A stretch of 64,000 nucleotides of DNA, from NCBI GenBank assembly GCA_964514105.1, contig CAZEPJ010000014.1, positions 1,889 to 65,888 on the forward strand. The letters are read 5' to 3'. The translations under genes and the position numbers were made by a program. A model generated the notes under the pieces. The model ran no database searches. It was not told the origin of the DNA and worked only from the letters and a program-made list of their open reading frames with translations. Positions 1 through 64,000 of the stretch are shown in pieces (positions within the stretch are counted from its first letter, which is position 1; each line of letters starts with the position of its first letter). The DNA is from an uncultured Desulfarculaceae bacterium. GTDB lineage: Bacteria > Desulfobacterota > Desulfocorpusculales > Desulfocorpusculum.

Positions 1-363
1 GCCCAGGACATGGACACGGCCCGGGCCATGGGGGTCAACATCCGCCACGTGGTCAACCTCAACTTCCTCATCGCCTCGGCCATCGCGGCCGTGGCCGGGG
101 TCCTCACGGCCATCAACTACAACTCGGTCCTCCCCACCATGGGATCGGTCCCCGCGTACAAGACCTTCGCCATCGTGGTCCTGGGCGGCATGGGTTCGAT
201 CCCCGGGACCATCGCCGCAGGCCTCATCGTGGGGCTGGTCGAGACGGTCATGTCAGCGTACTTCGGCTTCATCATGCCCCGCGACGCCATCGCCTTCACG
301 GCCATGATCCTGATCCTGGCCTTCCGTCCCCAGGGCCTCTTCGGGGGAGCCAGGGCCGCATGA
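1..363 (+). CDS. livH: Branched-chain amino acid ABC transporter permease LivH, C-terminal part; the 5' end lies outside the window
   Basis: The ORF runs from the window edge. Its C-terminal sequence (…VLGGMGSIPGTIAAGLIVGLVETVMSAYFG…) matches the LivH permease family. Its stop overlaps the start of the next permease gene. Confidence 0.8.
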   Translation, partial: AQDMDTARAMGVNIRHVVNLNFLIASAIAAVAGVLTAINYNSVLPTMGSVPAYKTFAIVVLGGMGSIPGTIAAGLIVGLVETVMSAYFGFIMPRDAIAFTAMILILAFRPQGLFGGARAA

Positions 364-1253
364 GCTGGGGCTACCTCATCACCATCGGGGACATCGTCGG
401 GATCTATATCATCCTGACCCTCTCCCTGAACATCATCTCCGGATATGCGGGCCAGCCCTCCCTGGGCCAGGCGGCCTTCTTCGGCATCGGGGCCTATGCC
501 TCGGCCATGCTGACCACCAAGGCCGGCATGAGCTTCTGGCTGGCCCTGCCCCTGGCCGTGGGGGCGGCCGGGGTCGTGGGGGCCCTGGTGGGGATCATCT
601 CCCTGCGCATCAAGGGGGACTTCCTGGCGGTCACCACCATCGGGGTGAACTTCGTCATCGTCTCGATCTTCGAGTACTGGGACTTCTTCGGCGGGGCGTA
701 CGGCATCTCAGGAATCCAGTATCCGTCGCTCTTTGGGCTCACCCTGTCCCGGGGCTACTACCTGGCGCTCATCCTCTTCTTCGTGCTCGTCACGGCCCTG
801 TTCTGCCTGCTCGTCACCCGCTCCTGGCTGGGGCTGGCCCTGGAGGCCATCCGGGAGGACGAGGACGCGGCCGAGGCCTCGGGCATCAACTGCAAGAAGT
901 TCAAGATCGTGGCGTTCTCCCTGGGGTGCGGCGCGGCGGGACTGGCCGGGGTCCTGTACGCCCACTTCATGCGCTTCGTGGTCCCCGTGGACTTCTCCTT
1001 CCCCATCTCCATCACCATCGTCTCCATGATGGTGGTGGGGGGGACGGGAAGCATCCGGGGGGCAGTCCTGGGGGCGGTGCTCATGGCGGCCCTCCCCGAG
1101 ATCCTCCGGCCCCTGGCCAATTTCCGCCTGCTCTTCTACGGAGGGCTCATGGTCCTCATCACGCGCTTTCAGCCCCAAGGGCTTTTCGGCACCCAGGCCT
1201 TCCTGGTCCGGCGCCTGTTCGGGCGGTGGGTCGGGGCCGGGCCGGGGCCGTGA
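360..1253 (+). CDS. livM: Branched-chain amino acid ABC transporter permease LivM
   Basis: 297-aa multi-transmembrane protein with the LivM-like opening (MSWGYLITIGDIVGIYIILTLSLNIISGYAGQPSLGQAAFFGIGAY). It overlaps livH by 4 nt and is followed by two ABC ATPase genes. Confidence 0.85.
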   Translation: MSWGYLITIGDIVGIYIILTLSLNIISGYAGQPSLGQAAFFGIGAYASAMLTTKAGMSFWLALPLAVGAAGVVGALVGIISLRIKGDFLAVTTIGVNFVIVSIFEYWDFFGGAYGISGIQYPSLFGLTLSRGYYLALILFFVLVTALFCLLVTRSWLGLALEAIREDEDAAEASGINCKKFKIVAFSLGCGAAGLAGVLYAHFMRFVVPVDFSFPISITIVSMMVVGGTGSIRGAVLGAVLMAALPEILRPLANFRLLFYGGLMVLITRFQPQGLFGTQAFLVRRLFGRWVGAGPGP

Positions 1254-1265
1254 GGGACGGGGACT

Positions 1266-2009
1266 ATGGGGCCCGTGCTGCGACTGGACAAGGTGAGAAA
1301 GGCCTTCGGCGGACTCCAGGCTGTCCGGGACGTGGACCTGGAGGTCAACGCCAACGAGATCCTGGGCCTCATCGGCCCCAACGGAGCGGGCAAGACCACC
1401 CTGTTCAATACCATCTGCGGGGTGTATCGGCCGGACGGGGGGCGCATATTCCTGGACGACCGGGAGATCACGGGTCTGCCCACCCACCGCATTGCCCGCA
1501 TGGGGATCGGTCGGACATTTCAGATCGTCAAACCGTTCCGGAACATCACGGTGGAGCGAAATGTCCTGGCGGCGTTGGGACATGAGGCCATGGCGGGGCT
1601 CCGGGCCGGCCTCCTGGGCACCGGGCTGGGGCGCCACCGGGAACGGGTCAGAGGGCTGCTGGGGCTGGTGGGCCTGGCGGGGGTCATGAACGAGACCCCG
1701 GGCACCCTCACCCTGGGACACCAGAAGCGGTTGGAGATCGCCAGGGCTCTGGCCCTCGAGCCCAGAGTGCTCATGCTGGACGAGCCCTTTGCGGGGCTCA
1801 GCCAGGAGGAGATCGGCCCCCTGGCTCGGGTCATACGGGACCTCCGGCACCAGGGGCTCACCATCCTGCTCATCGAGCACAACATGCCGTATGTGATGGA
1901 GCTGTGCGACCGCCTGGCGGTCCTGCACTTCGGGGAGAAGATCCGCGAGGGGTGCTGCGAGGAGGTTCGCTCGGACCCGCGGGTGATCGAGGCGTATCTG
2001 GGAAGGTGA
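1266..2009 (+). CDS. livG: Branched-chain amino acid ABC transporter ATP-binding protein LivG
   Basis: Walker A GPNGAGKTT, ABC signature, and the LivG-specific C-terminal extension (…EEVRSDPRVIEAYLG). Confidence 0.9.
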   Translation: MGPVLRLDKVRKAFGGLQAVRDVDLEVNANEILGLIGPNGAGKTTLFNTICGVYRPDGGRIFLDDREITGLPTHRIARMGIGRTFQIVKPFRNITVERNVLAALGHEAMAGLRAGLLGTGLGRHRERVRGLLGLVGLAGVMNETPGTLTLGHQKRLEIARALALEPRVLMLDEPFAGLSQEEIGPLARVIRDLRHQGLTILLIEHNMPYVMELCDRLAVLHFGEKIREGCCEEVRSDPRVIEAYLGR

Positions 2010-2068
2010 CAGGGCCGGGGGGCGCTCCCTGCTGGGAACGCCCCCCGGCCAAGGATCGGGGACGGGGC

Positions 2069-2773
2069 ATGCTCGAGGCCAGGGATCTGTCCGTGTACTA
2101 CGGCCGGTACTGCGCCGTGAGGAACGCTTCATTCGAGGTGGCCAGGGGGGAACTGGTCACGTTCATCGGGGCCAACGGCGCAGGCAAGACCTCCACCATC
2201 CGGGCCATCCTGGGCCTGGCCGACCGGACGGAAGGCCGCATCCTGTTCGAGGGCCGGGACATCACCGACCTGCCGTCGCACCAGCGCGTCCGCCTGGGCA
2301 TGGCGATGGTGCCCGAAGGAAGGAAGATCTTCCCGGATCTCACCGTTTCGCAGAACCTCTCCATGGGGGCCTTCCCCGTGGCGGACCCCGCAGCAGTGGA
2401 CAGGCGGCTCTCCTGGGTCCTGGGGCAGTTCCCCATTCTGGCCGAGCGCCGCAGGCAGCTGGGAAGGCACCTTTCGGGCGGCGAGCAGCAGATCCTGGCC
2501 ATCGCCCGGGCCCTCATGAGCGGGCCCAAACTGCTCCTCATCGACGAGGTCTCCATGGGCCTCATGCCCATCGCCGTGGACCGGGTCTTTGAACTCATCC
2601 GGCAGCTCAACGCAGAGGGGACGACCATCCTGCTGGTGGAGCAGAACGCCCGAAAGGCCCTGGCCGTGGCCCAACGGGGGTACGTGCTGGAGTCAGGGGT
2701 CGTCACCCTGCACGACACGGCCCGCAACCTCATCCACAACCCCAGGATCGTGGCGGCGTACCTGGGGGGATAG
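2069..2773 (+). CDS. livF: Branched-chain amino acid ABC transporter ATP-binding protein LivF
   Basis: Starts MLEARDLSVYYG, has GANGAGKTS Walker A and LSGGEQQ signature, and ends PRIVAAYLGG. The ATG at 2069 is chosen inside the longer ORF 1904-2773. Confidence 0.9.
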   Translation: MLEARDLSVYYGRYCAVRNASFEVARGELVTFIGANGAGKTSTIRAILGLADRTEGRILFEGRDITDLPSHQRVRLGMAMVPEGRKIFPDLTVSQNLSMGAFPVADPAAVDRRLSWVLGQFPILAERRRQLGRHLSGGEQQILAIARALMSGPKLLLIDEVSMGLMPIAVDRVFELIRQLNAEGTTILLVEQNARKALAVAQRGYVLESGVVTLHDTARNLIHNPRIVAAYLGG

Positions 2774-2879
2774 GACCCCTGGGCCCTGGGCTATTGACAA
2801 TCCCGGGGGGGTGGGTGAGCATGGTTGGGTATCCGCGCGCTGCCGGCGGGACCTCCGCGGATCTCCCGACGAAAGGAGC

Positions 2880-3869
2880 ATGACGCAGATGACGAGATGG
2901 ATCCTGGTTTGTCTGGTCTCCACCTTGGCCATAACCATGCCGGGCGCCGCCTGGGCCCAGCAAGGGCCCACCGTGCTCAAACTGGCGCATCTGACGGTCA
3001 AGGGGGGATTCCTGGACCAGAGGGCCCAGAAGTTGGCCGAACTGGTTTCCCAGAAGACCGGGGGGAGCGTGAAGATCGAGGTCTTCCCGGAGCAACAGTT
3101 GGGAAGCATCGATCAGATCCTCCAGGGCGTGTCCAAGGGGACCATCGACATGGCCCAGGAGCTGGAGTCCTTCATGGATGTCTACGAGAAGGACTTCACC
3201 ATCTACTGGGCCCCCTTCATGTTCAGTCGCGAGGAGATCCGGTTCAGCGCGTATCTGGAGGAGCTCCGGGAGCGGGTGCGCAAGAAGGTGGGCATCCGCA
3301 CCCTGCCCGGACTGGCCTTTCGGCCCCCGTTTCACCTCTGGACCCGCAACGAGCAGGTGACCAGCCCCAAGGAGCTCAGGGGGATCAAGCTGCGCGTGTG
3401 GGAGTCCAAGACGCTCTTTGACACCTGGAAAGGCCTGGGGGCCGCGCCCGTCACCATGCCGTGGGGCGACGTGCCCCAAGCGCTGTCCACAGGGACGGTG
3501 GACGGCCTGTTCCACAACATGGTGCAGGTGCGGGACGAGAAGCTCCACGCGAACCTCAAGTATTGCACCCTGTTGAACTTCGTGAAGCTCTATGACGTGA
3601 CCTGGATCAACGACAAGCGCTTCAGCGCCCTGCCGCCCAACGTGCAGAAGGCCCTCAGCGAGGCCGCTCAGGAGGCGGCGGACTGGTTCTCGGCGGAGGC
3701 GCACGCCCTGGACGAGCAGGCCATGAAGGACTGCGCGGCGGCCGGGGTGGTGTTCCTGGACGTGGAGCGGGAGCCCTGGGTGCGCGCGGCCGCCCTGGCG
3801 CACAACGACCTGGAGCGTTCCGGAATCTGGTCCAAAGGGTTGCTCATGAAGCTGGGCAAGGCCTATTGA
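2880..3869 (+). CDS. TRAP transporter substrate-binding protein, DctP family
   Basis: RBS AAAGGAG 5 nt before the ATG at 2880. Signal peptide MTQMTRWILVCLVSTLAITMPGAAWA. DctP-family body (…KLAHLTVKGGFLDQRAQ…FMFSREE…). No dctQM genes are adjacent. Confidence 0.8.
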   Translation: MTQMTRWILVCLVSTLAITMPGAAWAQQGPTVLKLAHLTVKGGFLDQRAQKLAELVSQKTGGSVKIEVFPEQQLGSIDQILQGVSKGTIDMAQELESFMDVYEKDFTIYWAPFMFSREEIRFSAYLEELRERVRKKVGIRTLPGLAFRPPFHLWTRNEQVTSPKELRGIKLRVWESKTLFDTWKGLGAAPVTMPWGDVPQALSTGTVDGLFHNMVQVRDEKLHANLKYCTLLNFVKLYDVTWINDKRFSALPPNVQKALSEAAQEAADWFSAEAHALDEQAMKDCAAAGVVFLDVEREPWVRAAALAHNDLERSGIWSKGLLMKLGKAY

Positions 3870-4004
3870 CCCAGGAGATCCTGCGGATCCCGCGGGGGGC
3901 GCATTGAAGGCCCACGGGCTCATGTCTCGACGGTTGTAGGGACCGCCGGGAGGGCAACGGAGGCACCCCCCCCGCGATCTCGAAACCCGTGAAAGAGGAG
4001 GGGA

Positions 4005-4706
4005 GTGATGAGAGGGAAGCTGATTCCGTTGTTGTTCCTGTTGGCAGCCTTGGCAGGGGCGTGCGCCCCTCAGGCGCACATGGGCGTCCAGGACCGGGCG
4101 TTGATGGCGCCCCCGGAGTTCGCCCAGACCGAGGCGGCCATCGCCCAGGCCGAGAGGTCGCCGGGGGCCAAGCAGTGCCCCGACAAGATCGCCAAGGCCA
4201 AGGAGCTGGCCAAGCAGGGCATCGAGACCTACTGGGCGTGCCGGACCGAGGACGCCCTGAAGATGCTGGCCGAGGCCCGAAGGCTGGCCAAGGAGGCGGA
4301 GGGCTGCCAGCCGCCGCCGGCCCCGGCTCCCAAACCCACGCCGCCTCCTCCGCCGGCGCCGCCCAAAAAGGAGATCAGCTTCAAGTGGGTGTACTTCGAC
4401 TTCGATAAGTTCGTGCTCACGCCGCAGGCCCGGGGCATCCTGGACGAGACCGCCCGGATCCTCCAGGCCAACCCCGAGGTCAAGCTGGAGCTGGCCGGCC
4501 ACACGGACGGCCGGGGCACCGACGGGTACAACCGGCGGCTGTCGGAGAAGCGCAGCAAGGCGGTGTACGACTACCTCATCACCAGGGGCATTGCCCCGGG
4601 TCGCCTCAAGCCCACGGCCTTTGGCGAGGCCAATCCCGTGGCCTCCAACGAGACCGAGGAGGGGCGGGCCAAGAACCGGCGGGTGGAGCTCAAGATCCTC
4701 AGGTAG
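4005..4706 (+). CDS. OmpA-family lipoprotein with a Pro-rich linker and an OmpA C-terminal peptidoglycan-binding domain
   Basis: Lipobox LAGC, then PPPAPAPKPTPPPPPAPP linker, then an OmpA_C domain (…FDFDKFVLTPQARGILDE…LAGHTDGRGTDGYNRRLSEKRSKAV…NRRVEL). RBS GAGGAGGGG upstream. Confidence 0.85.
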   Translation: MMRGKLIPLLFLLAALAGACAPQAHMGVQDRALMAPPEFAQTEAAIAQAERSPGAKQCPDKIAKAKELAKQGIETYWACRTEDALKMLAEARRLAKEAEGCQPPPAPAPKPTPPPPPAPPKKEISFKWVYFDFDKFVLTPQARGILDETARILQANPEVKLELAGHTDGRGTDGYNRRLSEKRSKAVYDYLITRGIAPGRLKPTAFGEANPVASNETEEGRAKNRRVELKILR

Positions 4707-4740
4707 GGGATCTCGCGCAGCGGCCGCGTGCGTCTCGAGG

Positions 4741-4775
4741 GGAGCGGACCCCTGGGTCCGCTCCTGCTTTTTTCT
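4741..4775 (+). terminator. Rho-independent terminator after the ompA-family gene
   Basis: GC hairpin GGAGCGGACCC-CTG-GGGTCCGCTCC followed by TGCTTTTTTCTG. Confidence 0.6.
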
Positions 4776-4873
4776 GCCGGGCCGGCGCGTTCACCCATGG
4801 ACAATCCCCTGCCCCGCCCCCTGATCCGGGGCGGAGGCCCGGGGGGCCGGCAAACAGGGGGGTACGCAAAGAC

Positions 4874-5860
4874 ATGGTCAGGTTCGGGTTCGTGCTTTGC
4901 TCGCTTCTGTGCATCCTGGGCGTGGACCCTGCGGGAGGGGCCCAGGGCCAGAAGGCCAAGGACTTCAAGGTCTGGCTGGGGGAGTTCCGGAAGGAGGCCC
5001 TTGCCGCTGGGGTCTCATCCAAGACCCTGGATCTGGCCCTCAAGGACGTCACTCCCCTGGCGCGGGTCATCGAGCTGGATCGCAAGCAACCCGAGTTCAC
5101 CCTGTCTCTCGAGGAGTACATGAGCCGGGTGGTGAGCGAGGCCAGGGTGGCGCGAGGCCGCGAGGCGTGGGTCAGGCACCGGGAGCTGGTGGAGGCCATC
5201 GCCGAGCAGTACGGGGTTCCGCCCCAGTATCTCATGGCCCTCTGGGGGATGGAATCGAGCTACGGCTCGTCGCCGGGGGATTTCCCGGTCATAGGATCTT
5301 TGGTGACCTTGGCCTACGACGGCCGGCGGGGGGCCTATTTTCGAAAGGAGCTGGTCCTGGCCCTGCGAATACTGGACAAGGGTCACGTTTCCCTGCAGCG
5401 GATGACGGGCTCCTGGGCGGGGGCCATGGGGAACTTCCAGTTCATGCCCTCTTCCTTCTGGAGCTATGCCACGGATTACAATGGCGATGGGCGCATGGAC
5501 ATATGGGGGGATCTGGGGGATTCCATTGCCTCGGCCGCCAACTACCTCTCCAAGCTGGGATGGAAAAGGGAACAGGGCTGGGGGCGGGAGGTGCGGATCC
5601 AGGAGGGTTTCGATCGAAGTCTGGTGGGTTCCCAGGTGCGCAAGAGCCTGGGGGAGTGGCAGGCCCTGGGCGTGATGGGCCCGGACGGGGAGGAATTGAG
5701 GGACCCCCCCTCGTGGACGGCGGCCCTGATCCAGCCCGACGGTGCCCAAGGCAGGGCCTTTCTCACCTACGACAACTACCGCGCCATCATGAGTTGGAAC
5801 CGCTCCCATCTCTTCGCCATCTCCGTGGGCACCCTGGCCGACCGCATCGCCGCCGAGTGA
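4874..5860 (+). CDS. mltB: Lytic murein transglycosylase, MltB family
   Basis: Signal peptide plus MltB-family motifs (…YLMALWGMESSYG…, …GAMGNFQFMPSSFWSYA…DGRMDIW…). Confidence 0.85.
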   Translation: MVRFGFVLCSLLCILGVDPAGGAQGQKAKDFKVWLGEFRKEALAAGVSSKTLDLALKDVTPLARVIELDRKQPEFTLSLEEYMSRVVSEARVARGREAWVRHRELVEAIAEQYGVPPQYLMALWGMESSYGSSPGDFPVIGSLVTLAYDGRRGAYFRKELVLALRILDKGHVSLQRMTGSWAGAMGNFQFMPSSFWSYATDYNGDGRMDIWGDLGDSIASAANYLSKLGWKREQGWGREVRIQEGFDRSLVGSQVRKSLGEWQALGVMGPDGEELRDPPSWTAALIQPDGAQGRAFLTYDNYRAIMSWNRSHLFAISVGTLADRIAAE

Positions 5861-6072
5861 GGGATGGCTCAGGGCCTCGACCTATCCCCTCCCCGCCGCA
5901 CCGGAGATAACGTTCCTGTATGGCCCGGGGCCTTCGGGTTACCATTTGGTATCCTTCCATCGGGGCAGATCTCGGGAAATCAAGGGGTTGGATCTGGCAC
6001 GGGCGTTGCATTACCGTCTGTGCGGGCCTCGATTGCGGGCCATGAACCTCGGGGCAGCGAGGGGAGATGGAC

Positions 6073-6333
6073 ATGCAACGGATGACAACGACGGGCGAAG
6101 TCCTCACCCGGAAGATCTCCCTGACCAAAGTGGACTCGGTGGGGAAGGAGCAACGCGGCGCCGTGGTTGGCTGGGAGCACGGGGTCCCCAAGAAGGGGGA
6201 ACGGTACAGCGTGTTCCTGGGAAAAGGCCGGGTCCTGAGGACGAGCCCCGTGGAGGACGTGCGGACGAGTGCGGACGCGGTCCTGATCAAGACGGCCAAC
6301 TCCATCTACCGCGTCCAATACCTCAAGGGATGA
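6073..6333 (+). CDS. Small hypothetical protein carrying a conserved ~70-aa domain that recurs in two other proteins in this window
   Basis: RBS GGGGAG 6 nt before the ATG at 6073. The C-terminal part aligns with the C-termini of ORFs 36748-37236 and 47559-48113 (RYxV…V.R(T/S)S.(V/I)..V…T.NS.Y). Confidence 0.5.
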   Translation: MQRMTTTGEVLTRKISLTKVDSVGKEQRGAVVGWEHGVPKKGERYSVFLGKGRVLRTSPVEDVRTSADAVLIKTANSIYRVQYLKG

Positions 6334-6462
6334 TGATCTCGCAAGAGGTCAGCAAATGCCCCCTTTCGTCGTCCCCTCGAGGGACGCAATCCCGTGTTTT
6401 CAGCTGGTTCGATGATTCCTGGACCCCGGTTTTCCACGTGCTGACGGCTTCTTGCCACACCA

Positions 6463-7065
6463 TCAAGGGATGACCCCCGCGGGTTTCCCCTCCCGGAGAT
6501 CCCCCCGCTGCCCCGGGGCCGCCGCGGCGCGCCATCCGCATGCCAGGCTCTCCAGGTTGGGCCTCGCCAGGTCGGACCTGGAGAGCCCCCCAACCACGGC
6601 CATCATCTCCTCCCGCGTGAATGGAAGCCAGCCCAACTGCTGGGCTGCGGCCAGCATGATGAGGTTGACCCCCACGGGATAGCGAAGCTCCTGGGCCAGG
6701 AGGGTGGCGGGAACGCCGCGCCACGCGATTCGATGGGCCCGAAGATAAGCCTGGACCAGGGGGCCCTGGAGCTTGCCAGCCCCCTCGTTGACGAGCAGCA
6801 TCCCCTCGGGCCGCAGAAAAGCCAGGTACCGGAGGCCTTCGTTCTCCTCCATGCCCAGGACCAGGTCCGCGGCCCCCTTGCGGATCATGGGGGCCAGGGC
6901 CCCCCGGCCCATCCTCACATGGCTGACCACCGAGCCGCCCCGCTGGGCCATGCCGTGGGTCTCGGCCCCCAGCACGGGCCAGCTCCTCCTCATGGCCAAT
7001 TCGGTCAGGACCCGGCTGACGAACAAGATCCCCTGTCCCCCCACGCCCGAGAGCAGGATGTTCAC
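6463..7065 (-). CDS. iorB: Indolepyruvate:ferredoxin oxidoreductase beta subunit
   Basis: Begins VNILLSGVGGQGILFVSRVL…, the IorB hallmark. The GTG start at 7065 overlaps the iorA TGA stop (GTGA), and GGGAGG sits 7 nt upstream. Confidence 0.8.
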   Translation of the reverse strand: MNILLSGVGGQGILFVSRVLTELAMRRSWPVLGAETHGMAQRGGSVVSHVRMGRGALAPMIRKGAADLVLGMEENEGLRYLAFLRPEGMLLVNEGAGKLQGPLVQAYLRAHRIAWRGVPATLLAQELRYPVGVNLIMLAAAQQLGWLPFTREEMMAVVGGLSRSDLARPNLESLACGWRAAAAPGQRGDLREGKPAGVIP

Positions 7066-8927
7066 GGCGCATCCTCCCGGTCCGCTGTCTTCCCAATGGC
7101 CTTCTTGGGACAGACCGCCACGCAGACCCCGCAGCCCGTGCAGAGCCGAGCGTCCACGTTCACCCTTCCTTGTTCCGGATTCCACAGCAGGGCCGGACAC
7201 TCGAAGGCCTCCACGCAGTGCCGGCATCCTCCGCAGCGATCACTGATCCGGACCGGTGCGCCCCGCCCCTTGGCAGCATCTCGCCGGGCGATGAGGCACG
7301 GGTGGCGGGCGATGACCACAGCCACCCCCCCCTCGGGAGAGCGGACGTGCTGGCCGGCACGCTTGAGCAGCTTCATGAACCCCCGCAGGTCGTACGGGTC
7401 GTGGACCTCCAGGAACTCCACGCCGCAGCCGGCCACCAGGCGCTCGAGGGGGATGGGCCGTCCCGGAGAGCCGTTGACCCGTCTGTCCCATGCGGGCGTG
7501 GGCTGCATGCCCGTCATGGCTGTGACCTCATTGTCCAGCAGGACCAGCACGAAGCGCGCGCCGTTGTGGACGGCATTGATCAGGGCTGTGCTTCCCGAGT
7601 GGTAGAAGGTGGAGTCCCCCATGGTGGCCACGATGGGCTGCTCGCGGCCGTCCTGGTGGAAGGCCTGGAAGATCCCGCTGGCCAGCGTGATGCCCGAGCC
7701 CATGTCCAGGACGGTGTCCACCCCGCCGAGGTTCGCCCCCAGGGTGTAGCAGCCGATGTCGCTGGTGAACACGGCGTCGGGGAATGCCCTCTTGATGGCG
7801 TAAAAGGAGGCGCGATGCGGGCAGCCTGCGCACAGGGTGGGGCGGCGCTGGGGGAGGGCGACCTCCTGGAGCACCCGATGGATGGCGGGGCCGGCAATCC
7901 GCCGGCGCACGGTGCGGCCTTGGAGCCCGGCCGCCACGAGGCATCGATCCAGGATCTCCCACACGGTCTCGGGCCAGAGGTCTCCCTCTCGGGGCACGTG
8001 TCCCGTCATGCGCCCCCAGGCCTTTTCCCGCCCCGGCAGCTGGAGTTCCATGAGGCCGTCGGGCTCCTCTAGGACCAGGACCCACCGGCACCGCGCCATG
8101 AAGCGAGCGACTGACCGCATGGGAAAAGGAAAGGGCATGCCCACTTTGAGCAGCGGCACGTCCCCGACCCGGCGCTCCAGGAGGATCTCGCGCACCACTT
8201 GGAACGGCACCCCGCCTGCGATGATGCCCAGCTTCGCCTCCCGCCCGTCCGCCTCGAAGAACCGGTGCGTATGCCGCTCGGAGACGGCGGCCATGCGGTC
8301 CAGCTTGGCGTTGAGCTTGCGGTGCAGGACATGGCGAAAGCGGGGGGTGGCTGCCCAGCGCGTCACGTCCCGCACGAAGCGGGCCGGGGGAGGTTCAGAC
8401 AGGCGCACCGGCGCCACGGGCAGGTCCTGGCGGGCATGGCTCAGGCGCGTCACCGACCGCAGCATGACGGGGAGTTGGAAGCGCTCCGACAGAACCAGGG
8501 CCCCCCTGGCCATGGATCGGGCCTCGGCCGGCGTGGAGGGGTCCAGGACGGGGATCTTGGCCACCCGCGCCAGGAGGCGGGAGTCCTGCTCGGTCTGGGA
8601 GGAATGGGGCCCGGGGTCGTCGCAGGAGACCACGACCAGGCCCCCCAGCACCCCCACGTACGCCGCACTCATGAGGGAATCGCAGGCCACGTTGAGGCCC
8701 ACCTGCTTCATGCAGCATGCCGCCCGTTTGCCCACCATGGCCGCGGCAAAGGCCTGGTCCAGGGCCACCTTCTCGTTGACCGACCATTCGGCATATACCC
8801 CCAGCTCCCATCTGCGGGAAAAGGCGAGCACGGCCGGAAGGATCTCGGAGCTGGGGGTCCCGGGGTACGAGGCCACCACCCGGCAGCCGCCCTCCACGAG
8901 CCCCAGGGCGATGGCCTCGTTGCCCAT
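7062..8927 (-). CDS. iorA: Indolepyruvate:ferredoxin oxidoreductase alpha subunit
   Basis: Thiamine-pyrophosphate and two 4Fe-4S ferredoxin motifs (CGGCRHCVEAFECPA, CTGCGVCVAVCP), and the IorA-like N-terminus (MGNEAIALGLVEGG…). The ORF extends to 8954; the ATG at 8927 is preferred so that it does not overlap the upstream small gene. Confidence 0.85.
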   Translation of the reverse strand: MGNEAIALGLVEGGCRVVASYPGTPSSEILPAVLAFSRRWELGVYAEWSVNEKVALDQAFAAAMVGKRAACCMKQVGLNVACDSLMSAAYVGVLGGLVVVSCDDPGPHSSQTEQDSRLLARVAKIPVLDPSTPAEARSMARGALVLSERFQLPVMLRSVTRLSHARQDLPVAPVRLSEPPPARFVRDVTRWAATPRFRHVLHRKLNAKLDRMAAVSERHTHRFFEADGREAKLGIIAGGVPFQVVREILLERRVGDVPLLKVGMPFPFPMRSVARFMARCRWVLVLEEPDGLMELQLPGREKAWGRMTGHVPREGDLWPETVWEILDRCLVAAGLQGRTVRRRIAGPAIHRVLQEVALPQRRPTLCAGCPHRASFYAIKRAFPDAVFTSDIGCYTLGANLGGVDTVLDMGSGITLASGIFQAFHQDGREQPIVATMGDSTFYHSGSTALINAVHNGARFVLVLLDNEVTAMTGMQPTPAWDRRVNGSPGRPIPLERLVAGCGVEFLEVHDPYDLRGFMKLLKRAGQHVRSPEGGVAVVIARHPCLIARRDAAKGRGAPVRISDRCGGCRHCVEAFECPALLWNPEQGRVNVDARLCTGCGVCVAVCPKKAIGKTADREDAP

Positions 8928-8937
8928 GAGGACTTCT

Positions 8938-9222
8938 CTACGCCTCGGTGGCATGCTCGCCTCCCCCTTGGGCCTCTCGAATGAGATCCACGAGAGCGAC
9001 CGCCTTGGGCGGCGGCGGGGTCTCGAAGCAATCCGCCCATTGCTCAGGGGGGATGAGCCTGGCGATCACGGCGCGCAGACGCGGGATCACCTCTTCCCAG
9101 CACTGGAACAGGCGGCCGCAGGGCCTTCCCTCGGGCATCTGGTAGCAGTACGCGATGGGGACGGGATGGCCCAGTCTGGGACATCTCATCTCGGGCACGC
9201 GGTGGGTGGGGGCACTCTCCAT
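8938..9222 (-). CDS. Small Cys-containing hypothetical protein upstream of iorA
   Basis: RBS AGGAGGTG ~9 nt before the ATG (MESAPTH…). It has 5 Cys (CPRLGHPVPIAYCYQMPEGRPCGRLFQCW) and no family could be recognised. Its stop lies 11 nt before the iorA start. Confidence 0.4.
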   Translation of the reverse strand: MESAPTHRVPEMRCPRLGHPVPIAYCYQMPEGRPCGRLFQCWEEVIPRLRAVIARLIPPEQWADCFETPPPPKAVALVDLIREAQGGGEHATEA

Positions 9223-9353
9223 GGCTGATGCCACCTCCTGGCTTCCAGGCAACAAGGGCCGGGAGGCACAGACAACGCATCCGCTGCCTTCCGGCCCTTG
9301 GCATCATGTGGCGGGTTGTGACATCCCTTCCCGCCCTGGGCTATGAACGTAAA

Positions 9354-10726
9354 CTACATCTTGGGCTTTGGCAAGGCCGATATGTCCTTGAGGGCCCGCT
9401 CGATCTCGGCTTCGGGCAGGTCGTGGTCGGCCAGCCTGCCGTCCAGGAACGCCGAGTACGCCCCCATGTCCACGAGGCCGTGGCCGCTCCAGTTGAACAG
9501 GATGACCTTCTCCTTGCCCTCTTCCTTGGCCTTGTGGGCCTCGCGGATCACCACTGCGATGGCGTGGTCCGTCTCCGGGGCGCTGATGAACCCCTCCGTC
9601 CGGGCGAAGGTGATCCCGGCCTGGAAGGTCTCCATCTGGGGGACCGCCACGGGGGTCACGAGCCCGTCCATGACCAGCTGGCTCACGATGGGGGCCATGC
9701 CGTGGTATCGGAGCCCTCCCGCGTGGATGGGCTCGGGCACGAAGGTGTGCCCCAGGGTGTGCATGGGGAGCAGGGGGGTCATGCCCACGGTATCGCCGAA
9801 GTCATAGGCGAAGGGTCCCTTGGTCATGGTGGGGCAGGAGGCCGGCTCCACCGCGTAGACCGTGACCTGCTTGCCGCCGATCTTGTCGGCCACGTAAGGC
9901 AGGGCCAGGCCGGCGAAGTTGCTCCCGCCGCCGGCGCACCCGATGACCACGTCGGGGTACGCCCCCAGCTGGGCCATCTGCTTCTTGGCCTCCAGCCCGA
10001 TGATGGTCTGGTGCATGAGCACGTGGTTGAGGACGCTTCCCAGGGAATACTTGGAATTCTCCCCCTTGACGGCGGCCTCCACGGCCTCGCTGATGGCGAT
10101 GCCCAGGCTCCCCGGCGAGTCCGGGTTCTGGGCGAGGATCTTGCGACCCGCCTCGGTCTCGTTGCTGGGGCTGGGCGTGCAATTGGCCCCCCAGGTCTGC
10201 ATCATGACCCGGCGGTACGGCTTCTGCTCGTACGAGATGCGCACCATGAACACCTTGCACTCGAGCCCGAACAGGTTGCAGGCGAAGCTCAGCGCGCTCC
10301 CCCACTGGCCGGCGCCCGTCTCCGTGCACAGCCGCTTGATCCCCGAGACCTTGTTGTAGTACGCCTGAGGCACGGCGGTGTTGGGCTTGTGGCTGCCGGG
10401 CGGACTGACCCCCTCGTTCTTGAAGTAGATCTTGGCCGGGGTCTGAAGGAATCTCTCCAGACTCGTGGCCCGCACCAGGGGCGTGGGACGCCACAGGAGG
10501 TACTTCTCTAGGACGGCCTCGGGGATGTCGATCCACCGCTCGGGGCTCATCTCCTGCTCCAGGAGGGGCATGGGGAAGATGGGCGTCATGTCGTCGGGGC
10601 CCACGGGCTGGCCCGTCCCCGGGTGCAGCGGTGGCTGCATGCCGCGGGGAAGGTCGGGCAGGATGTTGTACCACTGTCTGGGGATCTCGTCTTCCTTGAG
10701 CAGGATCTTCTTGGCGCCGTCCATCG
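9354..10726 (-). CDS. trpB2: Tryptophan synthase beta-chain-like PLP-dependent enzyme, TrpB2 type
   Basis: RBS AAGGAGG before the ATG ([26 protein letters not shown]…). ~457 aa with TrpB2-like length and motifs (…GSHKPNTA…[10 protein letters not shown]…). No trpA is adjacent. Confidence 0.85.
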
Positions 10727-10751
10727 GTTCCACCCTCCTTTGGCTTGAGTT

Positions 10752-10787
10752 GAAAAAAAAAGACCGCGAGCTTGTTTCTCGCGGTCT
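10752..10787 (-). terminator. Rho-independent terminator on the minus strand, downstream of the LOG-family gene and just upstream of trpB2
   Basis: Perfect 10-bp stem AGACCGCGAG/CTCGCGGTCT with a 7-nt loop, followed on the minus strand by T9. Confidence 0.55.
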
Positions 10788-11133
10788 CAAGGGCCAGGCG
10801 AGCCCTGGGAGGCTCGCCATGCAACCGAGTCAGCAAATCAGCGGACCCTCGGTGTGCGCGCCTCACCCGCATGGGGGCCGCGCCACCACCAAAGGGCAGT
10901 CGCGAGGAGCTTCAGCTTCAGATCCATCATCAGCATAAATGACCCAATACCACAGGCGACATGAGGCTGTCAACAGACAAGAACGCCGGGCGGCAGCCCG
11001 ATCCGCCTTCGCTTCCCACCGTCGCGATCACCTCTCGGCCCCTCGCACGCGAAAGATGCCCTCCCTTTGGCGGCGAGCGGGACCACGTGCGCGCCGGCTG
11101 TGGGCACCCCGCCGCGCTGGCGCACGGGCCCGG

Positions 11134-12177
11134 TCAATGGCCGTCAGGCGCCCCATTGATCCGGTCGATGACCTGCCGGAGCCGCCCCGTGCGACGGCGA
11201 TCCAAGGCGAAGACGAGCCGGTGCAGCGAACCCAGCTCCGGATCCTCCTCCTCCCCGGCAATGGGACCCGGGACGAAGACGAACCGGCCCGATTCCAGGA
11301 TGTCCCCGAACTCCGAGTTCAACCGTCGGACAAACTCCGGGCAGATGGGGCGCGAGAGGCGCATCACCGTGCCCCCCTTGGTCTGACGCAGGGAATGGTA
11401 CACGCGGTAAAAGCCGCAGATCTCTTCGCAGGCCCGATCCACGTCGTCGGTGGCCAGGTAGAGATTGAGGTCTTCCTGGGAGATCATCCGCCGGCGGTGC
11501 AGTTGGGTTCGCACGAAACGGTCCCACGCCTTCCAGTAGCTCCCCCCGGGCCGATCCAAAAGGACGATGGGCATGGGGGCGTTCTTTCCCGTCTGCAGGA
11601 GGGTGAGGGCCTCGAAGACCTCGTCCATGGTGCCGAATCCCCCGGGGAAGCAGACCAGGGCGTGGGCCTCCTTGACGAACACCAGCTTGCGCGCGAAGAA
11701 GTAGCGAAAGGTCATCAGCTTGGGATCTCCGTTGATGACCGGGTTGGCCTGCTGTTCGAAAGGGACCCGGATGTTCACCCCGAAGCTCCGGTCCCGCCCT
11801 GCGCCCTCGTGGGCGGCTTCCATGACCCCGCCCCCCGCCCCGGTGATCACCATGAAGCCGCGGGACGCCATTTTCTCGCCGAAGGCCACCGCCTGGCGGT
11901 ACTCCGCCGACCCCTCCGTGGAACGGGCCGACCCGAACACGCTCACCTTCCGCATCCGGCGATACGGGGCGAAGATCTTGAAGGCGTGCCGGAGCTCCTT
12001 GATCGCCTTGTTGAGGACCTTGAGGTCTCCCCGATCCGCCTCGTCCCTGAGCAGGTTGAGGCTGGACTGAATCATCTCGGCCACCAGGTCCCTGTTTTCG
12101 CTTCCCTGGAACGGATCCAGGAGCGACTCCACGATGGGATCCGGCCTTGGACGACGGCGCGTCTCCATGGTCTGCAT
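11134..12177 (-). CDS. LOG-family protein (TIGR00730 Rossmann fold; cytokinin riboside 5'-monophosphate phosphoribohydrolase-like), long form
   Basis: LOG motifs …VFGSARS…GFMVITGAGGGVMEAAHEGA… and PGGFGTMDEVFEALTLLQTGK. Confidence 0.85.
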   Translation of the reverse strand: MQTMETRRRPRPDPIVESLLDPFQGSENRDLVAEMIQSSLNLLRDEADRGDLKVLNKAIKELRHAFKIFAPYRRMRKVSVFGSARSTEGSAEYRQAVAFGEKMASRGFMVITGAGGGVMEAAHEGAGRDRSFGVNIRVPFEQQANPVINGDPKLMTFRYFFARKLVFVKEAHALVCFPGGFGTMDEVFEALTLLQTGKNAPMPIVLLDRPGGSYWKAWDRFVRTQLHRRRMISQEDLNLYLATDDVDRACEEICGFYRVYHSLRQTKGGTVMRLSRPICPEFVRRLNSEFGDILESGRFVFVPGPIAGEEEDPELGSLHRLVFALDRRRTGRLRQVIDRINGAPDGH

Positions 12178-12419
12178 GCCTCCCGGGCCGGGCGAAAGAG
12201 CCCGGGGCCCTCGATCCTCAGGACAATCCTAAGGCCGAGCCGTCCGCAAGTCAAAACCCCCCGGCGGCCTCCGCCGTCACCGGTCGGATGCGGACGGCGT
12301 ATCCCCTCCGGACCTGAAACATGGGCGGTGGGCATCACGTTCCATTTGTCATTTGCGGCGAGCTGGGCTATGGTATGGGGCGTTCTGATCCAGGTCGGCA
12401 GGTCAGGGAGAGGGTGGAG

Positions 12420-13940
12420 ATGCCCAAGAAGATGCTCATCAACGCAGCCACCGAGGATGAGATCCGGGTGGCCATCGTGGAGGACGGCCACCTCCACGAG
12501 ATCGGCGTGGAGGCCTCGGGCCGGGGGCAGATCAGCGGGAACATCTACAAGGCCGTGGTGGTTCGCCTGGAGCCCAGCCTCAACGCGGCCTTCGTGGATT
12601 ACGGCGGGGAGAGGCACGGGTTTCTGCCCGCCGACGACGTCCATCCCAAGCACTACAAGGGGCAGGCCAGGAAGGAGGGCAACGGCCCGCTCCCCATCAA
12701 CAAGGCCTTGGAGAGGAACCAGCATTTGCTGGTCCAGGTCTCGCAGGACCCCCGGGGCCAGAAGGGAGCCCTCCTGACCACGTACATCTCATTCCCGGGT
12801 CGCTACCTGGTGCTCATGCCGTACAAGGCCAAGAACGGCGTGTCCCGGAAGATCCAGGACGAGGAGGAGCGCGAGCGGCTCAAGGCGATCCTGGATGAGA
12901 TCAATCCATCGGACGAGATGGGCTTCATCGCGCGAACGGCCTGCGAGGGCAAGGGAAAGAGCGAGATCCTCAAGGACGTGCGAACCCTGCGCCGGCTGTG
13001 GCAGGACATCGCCCAGAAGTCCAAGAAGGCCACGGCGCCGGCCCTCATCTACCAGGAGAGCAACCTGGCCATACGGACCATCCGGGACTACCTCTCCCCC
13101 GACGTGGACGAGATCCTCGTGGACAGCCCCGACCTCTATGTGCAGGTCCAGGATTTCTTCAAGGCCACCATGCCCAAACAGGCCAAGATGGTCAAGCTCC
13201 ACAAGGAGAAGGGGCCTCTCCTCAACAAGTACCAGATCGAGGAGCAGATCGAGTCCGTTTACGAGCGCAGGGTGCGGCTGAAGTCCGGCGGGACCATCGT
13301 GGTGGATCCCACCGAGGCCCTGGTCTCCATCGACGTGAACACGGGCAAGACGGCCATCCGGGAAGACCCCGAGACCACCGCCTTCAAGACCAATCTGGAG
13401 GCGGCCGAGGAGATCGCGCGCCAGCTTCGCCTGAGGGATCTGGGCGGGCTCATCGTCATCGACTTCATCGATATGGAGAGCCGCAAGCACCGGTCCGATG
13501 TGGAGAAGGCCCTCAAGGACGCATTCAAGAGGGACAAGGCCCGGGTTCGGACGGGGCGCATCTCCCAGTTCGGGCTGCTGGAGATGTCCCGACAGCGCCT
13601 GAAGCCCACCCTGGAGTCCCACGCCTACGACGTCTGCCCGGGCTGCCGCGGAAGCGGAAAGGTCAAATCGGCCGAGGCCCAGGCCCTTCAAATCTTCCGT
13701 CGGATCCAGGGGGCCGCCGTCAAGGGAAACCTGGTCCGGGTGGAGGGGGAGATCCCCCTGGACACGGCGCGCTATCTCCTCAACGACATGCGGGCCGATC
13801 TTGCCGCACTGGAGAAGGACCTGGGCGTCAAGGTCCGGCTGGGCATCCAGCCCACGGCCCTCCCCCAGGACGCCCGCCTCAAACTGGTGCGCAGCAGGAA
13901 GGGTGGTGAGGGGGAGTCCGTGGAAGACGTCTCGCTCTGA
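12420..13940 (+). CDS. rng: Ribonuclease E/G family protein, Rng-like, ~506 aa
   Basis: S1 domain plus the RNase E/G catalytic core (MPKKMLINAATEDEIRVAIVEDGHLHEI…, DSPDLYV…, GGLIVIDFIDM, zinc-link CPGCRGSG). The ATG at 12420 follows GGAGAGGGTGGAG. Confidence 0.85.
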   Translation: MPKKMLINAATEDEIRVAIVEDGHLHEIGVEASGRGQISGNIYKAVVVRLEPSLNAAFVDYGGERHGFLPADDVHPKHYKGQARKEGNGPLPINKALERNQHLLVQVSQDPRGQKGALLTTYISFPGRYLVLMPYKAKNGVSRKIQDEEERERLKAILDEINPSDEMGFIARTACEGKGKSEILKDVRTLRRLWQDIAQKSKKATAPALIYQESNLAIRTIRDYLSPDVDEILVDSPDLYVQVQDFFKATMPKQAKMVKLHKEKGPLLNKYQIEEQIESVYERRVRLKSGGTIVVDPTEALVSIDVNTGKTAIREDPETTAFKTNLEAAEEIARQLRLRDLGGLIVIDFIDMESRKHRSDVEKALKDAFKRDKARVRTGRISQFGLLEMSRQRLKPTLESHAYDVCPGCRGSGKVKSAEAQALQIFRRIQGAAVKGNLVRVEGEIPLDTARYLLNDMRADLAALEKDLGVKVRLGIQPTALPQDARLKLVRSRKGGEGESVEDVSL

Positions 13941-14768
13941 GTGCTCGACCCCATGCCCGTCATCCCCATCCGCATCCCCTTCCATCGCTGGGAGATCGCC
14001 GGCCATCTGCACCGCCCGTCGCCGGCGCCCGAACTCCCCTGCGTGATCCTCTGCCACGGCCTCCTGAGTTCCATGGAAAGCCCCAAGTTCCGCCTCCTGG
14101 CCGAGGCCCTCACCGGCCGGGGCATGGCCGCCCTGAGGTTCGATTTCCTGGGGTGCGGCGCCAGCACGGGCCACCTGCGGGACACCACGGTCTCCCGGAG
14201 ACTGGATGAGCTGCGGGCGGTGTTGGGTTTCCTCCGCCGGGATCTGGGAATCCAAGGCCCCCTGGGGCTTCTGGGAAGCAGCATGGGGGGGTTCATATCC
14301 CTTCTGGCCTTCGCCGGGGGCCGGGACATCGACGCCATCTGCGTGTGGGCCACCCCGTTCGATCCCCAAGGGCTCTCCCGGCTCCGGGCGCACCCCGATC
14401 TGGCCGGCCTGGGGCCAGCGTTCTTCGAGGATCTGGCGACACACCACCTGGCGCGCTTGTCCCCCCGCATCCACCATCTCATGGTGCTCCACGGGGAGAA
14501 GGACGAGATCGTCCCCCAGGACCACGCCCGGCGGCTGTTCGCGTGCGCCTCAGCGCCCAAGTCGCTTGGCATCTTCCCCGGGGGGGACCATCGGTTCACC
14601 GACCCCGGCCATCGCCGGCAAGCCGCCGACTTGAGCCTGCAATGGCTGGCCCGCTTCCTCTTTCATCCGGGGGGCGGGCGGGGCTCACGAGCTCTCCTTG
14701 AGGAAACGCTGGAGAAACTCCCCGTCGCTGGGCGAGAGGTTGAACTTGACGCATGCCTCCTCGATTAG
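13941..14768 (+). CDS. Alpha/beta-fold hydrolase
   Basis: Nucleophile elbow GSSMGG, with Asp in HGEKDEIVP and His in GGDHRF. The GTG at 13941 directly follows the rng stop. The C-terminal ~25 aa overlap a small ORF on the opposite strand. Confidence 0.7.
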   Translation: MLDPMPVIPIRIPFHRWEIAGHLHRPSPAPELPCVILCHGLLSSMESPKFRLLAEALTGRGMAALRFDFLGCGASTGHLRDTTVSRRLDELRAVLGFLRRDLGIQGPLGLLGSSMGGFISLLAFAGGRDIDAICVWATPFDPQGLSRLRAHPDLAGLGPAFFEDLATHHLARLSPRIHHLMVLHGEKDEIVPQDHARRLFACASAPKSLGIFPGGDHRFTDPGHRRQAADLSLQWLARFLFHPGGGRGSRALLEETLEKLPVAGREVELDACLLD

Positions 14769-14870
14769 CTTGAAGCCCGGCGGGCAGCCCGGCTCCTGCC
14801 GCCTCTCGGAGATCCATTTCACGGCCTTGCGGATGGCCTCCCCCTGCGGTTGCAGCTCGCTCACGAGTCA
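14691..14870 (-). CDS. Small hypothetical ORF of 59 aa, not in the supplied ORF track
   Basis: GTG start preceded by GGGAGAGG (5 nt) and an in-frame TGA just upstream. Encodes VSELQPQGEAIRKAVKWISERRQEPGCPPGFKLIEEACVKFNLSPSDGEFLQRFLKESS. It overlaps the hydrolase 3' end in antisense. Confidence 0.3.
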
Positions 14871-15032
14871 CCTCTCCCGTCTGCTTTGACGCCGTGCACA
14901 ACGCACTTGTGTCCACCATAGCACGAAGACCAGGCGTGGGGAACGGCGCCGGCGGCCTTGCCGCAGACATGCTGGCGCCGTATCCTTGCAATGGGGCGAG
15001 GAAGACCGGCTTGCGCGGACGGAGGACGCATC

Positions 15033-15719
15033 GTGACCAAGAAAGAGACGTTGCACATGCTGGCCGTCATGGCCCATCCCGATGACGCAGAGGTCTGGGC
15101 CGGGGGCACCCTGGCCAAGTTCGTCGACCGGGGCCACCGGGCCCATATCGCCGTCATGACCTATGGCCCCCACGATCCCCGCGGCGTGGAGGCGTTGGCC
15201 GGCGCCGCCAGACTGGGGGCCACGGTCGATCTCCTGGGGCTGCGGGACACCGCCGTTCGCGATACGGACGAGGCGGCGGATCGACTGATGGCGGTGCTGG
15301 AACGGGAAATCCCCCGGATTGTCATCGTCCACAACCCCGACGATTCCCATCCGGACCACGAGGCCAGCTTTCTGGTGGCCCGTCGGGCGCTCATCCGCTG
15401 GTATGCGGGACCGCACCGCCCCCCGGCCATCCCCTCGGTGTACGCAGCGGGTACGTACCGGGGCATGGGCCTGCGGGGGCCCGTGGAGCTGGACACCTTC
15501 GTGGACGTCTCCCAGCAGTGGGACCGGAAGGCCCATGCCCTCCTGGCCCACGCGAGCCAGGGGCCCGAGCGATGGCTCCCCAGGCAGAAGGTCGCCCTCC
15601 AGGCCATGGGCGCAAGGGCGGGCTGCGAGCTGGCCGAGGGGTTTCGCCGCCTGGTGCTGTTCAGCGAGCCCGGCAGCCTTCCCCACCTGGACCCTGCCCT
15701 GCTTTGCGGCGAGGGATGA
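15033..15719 (+). CDS. PIG-L / LmbE-family N-acetylglucosaminyl deacetylase
   Basis: Zn-binding motifs AHPDDAE and HPDH. GTG start with GGAGG 7 nt upstream. Confidence 0.75.
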   Translation: MTKKETLHMLAVMAHPDDAEVWAGGTLAKFVDRGHRAHIAVMTYGPHDPRGVEALAGAARLGATVDLLGLRDTAVRDTDEAADRLMAVLEREIPRIVIVHNPDDSHPDHEASFLVARRALIRWYAGPHRPPAIPSVYAAGTYRGMGLRGPVELDTFVDVSQQWDRKAHALLAHASQGPERWLPRQKVALQAMGARAGCELAEGFRRLVLFSEPGSLPHLDPALLCGEG

Positions 15720-15835
15720 CTCGGCCCGGAAGCGCCCGGGGGTCGGGTGCGACCGCCGCCCGGGCGCGCCTTGAGGGGCGGCGGCCGTTGTGCTATAAGT
15801 GGCGCTGCCATCCAGCCAGCAAAGGGGGCGGGTCC

Positions 15836-16294
15836 ATGTCGCTGAGGATCGACAAGGTGAGGCGGGGGGCCGAGATCTTCCTGACCGACGGCAGCCGCCT
15901 GGCGGGGACGTTCTTTCTGTCTCCGAACTCTCCCACCAGACCCGGCGGGGAACGGGTGAGCGAACTCCTCTCGGGGCGGACCCCCTTTCTGCCGTTTCAC
16001 CTCAGGGACGGCGACGTGGTCTTCGTGCAGAAGGAGGCCATGTCCCGGGTCCTGCTGGAACAGCGGGAAGTGGATGAGAATCTGCCCTATCTCCAGAAGG
16101 CCGGCGTCCTCGTCCACCTCCTGTCCGGAGAGACCCTGGAGGGGAGCGTGTACCTGGACCTCCCCCAGGATCGCTCCCGCCTGTCCGATTTCCTCAACCA
16201 GTGCCTCGGGTTCTTCTACCTGGAGGCCGGCGACGCCCAGTATTTGGTCAACCCCAGCTGCGTGAAGATGGTCCGCCCCGCGGGCGGGCGCTGA
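15836..16294 (+). CDS. Hypothetical protein of 152 aa with an internal two-fold repeat
   Basis: ATG after AAAGGGGGCGGG. The two halves share the pattern G(T/S)(F/V)(F/Y)L…FL.F…D…(F/L)V. No family assignment. Confidence 0.5.
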   Translation: MSLRIDKVRRGAEIFLTDGSRLAGTFFLSPNSPTRPGGERVSELLSGRTPFLPFHLRDGDVVFVQKEAMSRVLLEQREVDENLPYLQKAGVLVHLLSGETLEGSVYLDLPQDRSRLSDFLNQCLGFFYLEAGDAQYLVNPSCVKMVRPAGGR

Positions 16295-16330
16295 GGGCAG
16301 CCCGCGGGGCCCGCCCCCCTGCCTCCCGCC

Positions 16331-17407
16331 TCACGCCCAGACCTCCGGCGGCTCCTTGAGGAACTGTGCGAACTTCTCCTTGTCCATGGCCTTGCTGTAC
16401 GCCTCCTCGGCGTCGATCCACTTCTTGTTGAGGAGGCCCAGGATCGTATCGTCCATGGTCTGCATGCCGTACTTCTTCCCGGTCTGGATGACCGAGGTAA
16501 TCTGGTAGGTCTTGGCCTCGCGAATGAGGTTTGCGACCGCCGGCGTCACCACCATCATCTCCAGGGCCGCACATCGGCCCTTGGTGTCCCGCCGTTTGAA
16601 CAGGGTCTGGCAGATCACCGCCTTGAGGGTCTCGGAGAGGGAAACACGAATCTGGGGTTGCTGCTCCGACGGAAACACGTCGATGATGCGGTCCACGGTC
16701 TTGGTGGCGCTCTGGGTGTGAAGGGTGGAGAAGACCAGGTGTCCCGTGGCCGCGGCCTCCAGCGCCAGGGCGATGGTCTCCAGGTCTCGCATCTCCCCCA
16801 CCAGGATGATGTCGGGGTCCTCTCGAAGGGCCGCCCGCAGGGCCGTGGCAAAGGAACGGGTGTGCGCCCCCACCTCCCGGTGGCTGATGTGGCAGCCCTG
16901 ACTCTTGTGCACGAACTCGATGGGGTCCTCCACGGTGATCACGTGGTCCCGGCGGTTCTTGTTGGCATGATCGATGATGGCGGCCAGGGTGGTGGATTTT
17001 CCGCTGCCCGTGGGGCCGGTCACCAGGACCAATCCCTTGTCCAGCATGGCCAGCTTCTTGAGAAGGGGAGGGAGCCCCATGTCGTCAATGGTCTGGATCT
17101 TGCTTGGAATGACCCGGAAGACCGCCCCCACCCCGTGTTTCTGCACATAGTAATTGGCCCGAAACCGGGCCACGCCCGGGATCTCGTACCCGAAATCCAG
17201 GTCCCCCGTCTCCTGGAAGGCCTTGACCTTCTCCTCGGGGGTGATCTCGAAGAGCATGGCCCGCAGCTCCTCGTCATCCAGGGTCTTGTACTTGATCCGT
17301 TCCAACTCCCCGCGGATCCGCAGGATGGGCTGGGCCCCGGTCTCCAGGTGGAGATCCGACGCGCCGTGATCCAGCATGAGCTTGAAGAAGGCGTCGATCT
17401 TGGCCAT
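16331..17407 (-). CDS. pilT: Type IV pilus twitching-motility ATPase PilT
   Basis: Begins MAKIDAFFKLMLDHGASDLHL. Walker A GPTGSGKSTT, and the …VGEMRDLETI… and …TLHT… motifs. Confidence 0.9.
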   Translation of the reverse strand: MAKIDAFFKLMLDHGASDLHLETGAQPILRIRGELERIKYKTLDDEELRAMLFEITPEEKVKAFQETGDLDFGYEIPGVARFRANYYVQKHGVGAVFRVIPSKIQTIDDMGLPPLLKKLAMLDKGLVLVTGPTGSGKSTTLAAIIDHANKNRRDHVITVEDPIEFVHKSQGCHISHREVGAHTRSFATALRAALREDPDIILVGEMRDLETIALALEAAATGHLVFSTLHTQSATKTVDRIIDVFPSEQQPQIRVSLSETLKAVICQTLFKRRDTKGRCAALEMMVVTPAVANLIREAKTYQITSVIQTGKKYGMQTMDDTILGLLNKKWIDAEEAYSKAMDKEKFAQFLKEPPEVWA

Positions 17408-17615
17408 GGTGGGGGCCCTCCAGAAACCCGGTCCGCCGACGGGAAGAGATTGTGCCTCGTGCAGCGGTCGCGGTCAAGGGGTCGCGGGGCGGCGGGCCCC
17501 TTGGCGACCCTCGATTCTACACAAGGGCCCGGCGCCGGGCGATGGACGGGGAGGACCGGAGGGTCGTTGCGCCGCCCCGGGCTCAGGGACTACCATACGG
17601 GGCGGGGGGGTGCAC

Positions 17616-18260
17616 ATGTTCAAGATCGACCTGCACGTTCACACCGCGTTGGGCGGCGACTCCCTACTGGATCCCCGGGAATTGGTCCCTCTGGCGCGCG
17701 CTGCGGGGCTGGACGCCCTGTGCGTCACCGAGCACCATTCGTTCTTCCTCAGCCAACCGCTGGAGGAGATCCACCGGGAGGCCGGCTTCCCCATCTTTCG
17801 CGGCCTGGAGTACCACGCCGCCGAGGGGCACCTGCTGGTCTTCGGCGTGAAGGCGGGGCCCGCCGATCTCCCCCGCAACCTTCCCATGCAGGAGGCGGTC
17901 CACTGGGTGAACGGGCGAGGCGGGGTGGCGGTCCCGGCGCACCCGTATCAGAGGGACCTCCTGGGCGGGGCCCTGGGAGATCGGGTGCTGGGGCTGCGGG
18001 GCTTGACGGCCCTGGAAACCATCAACGGAAGCCTGTCCGTCGAGGATAACCGCAGGGCCATGGACGCGGCCGCCCGACTGGGCGTCGCCGGCATCGGAGG
18101 CTCCGATGCCCACGGCCCGGGGGTCCTGGGCCGGGCCTTCACCGGATTCCCCGAGCCCTTCCGGACCATGGATGGACTGCTGGGAGCCCTGCGCGCGGGA
18201 CGCTTCTTTCCGACGTGGAACGGGCGCTGGGGCCGTGGGGCTGGGCCCCCCCCTCCCTGA
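17616..18260 (+). CDS. PHP (polymerase/histidinol phosphatase) domain-containing protein
   Basis: Begins MFKIDLHVHTALGGDS, with conserved His motifs (CVTEHH, PAHPY, GGSDAHG). Confidence 0.75.
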   Translation: MFKIDLHVHTALGGDSLLDPRELVPLARAAGLDALCVTEHHSFFLSQPLEEIHREAGFPIFRGLEYHAAEGHLLVFGVKAGPADLPRNLPMQEAVHWVNGRGGVAVPAHPYQRDLLGGALGDRVLGLRGLTALETINGSLSVEDNRRAMDAAARLGVAGIGGSDAHGPGVLGRAFTGFPEPFRTMDGLLGALRAGRFFPTWNGRWGRGAGPPPP

Positions 18261-18329
18261 ATGGTCAGGTGGACTGACGCCCTCGGCTGGGGTCATCCGT
18301 CGCCCCTCAGGGCCGCCGCGGGCGGCCCG

Positions 18330-19109
18330 CTACGGACGTCCTTTGCCGCCCGGGCGCCTCCCGGGCCCGCCGTAGCCCGCATAGGCCTGCGCGATCTCCA
18401 GGAAGCGCCTGGCCTCATCCCCGGCCACCTCCAGGGCCGTATCCGTCCAGTGACGCCTTCGGACGGCCACCCGGCAGAAATCCCCTGCCGCCCCGCAGAT
18501 CCGTTGGGTACTGTCCTCGGGCCCCTGGGTCCAGCGCGTCCCCGAGGGGAGGGTGAGCTCCAGCCTGGGCACCTCCGGGGGAAGGGGGATGCCGTTGATC
18601 TGATAGGCCCAGGGCCGAGCCAGAAAGGCCAGCAGCGCCACATGGCGCAGGCGGTCCGTGTCCTCGGGCGCGACCCCCACCGCATCGAAACAGTCCAGGC
18701 CGTGGGCCCAGGTCTCCATGAGGCGGGCCGTGGCGAAGGCCCTGGCTCCCATGGGCATGGCAAACCAGGGGAGCCGCTCCTTGGGGTCTCGCCTGGCGAG
18801 CTCCTCCAGCTCCACGCGGCGCGCATCCCGCCACCAGGACAGGACGCCGGCCGGGTCCATGGCCCGCCCCCGCTCCAGCCCCAGGTCGTTGAACCCCATC
18901 AGCACCTTGCGGGCCACATCGAACGGGGTTTGGTCCCCGCGCATGACCTGAACGGCCACCCCATCGATGTGGGCCAGATGGGAGATGCAATCCCTCACGG
19001 ACCACCCCTCCGCCGGCGTGGGGAGTTCCCACTGGGCATGGCTCAACCCGCTCACCAAGGCATCCAGCGCCTCCTGCTCCGCCTTGAGATCCTCCAGGAT
19101 CTCCCTCAT
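18330..19109 (-). CDS. DinB/YfiT-like protein (mycothiol maleylpyruvate isomerase N-terminal-domain family)
   Basis: RBS AGGAGG 9 nt before the ATG (MREILEDLKAEQEALDALVSGLSHAQWELPTPAEGWSVRDCISHLAHID…). The family assignment is from memory and moderately certain. Confidence 0.55.
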   Translation of the reverse strand: MREILEDLKAEQEALDALVSGLSHAQWELPTPAEGWSVRDCISHLAHIDGVAVQVMRGDQTPFDVARKVLMGFNDLGLERGRAMDPAGVLSWWRDARRVELEELARRDPKERLPWFAMPMGARAFATARLMETWAHGLDCFDAVGVAPEDTDRLRHVALLAFLARPWAYQINGIPLPPEVPRLELTLPSGTRWTQGPEDSTQRICGAAGDFCRVAVRRRHWTDTALEVAGDEARRFLEIAQAYAGYGGPGRRPGGKGRP

Positions 19110-19139
19110 GGCGTCACCCCTCCTGCCCCCCCGCCCAAT

Positions 19140-19265
19140 CGTGATTGGCGGGTCGTGTCGTGGAAGATCGTCGGGCGTTGGGCGTGTGCGCGGTTCATGT
19201 GGACGTCGGACGCCCCGCCCCGTGGAACCCGACGAACCCATGGACCCGGGCAACCCAAGCAACCC
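19140..19265. repeat. Copy A, the most diverged, of a ~130-bp intergenic repeat element
   Basis: Shares the CGTGATTGGCG start, an internal GTTGGGCG, and the AACCCAAGCAACCC end with copies at 49898-50033 and 52712-52830. It lies 31 nt upstream of the minus-strand start at 19109. Confidence 0.4.
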
Positions 19266-19359
19266 AATTAACCCGCCAAGCCCGTGTCACCCCCTTCCCG
19301 GTCCACCCCTTCCCCACTCCCGCTCCGTTGCCGGTTGCCCGTTGCCTGCCGCCTGCCCC

Positions 19360-20505
19360 TCACAGCCCCACCAGCCGGCCGATGATCTCCTTCTGGATCT
19401 CGGATGTGCCCCCGCCGATGGGCTGGATCCGCATGTCCCGCCAGATCCGCTGCACCGGATACTCCATCATGTATCCGTATCCGCCGTGGATCTGGATGCA
19501 CTGGTCCGCAACGTCCACGGCCGTCTCGCAGGCGAAGATCTTGCACATGGCCACCTCCTTGCGGCATTCCCGCCCGTGGACGTGAAGCCAGATGGTGTGA
19601 TACACGAGCTGCCGGGCCGCCTCGATGCGGGTCAGCATGTCCGCGAACTTGTGTCGTGTCACCTGGAATCGGCCGATGGGGCGTCCGAAGGCATGGCGCT
19701 GCTTGGAGTACTCCAGGGTCAGCTCCACGCAGGCCTGGGCCGCTGCCACAGAGCCCACGGCCATGACGAGCCGCTCGGTCTGGAAGCCGTGCATGATCTG
19801 GTAGAATCCCTGACGTTCCTGCCCCACCAGGTTGGACAGAGGGACCCGCACCTCCTCGAAGATCAGCTCCCCCGTGTCAGAGGTACGCCACCCCAGCTTG
19901 TCCAGCTTGCGGCTCACCTGGAATCCGGGCGTTCCCTTGTCCACGATGATCTGGGTGATCCCCTGATGCCCGCGCTCGGGGTCGGTCTTGCACGCCACCA
20001 CGTAAAAATCCGCCCGCACCCCGTTGGTGATGAAGGTCTTGGATCCGTTGATGACCCACTGGTCCCCCTCGCGCCGGGCCCGGGTCAGGAGCCCGCCCAC
20101 GTCCGATCCGGCGTTGGGTTCCGTCACGGCGTAGGCCCCCACCAGCTTGCCCTGGATCCCCGGCACCAGGTACCTTTCCTTGATCTCCCGAGAGCCGAAG
20201 CTGGCCAAAGCGGGCAGGGCTACGAAGGCGTGGAGCCCCAGGCCCGCGCTCACCCCTCCCGACCCGCATCGGGCCAGTGCCTCGGACAGGACCGCGTGAT
20301 AGCGGAAATCCCCCCCCGCCCCCCCGTACTCCTCGGGGAAGCCCCCCGCGAAGAACCCCAGTTCCCCCGCCCTGGCGTACAGCCCCAACGGGAACTCACC
20401 GGCCGCCTCCCAATCGTCGGCGTGGGGTCGAAGCTCCGCCGCAACCCATCGGGAGGCCTGCTCCCTGAAGATCCGATGCTCCTCCTCGAAAAGCCACTCG
20501 CTCAT
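19360..20505 (-). CDS. Acyl-CoA dehydrogenase
   Basis: 381 aa starting MSEWLFEEEHRIFREQA with RBS GGGAGGG. ACAD motifs (…YAVTEPNAGSD…, …GSKTFITNG…, C-terminal …IYEGTSEIQ…-like EIQKEII). Confidence 0.85.
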   Translation of the reverse strand: MSEWLFEEEHRIFREQASRWVAAELRPHADDWEAAGEFPLGLYARAGELGFFAGGFPEEYGGAGGDFRYHAVLSEALARCGSGGVSAGLGLHAFVALPALASFGSREIKERYLVPGIQGKLVGAYAVTEPNAGSDVGGLLTRARREGDQWVINGSKTFITNGVRADFYVVACKTDPERGHQGITQIIVDKGTPGFQVSRKLDKLGWRTSDTGELIFEEVRVPLSNLVGQERQGFYQIMHGFQTERLVMAVGSVAAAQACVELTLEYSKQRHAFGRPIGRFQVTRHKFADMLTRIEAARQLVYHTIWLHVHGRECRKEVAMCKIFACETAVDVADQCIQIHGGYGYMMEYPVQRIWRDMRIQPIGGGTSEIQKEIIGRLVGL

Positions 20506-20594
20506 GCCGCCCTCCCTCTGGAGTGGATCAGGGACGTGATTCGTGCTCATCGACGGCCCGCTTGCGACGCGCGACCTGCGACCCGGGAAGATAC

Positions 20595-21785
20595 TCACAG
20601 TCCGTGGATGGGAAAGACCTCCTTTCGGATGTAGGTGACCACCCGATGGGCCTCGGCCATGGCCCTTTCCTTGAGCTCCCCCTCCGTGCGATACGGGTAG
20701 TCGCGGAGGCTCCCCACCTCCATCTCCGGACCGAACATCATGCCCCCCACGAGGCCAGCGAACTCGTCCCTGGGCTCCACGTCGTTGAGGATGGCCCAGG
20801 CCAGGGTCCAGCACCGGGCGGTCCGGAACAGGTCGTACCCCCCCCCGCCCAGGGCCAGAACCCTGGGGCACAGGGCGGCGATCTCCCGAACGCAGTGCTG
20901 ATACCCGTTGTTGGTGAGCTTCATGTGGGTCAAGGGGTCGGAGATGAGGGTGTCGGCCCCCAGCACGGCCACGATGAGGTCCGGCGAGAACGTCCTGACC
21001 AGGGGGGGGACCACGGCGTCGAAGGCGCAGGCGTACACCTCATCGTCCGTGCCGGGCTCCAGGGGGACGTTGACGTTGAACCCCACGCCCTCCCCCGCTC
21101 CGATCTCCGTCTCCCATCCCCCCCGGGGATAAAGGGTCCGGCCGGTCTCGTGGAGGGATATGACCAGGGCCCGGGGATCCGTGTAGAAACCCTCCTGCAC
21201 GCCGTTTCCGTGGTGGGCGTCGCAGTCGATGTAGGCCACCCGCTTTCCCCTGCCCAGGGCCACCCTCATGGCCACGGCGATGTCGTTGATGTAGCAGAAC
21301 CCCTCGGCATGGCCCGGCATGGCATGATGGAACCCCCCATAGGGGTTGAAGGCCACATCCGCAGTCCCGTCCAGGATCCCGACCATGGCGCCGTGAGTCC
21401 CCCCCGCGCTTCGGAGGGCCCAGTCATACATGCCCAGGATGATGGGGTTGTCCTCGGTGCCCAGGCCGTGCCAGACCACCTCGACCCCCCCCTGCCCCCG
21501 GCTGGCCGCCTTCAGGACGCGCAGGTATTCCGCATCGTGAAACAGGGCGAGGAGCGAAGGATCGATGGGCTCGGGCGAAAGGACGGTCATCCAGGGGTGC
21601 CCCATGAGCCCGTAGCGCCAGCACAGGTCCACGGTCTTGAGGCCCCGCTCGGGTTTGAGGGGATGGCCGTGGCCCAAATCAAACCGCGCCATCTCGTCCG
21701 AGTGGACCAGGATCGACCGGAAGGACGAAGGCCCCGCCCCAGAGGGGGCCTGATCTCTGAGGCCGCGGGAGACCCACTGGCTCAT
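20595..21785 (-). CDS. Histone deacetylase / acetoin-utilisation AcuC-family protein
   Basis: HDAC motifs (…NPYGGFHHAMPGHAEGFCYINDIAVA…, …YIDCDAHHGNGVQ…). Start MSQWVSRG. Confidence 0.85.
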   Translation of the reverse strand: MSQWVSRGLRDQAPSGAGPSSFRSILVHSDEMARFDLGHGHPLKPERGLKTVDLCWRYGLMGHPWMTVLSPEPIDPSLLALFHDAEYLRVLKAASRGQGGVEVVWHGLGTEDNPIILGMYDWALRSAGGTHGAMVGILDGTADVAFNPYGGFHHAMPGHAEGFCYINDIAVAMRVALGRGKRVAYIDCDAHHGNGVQEGFYTDPRALVISLHETGRTLYPRGGWETEIGAGEGVGFNVNVPLEPGTDDEVYACAFDAVVPPLVRTFSPDLIVAVLGADTLISDPLTHMKLTNNGYQHCVREIAALCPRVLALGGGGYDLFRTARCWTLAWAILNDVEPRDEFAGLVGGMMFGPEMEVGSLRDYPYRTEGELKERAMAEAHRVVTYIRKEVFPIHGL

Positions 21786-22070
21786 GTTCGACTCCTGGAT
21801 GACCGGCGCGCCGACGGGGAATCTAGCAGACACCCTGCAAAGGGGTCAACGCAAAAGGTTGTCCCCTTGGCCTTGGGGGGGACCTTTTCTTGTCTTGCAG
21901 GCGGGATCGCCCGAGGCATGCCCCCGGGGCCGACCGAGGCGGGAGGCCACCCCGCCCTTGGCGGGACTGCCAGGCGGCCCGTGCGGACCCGGGAGGCAGA
22001 TCCTCTCATGTGCGCTTCCACGCGACGTCGCGCCGCCCCCCCCAGAAGGCCCACCCCCGGGTCGGCCCGG

Positions 22071-23423
22071 TCAATGCCCCTGGGGGTTGGGGACCGGCGT
22101 TCCTACCAGGCAAGGACCCTCCACCCCCTCCATGCGGAACGGGACGATCCGGTTGCAGAGCCCCTGCCCGCCGGGTCCCATGACCCGCAGGTAGTTGTGG
22201 GTGAGCCCCTGCATCCACGTGCGCCGGCCCTGGGCAGGACCCTCCACCAGCACGGGAAGCGTCCGGCCCACAAAGGCGGCCATGGCCCCCTGACGGCGAG
22301 ACAGGGACAGGTCGCGGAGCCGTTGGGCCCGGGACTTCACAACGGGGGGCGCCACCCGCCCTGCCAGGTCGGCTGCTGGCGTCCCGGGCCGCGGGGAATA
22401 CGGAAAGACGTGGAGGTATGCAAAGGGCATCTCCTCCACGAAGGCCAGGGTCCGGAGGAACCGATCCTCGGACTCGCCGGGAAAGCCCACGATGACGTCG
22501 CATCCCAGGGTGAGATCCGGCACCTGGGACATTGCCTGCCGCACCCGCTCCCGGTACTGGGCCGCTGTGTAAGGCCGGTTCATCCGCGCCAGGATCTCGT
22601 CATCGCCGCTCTGGAGGGGGAGGTGGAGGTGGGGGCAGACCCGACCCGACCTGCCGAGCAGGGTCAGCAAGGGGGTCTCCACCTCCAGCGGCTCAATGGA
22701 ACTCAGGCGGATGCGCGGTATGCCGCAGGAATCGAGCACGCGGTGGAGGAGCTCCGTCAGGTTGCAGGCGGGGATCAGATCGCGCCCGTAGTGGCCCAGA
22801 TGAATTCCGGTGAGGACCACCTCCTGAACGCCGGCGCGCTCCATAAGGCGGATCTCGTCAAGGACCGACTGGACCGGGCGCGAGCGGCCGGGTCCCCGGG
22901 CGCGTGGGACGATGCAATAGGTGCACAAGGCATCGCAGCCGTCCTGGACTTTGAGGAACGCCCGGGTGCGGCCGGGGAGATGGTCCACCCCGGCGCCCCA
23001 CGGCGCCATCCGGACCGCCTCCGTGGGCCGCCTTTGCAGCCGGCGCCCCAAGAGGACCTGCGTGGCCAGCGCGGGCAGGGCGTCCCTGTCCCGGACCCCG
23101 ACCACCCCGTCCACCTCTGGCATGGCCCGAAGGGATGCGGGGTCCACCTCGGCCTGACATCCCGTGACCAGGAGCACGGCGTGGGGGTTCTCCCCGCGGA
23201 GGCGTCGGATGAGCTGGCGGTTCTGCCGGTCTGCGGAGCGGGTCACCGTGCAACTGTGGACCACCACCAGGTCCGCCTCCTGCCCCGCCTGGCACATGGC
23301 CAGTCCCGCATCGGCCAGCGCCTTGGCCAGCACCGCCGCATCGTACTGGTTGACCTTGCAGCCCAGGGTTCGGATGGCAACCCGGGGGGGGCCCCATCCG
23401 GCTGCCCGGTCCGTGCGCCTCAC
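22071..23423 (-). CDS. mtaB: MiaB-like tRNA methylthiotransferase, MtaB type
   Basis: UPF0004 N-domain (VAIRTLGCKVNQYD…), radical-SAM CDALCTYC, and TRAM C-terminus. The GTG at 23423 follows GGAGGCGGAGGG and overlaps the mnmA TGA (GTGA). An alternative ATG is at 23444. Confidence 0.8.
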   Translation of the reverse strand: MRRTDRAAGWGPPRVAIRTLGCKVNQYDAAVLAKALADAGLAMCQAGQEADLVVVHSCTVTRSADRQNRQLIRRLRGENPHAVLLVTGCQAEVDPASLRAMPEVDGVVGVRDRDALPALATQVLLGRRLQRRPTEAVRMAPWGAGVDHLPGRTRAFLKVQDGCDALCTYCIVPRARGPGRSRPVQSVLDEIRLMERAGVQEVVLTGIHLGHYGRDLIPACNLTELLHRVLDSCGIPRIRLSSIEPLEVETPLLTLLGRSGRVCPHLHLPLQSGDDEILARMNRPYTAAQYRERVRQAMSQVPDLTLGCDVIVGFPGESEDRFLRTLAFVEEMPFAYLHVFPYSPRPGTPAADLAGRVAPPVVKSRAQRLRDLSLSRRQGAMAAFVGRTLPVLVEGPAQGRRTWMQGLTHNYLRVMGPGGQGLCNRIVPFRMEGVEGPCLVGTPVPNPQGH

Positions 23424-24568
23424 CCCTCCGCCTCCGCGTCCCATTGCCTCGCAGGCCCCCGCGGGGCGGCGGACCGGGAGATCCAGCCCCCCCCCAGGAC
23501 CTCGTCGCCCTGGTACAGAACCACGGCCTGCCCCGGCGCGATGGCGTGCTGCGGGGTTTGGAACCGGACGCCGATCCGCCCGTGCTCCAGCACGGTCACC
23601 GTTGCCGGGGCCTCGCGGTGCCGATAGCGGATCCGCGCCCGGGCCTCAAACACCCGCGCCGGAGGTTCCCCCAGCACCCAGGAGACCTCCTCGGCTTCCA
23701 GGACGCCCCCGGCCAATTCCCGCCGGGGCCCCACCACCACCCGCCTTTCCTCGGGCAGGAGCCGTAGCACGTACAACGGCTCCTTCCAGGGCACCCGCAG
23801 ACCGCGGCGCTGCCCCACCGTGAAGCCGCAGACCCCGCCGTGCGTCCCCAGGACCGCTCCCGCCGAATCCACGACCTCGCCGCGCCCGCCGGCGTCGTCC
23901 CCCAGGTACGACGCCAGAAACCCCCGGTAGTCATGGTCTGGAATGAAGCATAGCTCCTGGCTCTCGGCTTTCTGCGCCACGCAGAGCCCCCATTGCCGCG
24001 CCAGGGCCCTCACCCGGGCCTTGGACAGCCTTCCCACGGGCCACAGGATCGATGCCATCTGCGCCTGTCCCAGGGGAAACAGGAAGTACGACTGATCCTT
24101 GTCCGGGTCCGCCCCCCGTCGGAGGCGGAAAGGCCCCCCGCCGGGATCCCGTGCCTTGACGGCATAGTGGCCCGTGGCCAAAAAATCGACCCCGGCCTCC
24201 CGCGCCATGTCCAAAAGGAGGCCGAACTTGATCCGCTGGTTGCAGCGAATGCAGGGGTTTGGGGTGAGACCCTCGCGGTACGCGGCCACGAACTGTTCCA
24301 TGACCTCTGTGCGAAAAGCCGCCTGCAGGTCCACCACGCGAAACGGGATGCCCAGGGCGCGGGCCAGCTCCCGCGCGTCCCGCTCATCCCGGGGGGAACA
24401 GCAGCTGCCCCGGCCCCGCCGCTCCAGGAGCCGGCAGTCCCACAGATCCATGAACAGCCCCTCCACGGCGTAACCTTCCCGCACGAGCAGCCCCGCGGCC
24501 ACGGCGCTGTCCACGCCGCCGCTCATGGCTGCCCACACCCGTTTGCCGCGGGAAGCCGCGATGATCAT
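23420..24568 (-). CDS. mnmA: tRNA 2-thiouridine(34) synthase MnmA, the Cys-rich variant presumed to bind Fe-S
   Basis: PP-loop AAMSGGVDSAV, and the NPCIRCN and …DQSYFL… motifs. The extra Cys (SCCSP, PCIRC) are typical of the [4Fe-4S]-dependent MnmA subtype. Confidence 0.85.
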   Translation of the reverse strand: MIIAASRGKRVWAAMSGGVDSAVAAGLLVREGYAVEGLFMDLWDCRLLERRGRGSCCSPRDERDARELARALGIPFRVVDLQAAFRTEVMEQFVAAYREGLTPNPCIRCNQRIKFGLLLDMAREAGVDFLATGHYAVKARDPGGGPFRLRRGADPDKDQSYFLFPLGQAQMASILWPVGRLSKARVRALARQWGLCVAQKAESQELCFIPDHDYRGFLASYLGDDAGGRGEVVDSAGAVLGTHGGVCGFTVGQRRGLRVPWKEPLYVLRLLPEERRVVVGPRRELAGGVLEAEEVSWVLGEPPARVFEARARIRYRHREAPATVTVLEHGRIGVRFQTPQHAIAPGQAVVLYQGDEVLGGGWISRSAAPRGPARQWDAEAEG

Positions 24569-24578
24569 GGGGGCGGAT

Positions 24579-24998
24579 TCAGATGGTGGCCGTCTGCAGG
24601 GCCCGGCTGGGGCAGGTGGGCATGCACAGCCCGCATCCGCTGCATCGCTTGTTCTCGAAGAGGACCTCCATGGTCCCGGGGTCCATGCGCAGGGCATGGG
24701 TGGCGCACACCGCCGTGCACGCGCCGCAGTGGTAGCACAGCGCCTCGTCCCGCTGGACGTCCCGCTCCACAGGCTTGACGGTGATGCCGTTCTCCTTGAG
24801 GTAGCGGAGGCCTTTGCGGTAGTTGCCCAGGCTTCCGCTCAGCTCCATGACCATGTAGCTCTCCTGCCGGGGGAGCACATGGGCCTTGAGGATGTTGAAC
24901 ACCAGGTCGTAGTCCTTGACCAGCCGGTACACGATGGGCTTGTCGTACGTGGCCCTGGAGAAATACAGGACGATCTTCTTGGAGACATCCTGGGTCAT
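24579..24998 (-). CDS. NIL-domain protein fused to a 2x[4Fe-4S] ferredoxin
   Basis: RBS AGGAGG before the ATG (MTQDVSKKIVLYF…). N-terminal NIL-like domain, then two CxxCxxCxxxC motifs (CYHCGACTAVC, CSGCGLCMPTC). Its stop is 10 nt before the mnmA start. Confidence 0.7.
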   Translation of the reverse strand: MTQDVSKKIVLYFSRATYDKPIVYRLVKDYDLVFNILKAHVLPRQESYMVMELSGSLGNYRKGLRYLKENGITVKPVERDVQRDEALCYHCGACTAVCATHALRMDPGTMEVLFENKRCSGCGLCMPTCPSRALQTATI

Positions 24999-25229
24999 GG
25001 AGCCCCTCCTGAGCGCTCTTGTCCATGTATCATACGCCCTTTGGTCCCCTTGGTTCAAGTTCCCGGCCCCCCTGGGAGGGACAGGCCCCGCCCTCGGCCC
25101 ATCCTCGGCCGGGAGCGGCCTTGTCCCCGGCCCTTGTTTGTGGTAAGAAGTAATCAAAGAAGTGCCCTTGAGATCCCCAAGCGTGTGGAAGCGTCGCCCC
25201 CCCGGAGGGGGCTTTGTTTTGGTGAGCCC

Positions 25230-26564
25230 ATGGCGGTCATCGCGCCCTTTCGCGCATGGCGGTACAGCACGGAGAAGATCTCCGACCTCTCCTCGGTCCT
25301 GGCGCCGCCCTACGACGTCATAGAACCCGCCCAGCAGCGCCAACTCCATGAGCGGCATCCGTGGAACGTCATCCGGCTGGAGTCGGGGGAGTCCTTTCCC
25401 GACGACACGCCCCGGGAGAACCGGTACAGCCGTGCGGCCGACTTCCTGAGGGCCTGGCAGCGAGAGGGGGTGCTGCGGCGAGACGAGGTCCCGGCCGTGT
25501 ACGTGTCCCAGCAGGATTTCGAGGGACCCGACGGCAGGCGGCTGGCTCGCAGGGGGTTCGTCTGTCTTCTCCGGCTGGAGCCGCTGGAGGGCGGGACGGT
25601 GTTCCCCCACGAGCAGACCTTTCCCAAACACAAGGCGGACCGGCTGAGTCTGCTGCGTGCCTGCCGCGCCCATTTCAACCCCATCTTCTCCATCTTCCCC
25701 GACGAGGACAGCCGGGTGGAAGCGCTCCTGGGGGTCGGTGACCTCCCCCTGGCCGGGGAGGCCTGGGACGATCGTGGCGTGCGCCATCGCCTCTGGCCTC
25801 TGGAAGATCCCACCCGGATCCGAGCCCTGGTGCAAGCCATGGGGGACAGGCCGGTATTCATCGCCGACGGCCACCACCGGTACGAGACCTGCCTCCGGTA
25901 CGAGCAGGAACGGGCGGCGGCCGAAACCCCGAGCCGGGATCCCGTGCACTGGGCCCTCATGTACCTCACCCCCATGGAGGGCGAGGGCCTGGTCATTTAC
26001 CCCACCCACAAGATGGTTCAGGACGTCCCGGGGCTGGACGCCGCCGGGCTGCTCAAGGCCCTGTCCGTCCACTTCCGTGTGGAGCCCTATGCCGCGGGCC
26101 GTCAGGACCCGGTGGAGGCCTGCCGGGGCTTCCAGCGTTCGCTGCGAGAGGCTGGAGAGGGAGGCTGCGCCCTGGGCCTGGCCGTGGCCGCCGACCCCCC
26201 CCTTTGGATCCTCACTCCCAGGGACCTCCCCGGCCTGACCCGGGACCTCTCCCATCTCCCCCAGTGCATCCGAGGTCTGGACGTGTCCATCCTCCACGCT
26301 GTGGTGCTCAAGGGGGTCCTGGGCATCGACGTGTCGGACCCCGCCGATCGACACCTCAGCTACGTGCGCGAGGCGCAGGAGGCCGTGACGCGGGTCCGGG
26401 GGGGACAGGTCCAGGCGGCCTTCATCATGAACCCGACCCGGGTGGAGGCATTGAAGGCAGTGGCCGCCGCCAGATGCACCATGCCCCAGAAGGCGACCTA
26501 CTTCTACCCCAAGCTCCTCTCGGGCCTGGTGATCCACACCCTGGATGAACCCGTGCAAGGATGA
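25230..26564 (+). CDS. DUF1015 domain-containing protein
   Basis: Begins MAVIAPFRAWRYSTEKISDLSSVLAPPYDVI, the DUF1015 hallmark N-terminus, in a ~445-aa protein. Confidence 0.75.
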   Translation: MAVIAPFRAWRYSTEKISDLSSVLAPPYDVIEPAQQRQLHERHPWNVIRLESGESFPDDTPRENRYSRAADFLRAWQREGVLRRDEVPAVYVSQQDFEGPDGRRLARRGFVCLLRLEPLEGGTVFPHEQTFPKHKADRLSLLRACRAHFNPIFSIFPDEDSRVEALLGVGDLPLAGEAWDDRGVRHRLWPLEDPTRIRALVQAMGDRPVFIADGHHRYETCLRYEQERAAAETPSRDPVHWALMYLTPMEGEGLVIYPTHKMVQDVPGLDAAGLLKALSVHFRVEPYAAGRQDPVEACRGFQRSLREAGEGGCALGLAVAADPPLWILTPRDLPGLTRDLSHLPQCIRGLDVSILHAVVLKGVLGIDVSDPADRHLSYVREAQEAVTRVRGGQVQAAFIMNPTRVEALKAVAAARCTMPQKATYFYPKLLSGLVIHTLDEPVQG

Positions 26565-27292
26565 TCCACCCCGACGAGACCCTGGACGCTCTGTTCGGCG
26601 GGCGCCTGCGAATCCTGCAGAAGCGCCATGGATACCGCTTCGCCATGGATCCCGTGCTGCTGGCCCATTTCGCCTCCCCCCTGCGGGGCAAGGGCGTCAT
26701 CGACCTGGGCACCGGCAGCGGGCTCATCCCCATGATCCTGGCCGTGCGCGGGGCGCAAGGGGAGATCGTGGGCCTGGAGGTCCAGGAGGACATGGTGGAC
26801 ATGGCCCGGCGATCGATCCGCCTGAACGGCCTGGAGGGGCGCATTCGCGTCGTCCTGGGGGATTACCGGCGCGTGGAGCAGCTCTTTGCCCCCCAGTCCT
26901 TCCGACACGTGGTGAGCAACCCCCCGTATCACGTTGCGGCCGCGGGCCGGGCAAGCTCGGTCGCGGGCCGGGCCATGGCCCGGCAGGAGATCTCGGGTAC
27001 CATGGACGATCTGCTGCGAGCGGCGCGCCACCTTCTGGGCACCAAGGGAAGGTTGTGGCTCTCATACCCGCCTGCCCGGCTCCCCCTTCTCCTGGAGGCC
27101 CTGCGGCGAGAGGGGTTCGAGCCCAAGGCCGTCCGCATGGTCCACGGCCGCTCAGACCTGCCCGCCCGGGTGGCCCTGGTGGAGGCCGTTCGCGGGGGGC
27201 GCCCCGGCCTGAGGGTCCCCGCCCCGCTCATCCTGTACCGCAGCGGGCGGGTGTACACCGAGGAACTGACCCGGATCTATGAGATGATCTGA
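26561..27292 (+). CDS. SAM-dependent methyltransferase, tRNA1(Val) adenine-N6 methyltransferase (YfiC/TrmN6)-like
   Basis: Methyltransferase small domain with DLGTGSGL and NPPY (VVSNPPYHV). It overlaps the DUF1015 stop by 4 nt. Confidence 0.65.
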   Translation: MIHPDETLDALFGGRLRILQKRHGYRFAMDPVLLAHFASPLRGKGVIDLGTGSGLIPMILAVRGAQGEIVGLEVQEDMVDMARRSIRLNGLEGRIRVVLGDYRRVEQLFAPQSFRHVVSNPPYHVAAAGRASSVAGRAMARQEISGTMDDLLRAARHLLGTKGRLWLSYPPARLPLLLEALRREGFEPKAVRMVHGRSDLPARVALVEAVRGGRPGLRVPAPLILYRSGRVYTEELTRIYEMI

Positions 27293-27349
27293 GGGGGGGG
27301 AGAAGCCCCCTTGCACTACCCGCCTTGCCGCAGGGTCAAACGGACGGCC

Positions 27350-27778
27350 TTACGCCTCCGTGCCCCTGCGCGGCGAGCGCACGTACTTGTCCAGGACCCG
27401 CGAGACCGCGCGCTGGAGATCGGGGTCGGCCACCTGGGCCGAAACGGCCCGCACCCAGGCTCGCTCCTCCTCGGTCAGGGGAAGGGGCGGCGGGACGCGG
27501 CGGGGCGCGGCGGAGCGCCTCAAGGCCGTGCCTCGGATGGTCCAGCGGACGTCCGTGACCTCCCCCTCGCCTACCAGCGCCCAGATGCGCTGTAGGATCT
27601 GGAATTTCTGCATCTGGAGTTCCTGCATCCACACCGAGTCGCTCACCTGCACCAGCAGGACCCCCTTGCGGATGGAGACGGGCCGGCAGCGGCGGGCCAA
27701 GAGGTCCCCCACCAGTTCGGGCCAACGCTCGAAGAGCGGCCCCTGCCGGGCGCGGTGCTCCAGATCCGGCCGGGTCAT
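27350..27778 (-). CDS. DUF721 (DciA-like) domain protein
   Basis: …FERWPELVGDLLARRCRPVSIRKGVLLVQVSDSVWMQELQMQKFQILQRI… matches DUF721. The ORF extends to 27943, but the ATG at 27778 avoids a long overlap with the upstream gene. The start is uncertain. Confidence 0.5.
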   Translation of the reverse strand: MTRPDLEHRARQGPLFERWPELVGDLLARRCRPVSIRKGVLLVQVSDSVWMQELQMQKFQILQRIWALVGEGEVTDVRWTIRGTALRRSAAPRRVPPPLPLTEEERAWVRAVSAQVADPDLQRAVSRVLDKYVRSPRRGTEA

Positions 27779-27794
27779 CAGGCGGGCCAGGATA

Positions 27795-28619
27795 TCACGC
27801 AGGTTCTCCAACGTCCCCTCCAGCAACGCCCGCCAGGAGCGGCTCAGCCAGGACGCTCGCGGCCGTCCTGGCGGCCAGGACCAGTCGATCCCGGTACGAG
27901 GCGTCATGGAATCCGCGCCTCCAGCGGAGGGTCCCGATCTCATCGCTCACTACCAGGACGCTCACCAGAGGCACGCGACGGAACGACGAGACGGTCATCA
28001 TGGCCGAGGCCTCCATGTCCACGGCCAGGACGCCCTCCCGCTGATACGTCACCACCTTCTCCACGGTCTCCCGAAAGGGGGCGTCCGTGGTCCAGACCCG
28101 CCCCTCCAGCGGCTCGACCCCTGCCCGTTCCAGGGCCCCTCGCGTCCGGGCCAGCAGCCCGGGGTCGGGCGTTGTGCTCACCCATGGAGCCAGGTAGTGG
28201 GGCGAGGTCCCCTCCTCCACCAGGGACCCGGTGGGGAGGATCACGGAGCCGATGGGGGCCCGCGGCTGGAGGGATCCGCAGGACCCCACCGCGGCCACGG
28301 CCCGCGCCCCCAGGGCGATGAGACGCTCCAAAAGCAGTGCGGCCGCCGGCGCCCCCATGGCCGGCCCCGCCAGCCCCACTGCGGTCCACGGCTCCCGGCA
28401 AACCCATAGGGTAGCTGCGTCCAGGGGACGGCCCCCCACCCCCTCCAGGCCGAGGGCCCGCCGCATGGTGGCCAGGTCCCACCGGGTGAAGCCCAGGATC
28501 ACCGCGGGCGGCACCGCCTCCTCGTTTCGGCCCCGCCGCGGCTCGATCACCGCCCGCCCCCCCGGCCCGGCGCCCATGTCTGCGCAAGACAACATGACGG
28601 CGATTCTACCACGTCCCAA
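27795..28619 (-). CDS. Nucleoside phosphorylase family protein (PNP/UDP/MTAP superfamily)
   Basis: Phosphorylase-family motifs (…AVGSCGSL…, …TTDAPFRET…, …LAVDMEASA…). The start codon is not resolved. Confidence 0.6.
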   Translation of the reverse strand: MGRGRIAVMLSCADMGAGPGGRAVIEPRRGRNEEAVPPAVILGFTRWDLATMRRALGLEGVGGRPLDAATLWVCREPWTAVGLAGPAMGAPAAALLLERLIALGARAVAAVGSCGSLQPRAPIGSVILPTGSLVEEGTSPHYLAPWVSTTPDPGLLARTRGALERAGVEPLEGRVWTTDAPFRETVEKVVTYQREGVLAVDMEASAMMTVSSFRRVPLVSVLVVSDEIGTLRWRRGFHDASYRDRLVLAARTAASVLAEPLLAGVAGGDVGEPA

Positions 28620-28669
28620 GGACGCGCGCTCTCCCCGGTCAACGCACCATCGGATTTGTGAGAAATAAT

Positions 28670-28698
28670 TTGACTGTGATTGGGAATATCGCTATGAT
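28670..28698 (+). promoter_or_regulatory. Sigma70-type promoter (TTGACT-17-TATGAT) upstream of cspA, flanked by a perfect 15-bp direct repeat
   Basis: TTGACT at 28670-28675, a 17-nt spacer, and TATGAT at 28693-28698. CCATCGGATTTGTGA occurs at 28647-28661 and again at 28703-28717. Confidence 0.45.
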
Positions 28699-28800
28699 CG
28701 CCCATCGGATTTGTGAATCGGGGGCGGGAAGCGGCGGGGAGCGCCGCCTTGTGGGCCCTCGGACGGCAACCTCGAGACAAGAACAGGAAAGGGGCAGGAG

Positions 28801-28998
28801 ATGGAAGGAAGAGTCAAGTGGTTCAACGAAAAGAAGGGGTTCGGTTTCATCGAGCGGGATGGAGGATCGGACGTCTTTGTCCATTTCAGCGCCATCATGG
28901 CCGAGGGTTTCAAGACCCTCTCGGAGGGCCAGCGGGTCCAGTTCGATGTGGAGGACGGACAGAAAGGACCTCAGGCCAAGAATGTAAGGCCCCTCTGA
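28801..28998 (+). CDS. cspA: Cold-shock protein, CspA family
   Basis: [32 protein letters not shown]… has the RNP1 and RNP2 motifs. RBS GGAGATGG. Confidence 0.92.
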
Positions 28999-29253
28999 CC
29001 GACTTCGCCGGGGCCGGCATCTCGCCTCTTGGGGGAGCCGGCCCTTTCTGTCTCATTGCCCGCCATCCGCCCCGGCCCGGGGCGCACTCCCACCGGAACC
29101 TCCCCCCCCGGCGCACAACGCCCCTGCCGGAGAAGCCAAGGCCCCTGCCCCTTGCGCGCGCTCCCTCACCGGGGAGGGTATTTGAAACGGCGTGCGCCGC
29201 GGCGTAGACTTCAGGTGGCCCGCCCGCAGAAGCGGGCGCGCAGAGGTGACCCG

Positions 29254-30999
29254 GTGAAGCCGACCCTTCACGCCCCGTTTCTTCCCACCACCCGCCGTGA
29301 GATGGACGACCTCGGCTGGGACCGGTGCGATGTGGTGCTGATCAGCGGGGATGCGTACGTGGACCACCCGGCCTTTGGTGCGGCCCTCATCGGACGGTTC
29401 CTGGAAAGCCTGGGGCACCGGGTAGGGGTCATCCCTCAGCCGGACTGGAGCGACTCCCGCGCGTTCCTCGCCCTGGGGCAGCCCCGCCTCTTCGTGGGGA
29501 TCAGTTCGGGCGCCATGGACTCCATGGTCAACCATTACACCGCCATGAAGCGGCTTCGGTCCAACGACGATTACTCCGAGGGCGGGAGACCCGGCCGCCG
29601 GCCCGACCGGGCCCTCCTGGTGTACGCCAACCGGGTGCAGCAGGCCATGCCTGGGGTGCCCGTCGTCCTGGGCGGCGTCGAGGCGAGCCTGCGCAGGGTC
29701 ACCCATTACGATTTCTGGAGCGACCGGCTGCGCAAGTCCGTCCTGTTGGACGCCAAGGCCGCCATCCTGGTCTACGGCATGGGGGAGCGGGCCGTGGGCG
29801 AGATCGCCCGAAGGTTGGACGCCGGCCTGGGGCTGGAGGGGATCCGAGGGACGGCCGTGTTCCGCGACGCCTCGACGTTTGATCCCGCACAATACGCCCC
29901 TGCGGTGCGGCTCCCCTCCCACGAGGAAATCGTTGCCTCGGGCACGGCCCTCCTGGAGGCCACGCGCATCCTCGAGAAGGAGGCCAATCCGTACAACGCC
30001 AGGACCCTCGTGCAGGGGAGCGACCGGCGCGTCGTCATCCTCTTCCCGCCCGCCGCCCCGCTCGCCACGGAGGAGATGGACGCCCTGTACGCCCTCCCCT
30101 TCGCCCGCAGGCCCCATCCGCGGTACCAGGAGGAGATCCCCGCCTTCACCATGATCCGCCACTCCATCACCGCGGTCCGGGGGTGCGCCGGAGGGTGCAG
30201 CTTCTGCGCCCTGTCCCTCCACCAGGGTCGGGCCATCCAGAGCCGCTCCCGGGACTCCATCCTGACCGAGGTCCGCACATGGCAGGCGACGGGGTTCGGC
30301 GGGATCATCTCGGATGTGGGGGGTCCCACCGCCAACCTGTACGGCTTGGGCTGCAGGGACGCAGCGGCCCAGGCCCGCTGCCGCCGCAGCTCATGCCTCC
30401 ATCCGCGCATCTGCCCCAGCTTCCAGACGGACCAGGGCCGCTACGTGCGGCTGCTGCGATCCCTGCGCCACCTCGCCGGGGTGAGGCGCGTCTTCGTCTC
30501 CAGCGGCATCCGATTCGACGTGGCCCTGGAGGACCCGGAGTTCCTGGCCGAGTTGGTGGGCCATCACGTATCCGGCCACCTCAAGGTCGCCCCTGAGCAC
30601 TTCGCTCCGGACGTGCTGCGGCGCATGCGCAAGCCGCCAGCCTCCTTGTACGGAAGGTTCAGGGCGCTGTTCGAGGCTTTTTCGCGCCAAGCGGGCAAGG
30701 CCCAGTATCTGGTCCCCTACCTCATGGCGGGCTTTCCGGGTTGCACCGAGGGGGAGATGGGGGTGGTGGAGCGGGAGCTCCGCCGCCATGGCATCCGACC
30801 CCAGCAGGTGCAGCTCTTCCTGCCCACCCCCATGACTCTGGCCACGGCCATGTTCCACGCGGGGGTGGATCCCCGCACAGGGGAGGAGATCTACGTGGCG
30901 CGAACGCCCGGGGAGCGCCGGAGGCAATTGGCTCGCCTGCTGTACTATCGGGGGGCTGGGGTGCGGCATTGGCGGCCCGGGCGCGGAGCCCCTCCCTGA
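29254..30999 (+). CDS. YgiQ-family (UPF0313) radical SAM protein
   Basis: N-terminal …WDRCDVVLISGDAYVDHPAFGAA…, and the radical-SAM cluster GCAGGCSFCAL. GTG start after AGAGGTGA. Confidence 0.8.
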   Translation: MKPTLHAPFLPTTRREMDDLGWDRCDVVLISGDAYVDHPAFGAALIGRFLESLGHRVGVIPQPDWSDSRAFLALGQPRLFVGISSGAMDSMVNHYTAMKRLRSNDDYSEGGRPGRRPDRALLVYANRVQQAMPGVPVVLGGVEASLRRVTHYDFWSDRLRKSVLLDAKAAILVYGMGERAVGEIARRLDAGLGLEGIRGTAVFRDASTFDPAQYAPAVRLPSHEEIVASGTALLEATRILEKEANPYNARTLVQGSDRRVVILFPPAAPLATEEMDALYALPFARRPHPRYQEEIPAFTMIRHSITAVRGCAGGCSFCALSLHQGRAIQSRSRDSILTEVRTWQATGFGGIISDVGGPTANLYGLGCRDAAAQARCRRSSCLHPRICPSFQTDQGRYVRLLRSLRHLAGVRRVFVSSGIRFDVALEDPEFLAELVGHHVSGHLKVAPEHFAPDVLRRMRKPPASLYGRFRALFEAFSRQAGKAQYLVPYLMAGFPGCTEGEMGVVERELRRHGIRPQQVQLFLPTPMTLATAMFHAGVDPRTGEEIYVARTPGERRRQLARLLYYRGAGVRHWRPGRGAPP

Positions 31000-31071
31000 A
31001 AACCCCGGCAGGGACCGGCGGTCGCCCCGGAAACCGTCCGGGGGCCGCACCGTCCCCTTCCCCAGCGCCCG

Positions 31072-32487
31072 TCACGTTGCGAATCGCCGGTGATACCTCC
31101 ACAGGTGGGCCAGGGCCCTGGCCGCGCGGGGCACCGATGGAAAGGCCGGAATCCCCGCCCGGCAGAAGCTCGCCCTGACCGCGGCGCCCTGGGCGGCCAG
31201 GGCGGGATCCCCGCCGTCGGAGTCCACGGTGAAAACGGTGGGCTTTCTCTCAGGGCAGCCCTTCACCGCCTCGATGGTCCCGGGTGTGGGGTCGGGCATC
31301 TCCGGCATGTGAAACGCCTTTCTGCCGATGAGCCGATCCGCCATGACCATGTGAACGTTGGAGTCGGCGCCTGCCAGGTCCAGCATCTGGCCCATGACGG
31401 CGGGGTCCGCGAAGGTGAGCCAGTGATCCAGGGGGTTGCCCACGATGCTCCCGGCCCGGGGGACGCTGCGCCGCAGGGCCTCCATGCTGGCCCGGGAGAG
31501 GGGGGGGACCTCCAGGCCCTCCCGCACGCAGGCGTCGGCATGGATGACGCTGTGCCCCCCGCCTCCGCCCACCAGGAAGACCCCGGGCCCGGCCGGCGCC
31601 GGGAGAAGGGAAAACGCCAAGATGGCGTCCGCCCATTCGTCCATATCCCGGACCATGACCAACCCGCCTTGTCGGCATGCGGCATCCCACAGGCCGTGGC
31701 CGCCGGCCATGCGGCCCGTGTGGGACGAGGCGGTGGCCGCCCCGGCCGGGCTCTCCCCGCCCTTGAGCAGGATGACGGGTTTCCGGCGGCAAACCTCCCG
31801 GGCCAGGTGGTGGAATCGCCTCGGGTCGCCCGCCCCTTCCACGTACAGTGCCAGGACCCGGATCCCCGGGTCCTCGGCCATGAACGCCAGCCAGTCCGTG
31901 GCATCCAGGACGGTGGCGTTACCGATGCTCGCCGCCTTTCCCACGCCCAGCCCCAGGGAGCCGAGGTGTTCGGTCAGTCGCTGCAGGACGGCCCCGCTCT
32001 GTCCCACCACGCCCACCGGGCCGTCTTCTCCCGGCACGGCCCCCCACAGGGTCAGGCCGGAGCGCGGGCAGTACGCCCCCATGCAGTTGGGCCCGATGAC
32101 GAGCAGGCCCCGCTCCCGGGCGATGGCGGCCACGGATTCCTCCAGCCGCCGGCCCGACACCGTCCCCGTCTCGCCAAACCCGGCGGTCAGGATGTGCACA
32201 TGACGGACCCCCGCGTCCGCGCACTGCCCCAGCACGCCGGGCACATGGGCTGCCGGCACGCTCACGATGGCCAGATCGGGCACCTCGGGCAAGGCCTTCA
32301 GATCCCCGTAGGCCTTCACCCCCTGGATCTCCTCGGCCTGGGGATGAATGGGATAGACGCGGCCGGCGTATCGGCTCTGCCGGATGTAACTGAGAAAACT
32401 CGCACCCCCGAAGCGGACCTCCCCCCTGGAGACCCCGAGGATGGCGATGCTGCGAGGCTCGAAGAATCGGCTCAGATCTTGAGCCAT
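31072..32487 (-). CDS. CoA-binding protein / ADP-forming acetate-CoA ligase family
   Basis: N-terminal CoA-binding domain (…SIAILGVS…) plus succinyl-CoA-synthetase-like flavodoxin and ligase-CoA domains. 471 aa. Confidence 0.7.
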   Translation of the reverse strand: MAQDLSRFFEPRSIAILGVSRGEVRFGGASFLSYIRQSRYAGRVYPIHPQAEEIQGVKAYGDLKALPEVPDLAIVSVPAAHVPGVLGQCADAGVRHVHILTAGFGETGTVSGRRLEESVAAIARERGLLVIGPNCMGAYCPRSGLTLWGAVPGEDGPVGVVGQSGAVLQRLTEHLGSLGLGVGKAASIGNATVLDATDWLAFMAEDPGIRVLALYVEGAGDPRRFHHLAREVCRRKPVILLKGGESPAGAATASSHTGRMAGGHGLWDAACRQGGLVMVRDMDEWADAILAFSLLPAPAGPGVFLVGGGGGHSVIHADACVREGLEVPPLSRASMEALRRSVPRAGSIVGNPLDHWLTFADPAVMGQMLDLAGADSNVHMVMADRLIGRKAFHMPEMPDPTPGTIEAVKGCPERKPTVFTVDSDGGDPALAAQGAAVRASFCRAGIPAFPSVPRAARALAHLWRYHRRFAT

Positions 32488-32621
32488 GGACCCCCTCCCT
32501 TCCCTTGGGCGCTCCAGGGCCGCCCATGGGCGGCCCCTGAGGGGAACACTATAGCCACAGGAAGGCCCTTGGTCAAAGCCGCCGAACGAGGTGAACTTGC
32601 CTCCCTTGGGGGGGATTTGCT

Positions 32622-33203
32622 ATGGTGGACGCCATGACCGACGAGAAGCCGTCTGATCCCCGGCCGGGGCACGATCCCCTGGATCCCGGATACCGGTTCT
32701 GTCCCAAGTGCGGCCGAGGGTTGAATCTGGAGTCGCTCAAGGCCGAAGAGCCCAAGCGCCTGGTGTGCGCAGGATGCCGCTTCGTGTTCTACCTCGACTC
32801 CAAGGTCGCCACAGGGGCCATCTGCACCGTGGACGGGGCCGTGGTGCTCCTCAAGCGGGCCATCGACCCGGGATACGGCAAGTGGGTCTTTCCCGGCGGG
32901 TACGTGGACCGGGGGGAGACGGTGGAGGAGGCCTGCATCCGGGAGACCCGGGAGGAGGTCAACCTCCACGTGAGGATCGAGAGGCTTCTGAACGTTTACT
33001 CCTACGCGGGGCGTCCCATCATCGTCATCGTATACGTCGCCTCCGTGGTAGGCGGAGAGCTCCAGGCCGGGGACGAGACCCTGGAGGTGCGGACCTTTGC
33101 ACCCGAGGAGATCCCCTGGGAGGAGCTGGCCTTCCCCAGCACCCGCGACGCCTTGAGGGATTACGCCAAGGCCTTGGGCGTCGCCCCGGGCTGCCCGGGA
33201 TAG
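32622..33203 (+). CDS. NUDIX hydrolase with an N-terminal zinc ribbon
   Basis: CPKCG…CAGC zinc ribbon, then the Nudix box GGYVDRGETVEEACIRETREEV. Confidence 0.8.
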   Translation: MVDAMTDEKPSDPRPGHDPLDPGYRFCPKCGRGLNLESLKAEEPKRLVCAGCRFVFYLDSKVATGAICTVDGAVVLLKRAIDPGYGKWVFPGGYVDRGETVEEACIRETREEVNLHVRIERLLNVYSYAGRPIIVIVYVASVVGGELQAGDETLEVRTFAPEEIPWEELAFPSTRDALRDYAKALGVAPGCPG

Positions 33204-33225
33204 GGCCCCACGGGCCGGATGCGCC

Positions 33226-33663
33226 ATGAACGAGCGCCAATGGGACTTCTACCAGCGCCTGCGGTCGAGGATGCGGGAATGGCTCCGCAGTCAGGAGGGC
33301 TCATCCCACCAGTGGGTGGAGTACCTCATCTGGGCACCGGACCTGTTCCATCTCCTCTGCAGGCTGTCCCTGGACAAACGGGTGCCCGCCGGCGAGAAGG
33401 TCAAGCTGGCGGGCGCCATCGCGTATTTCGTCTCGCCGCTGGACCTCGTGCCCGAGGTCATCCTGGGGCCGGTGGGCTTCGTGGACGACATCGCCGTGGC
33501 GGCCTATGTCCTCCACTCGGTGGTCAACAGCACCGACGCGGAGGTCCTCAGGGAGCACTGGGCGGGGGACGAGGACGTGCTCCAGGTGATTCGATCCGTT
33601 CTGGCCGTGGCCGATCGAATGATCGGCAGTGGGTTGTGGGACAAGCTGCGGCGGCGATTTTGA
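33226..33663 (+). CDS. YkvA / DUF1232 family protein
   Basis: Core motif …AYFVSPLDLVPEVILGPVGFVDDIAV…. Confidence 0.7.
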   Translation: MNERQWDFYQRLRSRMREWLRSQEGSSHQWVEYLIWAPDLFHLLCRLSLDKRVPAGEKVKLAGAIAYFVSPLDLVPEVILGPVGFVDDIAVAAYVLHSVVNSTDAEVLREHWAGDEDVLQVIRSVLAVADRMIGSGLWDKLRRRF

Positions 33664-33688
33664 TCCCGGGGGCCGTCGCCGAGGGGCA

Positions 33689-33847
33689 ATGGCACGGATG
33701 AGGAATCTGGGCAAGGCAGAGCGCCCGGCCAGGGTGGCAGCCGGGGCCGTGCTGGCGGCGGCTGGCCTGTTCGCGCCCGGCTACTGGAAACCCAAGGTCA
33801 TGGTCGCAGGCGCGGCCACGGCCGCGAGCGGGCTCGTGGGCTTCTGA
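33689..33847 (+). CDS. Small membrane protein, DUF2892 (YgaP-like)-type
   Basis: MARMRNLGKAERPARVAAGAVLAAAGLFAPGYWKPKVMVAGAATAASGLVGF, the typical DUF2892 pattern. The ATG is chosen inside ORF 33629-33847. Confidence 0.5.
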   Translation: MARMRNLGKAERPARVAAGAVLAAAGLFAPGYWKPKVMVAGAATAASGLVGF

Positions 33848-33982
33848 CTCTGAAAGGCCATGCTGCTGAAGGTCTTGGGCAAGGACAAGCGAAGGCGTGG
33901 CACCCCGGGCATTTCCCGGGCAGGCCGGTCCCTCGTGCCCCGAGGCGGGACGGTGTGATGGGATCTCCGGGGCCCCCCCGGC

Positions 33983-34213
33983 CTAGTCGATGATCTCCAG
34001 GACCGCCCGCTTCTTCAGCTTGGAGGCCACGGCGTTCAGGATGGTCCGAATGGCCATGGCGGTGTGCCCCTGCTTCCCGATGACCTTTCCGATGTCCTCC
34101 TTGGCCACCCGCAGCTCTATGACGGATGTCGTCTCCCCGACGATCTCCGTGACATCGACCTTCTCGGGATAGTCGACCAGCGCCATGGCAATGGTCCTGA
34201 TGAGCTCTTTCAC
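33983..34213 (-). CDS. KH-domain RNA-binding protein (UPF0109/YlqC-like)
   Basis: GTG start after GGAGGTGA. …[23 protein letters not shown]…[24 protein letters not shown]…. Confidence 0.7.
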
Positions 34214-34448
34214 GTTCACCTCCACATCCGTTTTCACGTCTCCGCGATCCCTTGTCCGCCCCAAAGCCGCCGATTCCCATGGGAACCGCAGCGCGCACAC
34301 CTCGTGAGCCCGAGCGCCCAGCCTTCCCCCTTCCCCCTCCCGGCCTTGCGCATCCGATGGGCCGATCTGAGGCCTCCTTCGGCCGTATTCCTACGGAATT
34401 AGATGCAAATACCCCAGACCCCGGCCCTTGTCAATACTCCCGACCCCG

Positions 34449-34877
34449 TCACAACCCCCGGTCCTGGGCATCGGCACACAGGCTCTCGATGGTCACGGAG
34501 TCCAGGTACTCTCCGAGGCGCCTTGCGGCCTCGTCCCACACCGGTTTGGTCACGCAATGCGGGGCCCGGTGGCACATCGCCTTCCCTCGCCCCTTCTCCC
34601 GGCACGAGACGAGGTTCCACGGCCCGTCGGTGACTCGCACCACGTCCGCCACGGTGATCTGCGATGGGTGCCGGCCCAGGAAATACCCGCCCCTGGCCCC
34701 CCTTTGGGTCCGGATGATCCCGGCGCGCCGCAGCCGCTGGAGGATCTGCTCCAGGTATCGTACCGGGATCTCCTGCCGGTCGGCGATGCGCCGGATCTGC
34801 TCGGGTTTTCCGTTGCCGTGATAGGCAAGATCGAATACCGCCCTGACGCCGTACCTCCCCCTGGTCGACAGCTTCAT
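34449..34877 (-). CDS. Rrf2-family transcriptional regulator
   Basis: MKLSTRGRYGVRAVFDLAYH… winged HTH and a Cys triad (C…C…HC) suggesting an Fe-S-sensing IscR/NsrR-like protein. RBS GGGAGGG. Confidence 0.85.
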   Translation of the reverse strand: MKLSTRGRYGVRAVFDLAYHGNGKPEQIRRIADRQEIPVRYLEQILQRLRRAGIIRTQRGARGGYFLGRHPSQITVADVVRVTDGPWNLVSCREKGRGKAMCHRAPHCVTKPVWDEAARRLGEYLDSVTIESLCADAQDRGL

Positions 34878-35380
34878 CTGCCCTCCCCCCGTTCCTGCAG
34901 TGGCGACCCCGCGTCCACGGGACCCGCGCCCGTGCGGCCAATCCAGGGGCGCGTGCCCGGCCCCCCTTCTCCGTGCGGCTGGACCGTCGAGCAGGCGGCC
35001 GGTCGTTATCCAAACAAATTGGACCACTCTTGTCAATCTCAACCGCCGTTCCGGTCCAACCCGTCCATTCCAGGTGCCAGCCCGTTGTCCCGGCGTCCTG
35101 CTCCGACGAAGAGGCGAGGAGGCGCCCACGGCAGGCCAGCAGGCCGTGAGGCTCCAAGCGGGATCGAGCGAGGCATCATGGGAGGACGACCAGGAAAGAG
35201 GGCACGGATACCGGGCAGGCGAGCCGCCACAGGGTCATTGCCCGGGCGTCGAGCCCTGGGGCCTGGGGCCCCCCTTACTTGGGCGATGCAGCGGATACCG
35301 GTTTGCCCTCCCGGGCGAGATGGATTAAGATGCTGGGGCCGCCCGCGCGTCGAGACGCCATCGAGGGCATTGGGGATTTC

Positions 35381-36637
35381 ATGGGATACCAGCTGTGGAT
35401 CGGTCTCAAGTACTTGCGTGCCAAGCGAAGGCACGCGACCATCTCGGTCGTCACCTTTTTGTCGGTCCTGGGGGTGGGGGTCGGGGTCACGGCCCTCATC
35501 GTCGTGATTTCCGTGATCAACGGCTTCGAGGAGAACCTCAAGGAGAGAATCCTTGGGCTGACGGCCCATGCCCTCGTGTTTCAGCGGGGGCAGGAGATGA
35601 AGGACTGGGGGGAGGCCCGCCGGCAACTCCTGGAGGTGCCGGGCGTGGCCGGGGCCAGCCCCTTCATCGTCCGCGAGGTGATCCTCCAGGGAGCGACCAA
35701 GAGCGTGCAGGCGGTCATTCGCGCCGTGGACCCCCAGACCGTGGAAACCGTCATCCCGTTGGCCAAGATCCTTCAGGCGGGTCGCCTGTCCGATCTGAAT
35801 CCGCCCGACGGGGGCGACTATCCCGGGATCATCCTGGGCAAGGAACTCCTGAGAGAACTGGGGGCCGCCGTGGGCGACACGGTGGTCCTCGTTTCCCCCG
35901 AGGGCACTCTCACCCCATGGGGAAACCTTCCCAAATGGAAGCGGTTTCAGGTCAAGGGGTTTTTCGATGCGGGCTACTGGGACTTCGACTCCAAGGTGGG
36001 CCATATCTCCATCGCCGTGGCCCAGGATCTCTTTGAGATCCACGACCGGGTCACCGGGATCGAGCTGCGAATGCCCGACATCTACGCCGCTCCGCGGGTA
36101 CGCTTGAAGATTCACCAATCTCCCCTGGGCGCGAACTTCATCGTCCAGGACTGGACCCAGCTCAACCGCAACATCATGATCGCCCTGTCCATGCAGAAAC
36201 GGGTCATCTTCATCATCCTGCTGTGCATCGTGGGCGTGGCGGCGCTGCTCATCATCAGCATCCTGGTCATGATGGTGATGGAGAAGCAGAAGGAGATCGC
36301 CGTGCTCAAGGCCATGGGGGCCCGCTCCATGCACATCCTGTGCATCTTCGTCTGCCAGGGGCTCCTCATCGGGTCCGCGGGCACGGTCCTGGGATGCCTC
36401 GGAGGACTTCTCATCTCCTGGAATCTGGAGTGGATCGTCGGCGCCCTGGAACGAGCCCTGGACGTGCGCTTCCTCCCCGAGGACGTGTACTACGTGGGAC
36501 AGTTGACGTCCCGGGTCAGCCCGGCCGACCTGGGAATCATCGTGGTCGTCACCCTGCTTATCAGCGTGACCGCGAGCCTCTATCCGTCATGGCGCGCCTC
36601 CCGCCTGGACCCCGTGGAGGGGTTGCGGTACGAATGA
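35381..36637 (+). CDS. lolE: Lipoprotein-releasing system permease, LolC/LolE family (FtsX-like)
   Basis: Begins MGYQLWIGLKYLRAKRRHATISVVT. Four TM helices, a large periplasmic MacB-like domain, and the C-terminal FtsX motif. No lolD is adjacent. Confidence 0.8.
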   Translation: MGYQLWIGLKYLRAKRRHATISVVTFLSVLGVGVGVTALIVVISVINGFEENLKERILGLTAHALVFQRGQEMKDWGEARRQLLEVPGVAGASPFIVREVILQGATKSVQAVIRAVDPQTVETVIPLAKILQAGRLSDLNPPDGGDYPGIILGKELLRELGAAVGDTVVLVSPEGTLTPWGNLPKWKRFQVKGFFDAGYWDFDSKVGHISIAVAQDLFEIHDRVTGIELRMPDIYAAPRVRLKIHQSPLGANFIVQDWTQLNRNIMIALSMQKRVIFIILLCIVGVAALLIISILVMMVMEKQKEIAVLKAMGARSMHILCIFVCQGLLIGSAGTVLGCLGGLLISWNLEWIVGALERALDVRFLPEDVYYVGQLTSRVSPADLGIIVVVTLLISVTASLYPSWRASRLDPVEGLRYE

Positions 36638-36747
36638 GCCGGGGTCCCTGCCATCTTGACAACGCCTCAGTCATTTCATAGGCTCTTACCGCGTGCTGCC
36701 CCGACGATTCATTTCGGGCCGAGACTTGGCCGCGCACGGGTGCCCAG

Positions 36748-37236
36748 ATGACTGAGAACCGACGCAAGGAGATTCGCCGGGAGACGGACCGGGTCCTCGA
36801 CAAGCTCCTGGAGACCCTTCAGGTGGTGGAGAAGATCTCCAGGGGTGAGCAGGCCGACTTCACGGAGGCCTATGCCGACCTGGTCGGCCTCAAGAACCAG
36901 CTCGGCAGGCGGGAGGTGGACCGGCGAATCGGAGATGCCCTCTGCGCCACCATCGGCGCCATCGCGTCCAATATCGGCCACCCCGGGGAGACCAAGGAGC
37001 AACCTGCCGAGGAGCGATTGAGGCGCGTCCGCCTCACCAAGGTGAGCGGAGGCAAAGGCCACGCCACCATCGCCGGATGGGAGGAAGCGCCCCCGGAGGT
37101 GGGAAAGAGCTACCGGGTGTTTCAGGAAAACGGCAGCGTGGTGCGCACCTCCCCCATCACCCGTGTCTCGGAAGGGTTCGTTCAGACCCGCAACTCATTG
37201 TACCAACTGGAGATCCTTGGAGAGCAGACGGCGTGA
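36748..37236 (+). CDS. Hypothetical protein, second member of the conserved C-terminal-domain family
   Basis: Charged N-terminal region. The C-terminus (…RRVRLTKVSGGKGHATIAGWEE…SYRVFQENGSVVRTSPITRVSEGFVQTRNSLYQLEIL) aligns with the ORFs at 6073 and 47559. Confidence 0.5.
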   Translation: MTENRRKEIRRETDRVLDKLLETLQVVEKISRGEQADFTEAYADLVGLKNQLGRREVDRRIGDALCATIGAIASNIGHPGETKEQPAEERLRRVRLTKVSGGKGHATIAGWEEAPPEVGKSYRVFQENGSVVRTSPITRVSEGFVQTRNSLYQLEILGEQTA

Positions 37237-37262
37237 CCCCGCCGCGGTGCGGGCGCTCGCCA

Positions 37263-38312
37263 TCAGCCCGCCGCCGGTCGGTCCTTGAGGGACATCAGGG
37301 CCAGGGCGTTCTCCAGGGGCACGGACTTGGGGAAATCGCATCCCACGGTCAGGACGAACCCGCCGGCATCCCCCCACGCGCGGACGCAGTCCCGGGCCTC
37401 GGCCTCCACCTCCTGCGGCGTCCCCGAGAGGAAGGCCCCCGTGGGCGATACGTTGCCCGCCACGCAAACCTTTCCGCCCAGGACCCGGCGCGCCAGCCCC
37501 AGATCCACCTTGGACTCCAGGCTGAAGCAATCGGGGGCCATCTCCAGGACATCCCCCAGGATCCGCCCCGTGTCCCCGCAGATGTGCATGGAGCAGTGCT
37601 TCCCCCTGGCCTTCACCCTGTGGCACAACGCCTGAAGATGGGGTTTGGCCACAGTCCTGAAAGTCTGGGGCGAGATCAGGTCGCCCGAGGCCACGGGGTC
37701 GGAGAAGTTCACCCCCGCGATGTCCGGATGATCCAGGATGGGCTCCACCATGCCCCAGAGAAACTCGGTGCACACGGACAGCAGCCTCCCCAACCCATCG
37801 GGATCCTCCAAGGTCGCCATCATCACCGCGTCCGTGCCGGCGATGCGCGCCGCCGTGGTCAGGGGGCCCCATTGGGTAGGCAGGATCATGGCGTCCCTGC
37901 CGATGGCGTCCGCCACCAGGTGATGGGCCTCCGTGAGGCGTCCCATGAGGGGATGGCCCAGGGCCTGGTCCGGAGCAAGGCGGTCCACCTTTCCGACGGC
38001 CGGGATGGCCGGGCCCAGAAGGCGGGGTGTGTCCGATGATCGGTCCTCGATGGGGCAGCCCAGGAGGTGGGCCGGATAGTTGAGGAAGCCGGCGCCCGTC
38101 CAGATCAGGTCGTGGCCCAGTCGTTCATGGGCCTTCACGAACACCGCTGCCATCTCCCGGGGGTCCCGGACGATCTCGGCAAAGGTCTTTCGGGCTTGAT
38201 GGACGTACCACTCCCCCCCGGCGATGAGGGTCACGGGCACCCTCGGAGGCCGACGGCCGGCAAAGGCTTCGGCAACCACATCCTTCCCGCACATGGTCGA
38301 CGCACTACCCAT
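37263..38312 (-). CDS. Uroporphyrinogen decarboxylase (URO-D) family protein, MtaA/CmuA-like methyltransferase type
   Basis: URO-D family motifs (…FLNYPAH…, …SDPVASGDLISP…, …MHICGD…). Confidence 0.8.
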   Translation of the reverse strand: MGSASTMCGKDVVAEAFAGRRPPRVPVTLIAGGEWYVHQARKTFAEIVRDPREMAAVFVKAHERLGHDLIWTGAGFLNYPAHLLGCPIEDRSSDTPRLLGPAIPAVGKVDRLAPDQALGHPLMGRLTEAHHLVADAIGRDAMILPTQWGPLTTAARIAGTDAVMMATLEDPDGLGRLLSVCTEFLWGMVEPILDHPDIAGVNFSDPVASGDLISPQTFRTVAKPHLQALCHRVKARGKHCSMHICGDTGRILGDVLEMAPDCFSLESKVDLGLARRVLGGKVCVAGNVSPTGAFLSGTPQEVEAEARDCVRAWGDAGGFVLTVGCDFPKSVPLENALALMSLKDRPAAG

Positions 38313-38336
38313 TCAGCTTGTCCCCCCAACGGCCTG

Positions 38337-38376
38337 AAAAAAAAAACAGGGAAACCCATCATGGATTTCCCAGCAC
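38337..38376 (-). terminator. Rho-independent terminator after ssrA on the minus strand
   Basis: On the minus strand GGGAAA-N11-TTTCCC followed by T10 (plus-strand A10 at 38337-38346), directly after the tmRNA 3' CCA. Confidence 0.5.
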
Positions 38377-38387
38377 CGCTTTGAGGT

Positions 38388-38739
38388 TGGTGGAGGCGGC
38401 GGGAGTCGAACCCGCGTCCGGAAACCTTCAGCCAAGGCATCTACATACATAGCTCCTGTTTTGATCTCACCCGCCTCGGCTCCCAGGAGCAGGATCCTCG
38501 GCGGGCCAGCCTACTTGAATCTCGCCGCATCCCCTGCAGGCGTCAGGGATTTGGCCATCCCGCTGTTCGACGTCCTGTCCGGCCCCGCGGGCTGAACCGG
38601 AAGGACGTGGCCTTAAGCGGCCAGGGCGTAGTCGTAGTTGTCGGCGACTAACTTTGAGCCCTATCTGTTTAACGAGGGGATAGGAACCTCGGCATGCAGC
38701 CTTGACCTCAACTGTCCCCGTCGAAACCTTTTCGCCCCC
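38388..38739 (-). ncRNA. ssrA: tmRNA (ssrA, transfer-messenger RNA)
   Basis: The 5' end GGGGGCGAAAAGGTTTCGACGGGG and the 3' end …GGACGCGGGTTCGACTCCCGCCGCCTCCACCA (T-arm, acceptor stem with G3:U, CCA). Internal tag ORF AGUC|GCC GAC AAC TAC GAC TAC GCC CTG GCC GCT TAA, giving tag ADNYDYALAA. Length 352 nt. Confidence 0.85.
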
Positions 38740-38768
38740 CTTGGTTGAAGAAAACCACGCCCGATTTC

Positions 38769-38798
38769 ACTATAGCACTTGCCCCGGCCCGCCGACAA
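38769..38798 (-). promoter_or_regulatory. Candidate sigma70 promoter for ssrA (TTGTCG-18-TATAGT)
   Basis: The -10 TATAGT ends ~30 nt upstream of the mature tmRNA 5' end, consistent with a short RNase-P-processed leader. Confidence 0.35.
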
Positions 38799-39213
38799 GC
38801 CCAACCGCATTTGCGCTCCTGTCCATTTCGTCACGGGCGGCAAACAGGCTGCGGCAGCCCGATCTGCCTTCGTTTCACACCGCGGCGATCACCCTCTTGC
38901 CGCTCCCATGGGGGGGATGCTCGCCCTCCCGCGGCAAGGGAAACTGCCTGCTCGCCGGAAATGCATGTCTCATGGCTCTGCTGGGGAAGCAGGAGTCGGG
39001 GACCAAGGGCTCCCACCCCTTGCTGAAGGGTTGCCTCCGCTCTGGCACGCCTGTGTCTTATTGGTGAGTTGAGGTCAGAAAACGACATCGGCGGACATGC
39101 GACATAAGATGTTGTTATCAAAAGAACAAAAACTGGTCAAACCGTCATCAGCCAGAAGGCCTTCGTTACCATTATGTTATATCAACGACAATATTGGCCA
39201 AAGGAGGAGGCAG

Positions 39214-40074
39214 ATGCTCTCCAGATGGATCCTGCAGGCCGTTCTCCTGGGGCTTCCAGCCGGGGCGTTGGCGTTCCAGGTCCCCCTGTTCTGGGACCGC
39301 AACCCTGAAGCCGATCTGGCGGGGTACGTGCTCTACAACGGGACGCAGTCGGGCCAATATGACCACTCCTTCTGGATCGACAAGGAGGCCTGCACGGGGG
39401 ATGTCTGCCAAGTCACCCTGGAGCTGTCGGAGGGACATTGGTACGCATCGGTCACGGCGGTGAACGACGCCGGCCTGGAGAGCGAACCCAGCGAGGAGAT
39501 CCACATCATCCTCGGGCAGGACCAGCCTGTGGTGCTCTACCCCAACGGGTCCATCCGGTGGATCCGGGGATGTCCATACGAGATCCTATGGGAGAACTTC
39601 GACGCAGGGAACGTCTCGCTTCGGCTCATGAAGGATGGGCGGCTTCACAGGAAGATCGCCAAGAAGACGGCCAACGACGGACAGTTCGTCTGGAATGTTC
39701 ACAAGGCCCAGGCCCCGGGCGATGGGTTTCGGGTCCAGGTGTCGGCCGGTGGACAGTCAGACCTCTCGGATGAAGCGCTGGAGGTGGTGGCCCCCACGGT
39801 CCTGGCGCCCGCTGACGGGGCCTCCCTGGCTCGGGGAGCGGTGCACACCATCCAATGGGACAACGAGACCTTCTGCGGCAGCGATGTCCATGTGTATCTG
39901 TATCGGAAGAAGCGGGCATTTCGAGACATCGCCCTCTCGGCACCCAACACGGGGACCCTGCAATGGCTTGTCCCCGGCGATCTGCCTCCGGCCGGGACGT
40001 ATCGCCTCCGCATTCAGTCGGCGGCCCACGGCACGTGTGCCGCGTATTCCGACGGTCTGTTCGTGGTCAACTGA
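39214..40074 (+). CDS. Secreted protein with an N-terminal fibronectin-III-like domain and two tandem W-rich Ig-like repeats
   Basis: RBS AAGGAGGAGG, then a signal peptide. FN3-like motif FQVPLFWDRNPEADLAGYVLYNGTQSGQYD. Two ~95-aa repeats (…ILWENF…VSLRLMKDG…KTANDGQFVWNV… and …IQWDNETF…VHVYLYRK…APNTGTLQWLVP…). It is a paralog of 41867-42787. Confidence 0.7.
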   Translation: MLSRWILQAVLLGLPAGALAFQVPLFWDRNPEADLAGYVLYNGTQSGQYDHSFWIDKEACTGDVCQVTLELSEGHWYASVTAVNDAGLESEPSEEIHIILGQDQPVVLYPNGSIRWIRGCPYEILWENFDAGNVSLRLMKDGRLHRKIAKKTANDGQFVWNVHKAQAPGDGFRVQVSAGGQSDLSDEALEVVAPTVLAPADGASLARGAVHTIQWDNETFCGSDVHVYLYRKKRAFRDIALSAPNTGTLQWLVPGDLPPAGTYRLRIQSAAHGTCAAYSDGLFVVN

Positions 40075-40112
40075 GGAAGGGCATCCGACGAGCAGACTCA
40101 GCGAGGTTGACG

Positions 40113-40985
40113 ATGAAAGCCCTCACAAGCGCCAGGTATGTCTCCCTTGCCGTTCTCGGCTGGGCCCTCTTGTGCACGGGCTTGGCGGATGCGGCCACCT
40201 TCACCCTGCAGTGGGACCCCAACACCGAGCCCGATCTGGCGGGGTACAAGCTTCATTACGGCACGTCCTCGGGGACATACACCACCCACATCGACGTGGG
40301 GAACGTCACTACCTATGACGTGGCCGGCCTCCAAGACGGGGTGACCTACTATTTCGCCGTCACGGCCCGCGACACCGAAGGGAACGAGAGCGGCTATTCC
40401 AACGAGGTGTCGGGCAGGAAAAACCTGGCTCCCCAAGCCAGTGCCTCTGCCACCCCCACATCGGGGCACGCCCCATTGAGCGTCTCCTTCACCGGCTCCG
40501 GCACCGACCCCGACGGCACCATCGCCTCTTTCTCCTGGACCTTCGGCGACGGCGGCACCTCCTCGGCCCAGAGCCCTTCCCATACCTACTCCGCCCCCGG
40601 CACCTACACGGCCACACTCACCGTGACGGACAACGACGGCGCCACAGGCACCAAGTCCGTCCAGATCACCGTCTCCGCACCCAACCAGCCGCCCATGATC
40701 ACGGCCAGTGCCACACCTGCAAGAGGGGCACCCCCCCTGACCGTCACCTTCACCGGCAGCGCCACGGACAGCGATGGTACAGTCGTCTCCCTGTCGTGGG
40801 ACTTCGGCGACGGCGGCACGTCGCCCGGGCCCGACGCGACCCATTCCTATGATGCGGAAGGCACGTATACAGCTGTCCTCACGGCCACAGACGACGACGG
40901 TGCCACGTCCACCAAGTCCTTCGTCATCACCGTGAATGCAGCACCTAGCAGGCCCAAGGGCCTCAAGATCGGGAAGATCAAATAG
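40113..40985 (+). CDS. Secreted protein with a fibronectin-III-like domain and two PKD domains
   Basis: Signal peptide. FTLQWDPNTEPDLAGYKLHYGTSSGTYT FN3 signature. Two PKD repeats (…SFSWTFGDGGTS…HTYSAPGTYTATLTVTDNDGATGT… and …SLSWDFGDGGTS…HSYDAEGTYTAVLTATDDDGAT…). Confidence 0.75.
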   Translation: MKALTSARYVSLAVLGWALLCTGLADAATFTLQWDPNTEPDLAGYKLHYGTSSGTYTTHIDVGNVTTYDVAGLQDGVTYYFAVTARDTEGNESGYSNEVSGRKNLAPQASASATPTSGHAPLSVSFTGSGTDPDGTIASFSWTFGDGGTSSAQSPSHTYSAPGTYTATLTVTDNDGATGTKSVQITVSAPNQPPMITASATPARGAPPLTVTFTGSATDSDGTVVSLSWDFGDGGTSPGPDATHSYDAEGTYTAVLTATDDDGATSTKSFVITVNAAPSRPKGLKIGKIK

Positions 40986-41491
40986 CCGGGCGAGGTGCCG
41001 GAAACGGCGAGGGCCAGCCGCCGATCCTCTCGGTGGCTGGCCCTTGGCCCCGCCCCTGCGATGCCTGCACAGGTCGGTTCAGATCAAGAAGTGGCCTCTG
41101 AGAGGCACGCCTGGAGCGCTCCGTCTTCGAAGCCGGCACGTCGCTCAGCCTGTCTGCGCTCTCCGTTCCGCCGCTCGCCCCCGCGCCGTTCGCAACCTCG
41201 ACGTCGCACAGCCGCCCCCGACATCAACGCTTCCATGGCGATCCTAAAGGACCGCCGCTCCCCCCTCCTGCGTTCCCCTCTGCGGCGCTCCCCGTGACGC
41301 CTGTCGCCCCCAGCTCGCCTGTCTGTCGCTTGCCACTGCATCCCCCTTCGCCTCCCAACCGTTCCTCGCCCAACAGGCCGTCAGAATTTTACCCGTTCCC
41401 CATCGCCGTCGCAACCCCGGACACGGGTCAGACGCCCCGGCGGGTACGATCTTTGGCTTCGGGACCGACTGCCCCGCAACGAATTTTCTTG

Positions 41492-41521
41492 TTGACTTGC
41501 CGAAGCTTAGTTAGCTATAAG
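41492..41521 (+). promoter_or_regulatory. Candidate sigma70 promoter (TTGACT-18-TATAAG) in an AT-rich core of the ~880-bp non-coding gap
   Basis: TTGACT at 41492-41497 and TATAAG at 41516-41521. It would give a ~340-nt leader for the gene starting at 41867. Confidence 0.3.
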
Positions 41522-41866
41522 TAAGTCTAATTAACTGCTGGAGCCGCCCATTGAGACTCCGGAAGACGGCCCCGTTCATCCCGCGTCAGCCCTGCCCGCA
41601 CGTGTGCGCATCCTGCCCTTTCACCCAGGCGCCGGGTCCGACCCCAGCAAGCGGTTCGCCGGGACCCAGCGCGGCTCCTTGTCCCTGGCAAGGGTCTCCA
41701 CACGGCGGCGATCGAGGCACGACCCTTGCAAGACACAAGATGGAAAGGGGCTCAGGCCGGTGGACCCATCCCTTCCGGAGGGCCGCAAACACAGCACGGA
41801 AAAGGGATCAAGGCTGGCCGCGGCCCCCATGGGGGAGGGTACGTTTTTGACTGGTGCGTCAAGGCC

Positions 41867-42787
41867 ATGCACAATATTGCACATCCCGTAGCCCATGGGG
41901 TGGCCTGGGCACTCCTTGCCCTTCTGCTCTCGGCGGGGCACGCCAGGGCAGACGTGCTGACCCTCGCCTGGGACCACAGCCAGGACCCCGGCATTGCCGG
42001 CTACCGCCTCTATTGGGGCAATCATCCCAGGGGCCACGACGAGGACTCGCCGGACGTCTCTTCTCCGTACCCTTGGGACATGCCGGTGGATCTCCAGCGC
42101 TGCAAGGCGGGGACCTGCTCGACGCCGCCCCTGGAGTTCGACGCGGGCCCGTGGTATTTCGCCGTAACCGCCGTGTCCAGGTCAGGCACACCCAGCAAGT
42201 TCAGCGAGGAGGTCTCCAAAGTCATCCCGGATGAACCCACCCTGTTTTTTCCCCATGACGCACCGGCGATGGCCATGGGGTGTCAATACACCATCCGGTG
42301 GTCCGGCTTCCAGGGCGACAGGGTTTCCATTCACCTCCTCAAAGACGGCGGGGCGGTGAAAACCATCTCCAGGTCCACGGCCAACGACGGGGCGTTCCTC
42401 TGGAGGGTCCCCAAGAAGAAGCTGAGCCCCGCAGAGGGCTTCACGGTCCGGGTCAGTGCCGGGGCCGAAAGGGTTGAATCCGCGGCCCCGTTTGAGATTC
42501 TCTCCCCCGCGGTGACAGCCCCTTCCTCCGGGGAGATCCTCTCCCGGGGCGCCGCCGAGTTGATCCGGTGGGAGCCGGCCGGTTTCTGCCAAGGGCCGGT
42601 GAGCGTGTCTCTTCGAAGCGGGAAGAAGGCTTCCAGCGTCATTGCCCCAAACGCTCCGAACACGGGTGCGTGGACATGGATCGTGCCCCAGGAACAGAAG
42701 CCTGGAAGCAGGTTCCGGATTCAGGTCCAATCGACTTTGAACCCGGCCTGCAGAGGCGTCTCCCCAGGCTATTTCACGGTGCAGTGA
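41867..42787 (+). CDS. Secreted paralog of 39214-40074: FN3-like domain followed by two W-rich Ig-like repeats
   Basis: Signal peptide. LTLAWDHSQDPGIAGYRLYWGN FN3 signature. Repeats …IRWSGFQGDRVSIHLLKDG…STANDGAFLWRVP… and …IRWEPAGF…VSVSLRSGKK…APNTGAWTWIVP…. Confidence 0.7.
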   Translation: MHNIAHPVAHGVAWALLALLLSAGHARADVLTLAWDHSQDPGIAGYRLYWGNHPRGHDEDSPDVSSPYPWDMPVDLQRCKAGTCSTPPLEFDAGPWYFAVTAVSRSGTPSKFSEEVSKVIPDEPTLFFPHDAPAMAMGCQYTIRWSGFQGDRVSIHLLKDGGAVKTISRSTANDGAFLWRVPKKKLSPAEGFTVRVSAGAERVESAAPFEILSPAVTAPSSGEILSRGAAELIRWEPAGFCQGPVSVSLRSGKKASSVIAPNAPNTGAWTWIVPQEQKPGSRFRIQVQSTLNPACRGVSPGYFTVQ

Positions 42788-42918
42788 ACTGAGATGCGTG
42801 ACCTCGCAGACGGCAGGTAGATGGGGTTCCGCGGCAAGGCGGCCCCCCCCGACACCCCACGCACGCAGGGCCACGCGGTCCCCGGGCATTGAGGCCGATG
42901 CCACCGCGCGGGAGGCTG

Positions 42919-43110
42919 ATGATGAAGACACACATCACGACGCTTTTCCCGGATGCGTATTCGCCATCGCCGGCCCAGGAGCCATCGGCGCAGCTCGCTC
43001 TGGAGACGCGGGACAGCATGCTCCCGGGTGTCCGGTTCTTGAGAGGCCTCCTCCTGGCCGCCCTGCTCAGTCTCCCCTTTTGGGCCGCGCTGGCTTGGCT
43101 GATCCTGTAG
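42919..43110 (+). CDS. Small hypothetical protein with a C-terminal transmembrane helix
   Basis: GGGAGG before ATG ATG (MMKTH…). C-terminal LLLAALLSLPFWAALAWLIL. Confidence 0.4.
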   Translation: MMKTHITTLFPDAYSPSPAQEPSAQLALETRDSMLPGVRFLRGLLLAALLSLPFWAALAWLIL

Positions 43111-43234
43111 GCCATCCGCGCCCCCCCCGTCTGCGCCCTTTTCCCGGCCACGTACAAGACCCTCGCGTGCCTCTTTGCCCTGCCGGCTGCTACGACGCCC
43201 CTGGATTTCCGCTGGAGCCGCCGCTGAAAGGGGG

Positions 43235-45697
43235 CTAGGGAAGGGGGGCCGTCGCCACGCCCCCGTTGCTGCTGCGCACGGTGACCCAGGGGGGTTTGAC
43301 CAGCACGTTCTTGAACTTGCGAGAATGACTCCGGGACTTCTTCTTGTACAACAGGTTCCCGAGGCCGTCAGCCCACAGGGTCACGCTTCCAGGGGTTGCG
43401 TTGGACTTGGCCCTGACCGTGAGGACCCTCTTCTTGTACTTGACTTGGGTCACGGTCACGGTGTCCGCCGCGTCCCCCACCCTCAGGGCCACCGACGCCG
43501 CAGATCCCCAAGCGCCGGTATGATCCCGGGCCCGAACCTGGAGGGTGTAGCTTCCGTTGGGCCACCCCGACACATCCACCTGGGTCCCGACGGATTCGAC
43601 CGACCCGCCCAACGCCCCGTCCAGGGGCGCCATGGCCGCCCCCGGCCCCTCCCTGGGATCCACCCACCACTCCACTTCCGCGATGGGCGAGCCGCCCGGG
43701 AGACCGGCCGTGGCGCTCAGGACCACCAGGGTCTGGCCGAGGGTGGGATTGGGCGACGCCGCCACGTCGAAGACGGTGGGCCCCGTGCGAGCGGGCGCCA
43801 CTGCGGGCCAAAGCCCGCCATGGGCCAGGCCGTACGATTCCCATTGCACAGGCACCTGGAATAGAGAGGGCATGCCCGCCGCGGCATCGTCAAAGGCCTC
43901 CAGCCATCCGCCCCCGCCCTTGCCCGGCCCCACCAGCACCTCATCTCGTCCGTCGCCGTCGAGATCTCCGGCGGCTGGATGTGTCTCGCCGGCCAGGCGA
44001 TTGTAGTCCGTCGCGCTCAAGGTGATCCAGGCCAGATGGGTCGGGTAGCCGTATGCGTAGTCCATGACCGCCACCCTCCCGCCGCCCCGTTTCCCCATGC
44101 CCAGAAGGATCTCGGCCCTGCCGTCCCCATCCAGGTCGGCGCAGGCGGGCCAGCTCTCTCCGTTGGCTGAGTTGTATTCCGCCCAGTCAATGGCCCCCCA
44201 GGCCAGGGGAAGGGCATCGCGGGTGACCACGAAGGCGCCGCCGGGCAGCGCGGCATTGCCCGATACCGGGCCCAGACCAAGGACCACCTCCCGCTCGCCG
44301 TCTCCGTCCACGTCCCCCGCAGCCGGCCGCACCTCGCCGCTGGCCGTGTTGTAGTCGTCCCAGTCCAACAAGAGCCACTCTCTGTGGGTGACAGCCCCTG
44401 CGGCATACTGAAAGACCTCGACGCGCCCCCCGCCCCCGGCCCCCAACCCTATGAGGATCTCGTCACGGCCGTCTCCGTCCAGGTCGCCGCAGGCCGGCCA
44501 GGTCTCCCCGTTGGCGGCGTTGTACTCGGGCCAGTTCACCTGTCCCCAGGCCAGATGGTTGTACTGGCTGTCCAGAATCAAGAACATGCCGTTGGGTATG
44601 GGCGGAGGCCCGGCTTCCCCCCGTCCCAGGCCCACCACGATCTCGGATTGCCCATCACCGTCCAGATCTCCCACAGCCACCCGGGCCTCCCCGCTCAGGG
44701 CCTCGTACTCGGGCCAGCCCAGTCGCAGCCAGAACTCATGGAATAGATCCTCACTCAGGAAATCGATGACTCCGCCCGCCGGGGGATACGGACCCAGGCC
44801 GGCGATGACCCGCCCATAGCCCACCGCCGACGACGCCGTCACCGTCACCGCCACCGTGGCGCTCCCCGTCCCCCCCCGGTTGTCCGTCACCGTCAGCCTC
44901 GCCGTATAACTCCCCGCCGAAACATACGTGTGGGACGGGTTCTGAACACTGGATGTGCCCCCGTCCCCAAACGTCCACGCATACGACGCAATGCTCCCGT
45001 CCGGGTCGCTCCCGCTCCCCGTGAACGCCACCGTCAGGGGCGAGGTCCCTGAAATCGGCGTCCCCGAGGCCGTCGCAATGGGCAGCTGGTTGGGCGCCGT
45101 CACCGTCACCGCCACCGTGGCGCTCCCCGTCCCCCCCCGGTTGTCCGTCACCGTCAGCCTCGCCGTATAACTCCCCGCCGAAACATACGTGTGGGACGGG
45201 TTCTGAACACTGGATGTGCCCCCGTCCCCAAACGTCCACGCATACGACGCAATGCTCCCGTCCGGGTCGCTCCCGCTCCCCGTGAACGCCACCGTCAGGG
45301 GCGAGGTCCCTGAAATCGGCGTCCCCGAGGCCGTCGCAATGGGCAGCTGGTTGGGCGCCGATGCTGTCGTATGGGAGATCTCTTCCGAAAACCCGCTTTG
45401 AAGGGCCTCGTAGTAGGCCTTCACTGCGAAGAAATACTGCTGTCCGTCGGCCAGATCCGTGAAGGTATAACTGGTGGTCTTGCCCACATCCAGGCTGAAG
45501 GTGTAGTTGCCGCTGGAGGTCCCGCGAAAGACGATGTATCCCGAGATCGGCTCGGGATTCGGGTCCCAGGCGAGCGTGACCGGGTCAGCCCCCCGGGCCT
45601 CCCAGGGCATGGCCCCGGCCAAAGCCAGGAGCGCCAGGGCTGCTCCCCCGAGCCGGCGGCCCCACAGGTCCCCAACACGGCGAAGAAGAGATCTCAT
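43235..45697 (-). CDS. Large secreted protein of 820 aa: FN3-like domain, two identical PKD domains, FG-GAP/VCBS-type repeats, and a C-terminal beta-rich region
   Basis: Signal peptide with RR. VTLAWDPNPEPISGYIVFRGTSSGNYT FN3 signature. Two 87-aa PKD units identical at both protein and DNA level. Five or more repeats of …GDLDGDG(R/Q)(D/A/S)E(I/V)… (FG-GAP-like). Confidence 0.8.
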   Translation of the reverse strand: MRSLLRRVGDLWGRRLGGAALALLALAGAMPWEARGADPVTLAWDPNPEPISGYIVFRGTSSGNYTFSLDVGKTTSYTFTDLADGQQYFFAVKAYYEALQSGFSEEISHTTASAPNQLPIATASGTPISGTSPLTVAFTGSGSDPDGSIASYAWTFGDGGTSSVQNPSHTYVSAGSYTARLTVTDNRGGTGSATVAVTVTAPNQLPIATASGTPISGTSPLTVAFTGSGSDPDGSIASYAWTFGDGGTSSVQNPSHTYVSAGSYTARLTVTDNRGGTGSATVAVTVTASSAVGYGRVIAGLGPYPPAGGVIDFLSEDLFHEFWLRLGWPEYEALSGEARVAVGDLDGDGQSEIVVGLGRGEAGPPPIPNGMFLILDSQYNHLAWGQVNWPEYNAANGETWPACGDLDGDGRDEILIGLGAGGGGRVEVFQYAAGAVTHREWLLLDWDDYNTASGEVRPAAGDVDGDGEREVVLGLGPVSGNAALPGGAFVVTRDALPLAWGAIDWAEYNSANGESWPACADLDGDGRAEILLGMGKRGGGRVAVMDYAYGYPTHLAWITLSATDYNRLAGETHPAAGDLDGDGRDEVLVGPGKGGGGWLEAFDDAAAGMPSLFQVPVQWESYGLAHGGLWPAVAPARTGPTVFDVAASPNPTLGQTLVVLSATAGLPGGSPIAEVEWWVDPREGPGAAMAPLDGALGGSVESVGTQVDVSGWPNGSYTLQVRARDHTGAWGSAASVALRVGDAADTVTVTQVKYKKRVLTVRAKSNATPGSVTLWADGLGNLLYKKKSRSHSRKFKNVLVKPPWVTVRSSNGGVATAPLP
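44834..45355. repeat. Perfect tandem duplication (2 x 261 bp) inside the large secreted-protein gene, encoding two identical PKD domains
   Basis: Positions 44834-45094 and 45095-45355 are identical base for base (checked at anchors: GCCGTCACCGTCACCGCC at 44835 and 45096, GCTCCCC at 44861 and 45122). The period is a multiple of 3. Confidence 0.85.
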
Positions 45698-45725
45698 TGA
45701 ACGCCCCCCGGCGCCGGAGGCCCTT

Positions 45726-46553
45726 CTATGCGCCGCTCCCCCCCTTCAAGGTGAGGGACAGCCGGTCCAGGTGGGGAAGGGAGCCCAGGATGGGTGCTTG
45801 CAGGTATCGGGCCACCTGACGCTCCGACTTGAACGACGGATCCGTCCACTCGAGGACCCCGAGCCAGATCAGGATGATTGCAGCAGACGAGATCAGGAGC
45901 ATGAGCACGGTGGGGAGACGCCCGGGGCGCCACACGGACCGGAGTTGCTCCATCTGCAGCGGCCCTTTGAGCGCCGCCGCCATCCCATCCTGTCTGGCCC
46001 CAGCGGCGTCCGAAGCCGTTGGGGCATCGAGCCGGGCGGCCGCCGGCTTGGGCTGGCCGGGTCCCTGCTGCTGTTTCCACCGGCTTCGCCGCTGCCCCTC
46101 CTCGGCCTTTCGGACCAGGCGCCCGGCATAATACGCGACCAGCGCCTCTCCCAGCTTCCCGTCGCCCCCCCGGTACGCGATGCGAACGGTGTCGTTGGAA
46201 GGGACCGTCAGGGACATGGTCCGTTCCACGGTCTGGGAAAATGGCCCCATGGCCCGATCCCCGGCGCCCGCATTCAGTTCCAACTGGCCATGGAGCTCAC
46301 GGATGGCAAAACGGTCCAGGAAGAATTCCGCCGGCTTGGCGATCACGTCCCCCATCCTCGTGAAATCCACCGGGCTCGTAGACAGCGCGATGGGGGCGTC
46401 GGGGGCGATGGCCACATCCTGCCGTACCGTGATCTGATCCACGCTGGCGGCCGACACAAGCACATACACAAGGGGAGGCGCGAGCGCGGCCAGGAACCAC
46501 AGGCGGCGCGTCACAAGGCCGTGGCCATAGCGCCTCAGGGCGAAACCGATCAT
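45726..46553 (-). CDS. Wzz / polysaccharide co-polymerase (PCP)-like membrane protein
   Basis: RBS AAGGAGAG before the ATG (MIGFALRRYG…). TM1, a periplasmic region, TM2, and the C-terminal SERQVARYLQAPILGSLP typical of the PCP-to-kinase junction. Confidence 0.6.
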   Translation of the reverse strand: MIGFALRRYGHGLVTRRLWFLAALAPPLVYVLVSAASVDQITVRQDVAIAPDAPIALSTSPVDFTRMGDVIAKPAEFFLDRFAIRELHGQLELNAGAGDRAMGPFSQTVERTMSLTVPSNDTVRIAYRGGDGKLGEALVAYYAGRLVRKAEEGQRRSRWKQQQGPGQPKPAAARLDAPTASDAAGARQDGMAAALKGPLQMEQLRSVWRPGRLPTVLMLLISSAAIILIWLGVLEWTDPSFKSERQVARYLQAPILGSLPHLDRLSLTLKGGSGA

Positions 46554-46597
46554 CGCCAGCTCTCCTTCCCCCAACCCCTGCACGCCGCCGACACCCC

Positions 46598-47323
46598 TCA
46601 GGCCAGGGGGTTTTTCCACTGGTTGACGACCACGCCCAACAGCTTGGCGCCGGCTGCGTCGAGCATCATCCGGGCCCTCTTCACCATGTGTCGCGACGTC
46701 ACGTTGGCCAGGACCACGAGGATCACCCCGTCCACGGCCCTGGCCAGGGCCACGGGATCCATCATCCGGCGGTTGGTCGGGAACACGGACGATGCGTCCA
46801 GCACCACCGTGTCGTACGCCCGCCGGGCCCACTGAACGATGCCCAGACCCAACTCGGTCACGTTTCCCCCGCCCGATCCCGGCGGCACGCCGTCGACGGC
46901 GGACAGGATCTCCAGTCCGTTGAGACCCGAAGGCTGCACCAAACCGCGCAGCACCTCCGCACCCTCCAGAACCACTTCGTCGGGTTTGCCCTCTTTGGGC
47001 GGCGCAGGGGGAGGCCCCGCCGGTCGGGACGGCAGTCTCTCTGCTTCGATGAGGCCCAGACCGAACAGGGTGTGGAGGGCGGGGGCGTACCAGTTCAAGT
47101 CAACGGTCAGGACACGCTGGTGATCCTGAGTGGCGGCCACCGTGGCCAGGCCGGCGGCCACCGTCGTTTTCCCCTCTCCGGGCATGGAGCTTGTGACGAG
47201 CACGCAACGGGAGGCGGCTTTGGGCAAGGTGGCCGAGGCGGCGGCGTGGATGCGCTTCACCTCGGCTATTTGCGAGAGCAATCCCAAGCGCGACGCGGCA
47301 TCTGAGCCCATTGCGAAGACCAC
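46598..47323 (-). CDS. CpsD/CapB-type (BY-kinase-like) P-loop ATPase without a C-terminal Tyr cluster
   Basis: Walker A …VLVTSSMPGEGKTTVAAGLA…, Walker A' and B motifs (…VVLDASSV…). It ends …VNQWKNPLA, so no Y-rich tail. Confidence 0.65.
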   Translation of the reverse strand: MVFAMGSDAASRLGLLSQIAEVKRIHAAASATLPKAASRCVLVTSSMPGEGKTTVAAGLATVAATQDHQRVLTVDLNWYAPALHTLFGLGLIEAERLPSRPAGPPPAPPKEGKPDEVVLEGAEVLRGLVQPSGLNGLEILSAVDGVPPGSGGGNVTELGLGIVQWARRAYDTVVLDASSVFPTNRRMMDPVALARAVDGVILVVLANVTSRHMVKRARMMLDAAGAKLLGVVVNQWKNPLA

Positions 47324-47384
47324 CCAGGCGAATTGTCGACGTCAAGGATGCGCGCTGAAGCGTTTTTTCTTACCTTGTTCGAGT

Positions 47385-47440
47385 GCCCCTGATTTGTCAA
47401 TCCTGATTTCCCTGATTCTGATAAGGATTTTCCTGATCCA
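47385..47440. promoter_or_regulatory. Four direct repeats of CCTGATT spaced ~10-12 bp apart in the divergent intergenic region
   Basis: cCCTGATTtg, tCCTGATTtc, CCTGATTctg and tCCTGATcc between the minus-strand start at 47323 and the plus-strand start at 47559. Confidence 0.3.
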
Positions 47441-47558
47441 GGACCTCGATCCCGCCGCAGGGCGTGGATTGAGGGAACACTTGCCAAACAAATCATGATT
47501 TGATAAGAATCGTGCAATTCTCCCGCCACAACGGGGGCCGGGGGAGCCTGGCCATGGC

Positions 47559-48113
47559 TTGGGGGTCCATATCAAAGCCATGGGCCGCGCGACCCGAGGG
47601 AGGGATGTGGACGGTTACCCGATCATTGCCACGGGGCTGATCTCACTGTGCGTCGGGTTTCTGGCCGGACGGCTCTGGGGCCATCGGTGGAAACGCGAGG
47701 CCGACTACCTGAAGAAACAGCTGGATGAGACCGAGCGGCTGCTGGACGGACTGGCCTGGATCGGAGGCAGCCACCGTCCCGAGCCCCAGGTCACGGCCCA
47801 GGAAAACCCCCCCGGGCCCCAGCCGGCCACCCGCGCGGAACTGGAGAACACGCAGAACGTGGGCGTGACCCAGCCCCCCGAGACCCCGTCTCCTGCCAAG
47901 CGCAGGGTGCGCGTCACGCGGATCCTGGGGAAAAAAGACGGGGTCCAGAGGAACGAATCGTTCGAGGGGCTGGAGGAAGCCCTGCCCATGGTGGGCAAGC
48001 GCTACTGCGTGTCCACGGACCACGACACGGTGATCCGCTCCTCCACGGTCATCCAGGTCGCCTCGGGCTACTTCATGACCCGCAACTCCGTGTACAGGGT
48101 CGACCCGCTCTGA
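47559..48113 (+). CDS. Hypothetical membrane-anchored protein, third member of the conserved C-terminal-domain family
   Basis: N-terminal TM (IIATGLISLCVGFLAGRLW), a Pro-rich linker, and the C-terminus …RRVRVTRILGKKDG…KRYCVSTDHDTVIRSSTVIQVASGYFMTRNSVYRVDPL, which aligns with the ORFs at 6073 and 36748. Confidence 0.5.
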   Translation: MGVHIKAMGRATRGRDVDGYPIIATGLISLCVGFLAGRLWGHRWKREADYLKKQLDETERLLDGLAWIGGSHRPEPQVTAQENPPGPQPATRAELENTQNVGVTQPPETPSPAKRRVRVTRILGKKDGVQRNESFEGLEEALPMVGKRYCVSTDHDTVIRSSTVIQVASGYFMTRNSVYRVDPL

Positions 48114-48146
48114 CCCCTGTTGCCCGGCGCCATGCCGGCCCGGCCC

Positions 48147-48443
48147 TCACCATTTCTCCATGAGCTCGCCCATGGTCTTGCCCGGCCTGAGCTTGCCCTG
48201 GTAGTTGATGAAGGTCTCCACCTTGACGGGCTCGAACTGCTTCTTGGGGACCGAGGTGGCCTCCTGGTGCCAGAGCCACATGTGTCCCTCCACCGTGTCC
48301 AGGATGAGGACGTTGGGCAGCTCCCGGATCGACCCCGGCTGGAGAAGGATCGCCTGGTACCGACCGGGGCTCTGGGCCTCGACGGAAACGGCCATGCAAG
48401 TGCCGCAAAGGACCGCTGCCAGGACCACCACGAGTGCTTTCAT
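48147..48443 (-). CDS. Small secreted hypothetical protein of 98 aa
   Basis: RBS GGGAGG, then signal peptide MKALVVVLAAVLCGTCMAVSVEA. Confidence 0.5.
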   Translation of the reverse strand: MKALVVVLAAVLCGTCMAVSVEAQSPGRYQAILLQPGSIRELPNVLILDTVEGHMWLWHQEATSVPKKQFEPVKVETFINYQGKLRPGKTMGELMEKW

Positions 48444-48944
48444 GCGCGCCTCCCGAATCTCGTCATCTTCCGTCCCTCACGGCCCCGGCCCAGCGCGTTT
48501 CCCGAAGGTGCCGGGAAGCCCGTGCTTCGATCCCAGGGCAATTTAACGCACATGGCATCCGGTCTTGGCCCACTTTCCGACTCAATCCGGCCGCTGGCGC
48601 TCTTTCCCCCAAGACACCAAGGCCGCTCCCTGGAGCGCCCCCACCGCCCGGCCGGAACTCCCCCTCCAATCAATCCCGCCCCAGGGGGCCACCATATCCA
48701 TTCGCCCCTCGTTTCCCCCTCCCCCCCCAACTTGGGCATCACCATCCGTGTGTGCCCAAGCGGTCCGCTTTTCTCGTCGTCCACCCGTTTGCTTTGTCAG
48801 GAAGATGCCCTGCCCGGTTCAAGGATCCCCGCGATCCGCCTCCTTACCCTGATGTTCTTGGCCCTGGGATTCGCATCGCCTTCGGCAAGGGATTCCGACG
48901 GCCCGCCAAGGGACGATCCGACCGCGCGCCGGCTCACGACCCCT

Positions 48945-49829
48945 TCACCGCTTGCCCTTGGCCGGCTTCCCCCCGTACGGTTCGCCCCCGTAGTACGCCT
49001 TGTACGCGTACCCGTAAATGCGGGACGTGAGGTGCTGGGAGTCGTTGAGGATGAGGCCCAGGATCTTGTCTTTGGGCAGGAGGGTCAGGGAGTCCTTGAC
49101 GGCGTTGCGCGGGGTCATATCGTGCCGCACCACGAACACGATCCCCTGAACCAGCTTGGCCAGCACGGCCGGCTCGTTGGTCAGGATCGTCGGGGTCGCG
49201 TCCAGCAGGGTGAGCGGCCCGTCCTCCGTCTCGTTTGCCGCCCGTATGAGGTCGGCCATGCGGGGCGAGGAGATGAGCTCGATGGGGTTCTTCTTGCGCC
49301 CCCCCCCCGGGATGCACTGCAGTCGGGGGATGTCCGTGGGGCGAACCACGGCCGACAGCTCCGCCTCGCCGTTGAGGTACTCCGAGAGCCCAGGCCCCTG
49401 GGGCACGCCGAAGTATTGGTGAAGGGTCGGGTTTCGAACGTCGCAGTCTACCAGAAGCACCGAGTCGTTCAGCCCCTGGGCCACGCTCACGGCCAGGTTG
49501 GCCGCGATGAAGGACTTGCCCTCGCCGGCGATGGCGCTCGTGACCATCACGCTTCGGGGGGGGACGGGCCTGCGGGCGTTGTGAAGGAGGTGGGTGCGGA
49601 TCCGCTTGATCTGCTCCACGATGGGGGAGTCCGGCTGGTTGTGGACGACCAGCATGGGGCTCACGCGCCTCGCCCCGGGCCTCTCGGGCTGGATCATGAG
49701 GGGAAGGACCGGGGCCTCGGCCCGCGCGTTTCCGGCATCGCCCCCCGCTGCGGCCGCGTCCTTGACCTGCGAAGGGGCTTCGCCCCGCTCCCGCTCCGCC
49801 TTCTGCAAAGCCTCAAACACCTTGCTCAT
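48945..49829 (-). CDS. PEP-CTERM-locus exopolysaccharide tyrosine autokinase (TIGR03018-like)
   Basis: Begins MSKVFEALQKAERERGE…, Walker A SAIAGEGKSFIAANLA, and a C-terminal Tyr-rich tail …RIYGYAYKAYYGGEPYGG…. Confidence 0.75.
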   Translation of the reverse strand: MSKVFEALQKAERERGEAPSQVKDAAAAGGDAGNARAEAPVLPLMIQPERPGARRVSPMLVVHNQPDSPIVEQIKRIRTHLLHNARRPVPPRSVMVTSAIAGEGKSFIAANLAVSVAQGLNDSVLLVDCDVRNPTLHQYFGVPQGPGLSEYLNGEAELSAVVRPTDIPRLQCIPGGGRKKNPIELISSPRMADLIRAANETEDGPLTLLDATPTILTNEPAVLAKLVQGIVFVVRHDMTPRNAVKDSLTLLPKDKILGLILNDSQHLTSRIYGYAYKAYYGGEPYGGKPAKGKR

Positions 49830-49897
49830 GGACCCATCCTTCTGTCACCGCCGCAGACCGGGATTCGTGGGCCGTTCTTGTGGTTCGTTTCACAACC

Positions 49898-50033
49898 CGT
49901 GATTGGCGACCGTGATACGTGTCTGTCGTTTGTTTTCGTATGCCATGGTTGGGCGCCTGCGCTGCGTGGTTCGAGTCCGTATCAAGCCCCCCAACCCACC
50001 GAACCCAACCAACTCAAGCAACGCAAGCAACCC
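49898..50033. repeat. Copy B of the ~130-bp intergenic repeat element, with a partial extra copy at 49861-49897
   Basis: ~80% identical to copy C along its whole length (CGTGATTGGCGACCGTGATACGTGTCTGTCGTTTGTTTTCGTATGCCATGGTTGGGCG…CAAGCCCCCCAACCCACCGAACCCAA…). It lies 69 nt upstream of the minus-strand start at 49829. Confidence 0.55.
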
Positions 50034-50050
50034 CTACTCCCTCTCCCGCT

Positions 50051-51091
50051 CTACACCCCCGAGCCCAGACCCCACTTGGAGAGGATCTCCTGGAGCCCCC
50101 GGGCCACGGGCTCGGGCACCTGACGGGGAAAGATCATGGCCAGGGCCACCGCCGCCACCAGGGCCGCGCCCCCGGCCAGACCCAGGCGCACGGACCATCG
50201 CAGCAGATGCGCCCGCGCATGGCCGCGGCCGTCCAAGGCCCCTTCCTCGCGGATCCGTTGCCGCTTCTTCCCGGCCGATACCAGCCTTTCCCCCTCCAGG
50301 TCCGCGATCACGTCCCGGATCACGGCGTCATCGACCTGCCGCTTCTCCTCGGCGTACCCGGTCAGCAGGGCGTTGTCGCACACCACGTTGATGAGCCTGG
50401 GGATGCCCCCCGCGTACTTGTGGATCCTTCCCACGGCCTTTTCGGTGAACAGCGGCGCGCCGTGGCGGCCGGCCACCGCAAGGCGCCGCTCGATGTACTC
50501 CCGGGTCTCCCGCCCGCTCAGTGGATTGAGCACGCAGCGCAGGCTGATGCGCTGTTTGAACGGGGCCGCGCTTCGGTAATTGAGAATCTGGTGCAGTTCG
50601 GGCTGTCCGGCGAGGATCACCTGGAGGAGCTTGTCATGGGCCGTCTCCAGATTCATGAGCATTCGAACCTCCTCCATGAGGGGGAGGCTCAGGTTGTGGG
50701 CCTCGTCCAGAACCAAAAGGGCCCGATCGCCCCTCTCGGCCGTCTCCAGGAGGAAGGCATTGAGTTTGTCCAGAAACTGCCCCTTGCTCCCCGACCTGGC
50801 CTTGAGCCCGAAATCCGCGGCCACCAGGCGGAAGAAGTCCGTGGGGCTCAGTTTGGGGTTGAAGAGGTATGCCGAGCGGGTCCTGGGGTCGAGCACCTGA
50901 AGGAGCGACCTGAGCAGGAGGGTCTTCCCCGTGCCCACCTCTCCGGTCAGCACCATGAGGCCCTTCTTCTCCTTCACGCCGTACAGCAGGGTGGCGAAGG
51001 CCTCCTTGTGCTGGCTGCTGGCGTACAGGAAATGGGGGTCGGGCGTGATCTCGAAGGGCTTCCGCTCAAGGCCGTAGAATTCCTCGTACAT
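50051..51091 (-). CDS. PEP-CTERM-locus AAA ATPase (ExeA-like; TIGR03015-like)
   Basis: Begins MYEEFYGLERKPFEITPDPHFLY…, Walker A LTGEVGTGKTLL, Walker B LLVLDEAH. Confidence 0.75.
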   Translation of the reverse strand: MYEEFYGLERKPFEITPDPHFLYASSQHKEAFATLLYGVKEKKGLMVLTGEVGTGKTLLLRSLLQVLDPRTRSAYLFNPKLSPTDFFRLVAADFGLKARSGSKGQFLDKLNAFLLETAERGDRALLVLDEAHNLSLPLMEEVRMLMNLETAHDKLLQVILAGQPELHQILNYRSAAPFKQRISLRCVLNPLSGRETREYIERRLAVAGRHGAPLFTEKAVGRIHKYAGGIPRLINVVCDNALLTGYAEEKRQVDDAVIRDVIADLEGERLVSAGKKRQRIREEGALDGRGHARAHLLRWSVRLGLAGGAALVAAVALAMIFPRQVPEPVARGLQEILSKWGLGSGV

Positions 51092-51138
51092 GGGATCGGT
51101 TCTTCTCCACCGTGGCGCGCCCCCCGGGGAGACGGGGC

Positions 51139-52683
51139 TCACGCGCTTCGGGCCCTCCTGGTGGCCGCCGAGCTCCGGGTCCTGCCGCCCCCGGCCTTCC
51201 CCACGGTCTCGATCCTGGGGATCACGGCCAGCACCTGCAGCCCGCTGAAGGCCGCCAGGTCCTCGGGGTCCTTGAACGAGCGGTCCAAGTACTCTTGGAG
51301 GAGGGCCAGGCCCAGCCCGGCCCCCAGGCCGCAGGCCAGGGACAGGGCGATGAGCTTTAGGATGTCGGGCTTCCACGGTTTGACGGGGACCTGCGCGGGA
51401 TCGATGACCCGGAACTGCTCTCCTTGCTGGCGCTGCTCCATGGCCTTGGCCTGCTCCGACTCCAGCTTCTTGGCCAGGAGCGACTCGTAAGACTTCTTGG
51501 TGTTCTCGTAGTCCCGGGCCAGGGCGGTCATCTCCTGCTCGCGCCTGGGCGTATTCTCGATGCGCTGCTCGTGCTCGCGGATGCGCGCCCGGATCTTCTC
51601 CTCCTCGCCCCGGAGGTGCCGGATCTCCGAGTCCACGGCGGCGAGCTGAGCCTGGAGGCCGGCGATCATGGTGTCCAGCTGCCCGGTCTGGCCCCGGGCC
51701 GTTCGAATCTGGCGGGCGGGCCGATCCGGCGAAGACGCCCCCGAGGCCCTTGGACCCCCCGCCTGCGCCCCCTCTTCCTCCAGCCGCTTCTTCAGGGCCA
51801 TCACCTCGGGATGTCTGTCCGTGTACTTGGCGCGGAGCCTGGCCAGGGCATCCTGCAGGGTCTCCCTTCCCGACTGGGGCGCCTCCACGATGACGGGCTC
51901 ACCGGTTCCTTCGGTGGAGGCGAACTTCCTCAGCTCGGCCACCTGGTTGATGTACAGGACCTTGCGATCCTCGGCCGACCGGATGCTGTCGCTGATCCGC
52001 TGGTGCTGGAGCTGGAGCTGCTGGAGCACGCCCAGATTGGCCTGCATCTGCTCCGGGAGCTCCCCCATGTGCCTGGTCTTGAACGCAGTGATCTGTTTTT
52101 CCAGCCCCTCGAGCTGGGCCTCCGTCTTCTTCAACTGGTCGGCCAGGAAGGCTGCGGTCCCCTCGGCCTGCTGCTCCCGCAGCTTGAGGTTCTGCTCCAC
52201 GAAGAGGGAGGCGAGCCGGTTGGTCACCATGGCCACTGTCTTGGGCTCGGGTCCCGAGAAATAGACCTCGAAGGCGTCCTTCTTGTCCCGCTTGGCCGCG
52301 CCGGTCCCTCCCTTGACCTGGATGTCGATGTGCTTGCGCATCAGCTCGATGACCTCTTCCTGGGTCAGTTTCTGGGACTCGGCCTTGTACAGGCCGAACT
52401 CGTCGATGACCCGCTGGAGGTTGGTCCGGCTCAGGATCTCCGTGCTGATGCTGTAGATGCGCTCGTCGATGGATTCGGTCACCGTGGCGCGGACATACTC
52501 GGTGGGGACGCGCTGCCGGACCAGGAGGATCAACGTGTTGGCCTGGTACACCTTGGGCAGGTGCATCACGATGCCGATGCCCGCGGCGCTGACCAAGACG
52601 AAGGGGATCAGGATCCACCACTTGCGCCGCCACGCCATGGCGAGGTAGTCCTCGGGCCTCAGAGGCCTCGCAAGGTTCAACAT
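51139..52683 (-). CDS. PEP-CTERM-locus polysaccharide chain-length determinant (GumC/EpsF-like, TIGR03007-like)
   Basis: N-terminal TM (WWILIPFVLVSAAGIGIVM), a long coiled-coil periplasmic region, and a C-terminal TM (LIALSLACGLGAGLGLALL). Confidence 0.75.
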   Translation of the reverse strand: MLNLARPLRPEDYLAMAWRRKWWILIPFVLVSAAGIGIVMHLPKVYQANTLILLVRQRVPTEYVRATVTESIDERIYSISTEILSRTNLQRVIDEFGLYKAESQKLTQEEVIELMRKHIDIQVKGGTGAAKRDKKDAFEVYFSGPEPKTVAMVTNRLASLFVEQNLKLREQQAEGTAAFLADQLKKTEAQLEGLEKQITAFKTRHMGELPEQMQANLGVLQQLQLQHQRISDSIRSAEDRKVLYINQVAELRKFASTEGTGEPVIVEAPQSGRETLQDALARLRAKYTDRHPEVMALKKRLEEEGAQAGGPRASGASSPDRPARQIRTARGQTGQLDTMIAGLQAQLAAVDSEIRHLRGEEEKIRARIREHEQRIENTPRREQEMTALARDYENTKKSYESLLAKKLESEQAKAMEQRQQGEQFRVIDPAQVPVKPWKPDILKLIALSLACGLGAGLGLALLQEYLDRSFKDPEDLAAFSGLQVLAVIPRIETVGKAGGGRTRSSAATRRARSA

Positions 52684-52711
52684 GGGTCATGCCCCTCGTA
52701 CACGGGAAATG

Positions 52712-52830
52712 CGTGATTCGTGACCGTGATTCGCGTCTGTGGTTCGTTTTCGTGTACCATCGTTGGGCGTTCGGCGCGTGAACTGCGTGGTCCGTGTCAA
52801 GCCCCCCAACCCACCGAACCCAAGCAACCC
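52712..52830. repeat. Copy C of the ~130-bp intergenic repeat element
   Basis: CGTGATTCGTGACCGTGATTCGCGTCTGTGGTTCGTTTTCGTGTACCATCGTTGGGCG…CAAGCCCCCCAACCCACCGAACCCAAGCAACCC. It lies 29 nt upstream of the minus-strand start at 52683. Confidence 0.55.
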
Positions 52831-52841
52831 GCGCCCCGCCC

Positions 52842-53426
52842 CTACGGCACCACGATGGTGTCCCCGGACCTGAGGATCACGTTGTCAGCCAGCGTGTCCC
52901 CCGAAACCACGTCCTTGTAATGGATGACCCTTCGGCGCTGCTTGTCGCCGTCCCGGGTGATGAGCACGGTCTTGCTGGATGCCCACTCGTTGAGCCCCCC
53001 GGCCATGGCGATGGCCTGCAGATAGGTCAGCTCCGTGCTCGACTCGTACGTCCCCGGTTTGGTGACGTTCCCCAGGACGTAGACCTTGAACTTCCTGGGC
53101 TCCTTGATGATGACCGAGACCTGGGGCTCTCCCACGAACTCCTTGAGCTTCTCTGCGATGACCTTCTTGAGCTCGGGCGGCGTCAGGCCGGCGGCCCGCA
53201 CATCGTCGATGAGCGGGAGCGAGATCTTGCCGTCTCCCCGGACCAGCACCTCCCGGGTCAGGTCCGTCTCCTTCCAGATGTGGATCTCCAGCTTGTCCTC
53301 GGGCCCGATGACGTAGGTGTCGTCCGCGCCGGATCCCCTGGAAGGGCCCTGCGCCGACGCCGCTGAGACCAGCATGAGCGTCGCGAGGAGAGCAATGACC
53401 CCCAGTCCCTTGCCGACTTTGGCCAT
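52842..53426 (-). CDS. Polysaccharide export protein, Wza-like (PEP-CTERM-locus export protein, TIGR03027-like)
   Basis: Signal peptide MAKVGKGLGVIALLATLMLVSAASA. Poly_export motif …YVIGPEDKLEIHIW…GKISLPLIDDVRAAGLTPPEL…, and a SLBB domain. Confidence 0.75.
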   Translation of the reverse strand: MAKVGKGLGVIALLATLMLVSAASAQGPSRGSGADDTYVIGPEDKLEIHIWKETDLTREVLVRGDGKISLPLIDDVRAAGLTPPELKKVIAEKLKEFVGEPQVSVIIKEPRKFKVYVLGNVTKPGTYESSTELTYLQAIAMAGGLNEWASSKTVLITRDGDKQRRRVIHYKDVVSGDTLADNVILRSGDTIVVP

Positions 53427-53828
53427 GGCGCCTTCCCCTTTTCCATGTCGTGTGTATCCGCCCCAGGCAACCCCAAGCGACGGCCTTTCCCAGGGCCTCC
53501 GCCCTTGGGGAGACATCCCGTGCCCGGCCTTATTTATTTGTTTTTCCTTCATGAATTCGTAATCTCCCAGAATTTTCCCTGGGAGTCAATCAAAACTTAC
53601 CGGATTCCGACCTCAGGAAATCCCTGACTTCCCCGGCCGCCCACCGCGATCCGGGCCATGGTGAGACACAGGGCATGTCCCGTTACCCCCGAGCCGGCAA
53701 GGAGATGCCCTCCAGAATCTTAACAGGTTTCGGAGGAAATGGCGCAGATATGTTGAAAAGACTTGCAAAACATGTCCGAATGCGGTATTGAAGCATGGGG
53801 GCGTCTTGCGCGCCCCAGAGGGGTGCTC

Positions 53829-55130
53829 ATGGGATTGCGGCGCCGGCCGATCAGGAATTGGGCGGGGGGCTTGAGCGGCGTGTGCCTCGCCCTTCCGCTC
53901 CTGTGGGCGGGCCCTGCCCATGCCGACTACCGGGTCGAGTGGCACGCCGACGCCACGCTTCAGGAGCGCTTCGACGACAACCTGAACCTGGCCCCTTCGG
54001 ACCCCGTCTGGGACTTGATCACCACCGTGTCCCCCGGGGGCGATCTCTTGGTCGAATCCAGGACCGGCCGCCTCTTGCTCGAGTATTACCTGGACGCCAA
54101 CTTTTACGCCAGGAACCCCGTGCTCGACTACCTGGGCCACCGGGCCAATCTCGACCTGACCCAGTCCCTGTCGCGCCACGTCAAGTTCCAGCTTCGGGAG
54201 ACCTTCACCAAGTCCGACAGCCCCCGGGAGGCCGCGGTGCCCGCCGAGGCCCCTGCACCCGGAGACGTGAGGCCCACCGAGTTCCTCATCGGGACCCGCC
54301 TGGAAAGGCGCCAGTACATGCGCAATAACATCAACCCCACCCTCACCTGGGAATACGGCTCTGACGACTCCCTGCGCCTCGGATATCGCAACGAGCTGTT
54401 CCGAGAGGACGACACCCCGGCTTCGGACAAACGGGACACGGCCACCATCACCTGGACCCACTGGTTCGGGCCCCAGTACGGGGTCCTCCTCAACGTGGAC
54501 TACCTCAAGACCCATTTCTGGAGCTCTTCCGATTACGACGGCCAGGACGGGCTGGCCACCTTCACCCACAAGTTAAACCCCCACACCGCGGTCTTCGTCC
54601 AGGGCGGGGTCAGCAACCGCACGTACAAGGACGAGACCCCCAACTACCAGGTGTACAAGGGGAGCCTGGGGGTGGAACACGCCTTTAACCAGGCCATCAC
54701 AGGGCGGCTTCGGGCAGGGTATTACTACCAGGTCCCCGAGGAGGGCAAGGCCGATGCCAAGCCCGAGGGGGAGGCCTCGGTCACGGCCAGATGGCGCCGC
54801 CTGACGGGCACCGCCTTTGTCAAGACCGGGTACACGGAAAGCGCCCTGGACTCGGAAAACCTGGGCTTCACCCAATACGCCAGCGCCGGGATGGCCTTCC
54901 GGTACCAGGTCTTCCAGTATGTCGCCCTGTTCTGCGACGGGTCGTACAACCGCTACGACCTGCCCACCACGGGGATCGAGGACCGCTGGCAGGTTCGAAC
55001 CGGGATGGAGGCTCGGCTCTTTCGGTGGCTCACCGGCTCCCTGGACTTCTTCCATCAGGAAAGCCTGACCGAGACCACCTCCAACTACCGAAACAACCAG
55101 ATCACCTTCCGCCTAACGGCCCGATACTGA
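53829..55130 (+). CDS. Outer-membrane beta-barrel protein, probably the PEP-CTERM-system-associated OMP (TIGR03016-like)
   Basis: Signal peptide …LALPLLWAGPAHA. Alternating amphipathic beta-strand pattern throughout, and a C-terminal aromatic residue (…ITFRLTARY), typical of OM beta-barrels. Confidence 0.6.
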   Translation: MGLRRRPIRNWAGGLSGVCLALPLLWAGPAHADYRVEWHADATLQERFDDNLNLAPSDPVWDLITTVSPGGDLLVESRTGRLLLEYYLDANFYARNPVLDYLGHRANLDLTQSLSRHVKFQLRETFTKSDSPREAAVPAEAPAPGDVRPTEFLIGTRLERRQYMRNNINPTLTWEYGSDDSLRLGYRNELFREDDTPASDKRDTATITWTHWFGPQYGVLLNVDYLKTHFWSSSDYDGQDGLATFTHKLNPHTAVFVQGGVSNRTYKDETPNYQVYKGSLGVEHAFNQAITGRLRAGYYYQVPEEGKADAKPEGEASVTARWRRLTGTAFVKTGYTESALDSENLGFTQYASAGMAFRYQVFQYVALFCDGSYNRYDLPTTGIEDRWQVRTGMEARLFRWLTGSLDFFHQESLTETTSNYRNNQITFRLTARY

Positions 55131-55369
55131 GATCCCCTGACACGCGGGGACCGGGCCGAGGGGCGGCGCGCGGGGCGTCCATCGGCATGGCACCGGCCCG
55201 GGCCGTTTCTTCTTTCGCGCGGCCGCAGGGTGATCCCGAGGCGATCCCGGCAAGTCGGAGCGCTGCCTGGCGAGGCCCGGCGCCAAGGGGCCTGTGAATT
55301 TTGACCCGGGCCGCCGGCTTCGCACAGGGAGCGCTGACACGGCCACTGGGGTCGCGGGCAAGGCACGCC

Positions 55370-55398
55370 TTGGGATTTGCGGCCTTTGGCGTTACAAT
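55370..55398 (+). promoter_or_regulatory. Candidate sigma70 promoter (TTGGGA-17-TACAAT) upstream of the exosortase operon
   Basis: TTGGGA at 55370-55375 and TACAAT at 55393-55398, ~95 nt upstream of the exosortase ATG. Confidence 0.3.
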
Positions 55399-55490
55399 CT
55401 CAGGGTCGGCCGACCTGGCCCATCCGGAGCGGCCCGGCCCTTGCCCGGAGGACCCGGCGCCCGCGGGCCCGGTCGCCCAGAAGGATGCCC

Positions 55491-56414
55491 ATGCAGGTCA
55501 CGGCGCACGTTGACAAGAGGGACGTGCTCTTTCTCGCCTTCACGGCCGCCTTCGCCCTCGTCTTTCTGGATCTCTGGCGGGAGTTCTTCTCCTTCCTCCT
55601 GGGCTCGGGTCTGTACAACTACATGGTCCTCATCCCGGGGGTCAGCGCCTATCTCCTGATCTCCGACCGGCGGCGCCTCCGGGCCGCGGCCCGCAGCGCC
55701 GTGCCCCTGGGCGCAGCCCTGGCAGCGGCCGGGGCCCTGGGTCTGGCGGCGGCCCAGGCCCAGGGCGCATGGCCGGCCCCCGACGACCGTTTCTCCCTGG
55801 TGGGGGTCTCTTTGCTCCTGATCTGGGTCGGCGGGTTCGCGGCCATGTACGGGCCCAGGGCCCTGCGCGCGGCCATCTTCCCCCTGCTGTTCCTCCTCTT
55901 CATGGTTCCCGTTCCCGGCGGCGCCCTGGAAGGGGTGATCCGGTTTCTGCAGGTGGGGTCCACCGAGGCGGCCCACGCCCTTTTCGCCCTGAGCGGCGTC
56001 CCGGTCCTCCGGGAGGGGTTCGTGTTTCACCTGCCCGGCCAGAGCATCGAGGTGGCCCCCGAGTGCAGCGGCATCCGCTCGGGGATCTCCCTGGTGGTGA
56101 CCTCCGTCCTGGCCGGCCACCTGTTCCTGCGCACCCTGGGGGGCAAGCTCGCCATGGCCGTGGCCACCCTCCCCGTCACCATGTTCAAGAACGGGGTGCG
56201 GATCGTCTCTCTCTCCCTCCTGGGGGTGTACGTGGATCCGCGCATCCTGCAAAGCGAACTGCACCGGAGCGGGGGCATCCCCTTCTTCGTGGTGGCCCTC
56301 CTCATGATGGTCCCCGTGTGGTGGGGGCTCCGGACCCTGGAGAAGCGACTGGGCGGCAAGGAGCCCGGCGCGCCGGCCGGGGGCACGGCGAAGGGGCCGG
56401 GAGGGGCGGAATGA
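55491..56414 (+). CDS. xrtA: Exosortase, XrtA-like
   Basis: Eight predicted TM helices. Catalytic-region motifs …APECSGIRSG… (conserved Cys) and …NGVRIVSL… (conserved Arg). Its TGA overlaps the prsK ATG (ATGA). Confidence 0.8.
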   Translation: MQVTAHVDKRDVLFLAFTAAFALVFLDLWREFFSFLLGSGLYNYMVLIPGVSAYLLISDRRRLRAAARSAVPLGAALAAAGALGLAAAQAQGAWPAPDDRFSLVGVSLLLIWVGGFAAMYGPRALRAAIFPLLFLLFMVPVPGGALEGVIRFLQVGSTEAAHALFALSGVPVLREGFVFHLPGQSIEVAPECSGIRSGISLVVTSVLAGHLFLRTLGGKLAMAVATLPVTMFKNGVRIVSLSLLGVYVDPRILQSELHRSGGIPFFVVALLMMVPVWWGLRTLEKRLGGKEPGAPAGGTAKGPGGAE

Positions 56415-58537
56415 GCCTGAATGCCGCCCTCTCCCTGGTGGGGGCCTCCCTGGGGGCTTCCGCGGCCCTCTTGGCCCTGTGGCGCCACCCCCGGGGCTTC
56501 GTGCACCGGGTCTTCGCCCTTGGGATGGGGGCCCTGGGGGCCGAGGCGGTCCTCCTGGCCCTGGCCCACGAGGCCCCGTCGCCCGGCGGCGTTCTGGACC
56601 TGGAGCGGTGGCGGGCCCTGGTGGCGGCCCTCTTGCCGGGGATCTGGCTCCTGTTCAGCCTGAGCTTCGCCCGGGATCAGCACCGGGAGTTCCTCCGCCA
56701 ATGGCGATGGGTCATCGCGGGGGCCTTTGCGGCCCCCCTGGCCCTGGCCGCGGCGGGGCGGCCCTGGCTCCTGGGCCCCGAGGCCGTCAGGGACCCCGAG
56801 ACGGGCTGGGTGGTGTTCCTGGGGTGGGCGGGGTCGGCCCTGGCCGTCGTCGCCGTGCTGCTCACGGTGCTGGTGCTCATGAACCTGGAGCGGACCCTCC
56901 GGGCGGCCACGGGCCACGGCCGCTGGCAGCTCAAGTTCATGGTCCTGGCCGTGGGCGGGCTCCTGGCCCTCCGCGTGTACACGGGCAGCCAGGCCCTCCT
57001 GTTTCACAGCGTCAGCATCCCGCTTCTGCTGGTGCACGGCCTTGCGCTGATCCCGGCGGCGGCGTTGATTTTCCTCGGCTTCCAGAGGGCCCGGGTCATG
57101 GCCCTGAGCCTGCGGGTGTCCCACAGCGTGCTGCAGGGATCCGTGACCCTGATCATCGTGGGCGCCTACTTCCTGGGGGTGGGCCTCCTGGCCAAGCTGC
57201 TCTTGTGGCTCGACGCGGCCCAGGACCTCTCCTCCCGGGTCCTGTTCATCTTCCTGGCGCTGTGCGGGCTCATGCTGCTTTTGCTGTCCGACCGGGTACG
57301 CTACCGCACGAGGCGCTTCGTCGCCCGGCACTTCCACAGGAGTCGACACGACTATCGCCGCATCTGGAGCGACTTCTCCCGGCGCACCGCAGCCCTGGTG
57401 GACCCGGACGAGGTGTGCCGGGAGGTGGCGGGGATCCTCTCCGAGGCCTTCGAGGCCCTGGCTGTCCATCTGTGGATGGCCGAGGGCGACGGGGCGCGGC
57501 TGCGCCTGGCCGCCTCCACGGCGCAGGGAGCAGGGCTCCTTCGGGACCTCGAGGGCATCCGGGCGGCGGTCCAGGACGCGGCCGGGGCCCTGGACGACCG
57601 GGATGGGCCCGCGGACCTGGCCGACCCCCGTGCCCAGTGGGCCCTGGAGCTCATGGCGCGCCGCGGGGAGGCGTTGGACGCGGCCGGGATCCGCTACTGC
57701 GTGCGGCTCGCCGCGGGCGATGAGCGGGTGGGCCTGATCAGCCTGGGCAAGCGGGTCAGCGACGCGCCCATGGACGCCGAGGACATGGACCTCCTCAAGA
57801 CCCTGGCCGACCAGACGGCGGCCACCCTCCTGAACCGGAGACTGGCCGAACGGCTCAGGCAGGCCAGGGAGATGGAGGCCTTCCAGTCCATGTCGGCCTT
57901 CATGCTCCACGACCTCAAGAACCTGGGCAACAAGCTGTCGCTCACCGCCCAGAACTTCCCCGTCCACTTCGAGAACCCCGATTTCCGCAGGGATGCGGCC
58001 CGGGTGATGGAGCAAAGCGTGGAGAAGATCAAGGGGCTGTGCGGCCAGCTCGCCCTCCTGCGGCAGACCCTGGAGCTCCACCGATCCAGGACGGACCTCA
58101 ACGCACTGGTCCGGCAGGCCGTTGGCGAGCTGGACGGGCTGCTCGGTGCCCGCGTGGAGCTGGATTTGGGGGAGCTTCCCCCCCTCGACCTCGACCGTGG
58201 GCAGCTCCAAAAGGCCCTGGTCAACCTCATCGCCAACGCCAACGACGCCGTGGGGAAGGCCGGGGAGATCCGGGTCAGCACCCGCCTCGAGGATGGGGCC
58301 GCGCTCCTCTCGGTGTGCGATAATGGGTGCGGCATCCCCCGGGCGTTCCTGGAGAAGTCCCTGTTCCGTGCCTTCCGGACCACCAAGAAGCAGGGAATGG
58401 GGATCGGCCTGTTCCATGCCAAGGCCATCGTGGAGGCCCACGACGGAAGGATCGAGGTGGAAAGCGAGGAGGGCAAGGGAAGCCGTTTCAGGATCGTCCT
58501 GCCGCTGGAAAGCAAGCGCCAGGCCGGTGAGAGGTGA
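56411..58537 (+). CDS. prsK: PEP-CTERM-system sensor histidine kinase PrsK
   Basis: Multi-TM N-terminal region, GAF-like middle, H-box …FMLHDLKNLGNKL…, and an HATPase_c domain (…NLIANANDAV…DNGCGIP…GMGIGLF…). Confidence 0.8.
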   Translation: MSLNAALSLVGASLGASAALLALWRHPRGFVHRVFALGMGALGAEAVLLALAHEAPSPGGVLDLERWRALVAALLPGIWLLFSLSFARDQHREFLRQWRWVIAGAFAAPLALAAAGRPWLLGPEAVRDPETGWVVFLGWAGSALAVVAVLLTVLVLMNLERTLRAATGHGRWQLKFMVLAVGGLLALRVYTGSQALLFHSVSIPLLLVHGLALIPAAALIFLGFQRARVMALSLRVSHSVLQGSVTLIIVGAYFLGVGLLAKLLLWLDAAQDLSSRVLFIFLALCGLMLLLLSDRVRYRTRRFVARHFHRSRHDYRRIWSDFSRRTAALVDPDEVCREVAGILSEAFEALAVHLWMAEGDGARLRLAASTAQGAGLLRDLEGIRAAVQDAAGALDDRDGPADLADPRAQWALELMARRGEALDAAGIRYCVRLAAGDERVGLISLGKRVSDAPMDAEDMDLLKTLADQTAATLLNRRLAERLRQAREMEAFQSMSAFMLHDLKNLGNKLSLTAQNFPVHFENPDFRRDAARVMEQSVEKIKGLCGQLALLRQTLELHRSRTDLNALVRQAVGELDGLLGARVELDLGELPPLDLDRGQLQKALVNLIANANDAVGKAGEIRVSTRLEDGAALLSVCDNGCGIPRAFLEKSLFRAFRTTKKQGMGIGLFHAKAIVEAHDGRIEVESEEGKGSRFRIVLPLESKRQAGER

Positions 58538-60054
58538 TGGACATGGCTCGCGAATCCGCATCCCCGCCCCCTTCCCCCCCGGACAGACCCAAGCTGCTGG
58601 TGGTGGAGGACGACGAGGAGCTGCGCTCCCAGATGAAGTGGGCCCTGGGCCGGGAGTACCACGTCTTGACGGCCGAGGACCGGGTCGGCGCCCTGGAGAT
58701 CCTGAGGGCCGAGGAGCCCGCCCTGGTGACCCTGGACCTGGGGCTGCCGCCCGACCCGGCGGGCGCCGAGGAGGGCTTTCGGACCCTGACCGACCTCCTG
58801 GCCCTGACCCCCCACGCCAAGGTGGTGGTCATCACCGGCCGGGCGGAGCGGGAGAACGCCCTGAGGGCCGTCGCCCAGGGGGCATACGACTACTTCTCCA
58901 AGCCCATCGAGATCCAGGACCTCCGGGTGGTCCTGGGGCGGGCCCTGTACCTGCACGGCGTGGAGGCGGAGAACCGGCGGCTCAGGGCCGCCTCCTCCCA
59001 GGACGCCTTCGAGGGGATGCTGGGCGCCAGCCAGCCCATGCAGGAGGTGTTCGCCAAGATCCGCAAGGTCGCCACCACCGAGGCCCCCGTGCTCCTGGTG
59101 GGCGAGAGCGGCACGGGCAAGGAGCTGGCCGCCAGGGCCATCCACCGGCTGGGTCCCCGGGGCCGGGGGCCGTTCGTGGCCATCAACTGCGGGGCCATCC
59201 CCGAGACGCTCCTGGAAAGCGAGTTGTTCGGCCACGAGAAGGGCTCTTTCACGGGCGCCCACGTGCAGAGAAAGGGGCGGGTGGAGATGGCCCAGGGCGG
59301 GACGCTCTTTTTGGACGAGGTGGGCGAGCTGTCCCCCATGCTCCAGGTCAAGCTCCTGCGGTTCCTCCAGGAACAGCGAATCGAGCGGGTGGGCGGGAGG
59401 GAGGAGATCGCCATCGACGCGCGGGTCATGGCGGCCACCAACGCGGACCTCCAGAAGGCCATGGAGGAGGGGCGCTTCCGCCAGGACCTGTACTACCGGC
59501 TGGGCGTGGTGGTCATCGCCCTCCCCCCCCTGCGGGAGCGCCCCGGGGACGTGGAGCTCCTGGCCAGGGCCCTGGTGGAGAAGTTCTCGGTCGAGGGCCG
59601 CAAGCGCATAACGGGATTCACCGCCGCGGCGCTCAAGGCCATGGTCCAGCACAGGTGGACGGGCAACGTGCGGGAGCTGGAAAACCGCCTCAGGAGAGCG
59701 GTGATCATGGCGGAGGGGACCCGGCTCACCCCCGAGGACCTGGAGCTGGCCTCCAAGTACGCCAGGTACGAGGGGCTGGGGCTCAGGGAGGCCAGGGAGG
59801 GCCTGGAGCGGGAGTTGATCCTCCAGGCCGTGGCCCACAACCAGGGCAATCTCACCCAGGCCGCCGCAGACCTGGGCATCAGCCGGCCGACCCTCTACGA
59901 TCTCATGGACATGCGGGGGATGGGGAATGGCGGGGGGTTGGGGGGGGGGGGGGGGGGGGGGGCGGTGGGGGAAGAGAAGGTCAGGGGGACCCGGGGCGAC
60001 GGACACCCATCGGGGGAGAGACCATGTCGAATGCGGAAAGCAAGGCGGCGGTGA
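58534..60054 (+). CDS. prsR: PEP-CTERM-box sigma54-dependent response regulator PrsR (Fis-type HTH)
   Basis: Receiver domain (LLVVEDDEELR…LDLGLPP), sigma54 AAA+ domain (GESGTGKE…GSFTGA…), and a C-terminal HTH (…LTQAAADLGISRPTLYDLMDM). The ORF then runs through a 23-G homopolymer, which adds a Gly-rich tail up to the stop at 60052-60054. Confidence 0.85.
   Translation: MMDMARESASPPPSPPDRPKLLVVEDDEELRSQMKWALGREYHVLTAEDRVGALEILRAEEPALVTLDLGLPPDPAGAEEGFRTLTDLLALTPHAKVVVITGRAERENALRAVAQGAYDYFSKPIEIQDLRVVLGRALYLHGVEAENRRLRAASSQDAFEGMLGASQPMQEVFAKIRKVATTEAPVLLVGESGTGKELAARAIHRLGPRGRGPFVAINCGAIPETLLESELFGHEKGSFTGAHVQRKGRVEMAQGGTLFLDEVGELSPMLQVKLLRFLQEQRIERVGGREEIAIDARVMAATNADLQKAMEEGRFRQDLYYRLGVVVIALPPLRERPGDVELLARALVEKFSVEGRKRITGFTAAALKAMVQHRWTGNVRELENRLRRAVIMAEGTRLTPEDLELASKYARYEGLGLREAREGLERELILQAVAHNQGNLTQAAADLGISRPTLYDLMDMRGMGNGGGLGGGGGGGAVGEEKVRGTRGDGHPSGERPCRMRKARRR
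59940..59962. repeat. Homopolymeric poly-G tract (23 consecutive G) at the 3' end of prsR, 61 nt upstream of the prsT start
   Basis: Read directly: …ggcggggggttg + g23 + cggtggggg…. Reading the 23 G in the prsR frame gives L+7xGly+A. Confidence 0.9.
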
Positions 60055-62387
60055 GGGGCCATGACGCCTCCGGGCGGCTCGTGACCGGCGGTCCGCGGCG
60101 TCCCGGGGACAAGGGACGCGGGCTTCGGTTCATCCTCGTGGCCAGCGCCGCTTTGGTCCTGGCGCTGGCCGGGTGCGGCGACGCCCGGTCCAAGAAGGCC
60201 AGGCACCTGGAGCGGGGGGACGCTTATTTCAAGGAGGGCAAGGTCAACGAGGCGGTCATCGAGTTTCGAAACGCGGTCAAGATGGACCCCAAGGACCCCC
60301 GGGCCCACCATTGGCTGGGCCTGTCCTATCTGCGGAGCGGCAATTTGCGGGACGCCTTCTCGTCCCTGACCGAGGCCGTCCGTCTCGACGAGAACCTGCT
60401 CGACGCCCAGGCCCAGCTGGGCCGCATGCTCCTTCTCGCGCGGGACCTCCCCAAGGCGCGGGAGAAGGCCGATCTCATCCTGGGAAAGGACCCCCGGCAC
60501 GTGGAGGCCCGTCTCCTCATGGGGGACATCCACCTGGCGGAGGGCAAGCCGGACCAGGCCCTGGGGGAGCTGCTGGCGGCCGTGGACCTCGACCCCAAGC
60601 GGGCGGAGCTGGAGATAAAGCTGGCGGGCGTCTACACCCTCAAGGGCGATTTCCCCAAGGCCGAGGAGGCCCTCAAGGAGGCCTTGAACAAGGACGAGAA
60701 ATCCATCCAGGCCCGCCTGGCCCTGGCCAACTTCTACCTGGGGCGGAACCGGCCGCAGGACGCGGAGCGGGAGTTCGGCAGGGCCCTGGAGCTGGAGCCC
60801 AGGAACCTGGCCGTGGCGGCGAGCCTCGCCAACCTGCACCTGCGTGCCAACCGGCCCGAGGAGGGCGAGCGGGTCCTTCTGGCCGCGGCCGATCGGTCGC
60901 CCAAGGAGGCCGGCCCCCAGCTGGCTCTGGGGGACTACTACACCGCCTGGCACAAGCCCGACAAGGCCGAGGCGGCTTACAGGCGAGCCATCGAGGTGGA
61001 TCCCCGCAACACCCCGGGCCGGCAGAAGCTGGCGGCCCTTCATCTGAACCGAGGGGAGCGGGAGGCGGCGGAGAAGTACGTGGACGAGCTCCTCAAGATC
61101 AACCCCCAGGACCTGGACGGCCTGATCCTCCGCGGCCGGCTGCTCCTGAGCCGCAGGCAGCACGAGGAGGCCGTGGCCCAGTTCCAGAGGGTGGTCAAGG
61201 AGGCCCCCCAGAACCCCATGGCCCACTACTTCCTCGGCCTGGCCTTGGTGGGCAAGGGGGATGTCCAGCAGGCCAAGGGCGCCCTTTTGAAATCCGTGGA
61301 GCTCAATCCCAGGCTGGGGGAGGCGCGGATGCTGCTGGTGGACCTGCACCTGCGGGCCGGGGCCGCCGACGAGGCGCTGGCCGAGGCGCGCAGGATGGCG
61401 GAGACCGACGGCCGCAGCTGGCGCGCCCAAGCCACCCTGGGGCGGGTGCACCTGGCCCGGCGGGACGGCGACAGCGCCAAGAAGGCGTTCGAGGAAGTGA
61501 CCCGCCTGGCCCCCCAAAACCCCCTGGGCTATCACTACCTGGGGCGGCTGGAACTGGCGGAAAAGCGGTACCCGGAGGCGTCCGCCATGTTCGAGAAGGC
61601 CCTGGCCCTGAACCCCGGCGACGCGGGCTCCATGCGCATGCTCGCGTACGCCCATGTGCTGCAGGACGACCGGGAGGGGGCCCTCCGGCGGGTCGATCAG
61701 CAGCTGGGCAAGGCCCCGGACAACCCGGCCTTCCACCAGATCAAGGGGAACCTGCTTTTCGACCAGGGAAGGCGCAAGGAGGGGGAGCAGAGCCTCAAGC
61801 GGGCCATCGAGCTGGCCCCCGGCGACCCGGTCTACTACGAGAACCTGGCCTCCATCTACGCCATGCAGAACCGCCTGGACGAGGCCGTGGCCGAGTTCAA
61901 GGCGGCGGTGGAGAAGGATCCCAGGTCGGTGCGGGCCTGGATGTCCCTGGGCGTGCTGCACCAGCAGAGGAAGGCCCTGGACGCTGCCAGGGAGGCGTAC
62001 AGGAAGGTCCTGGGCCTGGAGCCCAACTTCGTTGCTGCAGCCAACAATCTGGCCTGGCTCGAGGTGGAGCACGGGGGCAACGTGGACGTGGCGCTGGGCC
62101 ATGCCCAGCGGGCCAAGGAGGCGGCCCCCGACCACCCGTCCGTGGCCGACACCCTGGGGTGGATCTACTACCACAAGAAGGTCTACGCCACGGCCCTGGG
62201 GCACCTGAGCGAGGCGGCGGAGAAGATGCCGGACAACCCCACCGTCCGCTTCCACCTGGGCATGACCCACGCCAAGATGGGAAAGAAGGAGGACGCCCGC
62301 CGGGAGCTGGAGCGGGCCCTGGAGATCAACGGTGCCTTCCCCGAGGCCCAGCGCGCCCGGGATGCCCTGAAGGAGCTGGGGAACTGA
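60024..62387 (+). CDS. prsT: PEP-CTERM-system TPR-repeat lipoprotein PrsT
   Basis: RBS GGGGGAGAG before the ATG (MSNAESK…). Lipobox LALAGCGD. About 18 TPR-like repeats along 788 aa. Confidence 0.8.
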   Translation: MSNAESKAAVRGHDASGRLVTGGPRRPGDKGRGLRFILVASAALVLALAGCGDARSKKARHLERGDAYFKEGKVNEAVIEFRNAVKMDPKDPRAHHWLGLSYLRSGNLRDAFSSLTEAVRLDENLLDAQAQLGRMLLLARDLPKAREKADLILGKDPRHVEARLLMGDIHLAEGKPDQALGELLAAVDLDPKRAELEIKLAGVYTLKGDFPKAEEALKEALNKDEKSIQARLALANFYLGRNRPQDAEREFGRALELEPRNLAVAASLANLHLRANRPEEGERVLLAAADRSPKEAGPQLALGDYYTAWHKPDKAEAAYRRAIEVDPRNTPGRQKLAALHLNRGEREAAEKYVDELLKINPQDLDGLILRGRLLLSRRQHEEAVAQFQRVVKEAPQNPMAHYFLGLALVGKGDVQQAKGALLKSVELNPRLGEARMLLVDLHLRAGAADEALAEARRMAETDGRSWRAQATLGRVHLARRDGDSAKKAFEEVTRLAPQNPLGYHYLGRLELAEKRYPEASAMFEKALALNPGDAGSMRMLAYAHVLQDDREGALRRVDQQLGKAPDNPAFHQIKGNLLFDQGRRKEGEQSLKRAIELAPGDPVYYENLASIYAMQNRLDEAVAEFKAAVEKDPRSVRAWMSLGVLHQQRKALDAAREAYRKVLGLEPNFVAAANNLAWLEVEHGGNVDVALGHAQRAKEAAPDHPSVADTLGWIYYHKKVYATALGHLSEAAEKMPDNPTVRFHLGMTHAKMGKKEDARRELERALEINGAFPEAQRARDALKELGN

Positions 62388-62563
62388 GGCCTCGCCGCGC
62401 GCCCCGCAGGCGGCCCGCGCCCCCTTACGGACCTTCCCAACCCAAGGGACCCGACAGACCCAACCACCAAAAAGATCGTTCGTCGTCAAACAAAAAGTGC
62501 GTGTCTTCTTGGATGTACCGCCCCCTTGTCCGCTCCCTCGCCACGGTCGTCCCCAAGATCCAC

Positions 62564-62604
62564 AAAAAAAGGTGGGCCCGAGGCTTCATGCTCATGACCC
62601 ACCT
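62564..62604 (-). terminator. Rho-independent terminator after the PEP-CTERM protein gene, on the minus strand
   Basis: On the minus strand GGTGGGTC…(loop)…GGGCCCACC followed by T7 (plus-strand A7 at 62564-62570). Confidence 0.45.
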
Positions 62605-62640
62605 TCCCCATACCTTCGATGAAAAGACGGTTGGTCTGGT

Positions 62641-63333
62641 TCACCTCTTGCGGTGCCGCATCCTGTTCCCTGCAACCCCCACTGCGAGCAACCCCAGCCC
62701 CAAGAGCATGAGGGTCCCTGGCTCAGGGACATACACCAAGCAGAGCTGGGATTGAGCATACGTCCATTTGCTTCCATCCGGCCACATCAGGTTCATGACC
62801 CTCACGGCATATCCATTCTCGCCAGTCCAGCTGCCGTGGTAAAGTGCATCATTATAGAGAGCCAAAGCAAGCCCGGATAAGCTTGAAGGAGCATACTCCC
62901 CCTCCAGGGCCCAGATGGCGATCTGGACCGCATTGGCGAGGTCATTCGAATACTGGTACCCCAGATCCCCGCGGATGTAGTGATAATAGAGCCAGGCTGC
63001 CGCCCCTGAAAGAGGATCAGGATTTCCCCCACCCTGCCCACCCTCCACCGCACTGTCGGAGATGCTCTCGATGGTGAACGACGACGAGTAGTCTATGTAT
63101 TCATTCTTCTCTATGCAGAAGGATATGAAATCGGAAAACAACGCGCTTTGCGACTTGATCCAGAACTCCCCTCCGTTCGTCGTCCCGTAGGTCCCGTCTG
63201 ACAGCTGGACCTTTGTGCCCACCGCACCCTCTGGGACCGGGATCAAAGGATACGACCCCGCATCGGCGACCCACAGGCTCGCGGCCAGCAGACCAACCAG
63301 CAGCGTATATACCGTCTTTCGCCCCATCGTCAT
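62641..63333 (-). CDS. PEP-CTERM sorting-domain protein, a secreted exosortase substrate of unknown function
   Basis: RBS GGGAGGG, signal peptide, and the C-terminal sorting signal VPEPGTLMLLGLGLLAVGVAGNRMRHRKR (PEP motif, TM helix, basic tail). The gene sits in a visibly AT-richer segment than its surroundings. Confidence 0.8.
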   Translation of the reverse strand: MTMGRKTVYTLLVGLLAASLWVADAGSYPLIPVPEGAVGTKVQLSDGTYGTTNGGEFWIKSQSALFSDFISFCIEKNEYIDYSSSFTIESISDSAVEGGQGGGNPDPLSGAAAWLYYHYIRGDLGYQYSNDLANAVQIAIWALEGEYAPSSLSGLALALYNDALYHGSWTGENGYAVRVMNLMWPDGSKWTYAQSQLCLVYVPEPGTLMLLGLGLLAVGVAGNRMRHRKR

Positions 63334-63840
63334 CACACCCTCCCACATGTCGTCGCTGGAATCGATCCTTCAGCACGTCGTTGTTTTCTTAGCCAGAACC
63401 GTACCGCTTCACGCCACACTGACAACCACACCCCCCGGCTCGCAATTAACCAATTGTTTTTATTAAGCTTGGATGGCAAGCACGGGCTGGAAGCAGATCT
63501 CAGGCTGGCGCCCATCGCTCCGAGAAAGGATCGAGCTCTGGTCAAGTCCTCCGACGTCCAAAAGGCCCAAGGACCGCACGCGTCGCCATTATGAAAAATA
63601 ATAACAATAGGATAGCATCCGCCGAATCGCCCGAAGACCTCGTAAACTTTTCCGACATCCGCGATCTTGAGGGGGGCGGCTCAGCCTGGCCGGCGTCCCC
63701 CTCACACCCCTGCCCCCACCCCCTCGCCAAAGCCGGGCACCCGCGCCTCGTCCGTTCCCCATCATCAAGACCAAGCCCCATGGGTCCTTTTGTGGTCCGG
63801 CCGGGATCACTTGATCCCTCAGCGCCGCCGGCCCCCGGTG

Positions 63841-64000
63841 TCACACCCCCAGACGCCGGCGCACCTCTTCCACGACCCTGGCGTCGGCCGGCTCACGCAA
63901 GCGGCGCAACGCCTCAGCGCGCTCCACGATCCCTTCCCTCACCAGTTCGGCCATCTCCATGGCATAGGGATGGAAGCCGTATCTGCGCAGGTGCGCCTGG
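63841..64000 (-). CDS. 3' end of an unidentified minus-strand gene; its 5' part lies beyond the window
   Basis: The open frame ends …YGFHPYAMEMAELVREGIVERAEALRRLREPADARVVEEVRRRLGV*. No family is assigned. Confidence 0.35.
   Translation of the reverse strand, partial: QAHLRRYGFHPYAMEMAELVREGIVERAEALRRLREPADARVVEEVRRRLGV

Follow-up and report, generated by a model that had tools for sequence, protein, structure and literature searches.

How do three small proteins, encoded at separate loci of one stretch of bacterial DNA, come to end in the same domain, and what might that domain do for its carriers? The question is raised by gene A, a stand-alone module protein of 86 aa and 9.5 kDa encoded on the + strand at positions 6073–6333 of the window, by which we mean the whole 64,000-nucleotide stretch analyzed here. 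Two further genes of the window share its C-terminal domain: gene B (36748–37236, + strand; 162 aa according to the list of open reading frames), which encodes a three-helix-bundle protein with a C-terminal module, and gene C (47559–48113, + strand; 184 aa from TTG 47559), which encodes a membrane-anchored module protein. All three reading frames lie on the + strand as given in a preliminary description of this DNA. For gene A, whose stop codon occupies 6331–6333, the same list also offers starts at 6067 (88 aa) and 6082; ATG 6073 is favored because a GGGGAG Shine–Dalgarno sequence at 6061–6066 lies 6 nt 5′ of it, which agrees with the start chosen in that description. Gene C carries a GGGGGAG sequence 11 nt upstream of TTG 47559, and the corresponding JGI call starts at ATG 47580 and yields 177 aa (the identical JGI protein is P0029).

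The likeness of the three C-termini is well beyond chance. BLASTP aligns them with E-values of 3e-13 for A/B (36% identity), 6e-6 for A/C (34% identity) and 3e-14 for B/C (39% identity). The preliminary description had proposed a comparison with shuffled controls, and the similarity survives it, with Smith–Waterman z-scores against residue shuffles of 17.8 (A/B), 9.6 (A/C) and 19.5 (B/C) and with the observed score reached by none of 2000 shuffles of any pair. When the six frames of the window were all searched with the domain profile, A, B and C were the only matches (E 1e-25 to 1e-38); the next match had an E-value of about 1, and the window holds no fourth copy of the module by this search. 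The claim of a common C-terminal domain is therefore solid on the BLASTP and shuffle statistics. The motifs listed with it are correct apart from one register slip in C, where G-L-E, and not F-E-G, aligns to GWE; the tryptophan position of this motif is L in C, and L, F, I, Y or H in the alignment of the C-type subfamily. At the sequence level, A, B and C are homologous and are read here as paralogs.

Long spurious open reading frames are common in GC-rich genomes, and with a GC content of 67% and many overlapping frames listed at each locus, the three proteins might have been products of such frames, or their likeness a matter of low complexity or composition. The chance that this is so is vanishingly small, since codon-position GC, the shuffle test and the 381 homolog clusters described below rule it out. 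The third-position GC content (GC3) is 0.86 in A, 0.83 in B and 0.87 in C and GC2 is the lowest of the three positions, the pattern of real genes in a genome of 67% GC. Moreover, hundreds of homologs keep both the motifs and the three architectures, and the structure predictions are confident. Judged by GC3, by orthologs in metagenomes and by the homolog clusters, A, B and C are real genes under selection.

The family to which they belong is small. An exhaustive profile search across 1.84 billion representatives returned only 381 clusters at E<=1e-3, of which 130 reached E<=1e-10; the absence of homologs, named in the preliminary description as an outcome that would count against the domain, is thus not what is found. 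Named relatives are metagenome-assembled genomes (MAGs) of Desulfarculaceae or Thermodesulfobacteriota. Gene A has 15 ortholog clusters (44–100% identity) and gene B 13, and orthologs of both are present in many metagenomes. Among 179 sequences, 58 consist of the domain only, 63 are extended at the N-terminus by a soluble region and about 35, roughly 20% of the family, are anchored by a transmembrane segment, so that the soluble, extended and membrane-anchored forms proposed from the window alone are the three architectures that dominate the family. There are 42 members in the B-type N-terminal class and 33 in the C-type class, and to judge from their alignments each of these N-terminal regions is conserved as a subfamily of its own. 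In a cluster look-up, distant members are annotated as hypothetical proteins, apart from one "CsgD family regulator", which is a fusion to a GerE domain, and one member is traced to a MAG of Thermodesulfobacteriota. The paralog family is limited to few lineages and has not previously been named. It could be given a domain entry of its own, divided into three subfamilies, by which several hundred "hypothetical proteins" would gain an annotation.

The shared module comprises about 72–80 residues and is all-beta. In A it spans 6094–6330 on the + strand (79 aa) and, according to the AlphaFold2 model and the alignments, has seven beta-strands. The AlphaFold2 model of the A module (m910d3a66089b; pLDDT 86.5, pTM 0.73) places the strands by DSSP at residues 6–15, 23–28, 37–43, 46–52, 55–58, 63–66 and 70–76, contains no helix and ends 3 residues past strand 7; strands 5 and 6 are separated by 4 extra residues, an insertion that characterizes the A-type. 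The module is thus predicted as a seven-strand all-beta fold resembling a small sandwich or barrel. Residues G26, E28, P32, Y38, T67, S70 and Y72 are each conserved in at least 96% of the sequences, G35 and N69 in 90%, and 99% have T or S at position 50. The resulting motifs, G-W-E, P-x2-G-x2-Y, (R/K)-T-S and T-x-N-S-x-Y, are near-invariant and mostly polar, and strand 1 contains a further conserved basic motif, [RK][RK]V-x-L-x-K. In strand order, the near-invariant motifs lie where strands 2, 4 and 6 end and where strands 3 and 7 begin, an arrangement that would bring the motif residues together at one pole of the module and suggests a single functional pole. The net charge of the module averages +3.4, 78% of the domains being positive, and reaches +7 in A.

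The carriers of B and C differ in kind. In B, residues 2–76 (36751–36975, + strand) form an N-terminal three-helix region with the conserved motif DFTExYADLVGLKxxLGRRxxDR, as delimited by AlphaFold2 and the alignments; the model (m5448918db03e) has helices at 2–31, 38–49 and 56–76 with pLDDT 85–91. A disordered linker (residues 79–88, pLDDT below 50) lies N-terminal to the module, which covers residues 87–159 (37006–37224, + strand; HMM envelope 87–159) with modeled strands at 92–101, 107–112, 121–125, 131–141, 144–147 and 150–159. The full-length model has a pLDDT of 84.2 and a pTM of only 0.45; given this value and the linker, bundle and module are taken as independent domains. Protein C begins with a transmembrane anchor (residues 22–40, 47622–47678, + strand; Kyte–Doolittle value of 1.74 in a 19-residue window), followed on the same strand by a charged juxtamembrane helix (residues 41–63, 47679–47747) that corresponds to the consensus E..LR.RL..AE.LLS of the subfamily. 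A tether rich in Pro, Glu, Gln and Thr comes next (47748–47885, + strand); it is variable in length, gap-rich and unalignable across the subfamily, and holds 10 Pro in the 51 residues analyzed (62–112). The module itself occupies residues 110–184 (47886–48110, + strand; HMM envelope and alignments), and the protein terminates at its last strand. The N-terminus of C matches the LapA-like anchor (PF06305) below significance, with 12 bits and E 0.21 against a gathering score of 28 bits; two other family members match LapA_dom at E 1e-4.

The positive-inside balance places the C-terminus of C-type proteins in the cytoplasm: across 28 of them, K and R residues average 0.7 before the anchor versus 4.1 after it. 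No signal peptide was found in A or B, and the fusion partners of the module are cytoplasmic. On these counts, the module is predicted to operate in the cytoplasm.

Fusions give a first indication of what it may do there. In one protein (P0166) a GerE/LuxR helix-turn-helix (HTH) domain stands C-terminal to the module, and in another (P0118, a single cluster) MshEN and a GAF-like region stand N-terminal to it; other partners are FHA, Ada Zn-binding and DUF6812 domains. Each of these telling fusions is rare and is seen in one to four cluster representatives. Four proteins (P0030, P0123, P0099 and P0167) carry tandem modules, which suggests that modules act in pairs. A literature search on DUF6812, DUF6957 and PF22275 found no mention of them. 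The rare fusions, the tandem copies, the basic charge and the invariant polar motifs together suggest a binding or adaptor role, and the module is probably a cytoplasmic binding module. The "binding or regulatory module" of the preliminary description is strengthened by the signaling and DNA-binding fusions, and continues to be a matter of inference.

The explanation we favor, which in our judgment is evenly balanced between right and wrong, is that of a family of paralogs sharing a cytoplasmic recognition module in which the carrier sets the fate of the bound ligand. The module would be the recognition unit for one kind of cytoplasmic ligand, whether a protein or peptide partner or a small anionic molecule, and the carrier would decide where this ligand goes or to what it is coupled. 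The C carrier would bring it to the inner membrane via the Pro-rich tether and the B carrier, via its disordered linker, to a helical-bundle partner or oligomer, with A acting as the free module, unattached or in competition, and with modules working in pairs. That the module binds, that it has one functional pole, that modules pair and that the paralogs compete is all suggested by the features above. The nearest folds of the A module, though weak matches, are peptide- or protein-binding domains.

Gene neighborhoods offer another account of the family, as a servant of envelope biogenesis or cell division, for example as a cytoplasmic accessory that assists a LolCE/MacB-type permease or the dcw (mraZ) cluster. 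B lies just downstream of a MacB_PCD/FtsX permease gene, on the same strand, at 12 loci including the window (gaps of 30–316 bp), and orthologs at >=55% identity keep it 3′ of a LolC/E-like permease. B-type genes of a clade at 40–46% identity are divergent from mraZ-rsmH-ftsI at 8 loci. In the window, an SLT_2 lytic transglycosylase gene and an OmpA-family gene precede A, and a P-loop CbiA/ParA-like gene is oriented divergently to C; the module–GerE fusion gene, in its turn, follows an SLT gene. Yet each linkage belongs to one ortholog identity band in which the surrounding gene order is kept as well, so that inherited synteny fits the pattern better than an operon. The SLT_2 gene is missing beside A at all nine A-type ortholog loci, a third B clade has unrelated neighbors (Hsp33-like, or a receiver plus a PAS sensor), the C-type locus L017 has no neighbor in common with the C locus of the window, and the modules themselves are cytoplasmic. 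A itself lies tail-to-tail with iorB-iorA, in Desulfarculaceae only. A conserved partner gene was therefore rejected, the iorBA, permease and mraZ pairings each being confined to one clade, and no second module copy occurs near family genes at 49 loci. The loci are dispersed and share no partner across the family, which bears out their earlier description as unrelated, and a dedicated envelope or division function is rather improbable.

Two further accounts concern the nature of the ligand, and both are unlikely to the same degree. The module may be a small beta-barrel (Sm, Tudor, SH3 or OB type) that binds nucleic acid, with A as a free RNA or DNA binder and with B and C bringing RNA or DNA to the helical partner or to the membrane. 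The basic charge and the [RK][RK]V-x-L-x-K first strand would suit this, as would the GerE HTH and Ada Zn-binding fusions; the B model weakly matches Gemin6 (Sm-like), Tudor, PWWP and the SH3-like C-terminal domain of retroviral integrase, along with the ribosomal large-subunit chains 6o90_Q and 5mmi_Q, and a first profile reached an Hfq-like protein at E 0.17. However, this last match was lost with a deeper profile, the fold matches of the B model all have E>=0.047 and low TM-scores, and no Sm1/Sm2 or other nucleic-acid-binding motif is present. Conservation is highest at E, T, S, N and Y and not at basic or aromatic surface pairs, and in the HTH fusion the module occupies the usual position of a sensor or input domain. 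Nor is a membrane-tethered form in roughly a fifth of the family expected on this account. Alternatively, the module may be a receptor for a small anionic ligand, either a nucleotide second messenger (PilZ-like) or an anionic lipid head group (PH-like), with the paralogs as effectors of one signal. Second-messenger effectors such as the PilZ families typically come as several paralogs in one genome, as is seen here too. The invariant E, T/S, T, N-S and Y, together with conserved Arg/Lys, are suited to phosphate or nucleotide binding, the A-type model has PH-like fold matches, and one member has its module behind MshEN and a GAF-like region. Against this stand the lack of any Pfam match to PilZ, bacterial PH (bPH) or PH even at E<=1 and of the PilZ motifs RxxxR and [D/N]xSxxG. 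Among PH-like folds it is peptide-binding EVH1 and RanBD that are matched, not PH domains of the lipid-binding kind, and the module lacks the capping helix. Furthermore, the MshEN fusion is a single cluster, no riboswitch or other regulatory RNA was found upstream of A, B or C (a tmRNA is the only Rfam match in the window), and the window contains no neighboring cyclase or phosphodiesterase gene.

A more ambitious form of the favored explanation, that of the recognition module, can be put forward, although it has little probability. The module would be the recognition unit of an undescribed adaptor or tethering system of Thermodesulfobacteriota, a receptor either for peptides (EVH1/PH-like) or for a second messenger, with A, B and C sharing one ligand and partitioning it between cytosol and inner membrane, and with A as the soluble competitor of the tethered forms. 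If so, one lineage would have re-used a compact recognition module on three carriers, and the module would offer a handle for finding the ligand or partner in poorly studied sulfate reducers that are known mostly from MAGs. Small uncharacterized domains of restricted distribution are common, and no long-standing open question is touched, so that the value is incremental unless the ligand is found.

Comparison with known systems places the module outside named families, as had been claimed at the outset. Searches of Pfam, NCBIfam, PHROG, PADLOC and PDB sequences gave no significant match to it. The best PHROG match, a family of unknown function, is below threshold at E 0.0026, and the PADLOC match to DpdH (E 0.017) covers the helical part only. 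The only recurrent Pfam family is DUF6957 (PF22275), a domain of unknown function and conceivably a distant relative, which is matched by 4 of 54 diverse modules with a best E of 0.0034; its match to B (E 0.15; 12.1 bits versus a gathering score of 27 bits) takes in residues 126–154, the C-terminal part of the module, and about 30 of 112 model positions. Among small all-beta domains, WW domains have a first hairpin similar to the GWE-x6-G-x-Y hairpin of the module, but they consist of a three-strand sheet with two Trp whereas the module has seven strands and no second conserved Trp. A relationship to WW was rejected after its E-value fell back from 0.04–0.18 with a 20-sequence profile to 0.76 with a 54-sequence profile. 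The Hfq-like candidate mentioned above (MJ1435) was likewise dropped. Small beta-barrels (Sm/Hfq, Tudor, SH3-like) are like the module in size, all-beta make-up and basic charge; Sm/Hfq proteins, however, have an N-terminal helix, five bent strands and the Sm1/Sm2 motifs, and the module has neither the helix nor these motifs. In PilZ (PF07238), the [D/N]xSxxG motif differs from the T-x-N-S-x-Y of the module, in which N and S are adjacent and no Gly follows.

Structure prediction and fold searching, proposed in the preliminary description, gave a confident seven-strand model with weak Foldseek matches, the best E being 0.08 against the PDB (A model) and 0.013 against BFVD. The best structural matches overall are uncharacterized phage proteins of ~90–116 aa in BFVD (e.g., A0A6J5LZT0 and A0A8S5P063), with TM-scores of 0.62–0.66, a probability of 1.00, E about 0.013–0.016 and 14–20% identity. 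A mobile-element origin was rejected because neither phages nor plasmids gave a significant match: the best E reached by tblastn in 50,697 phage genomes was 0.6, and plasmids gave no match.

Bacterial PH domains (bPH, e.g., PF03703, YdbT-like) often sit behind N-terminal transmembrane helices, and C-type proteins follow the same plan of a membrane anchor and then a small cytoplasmic beta-sandwich module. A bPH profile matched neither A, B and C at E<=10 nor the 54 diverse modules at E<=1, no bPH structure is among the top 50 PDB fold matches, and the module lacks the bPH C-terminal helix. The top Foldseek PDB matches of the A model are PH-like domains, namely the EVH1 domains of Dcp1 and Ena/VASP, RanBD, the N-terminal domain of CARM1 and talin F3. 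These matches are weak (probability up to 0.98, E 0.08–1, query-normalized TM 0.45–0.61, target-normalized TM 0.33–0.46, rmsd 3.7–6.3 Å), and the B model, which pulls in Sm, Tudor and SH3-like barrels, does not prefer PH-like folds. The comparison domains are eukaryotic, whereas the module family is bacterial, and they are without sequence similarity to it. In addition, the C-terminal capping helix of PH-like domains is absent, A and C ending 0–3 residues past the last strand; the N-terminal helices of B were considered as the missing cap and rejected, being undocked (pTM 0.45) and separated by the disordered linker. In the A model, the fold weakly resembles PH-like domains such as EVH1 and RanBD, with which it shares a seven-strand antiparallel all-beta build of similar size and shape, and the habit of a small, non-catalytic module borne on varied carriers.

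The C-termini of three genes in the window, A (6067/6073-6333), B (36748-37236) and C (47559-48113), share a module of about 75 residues whose likeness lies far beyond chance. BLASTP of these regions gives E-values of 3e-13 (A/B), 6e-6 (A/C) and 3e-14 (B/C), and Smith–Waterman alignment gives z-scores of 17.8, 9.6 and 19.5 for the same pairs against 2000 shuffles, none of which scored as high as the observed pair. The homology proposed in the preliminary description is thus borne out, shuffled controls included. Its motif list is also correct, apart from a register slip in C, where G-L-E rather than F-E-G aligns with G-W-E. A domain profile run against the six-frame translation of the window matches exactly A, B and C and reveals no further copies. 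Across 166 modules, G26, E28, P32, Y38, T67, S70 and Y72 are each at least 96% conserved, G35 and N69 reach 90%, position 50 holds T or S in 99%, and Ser is kept at S51 in 81%; the pattern [RK][RK]V-x-L-x-K lies in the first strand.

At a G+C content of 67%, the window holds many overlapping ORFs at every locus. All three ORFs named earlier are nevertheless present on the + strand in the ORF listing, and G+C varies over their codon positions as it does in this genome's real genes (GC3 0.83-0.87, GC2 lowest). The ATG at 6073 chosen previously as the start of A is backed by a ribosome-binding site, GGGGAG, 6 nt upstream. For C, GGGGGAG lies 11 nt 5' of the TTG at 47559, while the public annotation starts at the ATG at 47580. 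Convergent with C and 33 bp away is a 98-aa ORF (48147-48443, -) with a signal-peptide-like N-terminus, a very high GC3 of 0.90 and no Pfam match. Elsewhere, two long, nearly coextensive ORFs on opposite strands (24525-26564, +; 24579-26558, -) have the identical profile 0.77/0.48/0.77, so that composition alone leaves the coding strand ambiguous there. Upstream of A, B and C, Rfam detects neither a riboswitch nor any other known RNA; the window's sole above-threshold family, RF00023 (198 bits, E 2.5e-79), marks a complete tmRNA (ssrA) gene at 38388-38739 (-).

The module could not be placed in a named family, as had been stated from sequence alone: no Pfam, NCBIfam, PHROG or PADLOC family passes for A, B or C. 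A first PDB sequence-profile search pointed to WW domains through the GWE...G.YY hairpin (E 0.04) and, at E 0.17, to an Hfq-like protein; both were rejected because a deeper 54-sequence profile gives E 0.76 or no match. In Pfam, DUF6957 alone recurs as a weak signal: 4 of the 54 modules match it, with E 0.0034 at best, and so does B (E 0.15), over the RTS...T-x-NS-x-Y part. This candidate relative is itself a domain of unknown function, and a literature search found no mention of it.

AlphaFold2 confidently predicts an all-beta fold from a 20-sequence module alignment (pLDDT 86.5, pTM 0.73), with seven strands and no helix. Full-length B (pLDDT 84.2, pTM 0.45) is modeled as two independent domains, a three-helix bundle (residues 2-76) and the module (92-159), joined by a linker (79-88, pLDDT <50). 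In Foldseek searches of the PDB, the A-type module best matches peptide- or protein-binding members of the PH-like superfamily, namely the Dcp1 and Ena EVH1 domains, RanBD, the CARM1 N-terminal domain and talin F3 (E 0.08-1, probability at most 0.98, query-normalised TM 0.5-0.6), whereas full-length B retrieves scattered small barrels at E>=0.047 (GatD N-domain, Gemin6, Tudor/PWWP, integrase C-terminal domain, RanBD). Among viral models in BFVD, the A-type module matches uncharacterised phage proteins of about 100 aa (TM 0.62-0.66, E about 0.013-0.016). The prediction is best described as a small seven-strand all-beta domain that appears PH-like in outline only; the C-terminal capping helix of PH-like domains is absent. 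The conserved motifs sit where strands 2, 4 and 6 end and strands 3 and 7 begin; given this strand order in an up-down sheet, they probably cluster at one pole, a placement drawn from topology rather than inspected coordinates.

The family is real but small. Word-indexed searches returned 13 ortholog clusters for B, 15 for A and only itself for C, all unnamed or annotated as hypothetical proteins, and when 1.84 billion cluster representatives were searched exhaustively with a profile, 381 proteins reached E<=1e-3 and 130 of them E<=1e-10. Within species-representative genomes, A-type orthologs are confined to MAGs of Desulfarculaceae or Thermodesulfobacteriota, and one distant member likewise bears the Thermodesulfobacteriota label. 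No significant match occurs in 50,697 phage genomes and 72,556 plasmids. The module is a genuine, unnamed and lineage-restricted domain family.

Of 179 retrieved sequences, 58 are domain-only, 63 have a soluble N-terminal extension, about 35 carry N-terminal transmembrane segments, 14 have a C-terminal extension and 4 contain tandem modules. N-terminal regions clustered alone resolve a B-type class (n=42) and a C-type class (n=33, including C itself); together with the census, this makes A, B and C representatives of the family's three principal subfamilies, each conserved in its own right and each found in this window, rather than ad hoc variants. The helical N-terminal region common to B-type proteins (36751-36975, +, in B) bears a motif, DFTExYADLVGLKxxLGRRxxDR, whose conservation exceeds that of the module in two alignments (A5/A8); the region has no Pfam match, and DUF3802 and PADLOC DpdH match only weakly. 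C-type proteins consist of a membrane anchor, a charged helix (E..LR.RL..AE.LLS), a Pro/Glu/Gln-rich tether that cannot be aligned across proteins, and the module, in which L, F, I, Y or H replaces the Trp of GWE. Because Lys+Arg in 28 C-type proteins number 0.7 over the 15 residues that precede the anchor versus 4.1 after it, the positive-inside rule predicts a cytoplasmic tether and module.

In the window and at 7 of 9 Desulfarculaceae-type ortholog loci, iorB-iorA-like oxidoreductase genes stand tail-to-tail with the A gene, an arrangement absent from a 52%-identity relative; the SLT_2 transglycosylase upstream of A is not conserved at A-type ortholog loci. At C-type loci compared, no neighbour of C is conserved. 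P-loop CbiA/ParA-like genes flank C at 46598-47323 (-), divergent from it, and 48945-49829 (-); at L007 and L008, the A-type gene has a homolog of the latter (46-48% identity) some 6 kb upstream. Among 51 fetched loci (373 kb), none of the 49 bearing a module has a second copy nearby.

The 30 metagenome loci and 3 further ones compared for B-type context sort into clades by identity to B. At 12 loci, including the window (>=55% identity), the gene lies directly 3' of a MacB_PCD/FtsX (LolC/E-like) permease gene on the same strand; at 8 loci (40-46%) it is transcribed divergently from mraZ, which heads the dcw cluster; at 4 loci (50-54%) it is convergent with an Hsp33-like gene, or followed by a receiver and a PAS sensor gene. 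At none of three loci does an ABC ATPase gene adjoin the permease gene (window 35279-36637, +; L010 3465-4721; L012 3714-4970), and a lipoprotein-like ORF of 149-151 aa found 5' of it in relatives is missing from the window. In the mraZ-linked clade (L013, L036, L038, L039, L042-L045), the B-type gene, at about 4001-4480 in most, lies 168-552 bp from mraZ (order mraZ-rsmH-...-ftsI), with a convergent FAD-oxidoreductase gene downstream. At L044 it aligns by tblastn as two overlapping pieces (3600-3770 and 3760-4071; 3600-4071 overall), which may reflect a frameshift, a pseudogene or an assembly error.

How the module functions can be weighed against these data. An artefact, set beside the shuffle statistics, is barely conceivable. 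A specific accessory role in the envelope or division has the permease and dcw linkages to consider; wider gene order is also kept within each clade, so the linkages look like inherited synteny, and such a role seems rather improbable, though a loose envelope or division theme is conceivable. Nucleic-acid binding, which the net charge of the 166 modules would suit (mean +3.4, positive in 78%), is hardly more probable.

The rare fusions pair the module exclusively with cytoplasmic signalling or DNA-binding domains: a GerE/LuxR HTH following the module (P0166, annotated as a CsgD-family regulator), MshEN and a GAF-like region preceding it (P0118), FHA, Ada Zn-binding, and, in four clusters (P0096, P0122, P0142, P0170), DUF6812 (PF20660), of which a literature search found no mention, in the C-terminal 50 or so residues. 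The module-GerE gene lies on one strand between SLT lytic transglycosylase and RpoD-like sigma-70 genes (L020 3205-5937; L021 3188-5937), echoing the SLT_2-then-A order of the window. A receptor for a second messenger or a lipid is about as unlikely as nucleic-acid binding. The reading given roughly even odds as a whole is that of a recognition or adaptor unit whose cytoplasmic ligand, of a single type, would be a protein, a peptide or else some small anionic molecule, and whose carrier would set localisation or coupling; because tandem forms exist, modules may also act in pairs. The cautious suggestion of a small binding or regulatory module made in the preliminary description stands alongside its observation, the function itself being inferred. 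Interest in the family would be modest unless a ligand or partner is found; in kind, it is a new family within a familiar class, that of small non-catalytic beta modules.

What the first reader, a model, noticed from the sequence alone, without database searches (positions are those of the whole stretch)
39214..45697. Cluster of four secreted paralogous proteins, each starting with the same fibronectin-III-like module, inserted between ssrA and the EPS locus
Four genes (39214-40074, 40113-40985, 41867-42787 and 43235-45697 on the minus strand) encode signal-peptide proteins. All open with the same FN3-like signature: (F/V/L)TL(A/Q)WD(P/H)N.EPD(L/I)(A/S)GY.(L/V)(Y/F/H).G(T/N).SG.Y.. After this come different C-terminal modules: two proteins have 2x W-rich Ig-like repeats (I.W…VS(I/L).L…G…(T/A)(A/P)N.G.(F/W).W.VP), one has 2x PKD, and the large one has 2x PKD plus five or more FG-GAP/VCBS-like repeats. 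None carries PEP-CTERM, LPXTG or an obvious type 9 secretion C-terminal domain, so their anchoring or secretion route is unclear. The cluster contains two AT-rich promoter patches and an unusual ~880-bp non-coding gap (40986-41866). It looks like a diversifying surface/adhesion or matrix-protein family that may function with the adjacent exopolysaccharide machinery.
Basis: partly seen in the sequence, partly recalled or inferred. Interest (0 to 1): 0.55.

Follow-up and report, generated by a model that had tools for sequence, protein, structure and literature searches.

The report
Secreted FN3-fronted proteins beside exosortase locus
Four exported proteins built from common bead-like domains are real. 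They belong to a small gene cluster, conserved in several uncultured anaerobes and probably sigma-54-controlled, that sits with a slime (exopolysaccharide)/exosortase system; the parts are ordinary but the conserved combination has not been described.

Summary
Four ORFs at the stated coordinates encode signal-peptide proteins that begin with one FN3 module; P1-P3 are on the + strand and only P4 is on the minus strand. They form two paralogue pairs: P1/P3 (FN3 + 2x Kre9_KNH Ig-like) and P2/P4 (FN3 + 2x PKD; P4 adds an FG-GAP propeller and C-terminal domains). None carries PEP-CTERM, LPXTG or a T9SS signal.

Three points need correcting:
- The "non-coding 880-bp gap" holds a conserved 85-aa arginine-rich ORF on the minus strand, plus a divergent promoter region.
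- The cluster is not an insertion at ssrA. P4 is the third gene of an operon with a BY-kinase-like ATPase lacking the tyrosine cluster and a short chain-length-determinant-like membrane protein.
- The proteins are not diversifying faster than their neighbours.

The ATPase-membrane protein-P4 triad recurs in two other lineages. P1->P2 recurs in two, and the small ORF in one. Sigma-54-type -24/-12 sites sit upstream of all three transcription units, and PEP-CTERM genes or exosortase loci lie nearby.

Best reading: a sigma-54-controlled accessory module of an exosortase/EPS system that supplies exported glycan- or matrix-binding proteins. All domains are known, the function is inferred, and interest is moderate.

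The parts
39043..39059 (+). Conserved sigma-54-like -24/-12 block TGGCACGCCTGTGTCTT, about 155 nt upstream of P1. Its -12 element reads TC instead of GC.
   Evidence: It is the only conserved island in the P1 upstream alignment with L049. The motif occurs only upstream of P1 orthologues in all loci held. L054 has a canonical GGCAC-N5-TTGC site at the equivalent place.
39214..40074 (+). P1: signal peptide + FN3 (with a CxxxxC insert) + 2x Kre9_KNH Ig-like domains, 286 aa. It has a strong Shine-Dalgarno sequence (AAAGGAGGAGG).
   Evidence: AF2 model pLDDT 86.3 with three beta-sandwiches. Orthologues are in L049/L051 (49% identity) and L054.
40113..40985 (+). P2: signal peptide + FN3 + 2x PKD, 290 aa, with a conserved basic tail NAAPSRPKG. 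It lies 38 nt downstream of P1 and is probably co-transcribed with it.
   Evidence: Its orthologue in L049 is 56% identical and the P1->P2 order is kept in L049, L051 and L054.
40991..41059 (.). GC-rich hairpin between the convergent P2 and small ORF, probably a bidirectional terminator.
   Evidence: Read from the sequence (stem GGGCCAGCC/GGCTGGCCC). The only Rfam match here is a sub-threshold chance hit.
41084..41341 (-). Conserved arginine-rich small ORF of 85 aa. It has two blocks of (D/E)RRxG pentapeptide repeats around a short hydrophobic segment and no signal peptide.
   Evidence: Homologues sit in L049 (72 aa, 54% identity) and L051 (76 aa), in the same position convergent with P2. Of 70 aligned residues 39 are kept, 22 of them by different codons. 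Eight of 20 conserved Arg residues switch between CGN and AGR codons. A Shine-Dalgarno sequence and a promoter-like site lie at 41414-41386. There is no Pfam or NCBIfam hit.
41480..41545 (+). AT-rich patch containing TTGACT-18-TATAAG, in the divergent region between the small ORF and P3.
   Evidence: Read from the sequence. No orthologue is available for comparison.
41715..41730 (+). Sigma-54-type site AGGCACGACCCTTGCA, 137 nt upstream of P3.
   Evidence: It is nearly identical to the site upstream of the P1-like gene in L054, GGGCACAACCCTTGCG.
41867..42787 (+). P3: paralogue of P1 (38% identity over the full length), 306 aa. It is absent from the orthologous clusters, so it is a lineage-specific extra copy.
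42919..43110 (+). 63-aa ORF with a C-terminal transmembrane segment and a strong Shine-Dalgarno sequence (GGGAGG), downstream of P3. It is specific to this window.
43235..45697 (-). P4: signal peptide + FN3 + 2x PKD + FG-GAP beta-propeller (five DxDxDG motifs) + Y_Y_Y-like Ig domain + an unassigned C-terminal domain, 820 aa.
   Evidence: Full-length orthologue P0297 is 53% identical over 98% of the query. The L050 homologue is 43% identical.
44834..45355 (-). Perfect 261-bp tandem duplication, which makes the two PKD domains of P4 identical.
   Evidence: Independent metagenome contigs end exactly at the repeat junction, window position 45095.
45726..46553 (-). Short membrane protein with two transmembrane segments, like a chain-length determinant (PCP), 275 aa. 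Its stop codon lies 28 nt before the P4 start.
   Evidence: Its second transmembrane segment and the 'SFK...LGSLP' tail resemble the XrtA chain-length determinant (pairwise E=0.035). There is no Pfam or NCBIfam hit. Orthologues are 43% (L049) and 34% (L050) identical.
46598..47311 (-). BY-kinase-like P-loop ATPase without the C-terminal tyrosine cluster. It is the first gene of the operon that contains P4.
   Evidence: TIGR03018 and TIGR01007 score about 55 bits, below their cut-offs. It is 30% identical to the genuine XrtA-type kinase at 48945-49829. Orthologues are 50% (L049) and 41% (L050) identical.
47513..47528 (-). Sigma-54 -24/-12 site TGGCGGGAGAATTGCA, about 200 nt upstream of the ATPase gene.
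   Evidence: It is conserved in L049 as TGGAACGGGAATTGCA, within otherwise unalignable sequence.
47559..48113 (+). Divergently transcribed protein with a transmembrane segment, a coiled coil and a conserved ~60-aa C-terminal domain. A paralogue lies at 36748-37236(+).
   Evidence: A homologue lies beside the cluster in L049 (35% and 46% identity) and L051. There is no family hit.

Best explanation
The four proteins are Sec-exported, non-enzymatic-looking chains of beta-sandwich domains. They form two paralogue pairs that share one N-terminal FN3 module.

They belong to a conserved accessory module of a PEP-CTERM/exosortase exopolysaccharide system. One operon runs: sigma-54 promoter -> BY-kinase-like ATPase without a Tyr cluster -> short PCP-like membrane protein -> P4 (-> arginine-rich small protein in relatives). 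It converges on a second sigma-54-type operon, P1 -> P2. This genome has added a third unit, P3 plus a 63-aa membrane peptide.

Shown here: the anatomy, the paralogy, the operon linkage, the synteny in other lineages, and the conserved -24/-12 sites.

Inferred: the units are switched on together with the EPS genes by a sigma-54 activator (a PrsR-like one lies at 58534-60054). The exported proteins then bind the polysaccharide or matrix, or each other, in the periplasm or outside the cell, through Ig-like, PKD and Ca2+-propeller domains. In this way they would help to organise, retain or process the polymer. The common FN3 may be a shared docking handle.
For: Domains and paralogy.

P4 starts 28 nt after the PCP-like gene, which follows the kinase-like gene.

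The flanking locus is a complete XrtA-type set: export protein, chain-length determinant, Tyr kinase, an ExeA-like P-loop ATPase ORF (assigned by reading its translation, not scored), TIGR03016 outer-membrane protein and exosortase. A sigma-54-dependent response regulator of the PrsR type is present (Pfam domains only), and a PEP-CTERM protein lies at 62641-63348.

Synteny:
- L049/L051 (Thermodesulfobacteriota) carry kin-mem-P4-sORF converging on P1-P2, flanked by PEP-CTERM genes.
- L050 carries kin-mem-P4-like.
- L054 carries P1-P2.

Sigma-54 sites are conserved upstream of the kinase operon and of P1, and one is present upstream of P3.

Literature: PEP-CTERM genes are RpoN-dependent, with PrsK/PrsR predicted as regulators (PMC9850573). 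Fungal Kre9/Knh1 are cell-surface proteins of beta-1,6-glucan assembly (PMC13604645).

Unrelated FN3-PKD proteins lie inside or beside exosortase/EPS loci in L027 and L020.
Against: - There is no direct evidence of expression, location or ligand.
- The window-wide count of sigma-54-like sites is no higher than chance (13 found vs 10.5 expected). The case rests on conservation in only one to two other lineages.
- The P1 site has a non-canonical -12 element (TC).
- No outer-membrane translocation or anchoring signal was found, so 'extracellular matrix' is an assumption.
- In L051 the exosortase genes themselves are not within the 20 kb seen.
- All comparison loci come from a handful of metagenome contigs.
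Confidence: 0.55

Rival explanations
1. The proteins are periplasmic parts of a second polysaccharide co-polymerase/export or processing complex. P4's Ca2+ beta-propeller would act on the polymer as a lyase- or hydrolase-like or chaperoning domain. It would work together with the short PCP-like protein and its ATPase. P1-P3 would be periplasmic scaffolds rather than surface adhesins.
For: The proteins carry only a Sec signal, with no outer-membrane targeting signal. P4 is in an operon with PCP-like and BY-kinase-like genes in three lineages. Foldseek lists PL11 rhamnogalacturonan lyase 4cag among the hits (rank 15). Pfam gives faint RGL11_C and carrageenase-propeller matches.
Against: The lyase matches are weak (TM about 0.2-0.3) and are driven by the generic propeller and Ca2+ motif. 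No catalytic residues could be assessed. The propeller scores as ordinary FG-GAP. PKD/FN3 arrays are more typical of extracellular proteins.
Confidence: 0.25
2. The proteins are generic, functionally independent secreted adhesins that merely happen to lie next to the EPS locus. The shared FN3 would reflect only the abundance of this FN3 subtype.
For: The FN3 subtype placed right after a signal peptide is very common. The profile search found 1760 hits, mostly small FN3(+dockerin, Big_7 or PKD) proteins. The Kre9_KNH repeat occurs in over 15,000 proteins, mostly giant repeat proteins. In Pfam and NCBIfam scans all four proteins matched generic domain models only; no family model passed its cut-off.
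Against: Gene order, operon fusion and promoter motifs are conserved across lineages whose orthologues share only 34-56% identity. PEP-CTERM genes flank the cluster in L051.
Confidence: 0.15
3. The cluster is a mobile or diversifying island inserted at the tmRNA gene.
For: It lies adjacent to ssrA. GC is slightly lower over P1 (0.606 vs about 0.67). An extra paralogue, P3, is present only here.
Against: The cluster lies 5' of ssrA, whereas islands integrate at its 3' end. No repeat of ssrA sequence was found in 38700-47600. None of the ORFs listed in 36000-50000 that were scanned or read matched an integrase, but not every ORF there was scanned. The orthologous clusters have no tRNA or tmRNA nearby. 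Orthologue divergence equals that of neighbouring genes.
Confidence: 0.05

Closest known systems
PEP-CTERM/exosortase (XrtA-type) EPS loci with PrsK/PrsR and RpoN control (Haft's TIGR03007, TIGR03018, TIGR03027 and TIGR02602 gene set; Zoogloea/Aquincola floc formation)
   Same: The cluster is contiguous with a complete locus of this type. Its transcription units carry sigma-54-type promoters, like the RpoN-dependent PEP-CTERM gene pepA (PMC9850573). PEP-CTERM genes flank the orthologous cluster.
   Different: The four proteins lack the PEP-CTERM sorting signal, so they are not exosortase substrates. The kin/mem pair scores below the curated cut-offs of the XrtA families. The FN3/PKD/Kre9_KNH/FG-GAP proteins and the Arg-rich small ORF matched no XrtA/PEP-CTERM-system model in the NCBIfam scans.
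Split PCP-2b / BY-kinase pairs (CapA/CapB, B. subtilis EpsA/EpsB)
   Same: A short membrane protein with two transmembrane segments and a juxtamembrane C-terminal tail is followed or preceded by a separate ~230-aa P-loop ATPase of the BY-kinase family. The pair sits at the head of an operon tied to EPS. This comparison rests on my knowledge of those systems.
   Different: The ATPase has no C-terminal tyrosine cluster. Its Walker A' motif is VD(L/Y)NW in all three lineages instead of DxDxR (read). The gene order is ATPase first. The operon continues with a secreted FN3-PKD-propeller protein, not with glycosyltransferases.
Bacterial multi-domain FN3/PKD/FG-GAP (VCBS-type) secreted proteins and adhesins
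   Same: They have the same domain repertoire and a beads-on-a-string build.
   Different: The proteins here are small (286-820 aa). They carry no recognised anchor. The FN3 is always the first domain. The genes sit in a conserved operon context with EPS-type genes.
Fungal Kre9/Knh1 cell-surface proteins (PF10342)
   Same: They share the Kre9_KNH N-terminal Ig-like domain, scoring above the Pfam cut-off in P1 and P3. They also share a link to assembly of an extracellular polysaccharide (PMC13604645).
   Different: This is domain-level homology only. The bacterial proteins have two tandem copies behind an FN3, with no Ser/Thr-rich or GPI region. The same repeat is mostly found in giant bacterial repeat proteins.

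Membership tests
Fibronectin type III domain (PF00041) | Profile match above the Pfam gathering score, or an FN3 beta-sandwich fold | tested here: met
   P2 scores 37.3 bits and P4 36.5 bits against a cut-off of 25. P1 and P3 fall below the Pfam cut-off. However, P1's N-terminus matches P2's at E=6e-8, the family profile hits fibronectin in the PDB at E=0.005, and the AF2 model (pLDDT 86.3) best matches triple-FN3 fragments.
PKD domain (PF18911/PF00801) | Profile match above the gathering score, in two copies | tested here: met
   P2 scores 142.4 bits and P4 149 bits on PKD_4, with two matched stretches each.
Kre9/KNH-like Ig-like domain (PF10342) | Profile match above the gathering score of 24.6 bits | tested here: met
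   P1 scores 47.3 bits and P3 38.7 bits, with two stretches each. An exhaustive search shows the same repeat in 15,376 proteins.
FG-GAP repeat / integrin-alpha-type propeller (PF01839, PF13517) | Several FG-GAP repeats with DxDxDG Ca2+ motifs forming a propeller | tested here: met
   FG-GAP scores 65.4 bits and FG-GAP_3 53.3 bits. Five DxDxDG motifs can be read in the sequence. The AF2 model shows repeated four-strand blades at residues 330-610 with pLDDT 70-87.
PEP-CTERM exosortase substrates (TIGR02595) | C-terminal PEP motif + transmembrane helix + basic tail | tested here: not met
   There is no NCBIfam hit. A scan of C-terminal tails finds the motif only in the ORF at 62641-63348. The P1/P3 orthologues end at the last beta-strand.
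LPXTG or T9SS C-terminal sorting domains | C-terminal sorting domain matched by its profile | tested here: not met
   No such family appears among the Pfam or NCBIfam hits for the four proteins.
Bacterial tyrosine (BY) autokinase, XrtA-associated (TIGR03018/TIGR01007) | Score above the curated cut-off; Walker A, A' and B motifs; C-terminal tyrosine cluster | tested here: not met
   The protein at 46598-47311 scores 55-57 bits against cut-offs of 230 and 108. Walker A (GEGKT) is present. Walker A' is degenerate (VDLNW). There is no tyrosine cluster; the protein ends ...NQWKNPLA. The genuine kinase at 48945-49829 has YGYAYKAYYGGEPY. It is therefore BY-kinase-like, not a member.
Polysaccharide co-polymerase / chain-length determinant (TIGR03007, Wzz) | Profile match; two transmembrane segments flanking a periplasmic domain | tested here: inconclusive
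   There is no Pfam or NCBIfam hit for 45726-46553. The L049 orthologue matches TIGR03007 at E=0.09, over the TM2/tail region only. Pairwise comparison with the window's own chain-length determinant gives E=0.035. The two-transmembrane topology was judged by eye.
Sigma-54 (RpoN) promoters | GG at -24 and GC at -12 with fixed spacing, upstream of the gene and conserved; dependence on RpoN | tested here: inconclusive
   The sequence criteria are met for the kinase operon in two lineages, for P3 and for the P1-like gene in L054. P1 in the window and in L049 has TC at -12. The window-wide frequency is not above chance. RpoN dependence cannot be tested here.
ssrA-targeted genomic island | Integrase plus a direct repeat of the ssrA 3' end, located 3' of ssrA | tested here: not met
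   The tmRNA lies at 38388-38739 on the minus strand, so its 3' end faces away from the cluster. No ssrA-derived repeat was found in 38700-47600. The orthologous clusters lack a tRNA or tmRNA.

The most novel reading that the evidence does not exclude
The conserved set is an undescribed, sigma-54-regulated accessory system of exosortase/EPS loci in Thermodesulfobacteriota-like anaerobes. It comprises a pseudo-BY-kinase ATPase, a short PCP-like membrane protein, a secreted FN3-PKD-propeller protein, an (D/E)RRxG-repeat small protein and the FN3-Ig/PKD pair. In this reading the common N-terminal FN3 is a docking handle that loads different binding modules onto one membrane complex or polymer. 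The unannotated arginine-rich protein would be a new kind of cytoplasmic regulator or nucleic-acid binder of the system.
Probability: 0.25. Interest if true: 0.6.

Novelty: new variant of a known kind. Interest (0 to 1): 0.4.

Why it matters
Exosortase/PEP-CTERM systems are widespread in sediment and sludge bacteria and drive floc and biofilm formation. Beyond the PEP-CTERM substrates themselves, their protein partners are poorly known. This conserved, co-regulated set of exported FN3-fronted proteins has no PEP-CTERM tag. It is fused in an operon to a kinase-like/PCP-like pair and carries a never-annotated arginine-rich small gene. That gives concrete, testable candidates for matrix organisation or EPS processing in uncultured sulfate-reducer-like lineages. 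The case also shows how a GC-rich 'non-coding gap' can hide a real small gene. Taken alone, the individual proteins are ordinary.

Tried and rejected
- A word-index search with P1 found only P1 itself.
- The one genome-contig scan and the one metagenome-contig scan, run with P1/P3 profiles, returned only FN3-only or repeat-only matches. Neither returned the window's own genome.
- The NCBI contig of the window could not be fetched. The organism stayed unnamed, and even PilT has no relative at 90% identity or more.
- Rfam at E<=1 found nothing in the gap or leaders apart from the tmRNA, so no riboswitch is supported.
- A PDB sequence search with the P4 propeller and C-terminus found nothing.
- Foldseek on the full P4 model gave only generic multi-domain hits with low TM-scores. 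I do not rely on the PL11 lyase hit.
- The C-terminal 190 aa of P4 were modelled poorly.
- Sigma-54 enrichment across the window is not significant.
- No convincing sigma-54 site was seen upstream of the window's PEP-CTERM gene.
- A lipoprotein or Tat signal was considered and rejected on reading the N-termini (no lipobox Cys at +1; RRLGG in P4 lacks the hydrophobic pair).
- The ssrA island idea was rejected.
- The 63-aa ORF and the small secreted ORF at 48147-48443 have no homologues in the related loci.

Full report
**1. The observation**

The four ORFs exist at the stated coordinates. P1 (39214-40074), P2 (40113-40985) and P3 (41867-42787) are on the + strand; only P4 (43235-45697) is on the minus strand. 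All have the GC3 bias of real genes in this 67% GC window (0.79-0.82). Each starts with a hydrophobic signal sequence ending in an AxA-type site. I judged this by eye; no predictor was available.

- P1 and P3 carry two Kre9_KNH Ig-like domains.
- P2 carries fn3 plus two PKD domains.
- P4 carries fn3, two PKD domains, FG-GAP repeats (five DxDxDG motifs) and a Y_Y_Y-like Ig domain.

The shared N-terminal module is true homology:
- P1 vs P2 gives E=6e-8, and P3 vs P4 gives E=1e-3.
- P1 and P2 share 74% DNA identity over 73 nt.
- P1 and P3 fall below Pfam's fn3 cut-off. A confident AF2 model of P1 (pLDDT 86.3) is nevertheless three beta-sandwiches that best match triple-FN3 fragments.
- A profile of the module finds exactly these four ORFs in the window.

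The four form two pairs. P1/P3 are 38% identical over their full length and share a CxxxxC insert. P2/P4 are 55% identical over FN3 + 2x PKD. None has a PEP-CTERM, LPXTG or T9SS signal.

**2.

(a) The 880-bp gap is not empty. On the minus strand, 41084-41341 encodes an 85-aa protein. It has two blocks of (D/E)RRxG repeats, a Shine-Dalgarno sequence and a promoter-like site at 41414-41386. Homologues of 72-76 aa lie at the same position, convergent with P2, in L049 and L051.

Of 70 aligned residues, 39 are conserved, 22 of them through different codons. Eight of 20 conserved arginines switch between CGN and AGR codons, and no other reading frame is as well conserved. This is selection at the protein level. 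The ORF has no Pfam or NCBIfam match. Neither the window copy nor the L049 copy is in the 15-billion-protein collection; only the L051 copy was called as a gene.

(b) P4 is the third gene of an operon. Its ATG lies 28 nt after the stop of a 275-aa chain-length-determinant-like protein with two transmembrane segments (45726-46553). That gene follows a BY-kinase-like ATPase (46598-47311). The ATPase is 30% identical to the locus's genuine XrtA-type kinase. It scores below the family cut-offs and has no tyrosine cluster.

(c) The flanking locus is a complete XrtA-type exosortase EPS system. It has a sigma-54-dependent response regulator of the PrsR type and a PEP-CTERM protein.

**3. Conservation elsewhere**

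The only full-length P4 orthologue found (P0297, 53% identity) lies on contig L049. A 78-kb relative, L051, comes from a Thermodesulfobacteriota lineage. Both show the order kin -> mem -> P4 -> small ORF, converging on P1 -> P2. PEP-CTERM genes lie alongside, and the same TM/coiled-coil gene seen at window 47559-48113 is nearby.

A more distant contig, L050 (GC 56%), keeps kin -> mem -> an FN3/PKD/FG-GAP protein. L054 keeps P1 -> P2. P3, with its 63-aa companion ORF, is absent elsewhere, so it is the lineage-specific addition.

Orthologue identities for the exported proteins are 49-56%. Those for the ATPase and the membrane protein are 50% and 43%. There is therefore no sign of accelerated diversification.

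No tRNA or tmRNA accompanies the cluster in L049 or L050. In the window, the tmRNA's 3' end faces away from the cluster. 'Inserted at ssrA' is not supported.

**4. Regulation**

Alignment of the otherwise unalignable upstream regions leaves single conserved islands:
- Upstream of the ATPase gene: TGGCGGGAGAATTGCA in the window and TGGAACGGGAATTGCA in L049, a canonical GG-N10-GC site.
- Upstream of P1: TGGCACG(C/T)CT(G/C)TGTCTT. This motif is found only upstream of P1 orthologues.
- In L054 the equivalent site is canonical, GGGCACAACCCTTGCG. It closely resembles the site upstream of P3, AGGCACGACCCTTGCA.

The window-wide frequency of such sites is at chance level. The argument therefore rests on position and conservation.

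RpoN dependence of PEP-CTERM genes, and a predicted PrsK/PrsR role, are documented in Aquincola (PMC9850573).

**5. How common the parts are**

The FN3 subtype placed right after a signal peptide is abundant. The profile search found 1760 hits, mostly 110-220-aa proteins with dockerin, Big_7 or PKD tails. The Kre9_KNH repeat occurs in over 15,000 proteins, mostly giant repeat proteins. Only P3 and one other protein (P0136) share the full P1 architecture among 1.8 billion representatives.

FN3-PKD proteins with other C-termini sit inside or beside exosortase/EPS loci in L027 and L020.

**6. Interpretation**

Best reading (confidence 0.55): this is a sigma-54-controlled accessory module of an exosortase EPS system. 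It supplies exported beta-sandwich and propeller proteins that bind, organise or process the polymer or matrix. The anatomy, synteny and promoter motifs are shown. Co-regulation, location and ligand are inferred.

Rivals:
- Periplasmic partners of a second PCP-like complex, possibly with a polymer-processing propeller (0.25).
- Unrelated generic adhesins (0.15).
- An ssrA island (0.05).

The domain families are all known and membership is met for each. The kin/mem pair fails or is inconclusive for BY-kinase and PCP membership, but plausibly works like a split CapA/CapB-type pair.

**7. Verdict**

The finding is real and the domain reading was accurate. The individual proteins are ordinary. The conserved gene set and the hidden small ORF are undescribed as far as the family libraries and two targeted literature searches show. 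I rate it a new variant of a known kind, with interest 0.4.

Noticed in passing
window 41084-41341 (-); L049 6145-6363 (+); L051 11843-12073 (-): Conserved small ORF of 72-85 aa, arginine-rich, with (D/E)RRxG pentapeptide repeats. It has no family match. Neither the window copy nor the L049 copy is in the large protein collection; only the L051 copy was called as a gene.
   Followed up: yes
window 44834-45355: Perfect 261-bp tandem duplication that makes the two PKD domains of P4 identical at the DNA level. Short-read contigs (L047/L048) break exactly at the junction (window 45095). This could reflect recent gene conversion or an assembly effect. The orthologue also has two PKD domains that look similar by eye (identity not computed).
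   Followed up: partly
window 36748-37236 (+) and 47559-48113 (+); L049 9399-10019; L051 8164-8817: Paralogous proteins that share a ~60-aa C-terminal domain (RVRVTK...Y.V...IRT.P...TRNSVY); the 47559-48113 copy and the L049 homologue also have an N-terminal transmembrane segment and a coiled coil. They flank the cluster here, and one copy lies beside it in the related lineage. No Pfam or NCBIfam family matches.
   Followed up: partly
window 42919-43110 (+): 63-aa ORF with a strong Shine-Dalgarno sequence and a C-terminal transmembrane helix, just after P3. It was called in JGI contigs but has no homologue in the related loci.
   Followed up: partly
window 47395-47450 (minus-strand leader of the ATPase operon): Four to five AATCAGG-type heptamer repeats lie between the sigma-54 site and the start codon. 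They are not conserved in L049.
   Followed up: no
window 62641-63348 (-): A genuine PEP-CTERM protein (...VPEPGTLMLLGLGLLAVGVAGNRMRHRKR), 37% identical to the PEP-CTERM protein that sits next to the cluster in L049.
   Followed up: partly
L027 9956-11782 (+): A protein with a signal peptide, 3x FN3 and 2x PKD lies between PrsR/PrsK-like genes and an exosortase gene. It ends in a GCFIATAAYGS... motif (CFI-box-like, recalled from memory and not tested) followed by a transmembrane segment.
   Followed up: no
window 5995-6010 (+): The only perfect sigma-54 consensus in the window (TGGCACGGGCGTTGCA). The gene downstream was not examined.
   Followed up: no
P1 family alignment A9 (window P1 residues C60, C65, C120, C221, C275): Five invariant cysteines. 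Going by sequence positions alone (the model was not checked for this), C60/C65 could pair within the FN3 insert and C221/C275 within the second Ig-like domain. C120 has no obvious partner, so it may form an intermolecular disulfide or stay as a free thiol.
   Followed up: no
L049 400-580: A long ACAGAC/AGACGG-type microsatellite-like stretch lies upstream of the PEP-CTERM gene. It is followed by a sigma-54-type site, CGGCACATTTCTAGCA, about 70 nt before the ATG.
   Followed up: no

Follow-up and report, generated by a model that had tools for sequence, protein, structure and literature searches.

A family of short non-coding repeats in the junctions between co-directional genes of an uncultured bacterium

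In the stretch of DNA analysed here (the window, 64,000 nucleotides, G+C 67.2%), closely similar intergenic sequences of about 130 nt stand ahead of several minus-strand genes, two of them inside an exopolysaccharide (EPS) locus. What is this recurring sequence, and does it act on the genes on either side? A preliminary description proposed a shared promoter or operator, a conserved leader or riboregulator, or a small non-autonomous repeat. The family consists of non-coding repeats of about 130-190 bases, previously undescribed, with three homologous copies (a, b and c) in 64 kb. The best explanation, given about even chances, is a lineage-specific, oriented, non-palindromic dispersed intergenic repeat that is co-transcribed as a spacer in operon junctions.

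The host belongs to an uncultured, deep-branching lineage related to Thermodesulfobacteriota. Proteins identical to those of the window occur on JGI and Logan contigs of at most 10 kb, and the organism is known from metagenomes only. JGI samples 3300037501, 3300037465, 3300043177 and 3300043267 and SRA run SRR12686701 contain it. The nearest homologues of two window proteins reach 57-69% and 62% identity, and the named matches, at about 46% identity, are Thermodesulfobacteriota or Syntrophales.

Three copies and their two-part composition

In a local alignment on the minus strand, the core of copy a and copy b match in 97 of 123 columns (78.9%, or 88.2% without gap columns), which bears out the full-length identity of about 80% first described. 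A perfect 27-nt block, TTGGGTTCGGTGGGTTGGGGGGCTTGA, is shared by the two and contains CTTGAYA. Copy c is more diverged. For nhmmer, copies a and b plus a strain variant of a (JGI contig L003) were made into a profile, with c left out. In the 64-kb window it matches copy c (19140-19267) at E=2.4e-4 and nothing else below E=9, confirming the earlier view of c as a true diverged member. With all three copies in the profile, the core of a is matched at E=3e-42 and b at E=8.7e-36. A second, partial 3' module extends copy a towards the downstream gene, and its score against b is reached by 1 of 500 shuffles. The same elements with the same flanks are present in independent metagenome assemblies (copy c is identical in three other metagenome contigs), and for this reason they are not assembly artefacts.

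Table 1 Positions of the repeat copies, their parts and the genes around them in the window.
Feature	Position	Strand	Upstream gene (stop codon)	Downstream gene (ATG)	Basis or composition
Copy a	49856..50036; core 49898-50036, extra partial 3' module 49856-49890	-	XrtA-associated ATPase (50051-50053)	XrtA-associated tyrosine autokinase (49827-49829)	nhmmer, shuffles; neighbours by Pfam, NCBIfam
Copy b	52712..52838	-	PEP-CTERM polysaccharide export (52842-52844)	XrtA chain-length determinant (52681-52683)	alignment with a, nhmmer
Copy c, diverged	19140..19287	-	acyl-CoA dehydrogenase (19360-19362)	DinB/MDMPI-family (19107-19109)	nhmmer profile built without c
9-nt periodic G-rich array (GGGTTNNNN)n of copy a	49984..50033	-			TRF period 9, 3.6 copies
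9-nt periodic G-rich array of copy b	52799..52830	-			motif scan
9-nt periodic G-rich array of copy c, longest of three	19226..19283	-			motif scan, TRF
A+C-rich 3' half of copy a	49898..49950	-			A 34%, C 34%, G 23%, T 9% (half-split)
A+C-rich 3' half of copy b	52712..52765	-			composition; direct repeat CGTGATTCG x2 (52712-52733)
G-rich 9-mer run (GGGTCTGTCGGGTCCCTTGGGTTGGG), locus d	62433..62463	-			9-nt periodic motif only
XrtA/PEP-CTERM polysaccharide export protein	52842-53552	-			Pfam, NCBIfam
XrtA chain-length determinant	51139-52683	-			NCBIfam, above curated cut-off
XrtA/PEP-CTERM-associated ATPase	50051-51091	-			Pfam, NCBIfam
XrtA-associated tyrosine autokinase	48945-49829	-			Pfam, NCBIfam
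DinB/MDMPI-family gene	18330-19109	-			Pfam, NCBIfam

Each element consists of two halves of opposite composition. The 5' half is G+T-rich (G 43-46%, T 21-32%) and is built mostly of 9-nt periodic units, GGGTTNNNN, forming a (GGGTTNNNN)n array just past the upstream stop codon. The unit is imperfect, with only GGGTT constant. The array of copy c lies within the longest G4-type motif run of the window (19213-19321), and of all sense-strand 60-nt segments of the window the two richest in G and poorest in C lie at the distal ends of a and c. The 3' half is A+C-rich and T-poor (A 24-36%, C 33-46%, T 8-9%). Its end in a and b is formed by a direct repeat at 13-nt spacing, (C)GWATCACGGTCRCSAATCACG, of which c has one unit; on the plus strand the pair of copy a reads CGTGATTGG/CGTGATACG (49898-49919). 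The tandem repeat CGTGATTSG-N4-CGTGATWCG of the preliminary description thus holds for a and b, and c keeps one good unit only. The keto skew of the elements falls at the 99.5-99.99th percentiles. In minus-strand 50-nt windows, the 3' half has a mean predicted unpaired probability of 0.593 in a (99.6th percentile) and 0.584 in b (99.4th percentile), and is weaker in c, at the 82nd percentile.

The copies evolve in the manner of repeats. One 9-nt unit is missing from copy a of the strain variant L003, and the unit number also varies among the copies; the 3' module is doubled in a, and the 13-nt unit is doubled in a and b but not in c. Copies a and c share a 9-mer, GAGCGGGAG, in their 5' flanks (50041-50049 for a, about 19310-19318 for c); it might conceivably extend the element.

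With at most one mismatch, the motif GGGTTNNNNGGGTT occurs 16 times in the window against 5.3 expected, a count reached in 0 of 100 shuffles, and the four named loci account for 13 of the 16 matches, these 13 all being on the minus strand. Locus d, in the gap where a TPR gene and a PEP-CTERM protein gene converge, had been put forward as a possible fourth, rearranged fragment at about 62440-62540. The profile of all three copies matches it at E=4.1, and its local alignment scores, reached by 8-36 of 300 mononucleotide shuffles, are marginally above background. It shares only the 9-nt periodic GGGTT units with the family and is rejected as a copy.

Further copies were sought inside and outside the window. 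A degenerate signature derived from a, b and c, which matches them by construction, has no further match in the 64 kb and 0 in 100 shuffles. Four matches in metagenome contigs are all unrelated on reading; 78 single matches in genome contigs come from unrelated taxa, with no homology among them by blastn. Scanned viral contigs yielded nothing, nor did plasmids by blastn; the source genome is absent from all of these collections. A 1.2-kb extension of the left window edge (L096) contains no copy, and neither the exact Wzz nor the exact PEP-CTERM protein could be traced to a contig. Only three copies are known, all from the 64-kb window, the source genome being absent from the scanned collections.

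Operon junctions and their counterparts in relatives

The two copies of the EPS region lie in an XrtA/PEP-CTERM EPS locus, as NCBIfam assignments bear out, with PrsK (55769-58537) and a TIGR03016 outer-membrane protein adjoining the EPS genes. Each of the three copies fills the junction between two co-directional minus-strand genes and runs in the sense orientation; the orientation relative to the genes is as first described, and its uniformity (3/3) is weakly significant, roughly 0.03-0.1. The location just upstream of a gene start, which the preliminary description emphasised, is correct but is half the picture. Copies a, b and c also begin 14, 3 and 72 nt past a co-directional stop codon, so the elements fill intercistronic junctions. 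The reported distance of 29-69 nt to the start codon needs a similar correction. The 69-nt gap at copy a holds the second 3' module (49856-49890), and with this module counted the copies a, b and c end 26, 28 and 30 nt before the ATGs at 49829, 52683 and 19109, just ahead of the Shine-Dalgarno (SD) sequence.

In relatives the same junctions are far shorter. The gene order export-GNVR-ATPase-kinase is kept in three of them (L086, L088 and L090). The export to GNVR junction measures 158 nt in the window against 28 and 45 nt in relatives, and the ATPase to kinase junction 221 nt against 91, 93 and 15 nt. A further relative, L095, keeps the synteny MtaB-HDAC-ACAD-DinB, and its ACAD to DinB junction is 10 nt long (TGAGGAGGGGAACATG) against 250 nt in the window, where the extra block spans about 19130-19351. 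The boundaries of the junctions are right, because gene lengths agree across the organisms (514 aa in the window against 514-518 aa, 294 against 291-301 aa, and 259 against 259 aa). In about 64 kb of the relatives' DNA there is no nhmmer match and no 9-mer array. Since the relatives' junctions, at 10-93 nt, are free of the element, the copies appear to be lineage-specific insertions. Most simply, the lineage of the window would have acquired the three elements by insertion into operon junctions that had been very short. Loss in the relatives is formally possible, as these stand at 57-69% amino-acid identity and the empty sites are not alignable at base resolution.

Short direct repeats, read from the sequence, surround each inserted block: GGGGCAGG at 19352-19359 and 19122-19129 around c, AGGGGC at 52838-52843 and 52691-52696 around b, and AGAGGGA/AGAAGGA at 50038-50044 and 49837-49843 around a. 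They are suggestive of target duplication but are not statistically convincing, being SD-like, 6-8 nt long, of unequal lengths and set in G-rich flanks, with a chance probability of p~0.07 at best by a rough hand estimate.

Such flanking repeats, the size of 130-190 nt, the intergenic location and the empty sites in relatives would suit a classical MITE or a palindromic element of the REP/ERIC type that a transposase moved in trans and whose terminal inverted repeats have degenerated. Copy c adds a 14-nt pair of ends that is 86% complementary (CGTGATTGGCGGGT / ACCCGCCAAGCCCG), and the proximal unit CGTGATTGG matches the distal unit GTTGCTTGG, inverted, at 6 of 9 positions. The structure of the elements argues the other way. 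Terminal inverted repeats are missing from a and b, and self-complementarity is no better than chance, the observed score of the self-reverse-complement alignment being reached by 66-186 of 300 shuffles that preserve the composition of each half. RNA folds are no stabler than those of shuffled sequences (minimum free energy z-scores -1.0 to +0.8 on both strands), and the stable imperfect-palindrome core of REP/ERIC elements is therefore missing. A uniform orientation relative to genes is unexpected for MITEs, albeit with n=3, and no transposase or integrase was noticed among about 40 window ORFs scanned with Pfam or NCBIfam. This origin is decidedly unlikely. The earlier proposal of a small non-autonomous repeat survives in part: a dispersed repeat is the best supported of the readings, with junctions of 158-250 nt against 10-93 nt, but it is not MITE- or REP-like in structure. 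An integron attC site was also considered and rejected. The motifs GTTGGGY and GCCCAAC stand in the opposite order, with GTTRRRY first; the element is not palindromic, no integrase was noticed, and the flanking genes are conserved syntenic operon genes.

Promoter, leader and quadruplex readings

As an internal promoter/operator module, the repeat would carry an alternative-sigma or activator-dependent promoter, with the CGTGATTSG repeats as operator, a transcription start near the 3' end and a leader of 26-30 nt. The constant distance between 3' end and ATG is indeed typical of leaders, though it would also follow if an insertion into a once tiny junction had to leave the SD intact. Direct repeats do lie at the gene-proximal end, at a 13-nt spacing that does not fit the DNA helical repeat. 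The CTTGAYA-containing 27-nt block is perfectly conserved between a and b, but its TTGAC(A/T) hexamer, on inspection, has no -10 partner at 16-18 nt; TGGTATACG in a3 (strain L003) is similar to an extended -10 element, and the conserved final T is missing from the candidate -10.

No copy contains a sigma70-like site of at least 9/12, and neither strand of a or b has one with a 16-18-nt spacer, while the tmRNA gene of the same organism, serving as positive control, has a canonical promoter (TTGTCG-18-TGcTATAGT) that was detected, together with an intrinsic terminator. The preliminary description had found no convincing sigma54 promoter, and this is upheld: at up to two mismatches, TGGCAC-N5-TTGC (GG-N10-GC) has no match inside a or b. 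The only two-mismatch site nearby, TGACACGGGCTTGGC (19275-19289), lies at the distal edge of c with its GG broken (TGAC instead of TGGC). By eye, nothing of sigma32- or ECF-type consensus is conserved between a and b, and a CRP-like TGTGA-N6-CCACA, present only in the second module of copy a, is taken as chance. The spacing between the conserved blocks is altered by mid-element indels between a and b, and an EPS chain-length determinant, a tyrosine kinase and a DinB-like protein form no obvious common regulon. The proposed shared promoter or operator is thus not borne out and is considered unlikely. The elements contain no intrinsic terminator either. With neither promoter nor terminator in the element, transcription within the operon mRNA is most likely.

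Within such an mRNA, the element could control the downstream gene as a structured cis-regulatory RNA (a riboswitch-like leader) or through a small leader peptide. Rfam returns no match in the elements, even with E up to 10 (49700-53000 and 18900-19600); its sole match in the window at the gathering threshold is the tmRNA gene. The fold z-scores given above are unremarkable. The one stem that RNAalifold predicts, GUUGGGU/GCCCAAC, has 7 bp and a lone compensatory change, from U-A to C-G in c. Three independent sequences underlie the stem, and the 9-nt repeats leave its register ambiguous. One stem and one compensatory change are too little, and a structured RNA is not argued for; the conserved leader or riboregulator first proposed is not supported.

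For a leader peptide, copies a and b hold an ATG-initiated small ORF, M-x-x-E-N-x-x-Q-T-R-I-T-V-x-N-H, and in b and c the stop of a small ORF overlaps the downstream ATG, as can be read off the letters. The peptide is rejected on three grounds: no SD precedes the small ORF; the differences that separate a from b number 3/2/3 at first, second and third codon positions, with no third-position excess; and the frame is not kept in c, whose ORF reads the conserved AATCACG in a different frame. Control of the downstream gene by a structured leader or a leader peptide is, taken together, most improbable.

The G-rich array raises the further possibility of a G4-forming regulatory repeat, in which (GGGTTNNNN)n folds in the non-template DNA or in the mRNA past the stop codon and the rest of the element is a passenger. 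Canonical G3+N1-7 x4 motifs are found on the sense strand in b, c and locus d, the unit number varies between copies and strains, and the G-over-C skew is extreme. Copy a, with a 24-nt loop, does not count as canonical. The GC-rich window contains 49 G4 motifs against about 40 expected; at such a background frequency the G4 potential is not distinctive. The conserved non-repeat body of about 90 nt would also go unexplained. A quadruplex as the sole function is accordingly held to be improbable.

Known counterparts and possible effects on the operon

The element is classed as a small dispersed intergenic repeat, and the sequence family has no match in the searched collections. In behaviour the closest known match is the MIRU, and G-rich repeats after stop codons are also close. 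MIRUs (Supply et al. 1997) are found at operon junctions and transcribed along with the operon, and the orthologous M. leprae site lacks them; they consist of tandem 40-100-bp units, whose small ORFs overlap the neighbouring genes at their stop and start codons (PMC3184786). The present repeat resembles them as a small non-coding, probably co-transcribed repeat of operon junctions with an empty site in related species, short flanking direct repeats and variable internal units. All three copies stand in sense orientation in co-directional operon junctions whose orthologous sites in relatives are empty, with the reservation that n=3 and the relatives are distant. In contrast to MIRUs, the element combines a 9-nt microsatellite-like array with a unique body of about 90 nt and has no tandem 40-100-bp units. 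Its small ORFs are not frame-conserved and show no coding signature, and there is no sequence similarity to MIRUs.

The (GGGNATC)n G4-forming repeats of Xanthomonas and Nostoc lie on the coding strand, less than 50 nt past the stop codon and between aligned ORFs (Rehm et al. 2015, PMC4692102); their unit number varies between close strains, and their function is described as unknown (PMC4692102). The arrays described here are likewise G-rich, periodic, on the coding strand and strain-variable in unit number. They start 14 nt (a) and 3 nt (b) past the stop codon, within the range of those repeats, although their units are imperfect 9-mers with GGGTT constant rather than perfect heptamers. They also form part of a longer element with an A+C-rich tail, and their G4 structure is a prediction.

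ERIC elements, of about 127 bp, are similar in size, and ERIC and REP sequences occur in transcribed intergenic regions of operons or in UTRs, where they can alter the stability of the flanking mRNA (PMC3184786). The transcribed intergenic location would be common to both, transcription being deduced for the present element. ERIC and REP are imperfect palindromes that form stem-loops and occur in both orientations, whereas here there is no significant self-complementarity and all three copies are in sense. Geobacter genomes, from the same broad group (Desulfobacterota / former Deltaproteobacteria), contain many multicopy intergenic sequence families, among them elements in which a heptanucleotide is repeated four times in tandem (Aklujkar et al. 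2009, PMC2700814). These families too are short and lineage-specific, and some contain short GC-rich tandem repeats. They share no sequence similarity with the present family, are defined from dozens of copies against three known here, and their heptanucleotide elements are also found inside genes.

For the oriented spacer repeat, the preferred reading, a course of events can be outlined. The element would have been inserted, by transposition or recombination, into very short junctions, and would have survived only where the stop codon and the SD stayed intact. It would then be co-transcribed as an untranslated intercistronic spacer, and any effect of the spacer would act on the RNA, by breaking the translational coupling between neighbouring cistrons. 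Growth of a junction from a few tens of nt to 158-250 nt should abolish termination-reinitiation coupling. At the 3' end of the upstream cistron, the G-rich, G4-capable 9-nt array could serve as a 3'-end structure or cause pausing; REP sequences that stabilise mRNA (PMC3184786) and the G-rich repeats after stop codons (PMC4692102) offer the analogy. The A+C-rich, T-poor tract of 50-100 nt before the SD, predicted to be unstructured, could offer a single-stranded landing or standby region for ribosomes, RNase E or Rho. In the XrtA EPS operon, the balance of expression between chain-length determinant and tyrosine kinase would change as a result.

These specific RNA effects are much less certain than the spacer reading, and it is equally possible that the element is a neutral passenger. 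The fullest version, to which only a slim chance is given, is a mobile, oriented and non-palindromic intercistronic module that inserts specifically between a stop codon and the next SD, perhaps by a single-strand or RNA-mediated route. Its G4 array would guard the upstream cistron or cause pausing, and its A/C-rich platform would recruit ribosomes, RNase E or Rho, so that the stoichiometry of the operon is re-tuned.

If the element is a passenger only, it is one more lineage-specific repeat family, of use as a strain marker and as a warning in assembly and annotation. If it is active in RNA, a short mobile spacer would break translational coupling and shift relative expression inside a conserved operon, and the unexplained pattern of G-rich repeats after stop codons would gain a new lineage along with a new repeat unit. 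How much chain-length determinant is made relative to tyrosine kinase should then influence the polymer length of the XrtA/PEP-CTERM exopolysaccharide; were the mobile two-part RNA module real, it is this pair, which sets EPS polymer length, that would be re-tuned. The reconstructed empty form of the native 158-nt junction reads TAGGGGCATGACCCATG.

Strain variation and the surroundings of the repeat copies

Across ~240 nt around copy a, the intergenic repeat between the genes for the XrtA-associated ATPase and the tyrosine autokinase, the JGI contig L003 differs from the window by 8 substitutions and by one 9-nt repeat-unit deletion in the variant. The adjoining 885-nt kinase CDS shows zero differences. 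Four of the substitutions have an aligned position in copy b, another member of the family, and three of these agree with the base of that copy. The pattern suggests gene conversion between copies, or else that copy a is decaying unusually fast in the strain of the window.

The ATPase-to-kinase junction measures 443 nt on the contig of JGI sample 3300075153 that carries P0002, the top-scoring homologue (57% identity), compared with 15-93 nt in other relatives. This junction may hold an insertion, either related or unrelated.

Next to copy c, the family member between the acyl-CoA dehydrogenase (ACAD) and DinB-like genes, lies a heptamer array with GCAAC units, inverse to the element's own GTTGC units. 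A perfect 9-bp inverted repeat connects copy c (19247-19255) with the array (19333-19341). The array is part of a ~222-nt block missing from the syntenic relative L095.

Positions of the variant region and of further features of the window
Feature	Position	Strand	Context
Strain variant of copy a	L003:125-330 vs window 49830-50080		JGI sample 3300037465
Heptamer array, CCGTTGC x3.1	19325-19346	plus-strand reading	between ACAD stop codon and copy c
Second non-coding repeat, first copy	10990-11097	+	
Second non-coding repeat, second copy	38851-38958	+	
tmRNA gene	38388-38739	-	Rfam, 198 bits
tmRNA promoter, canonical extended -10 sigma70	38769-38798	-	TTGTCG-18-TGcTATAGT
tmRNA strong intrinsic terminator	38349-38371	-	
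Perfect sigma54 consensus	5995-6009	+	upstream of ORF 6067-6333
Perfect 261-bp tandem duplication	44834-45355		inside ORF 43235-45697(-)
40-nt run, 84% G	59932-59971	+	inside long TPR-protein ORF 58122-62387

A second repeat family and the transcription signals

The second non-coding repeat, without relation to the family of copies a, b and c, consists of two copies that are 72-77% identical across ~108-200 nt, with the core GCGGCAGCCCGATCYGCCTTCGYTTCMCACCG..GCGATCACC and a small hairpin within. A pair of minus-strand genes encloses one of the copies; the other sits directly upstream of the promoter of the tmRNA gene. The 11-mer TTCGTTTCACA is common to this family and the proximal flank of copy a (49885-49895).

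The tmRNA gene, with its canonical promoter and strong terminator, was the internal control and shows that the organism employs standard signals. The only zero-mismatch sigma54 site in the 64-kb window, TGGCACGGGCGTTGC, is located 58 nt upstream of an 88-aa ORF.

Repeats and skew inside protein genes

The tandem duplication comprises two 100% identical copies of 87 codons each within an ORF for an 820-aa PKD/FG-GAP/fn3 surface protein. It reflects either an in-frame duplication of very recent date or an artefact of the assembly. The G run represents the window's most extreme G/C skew.
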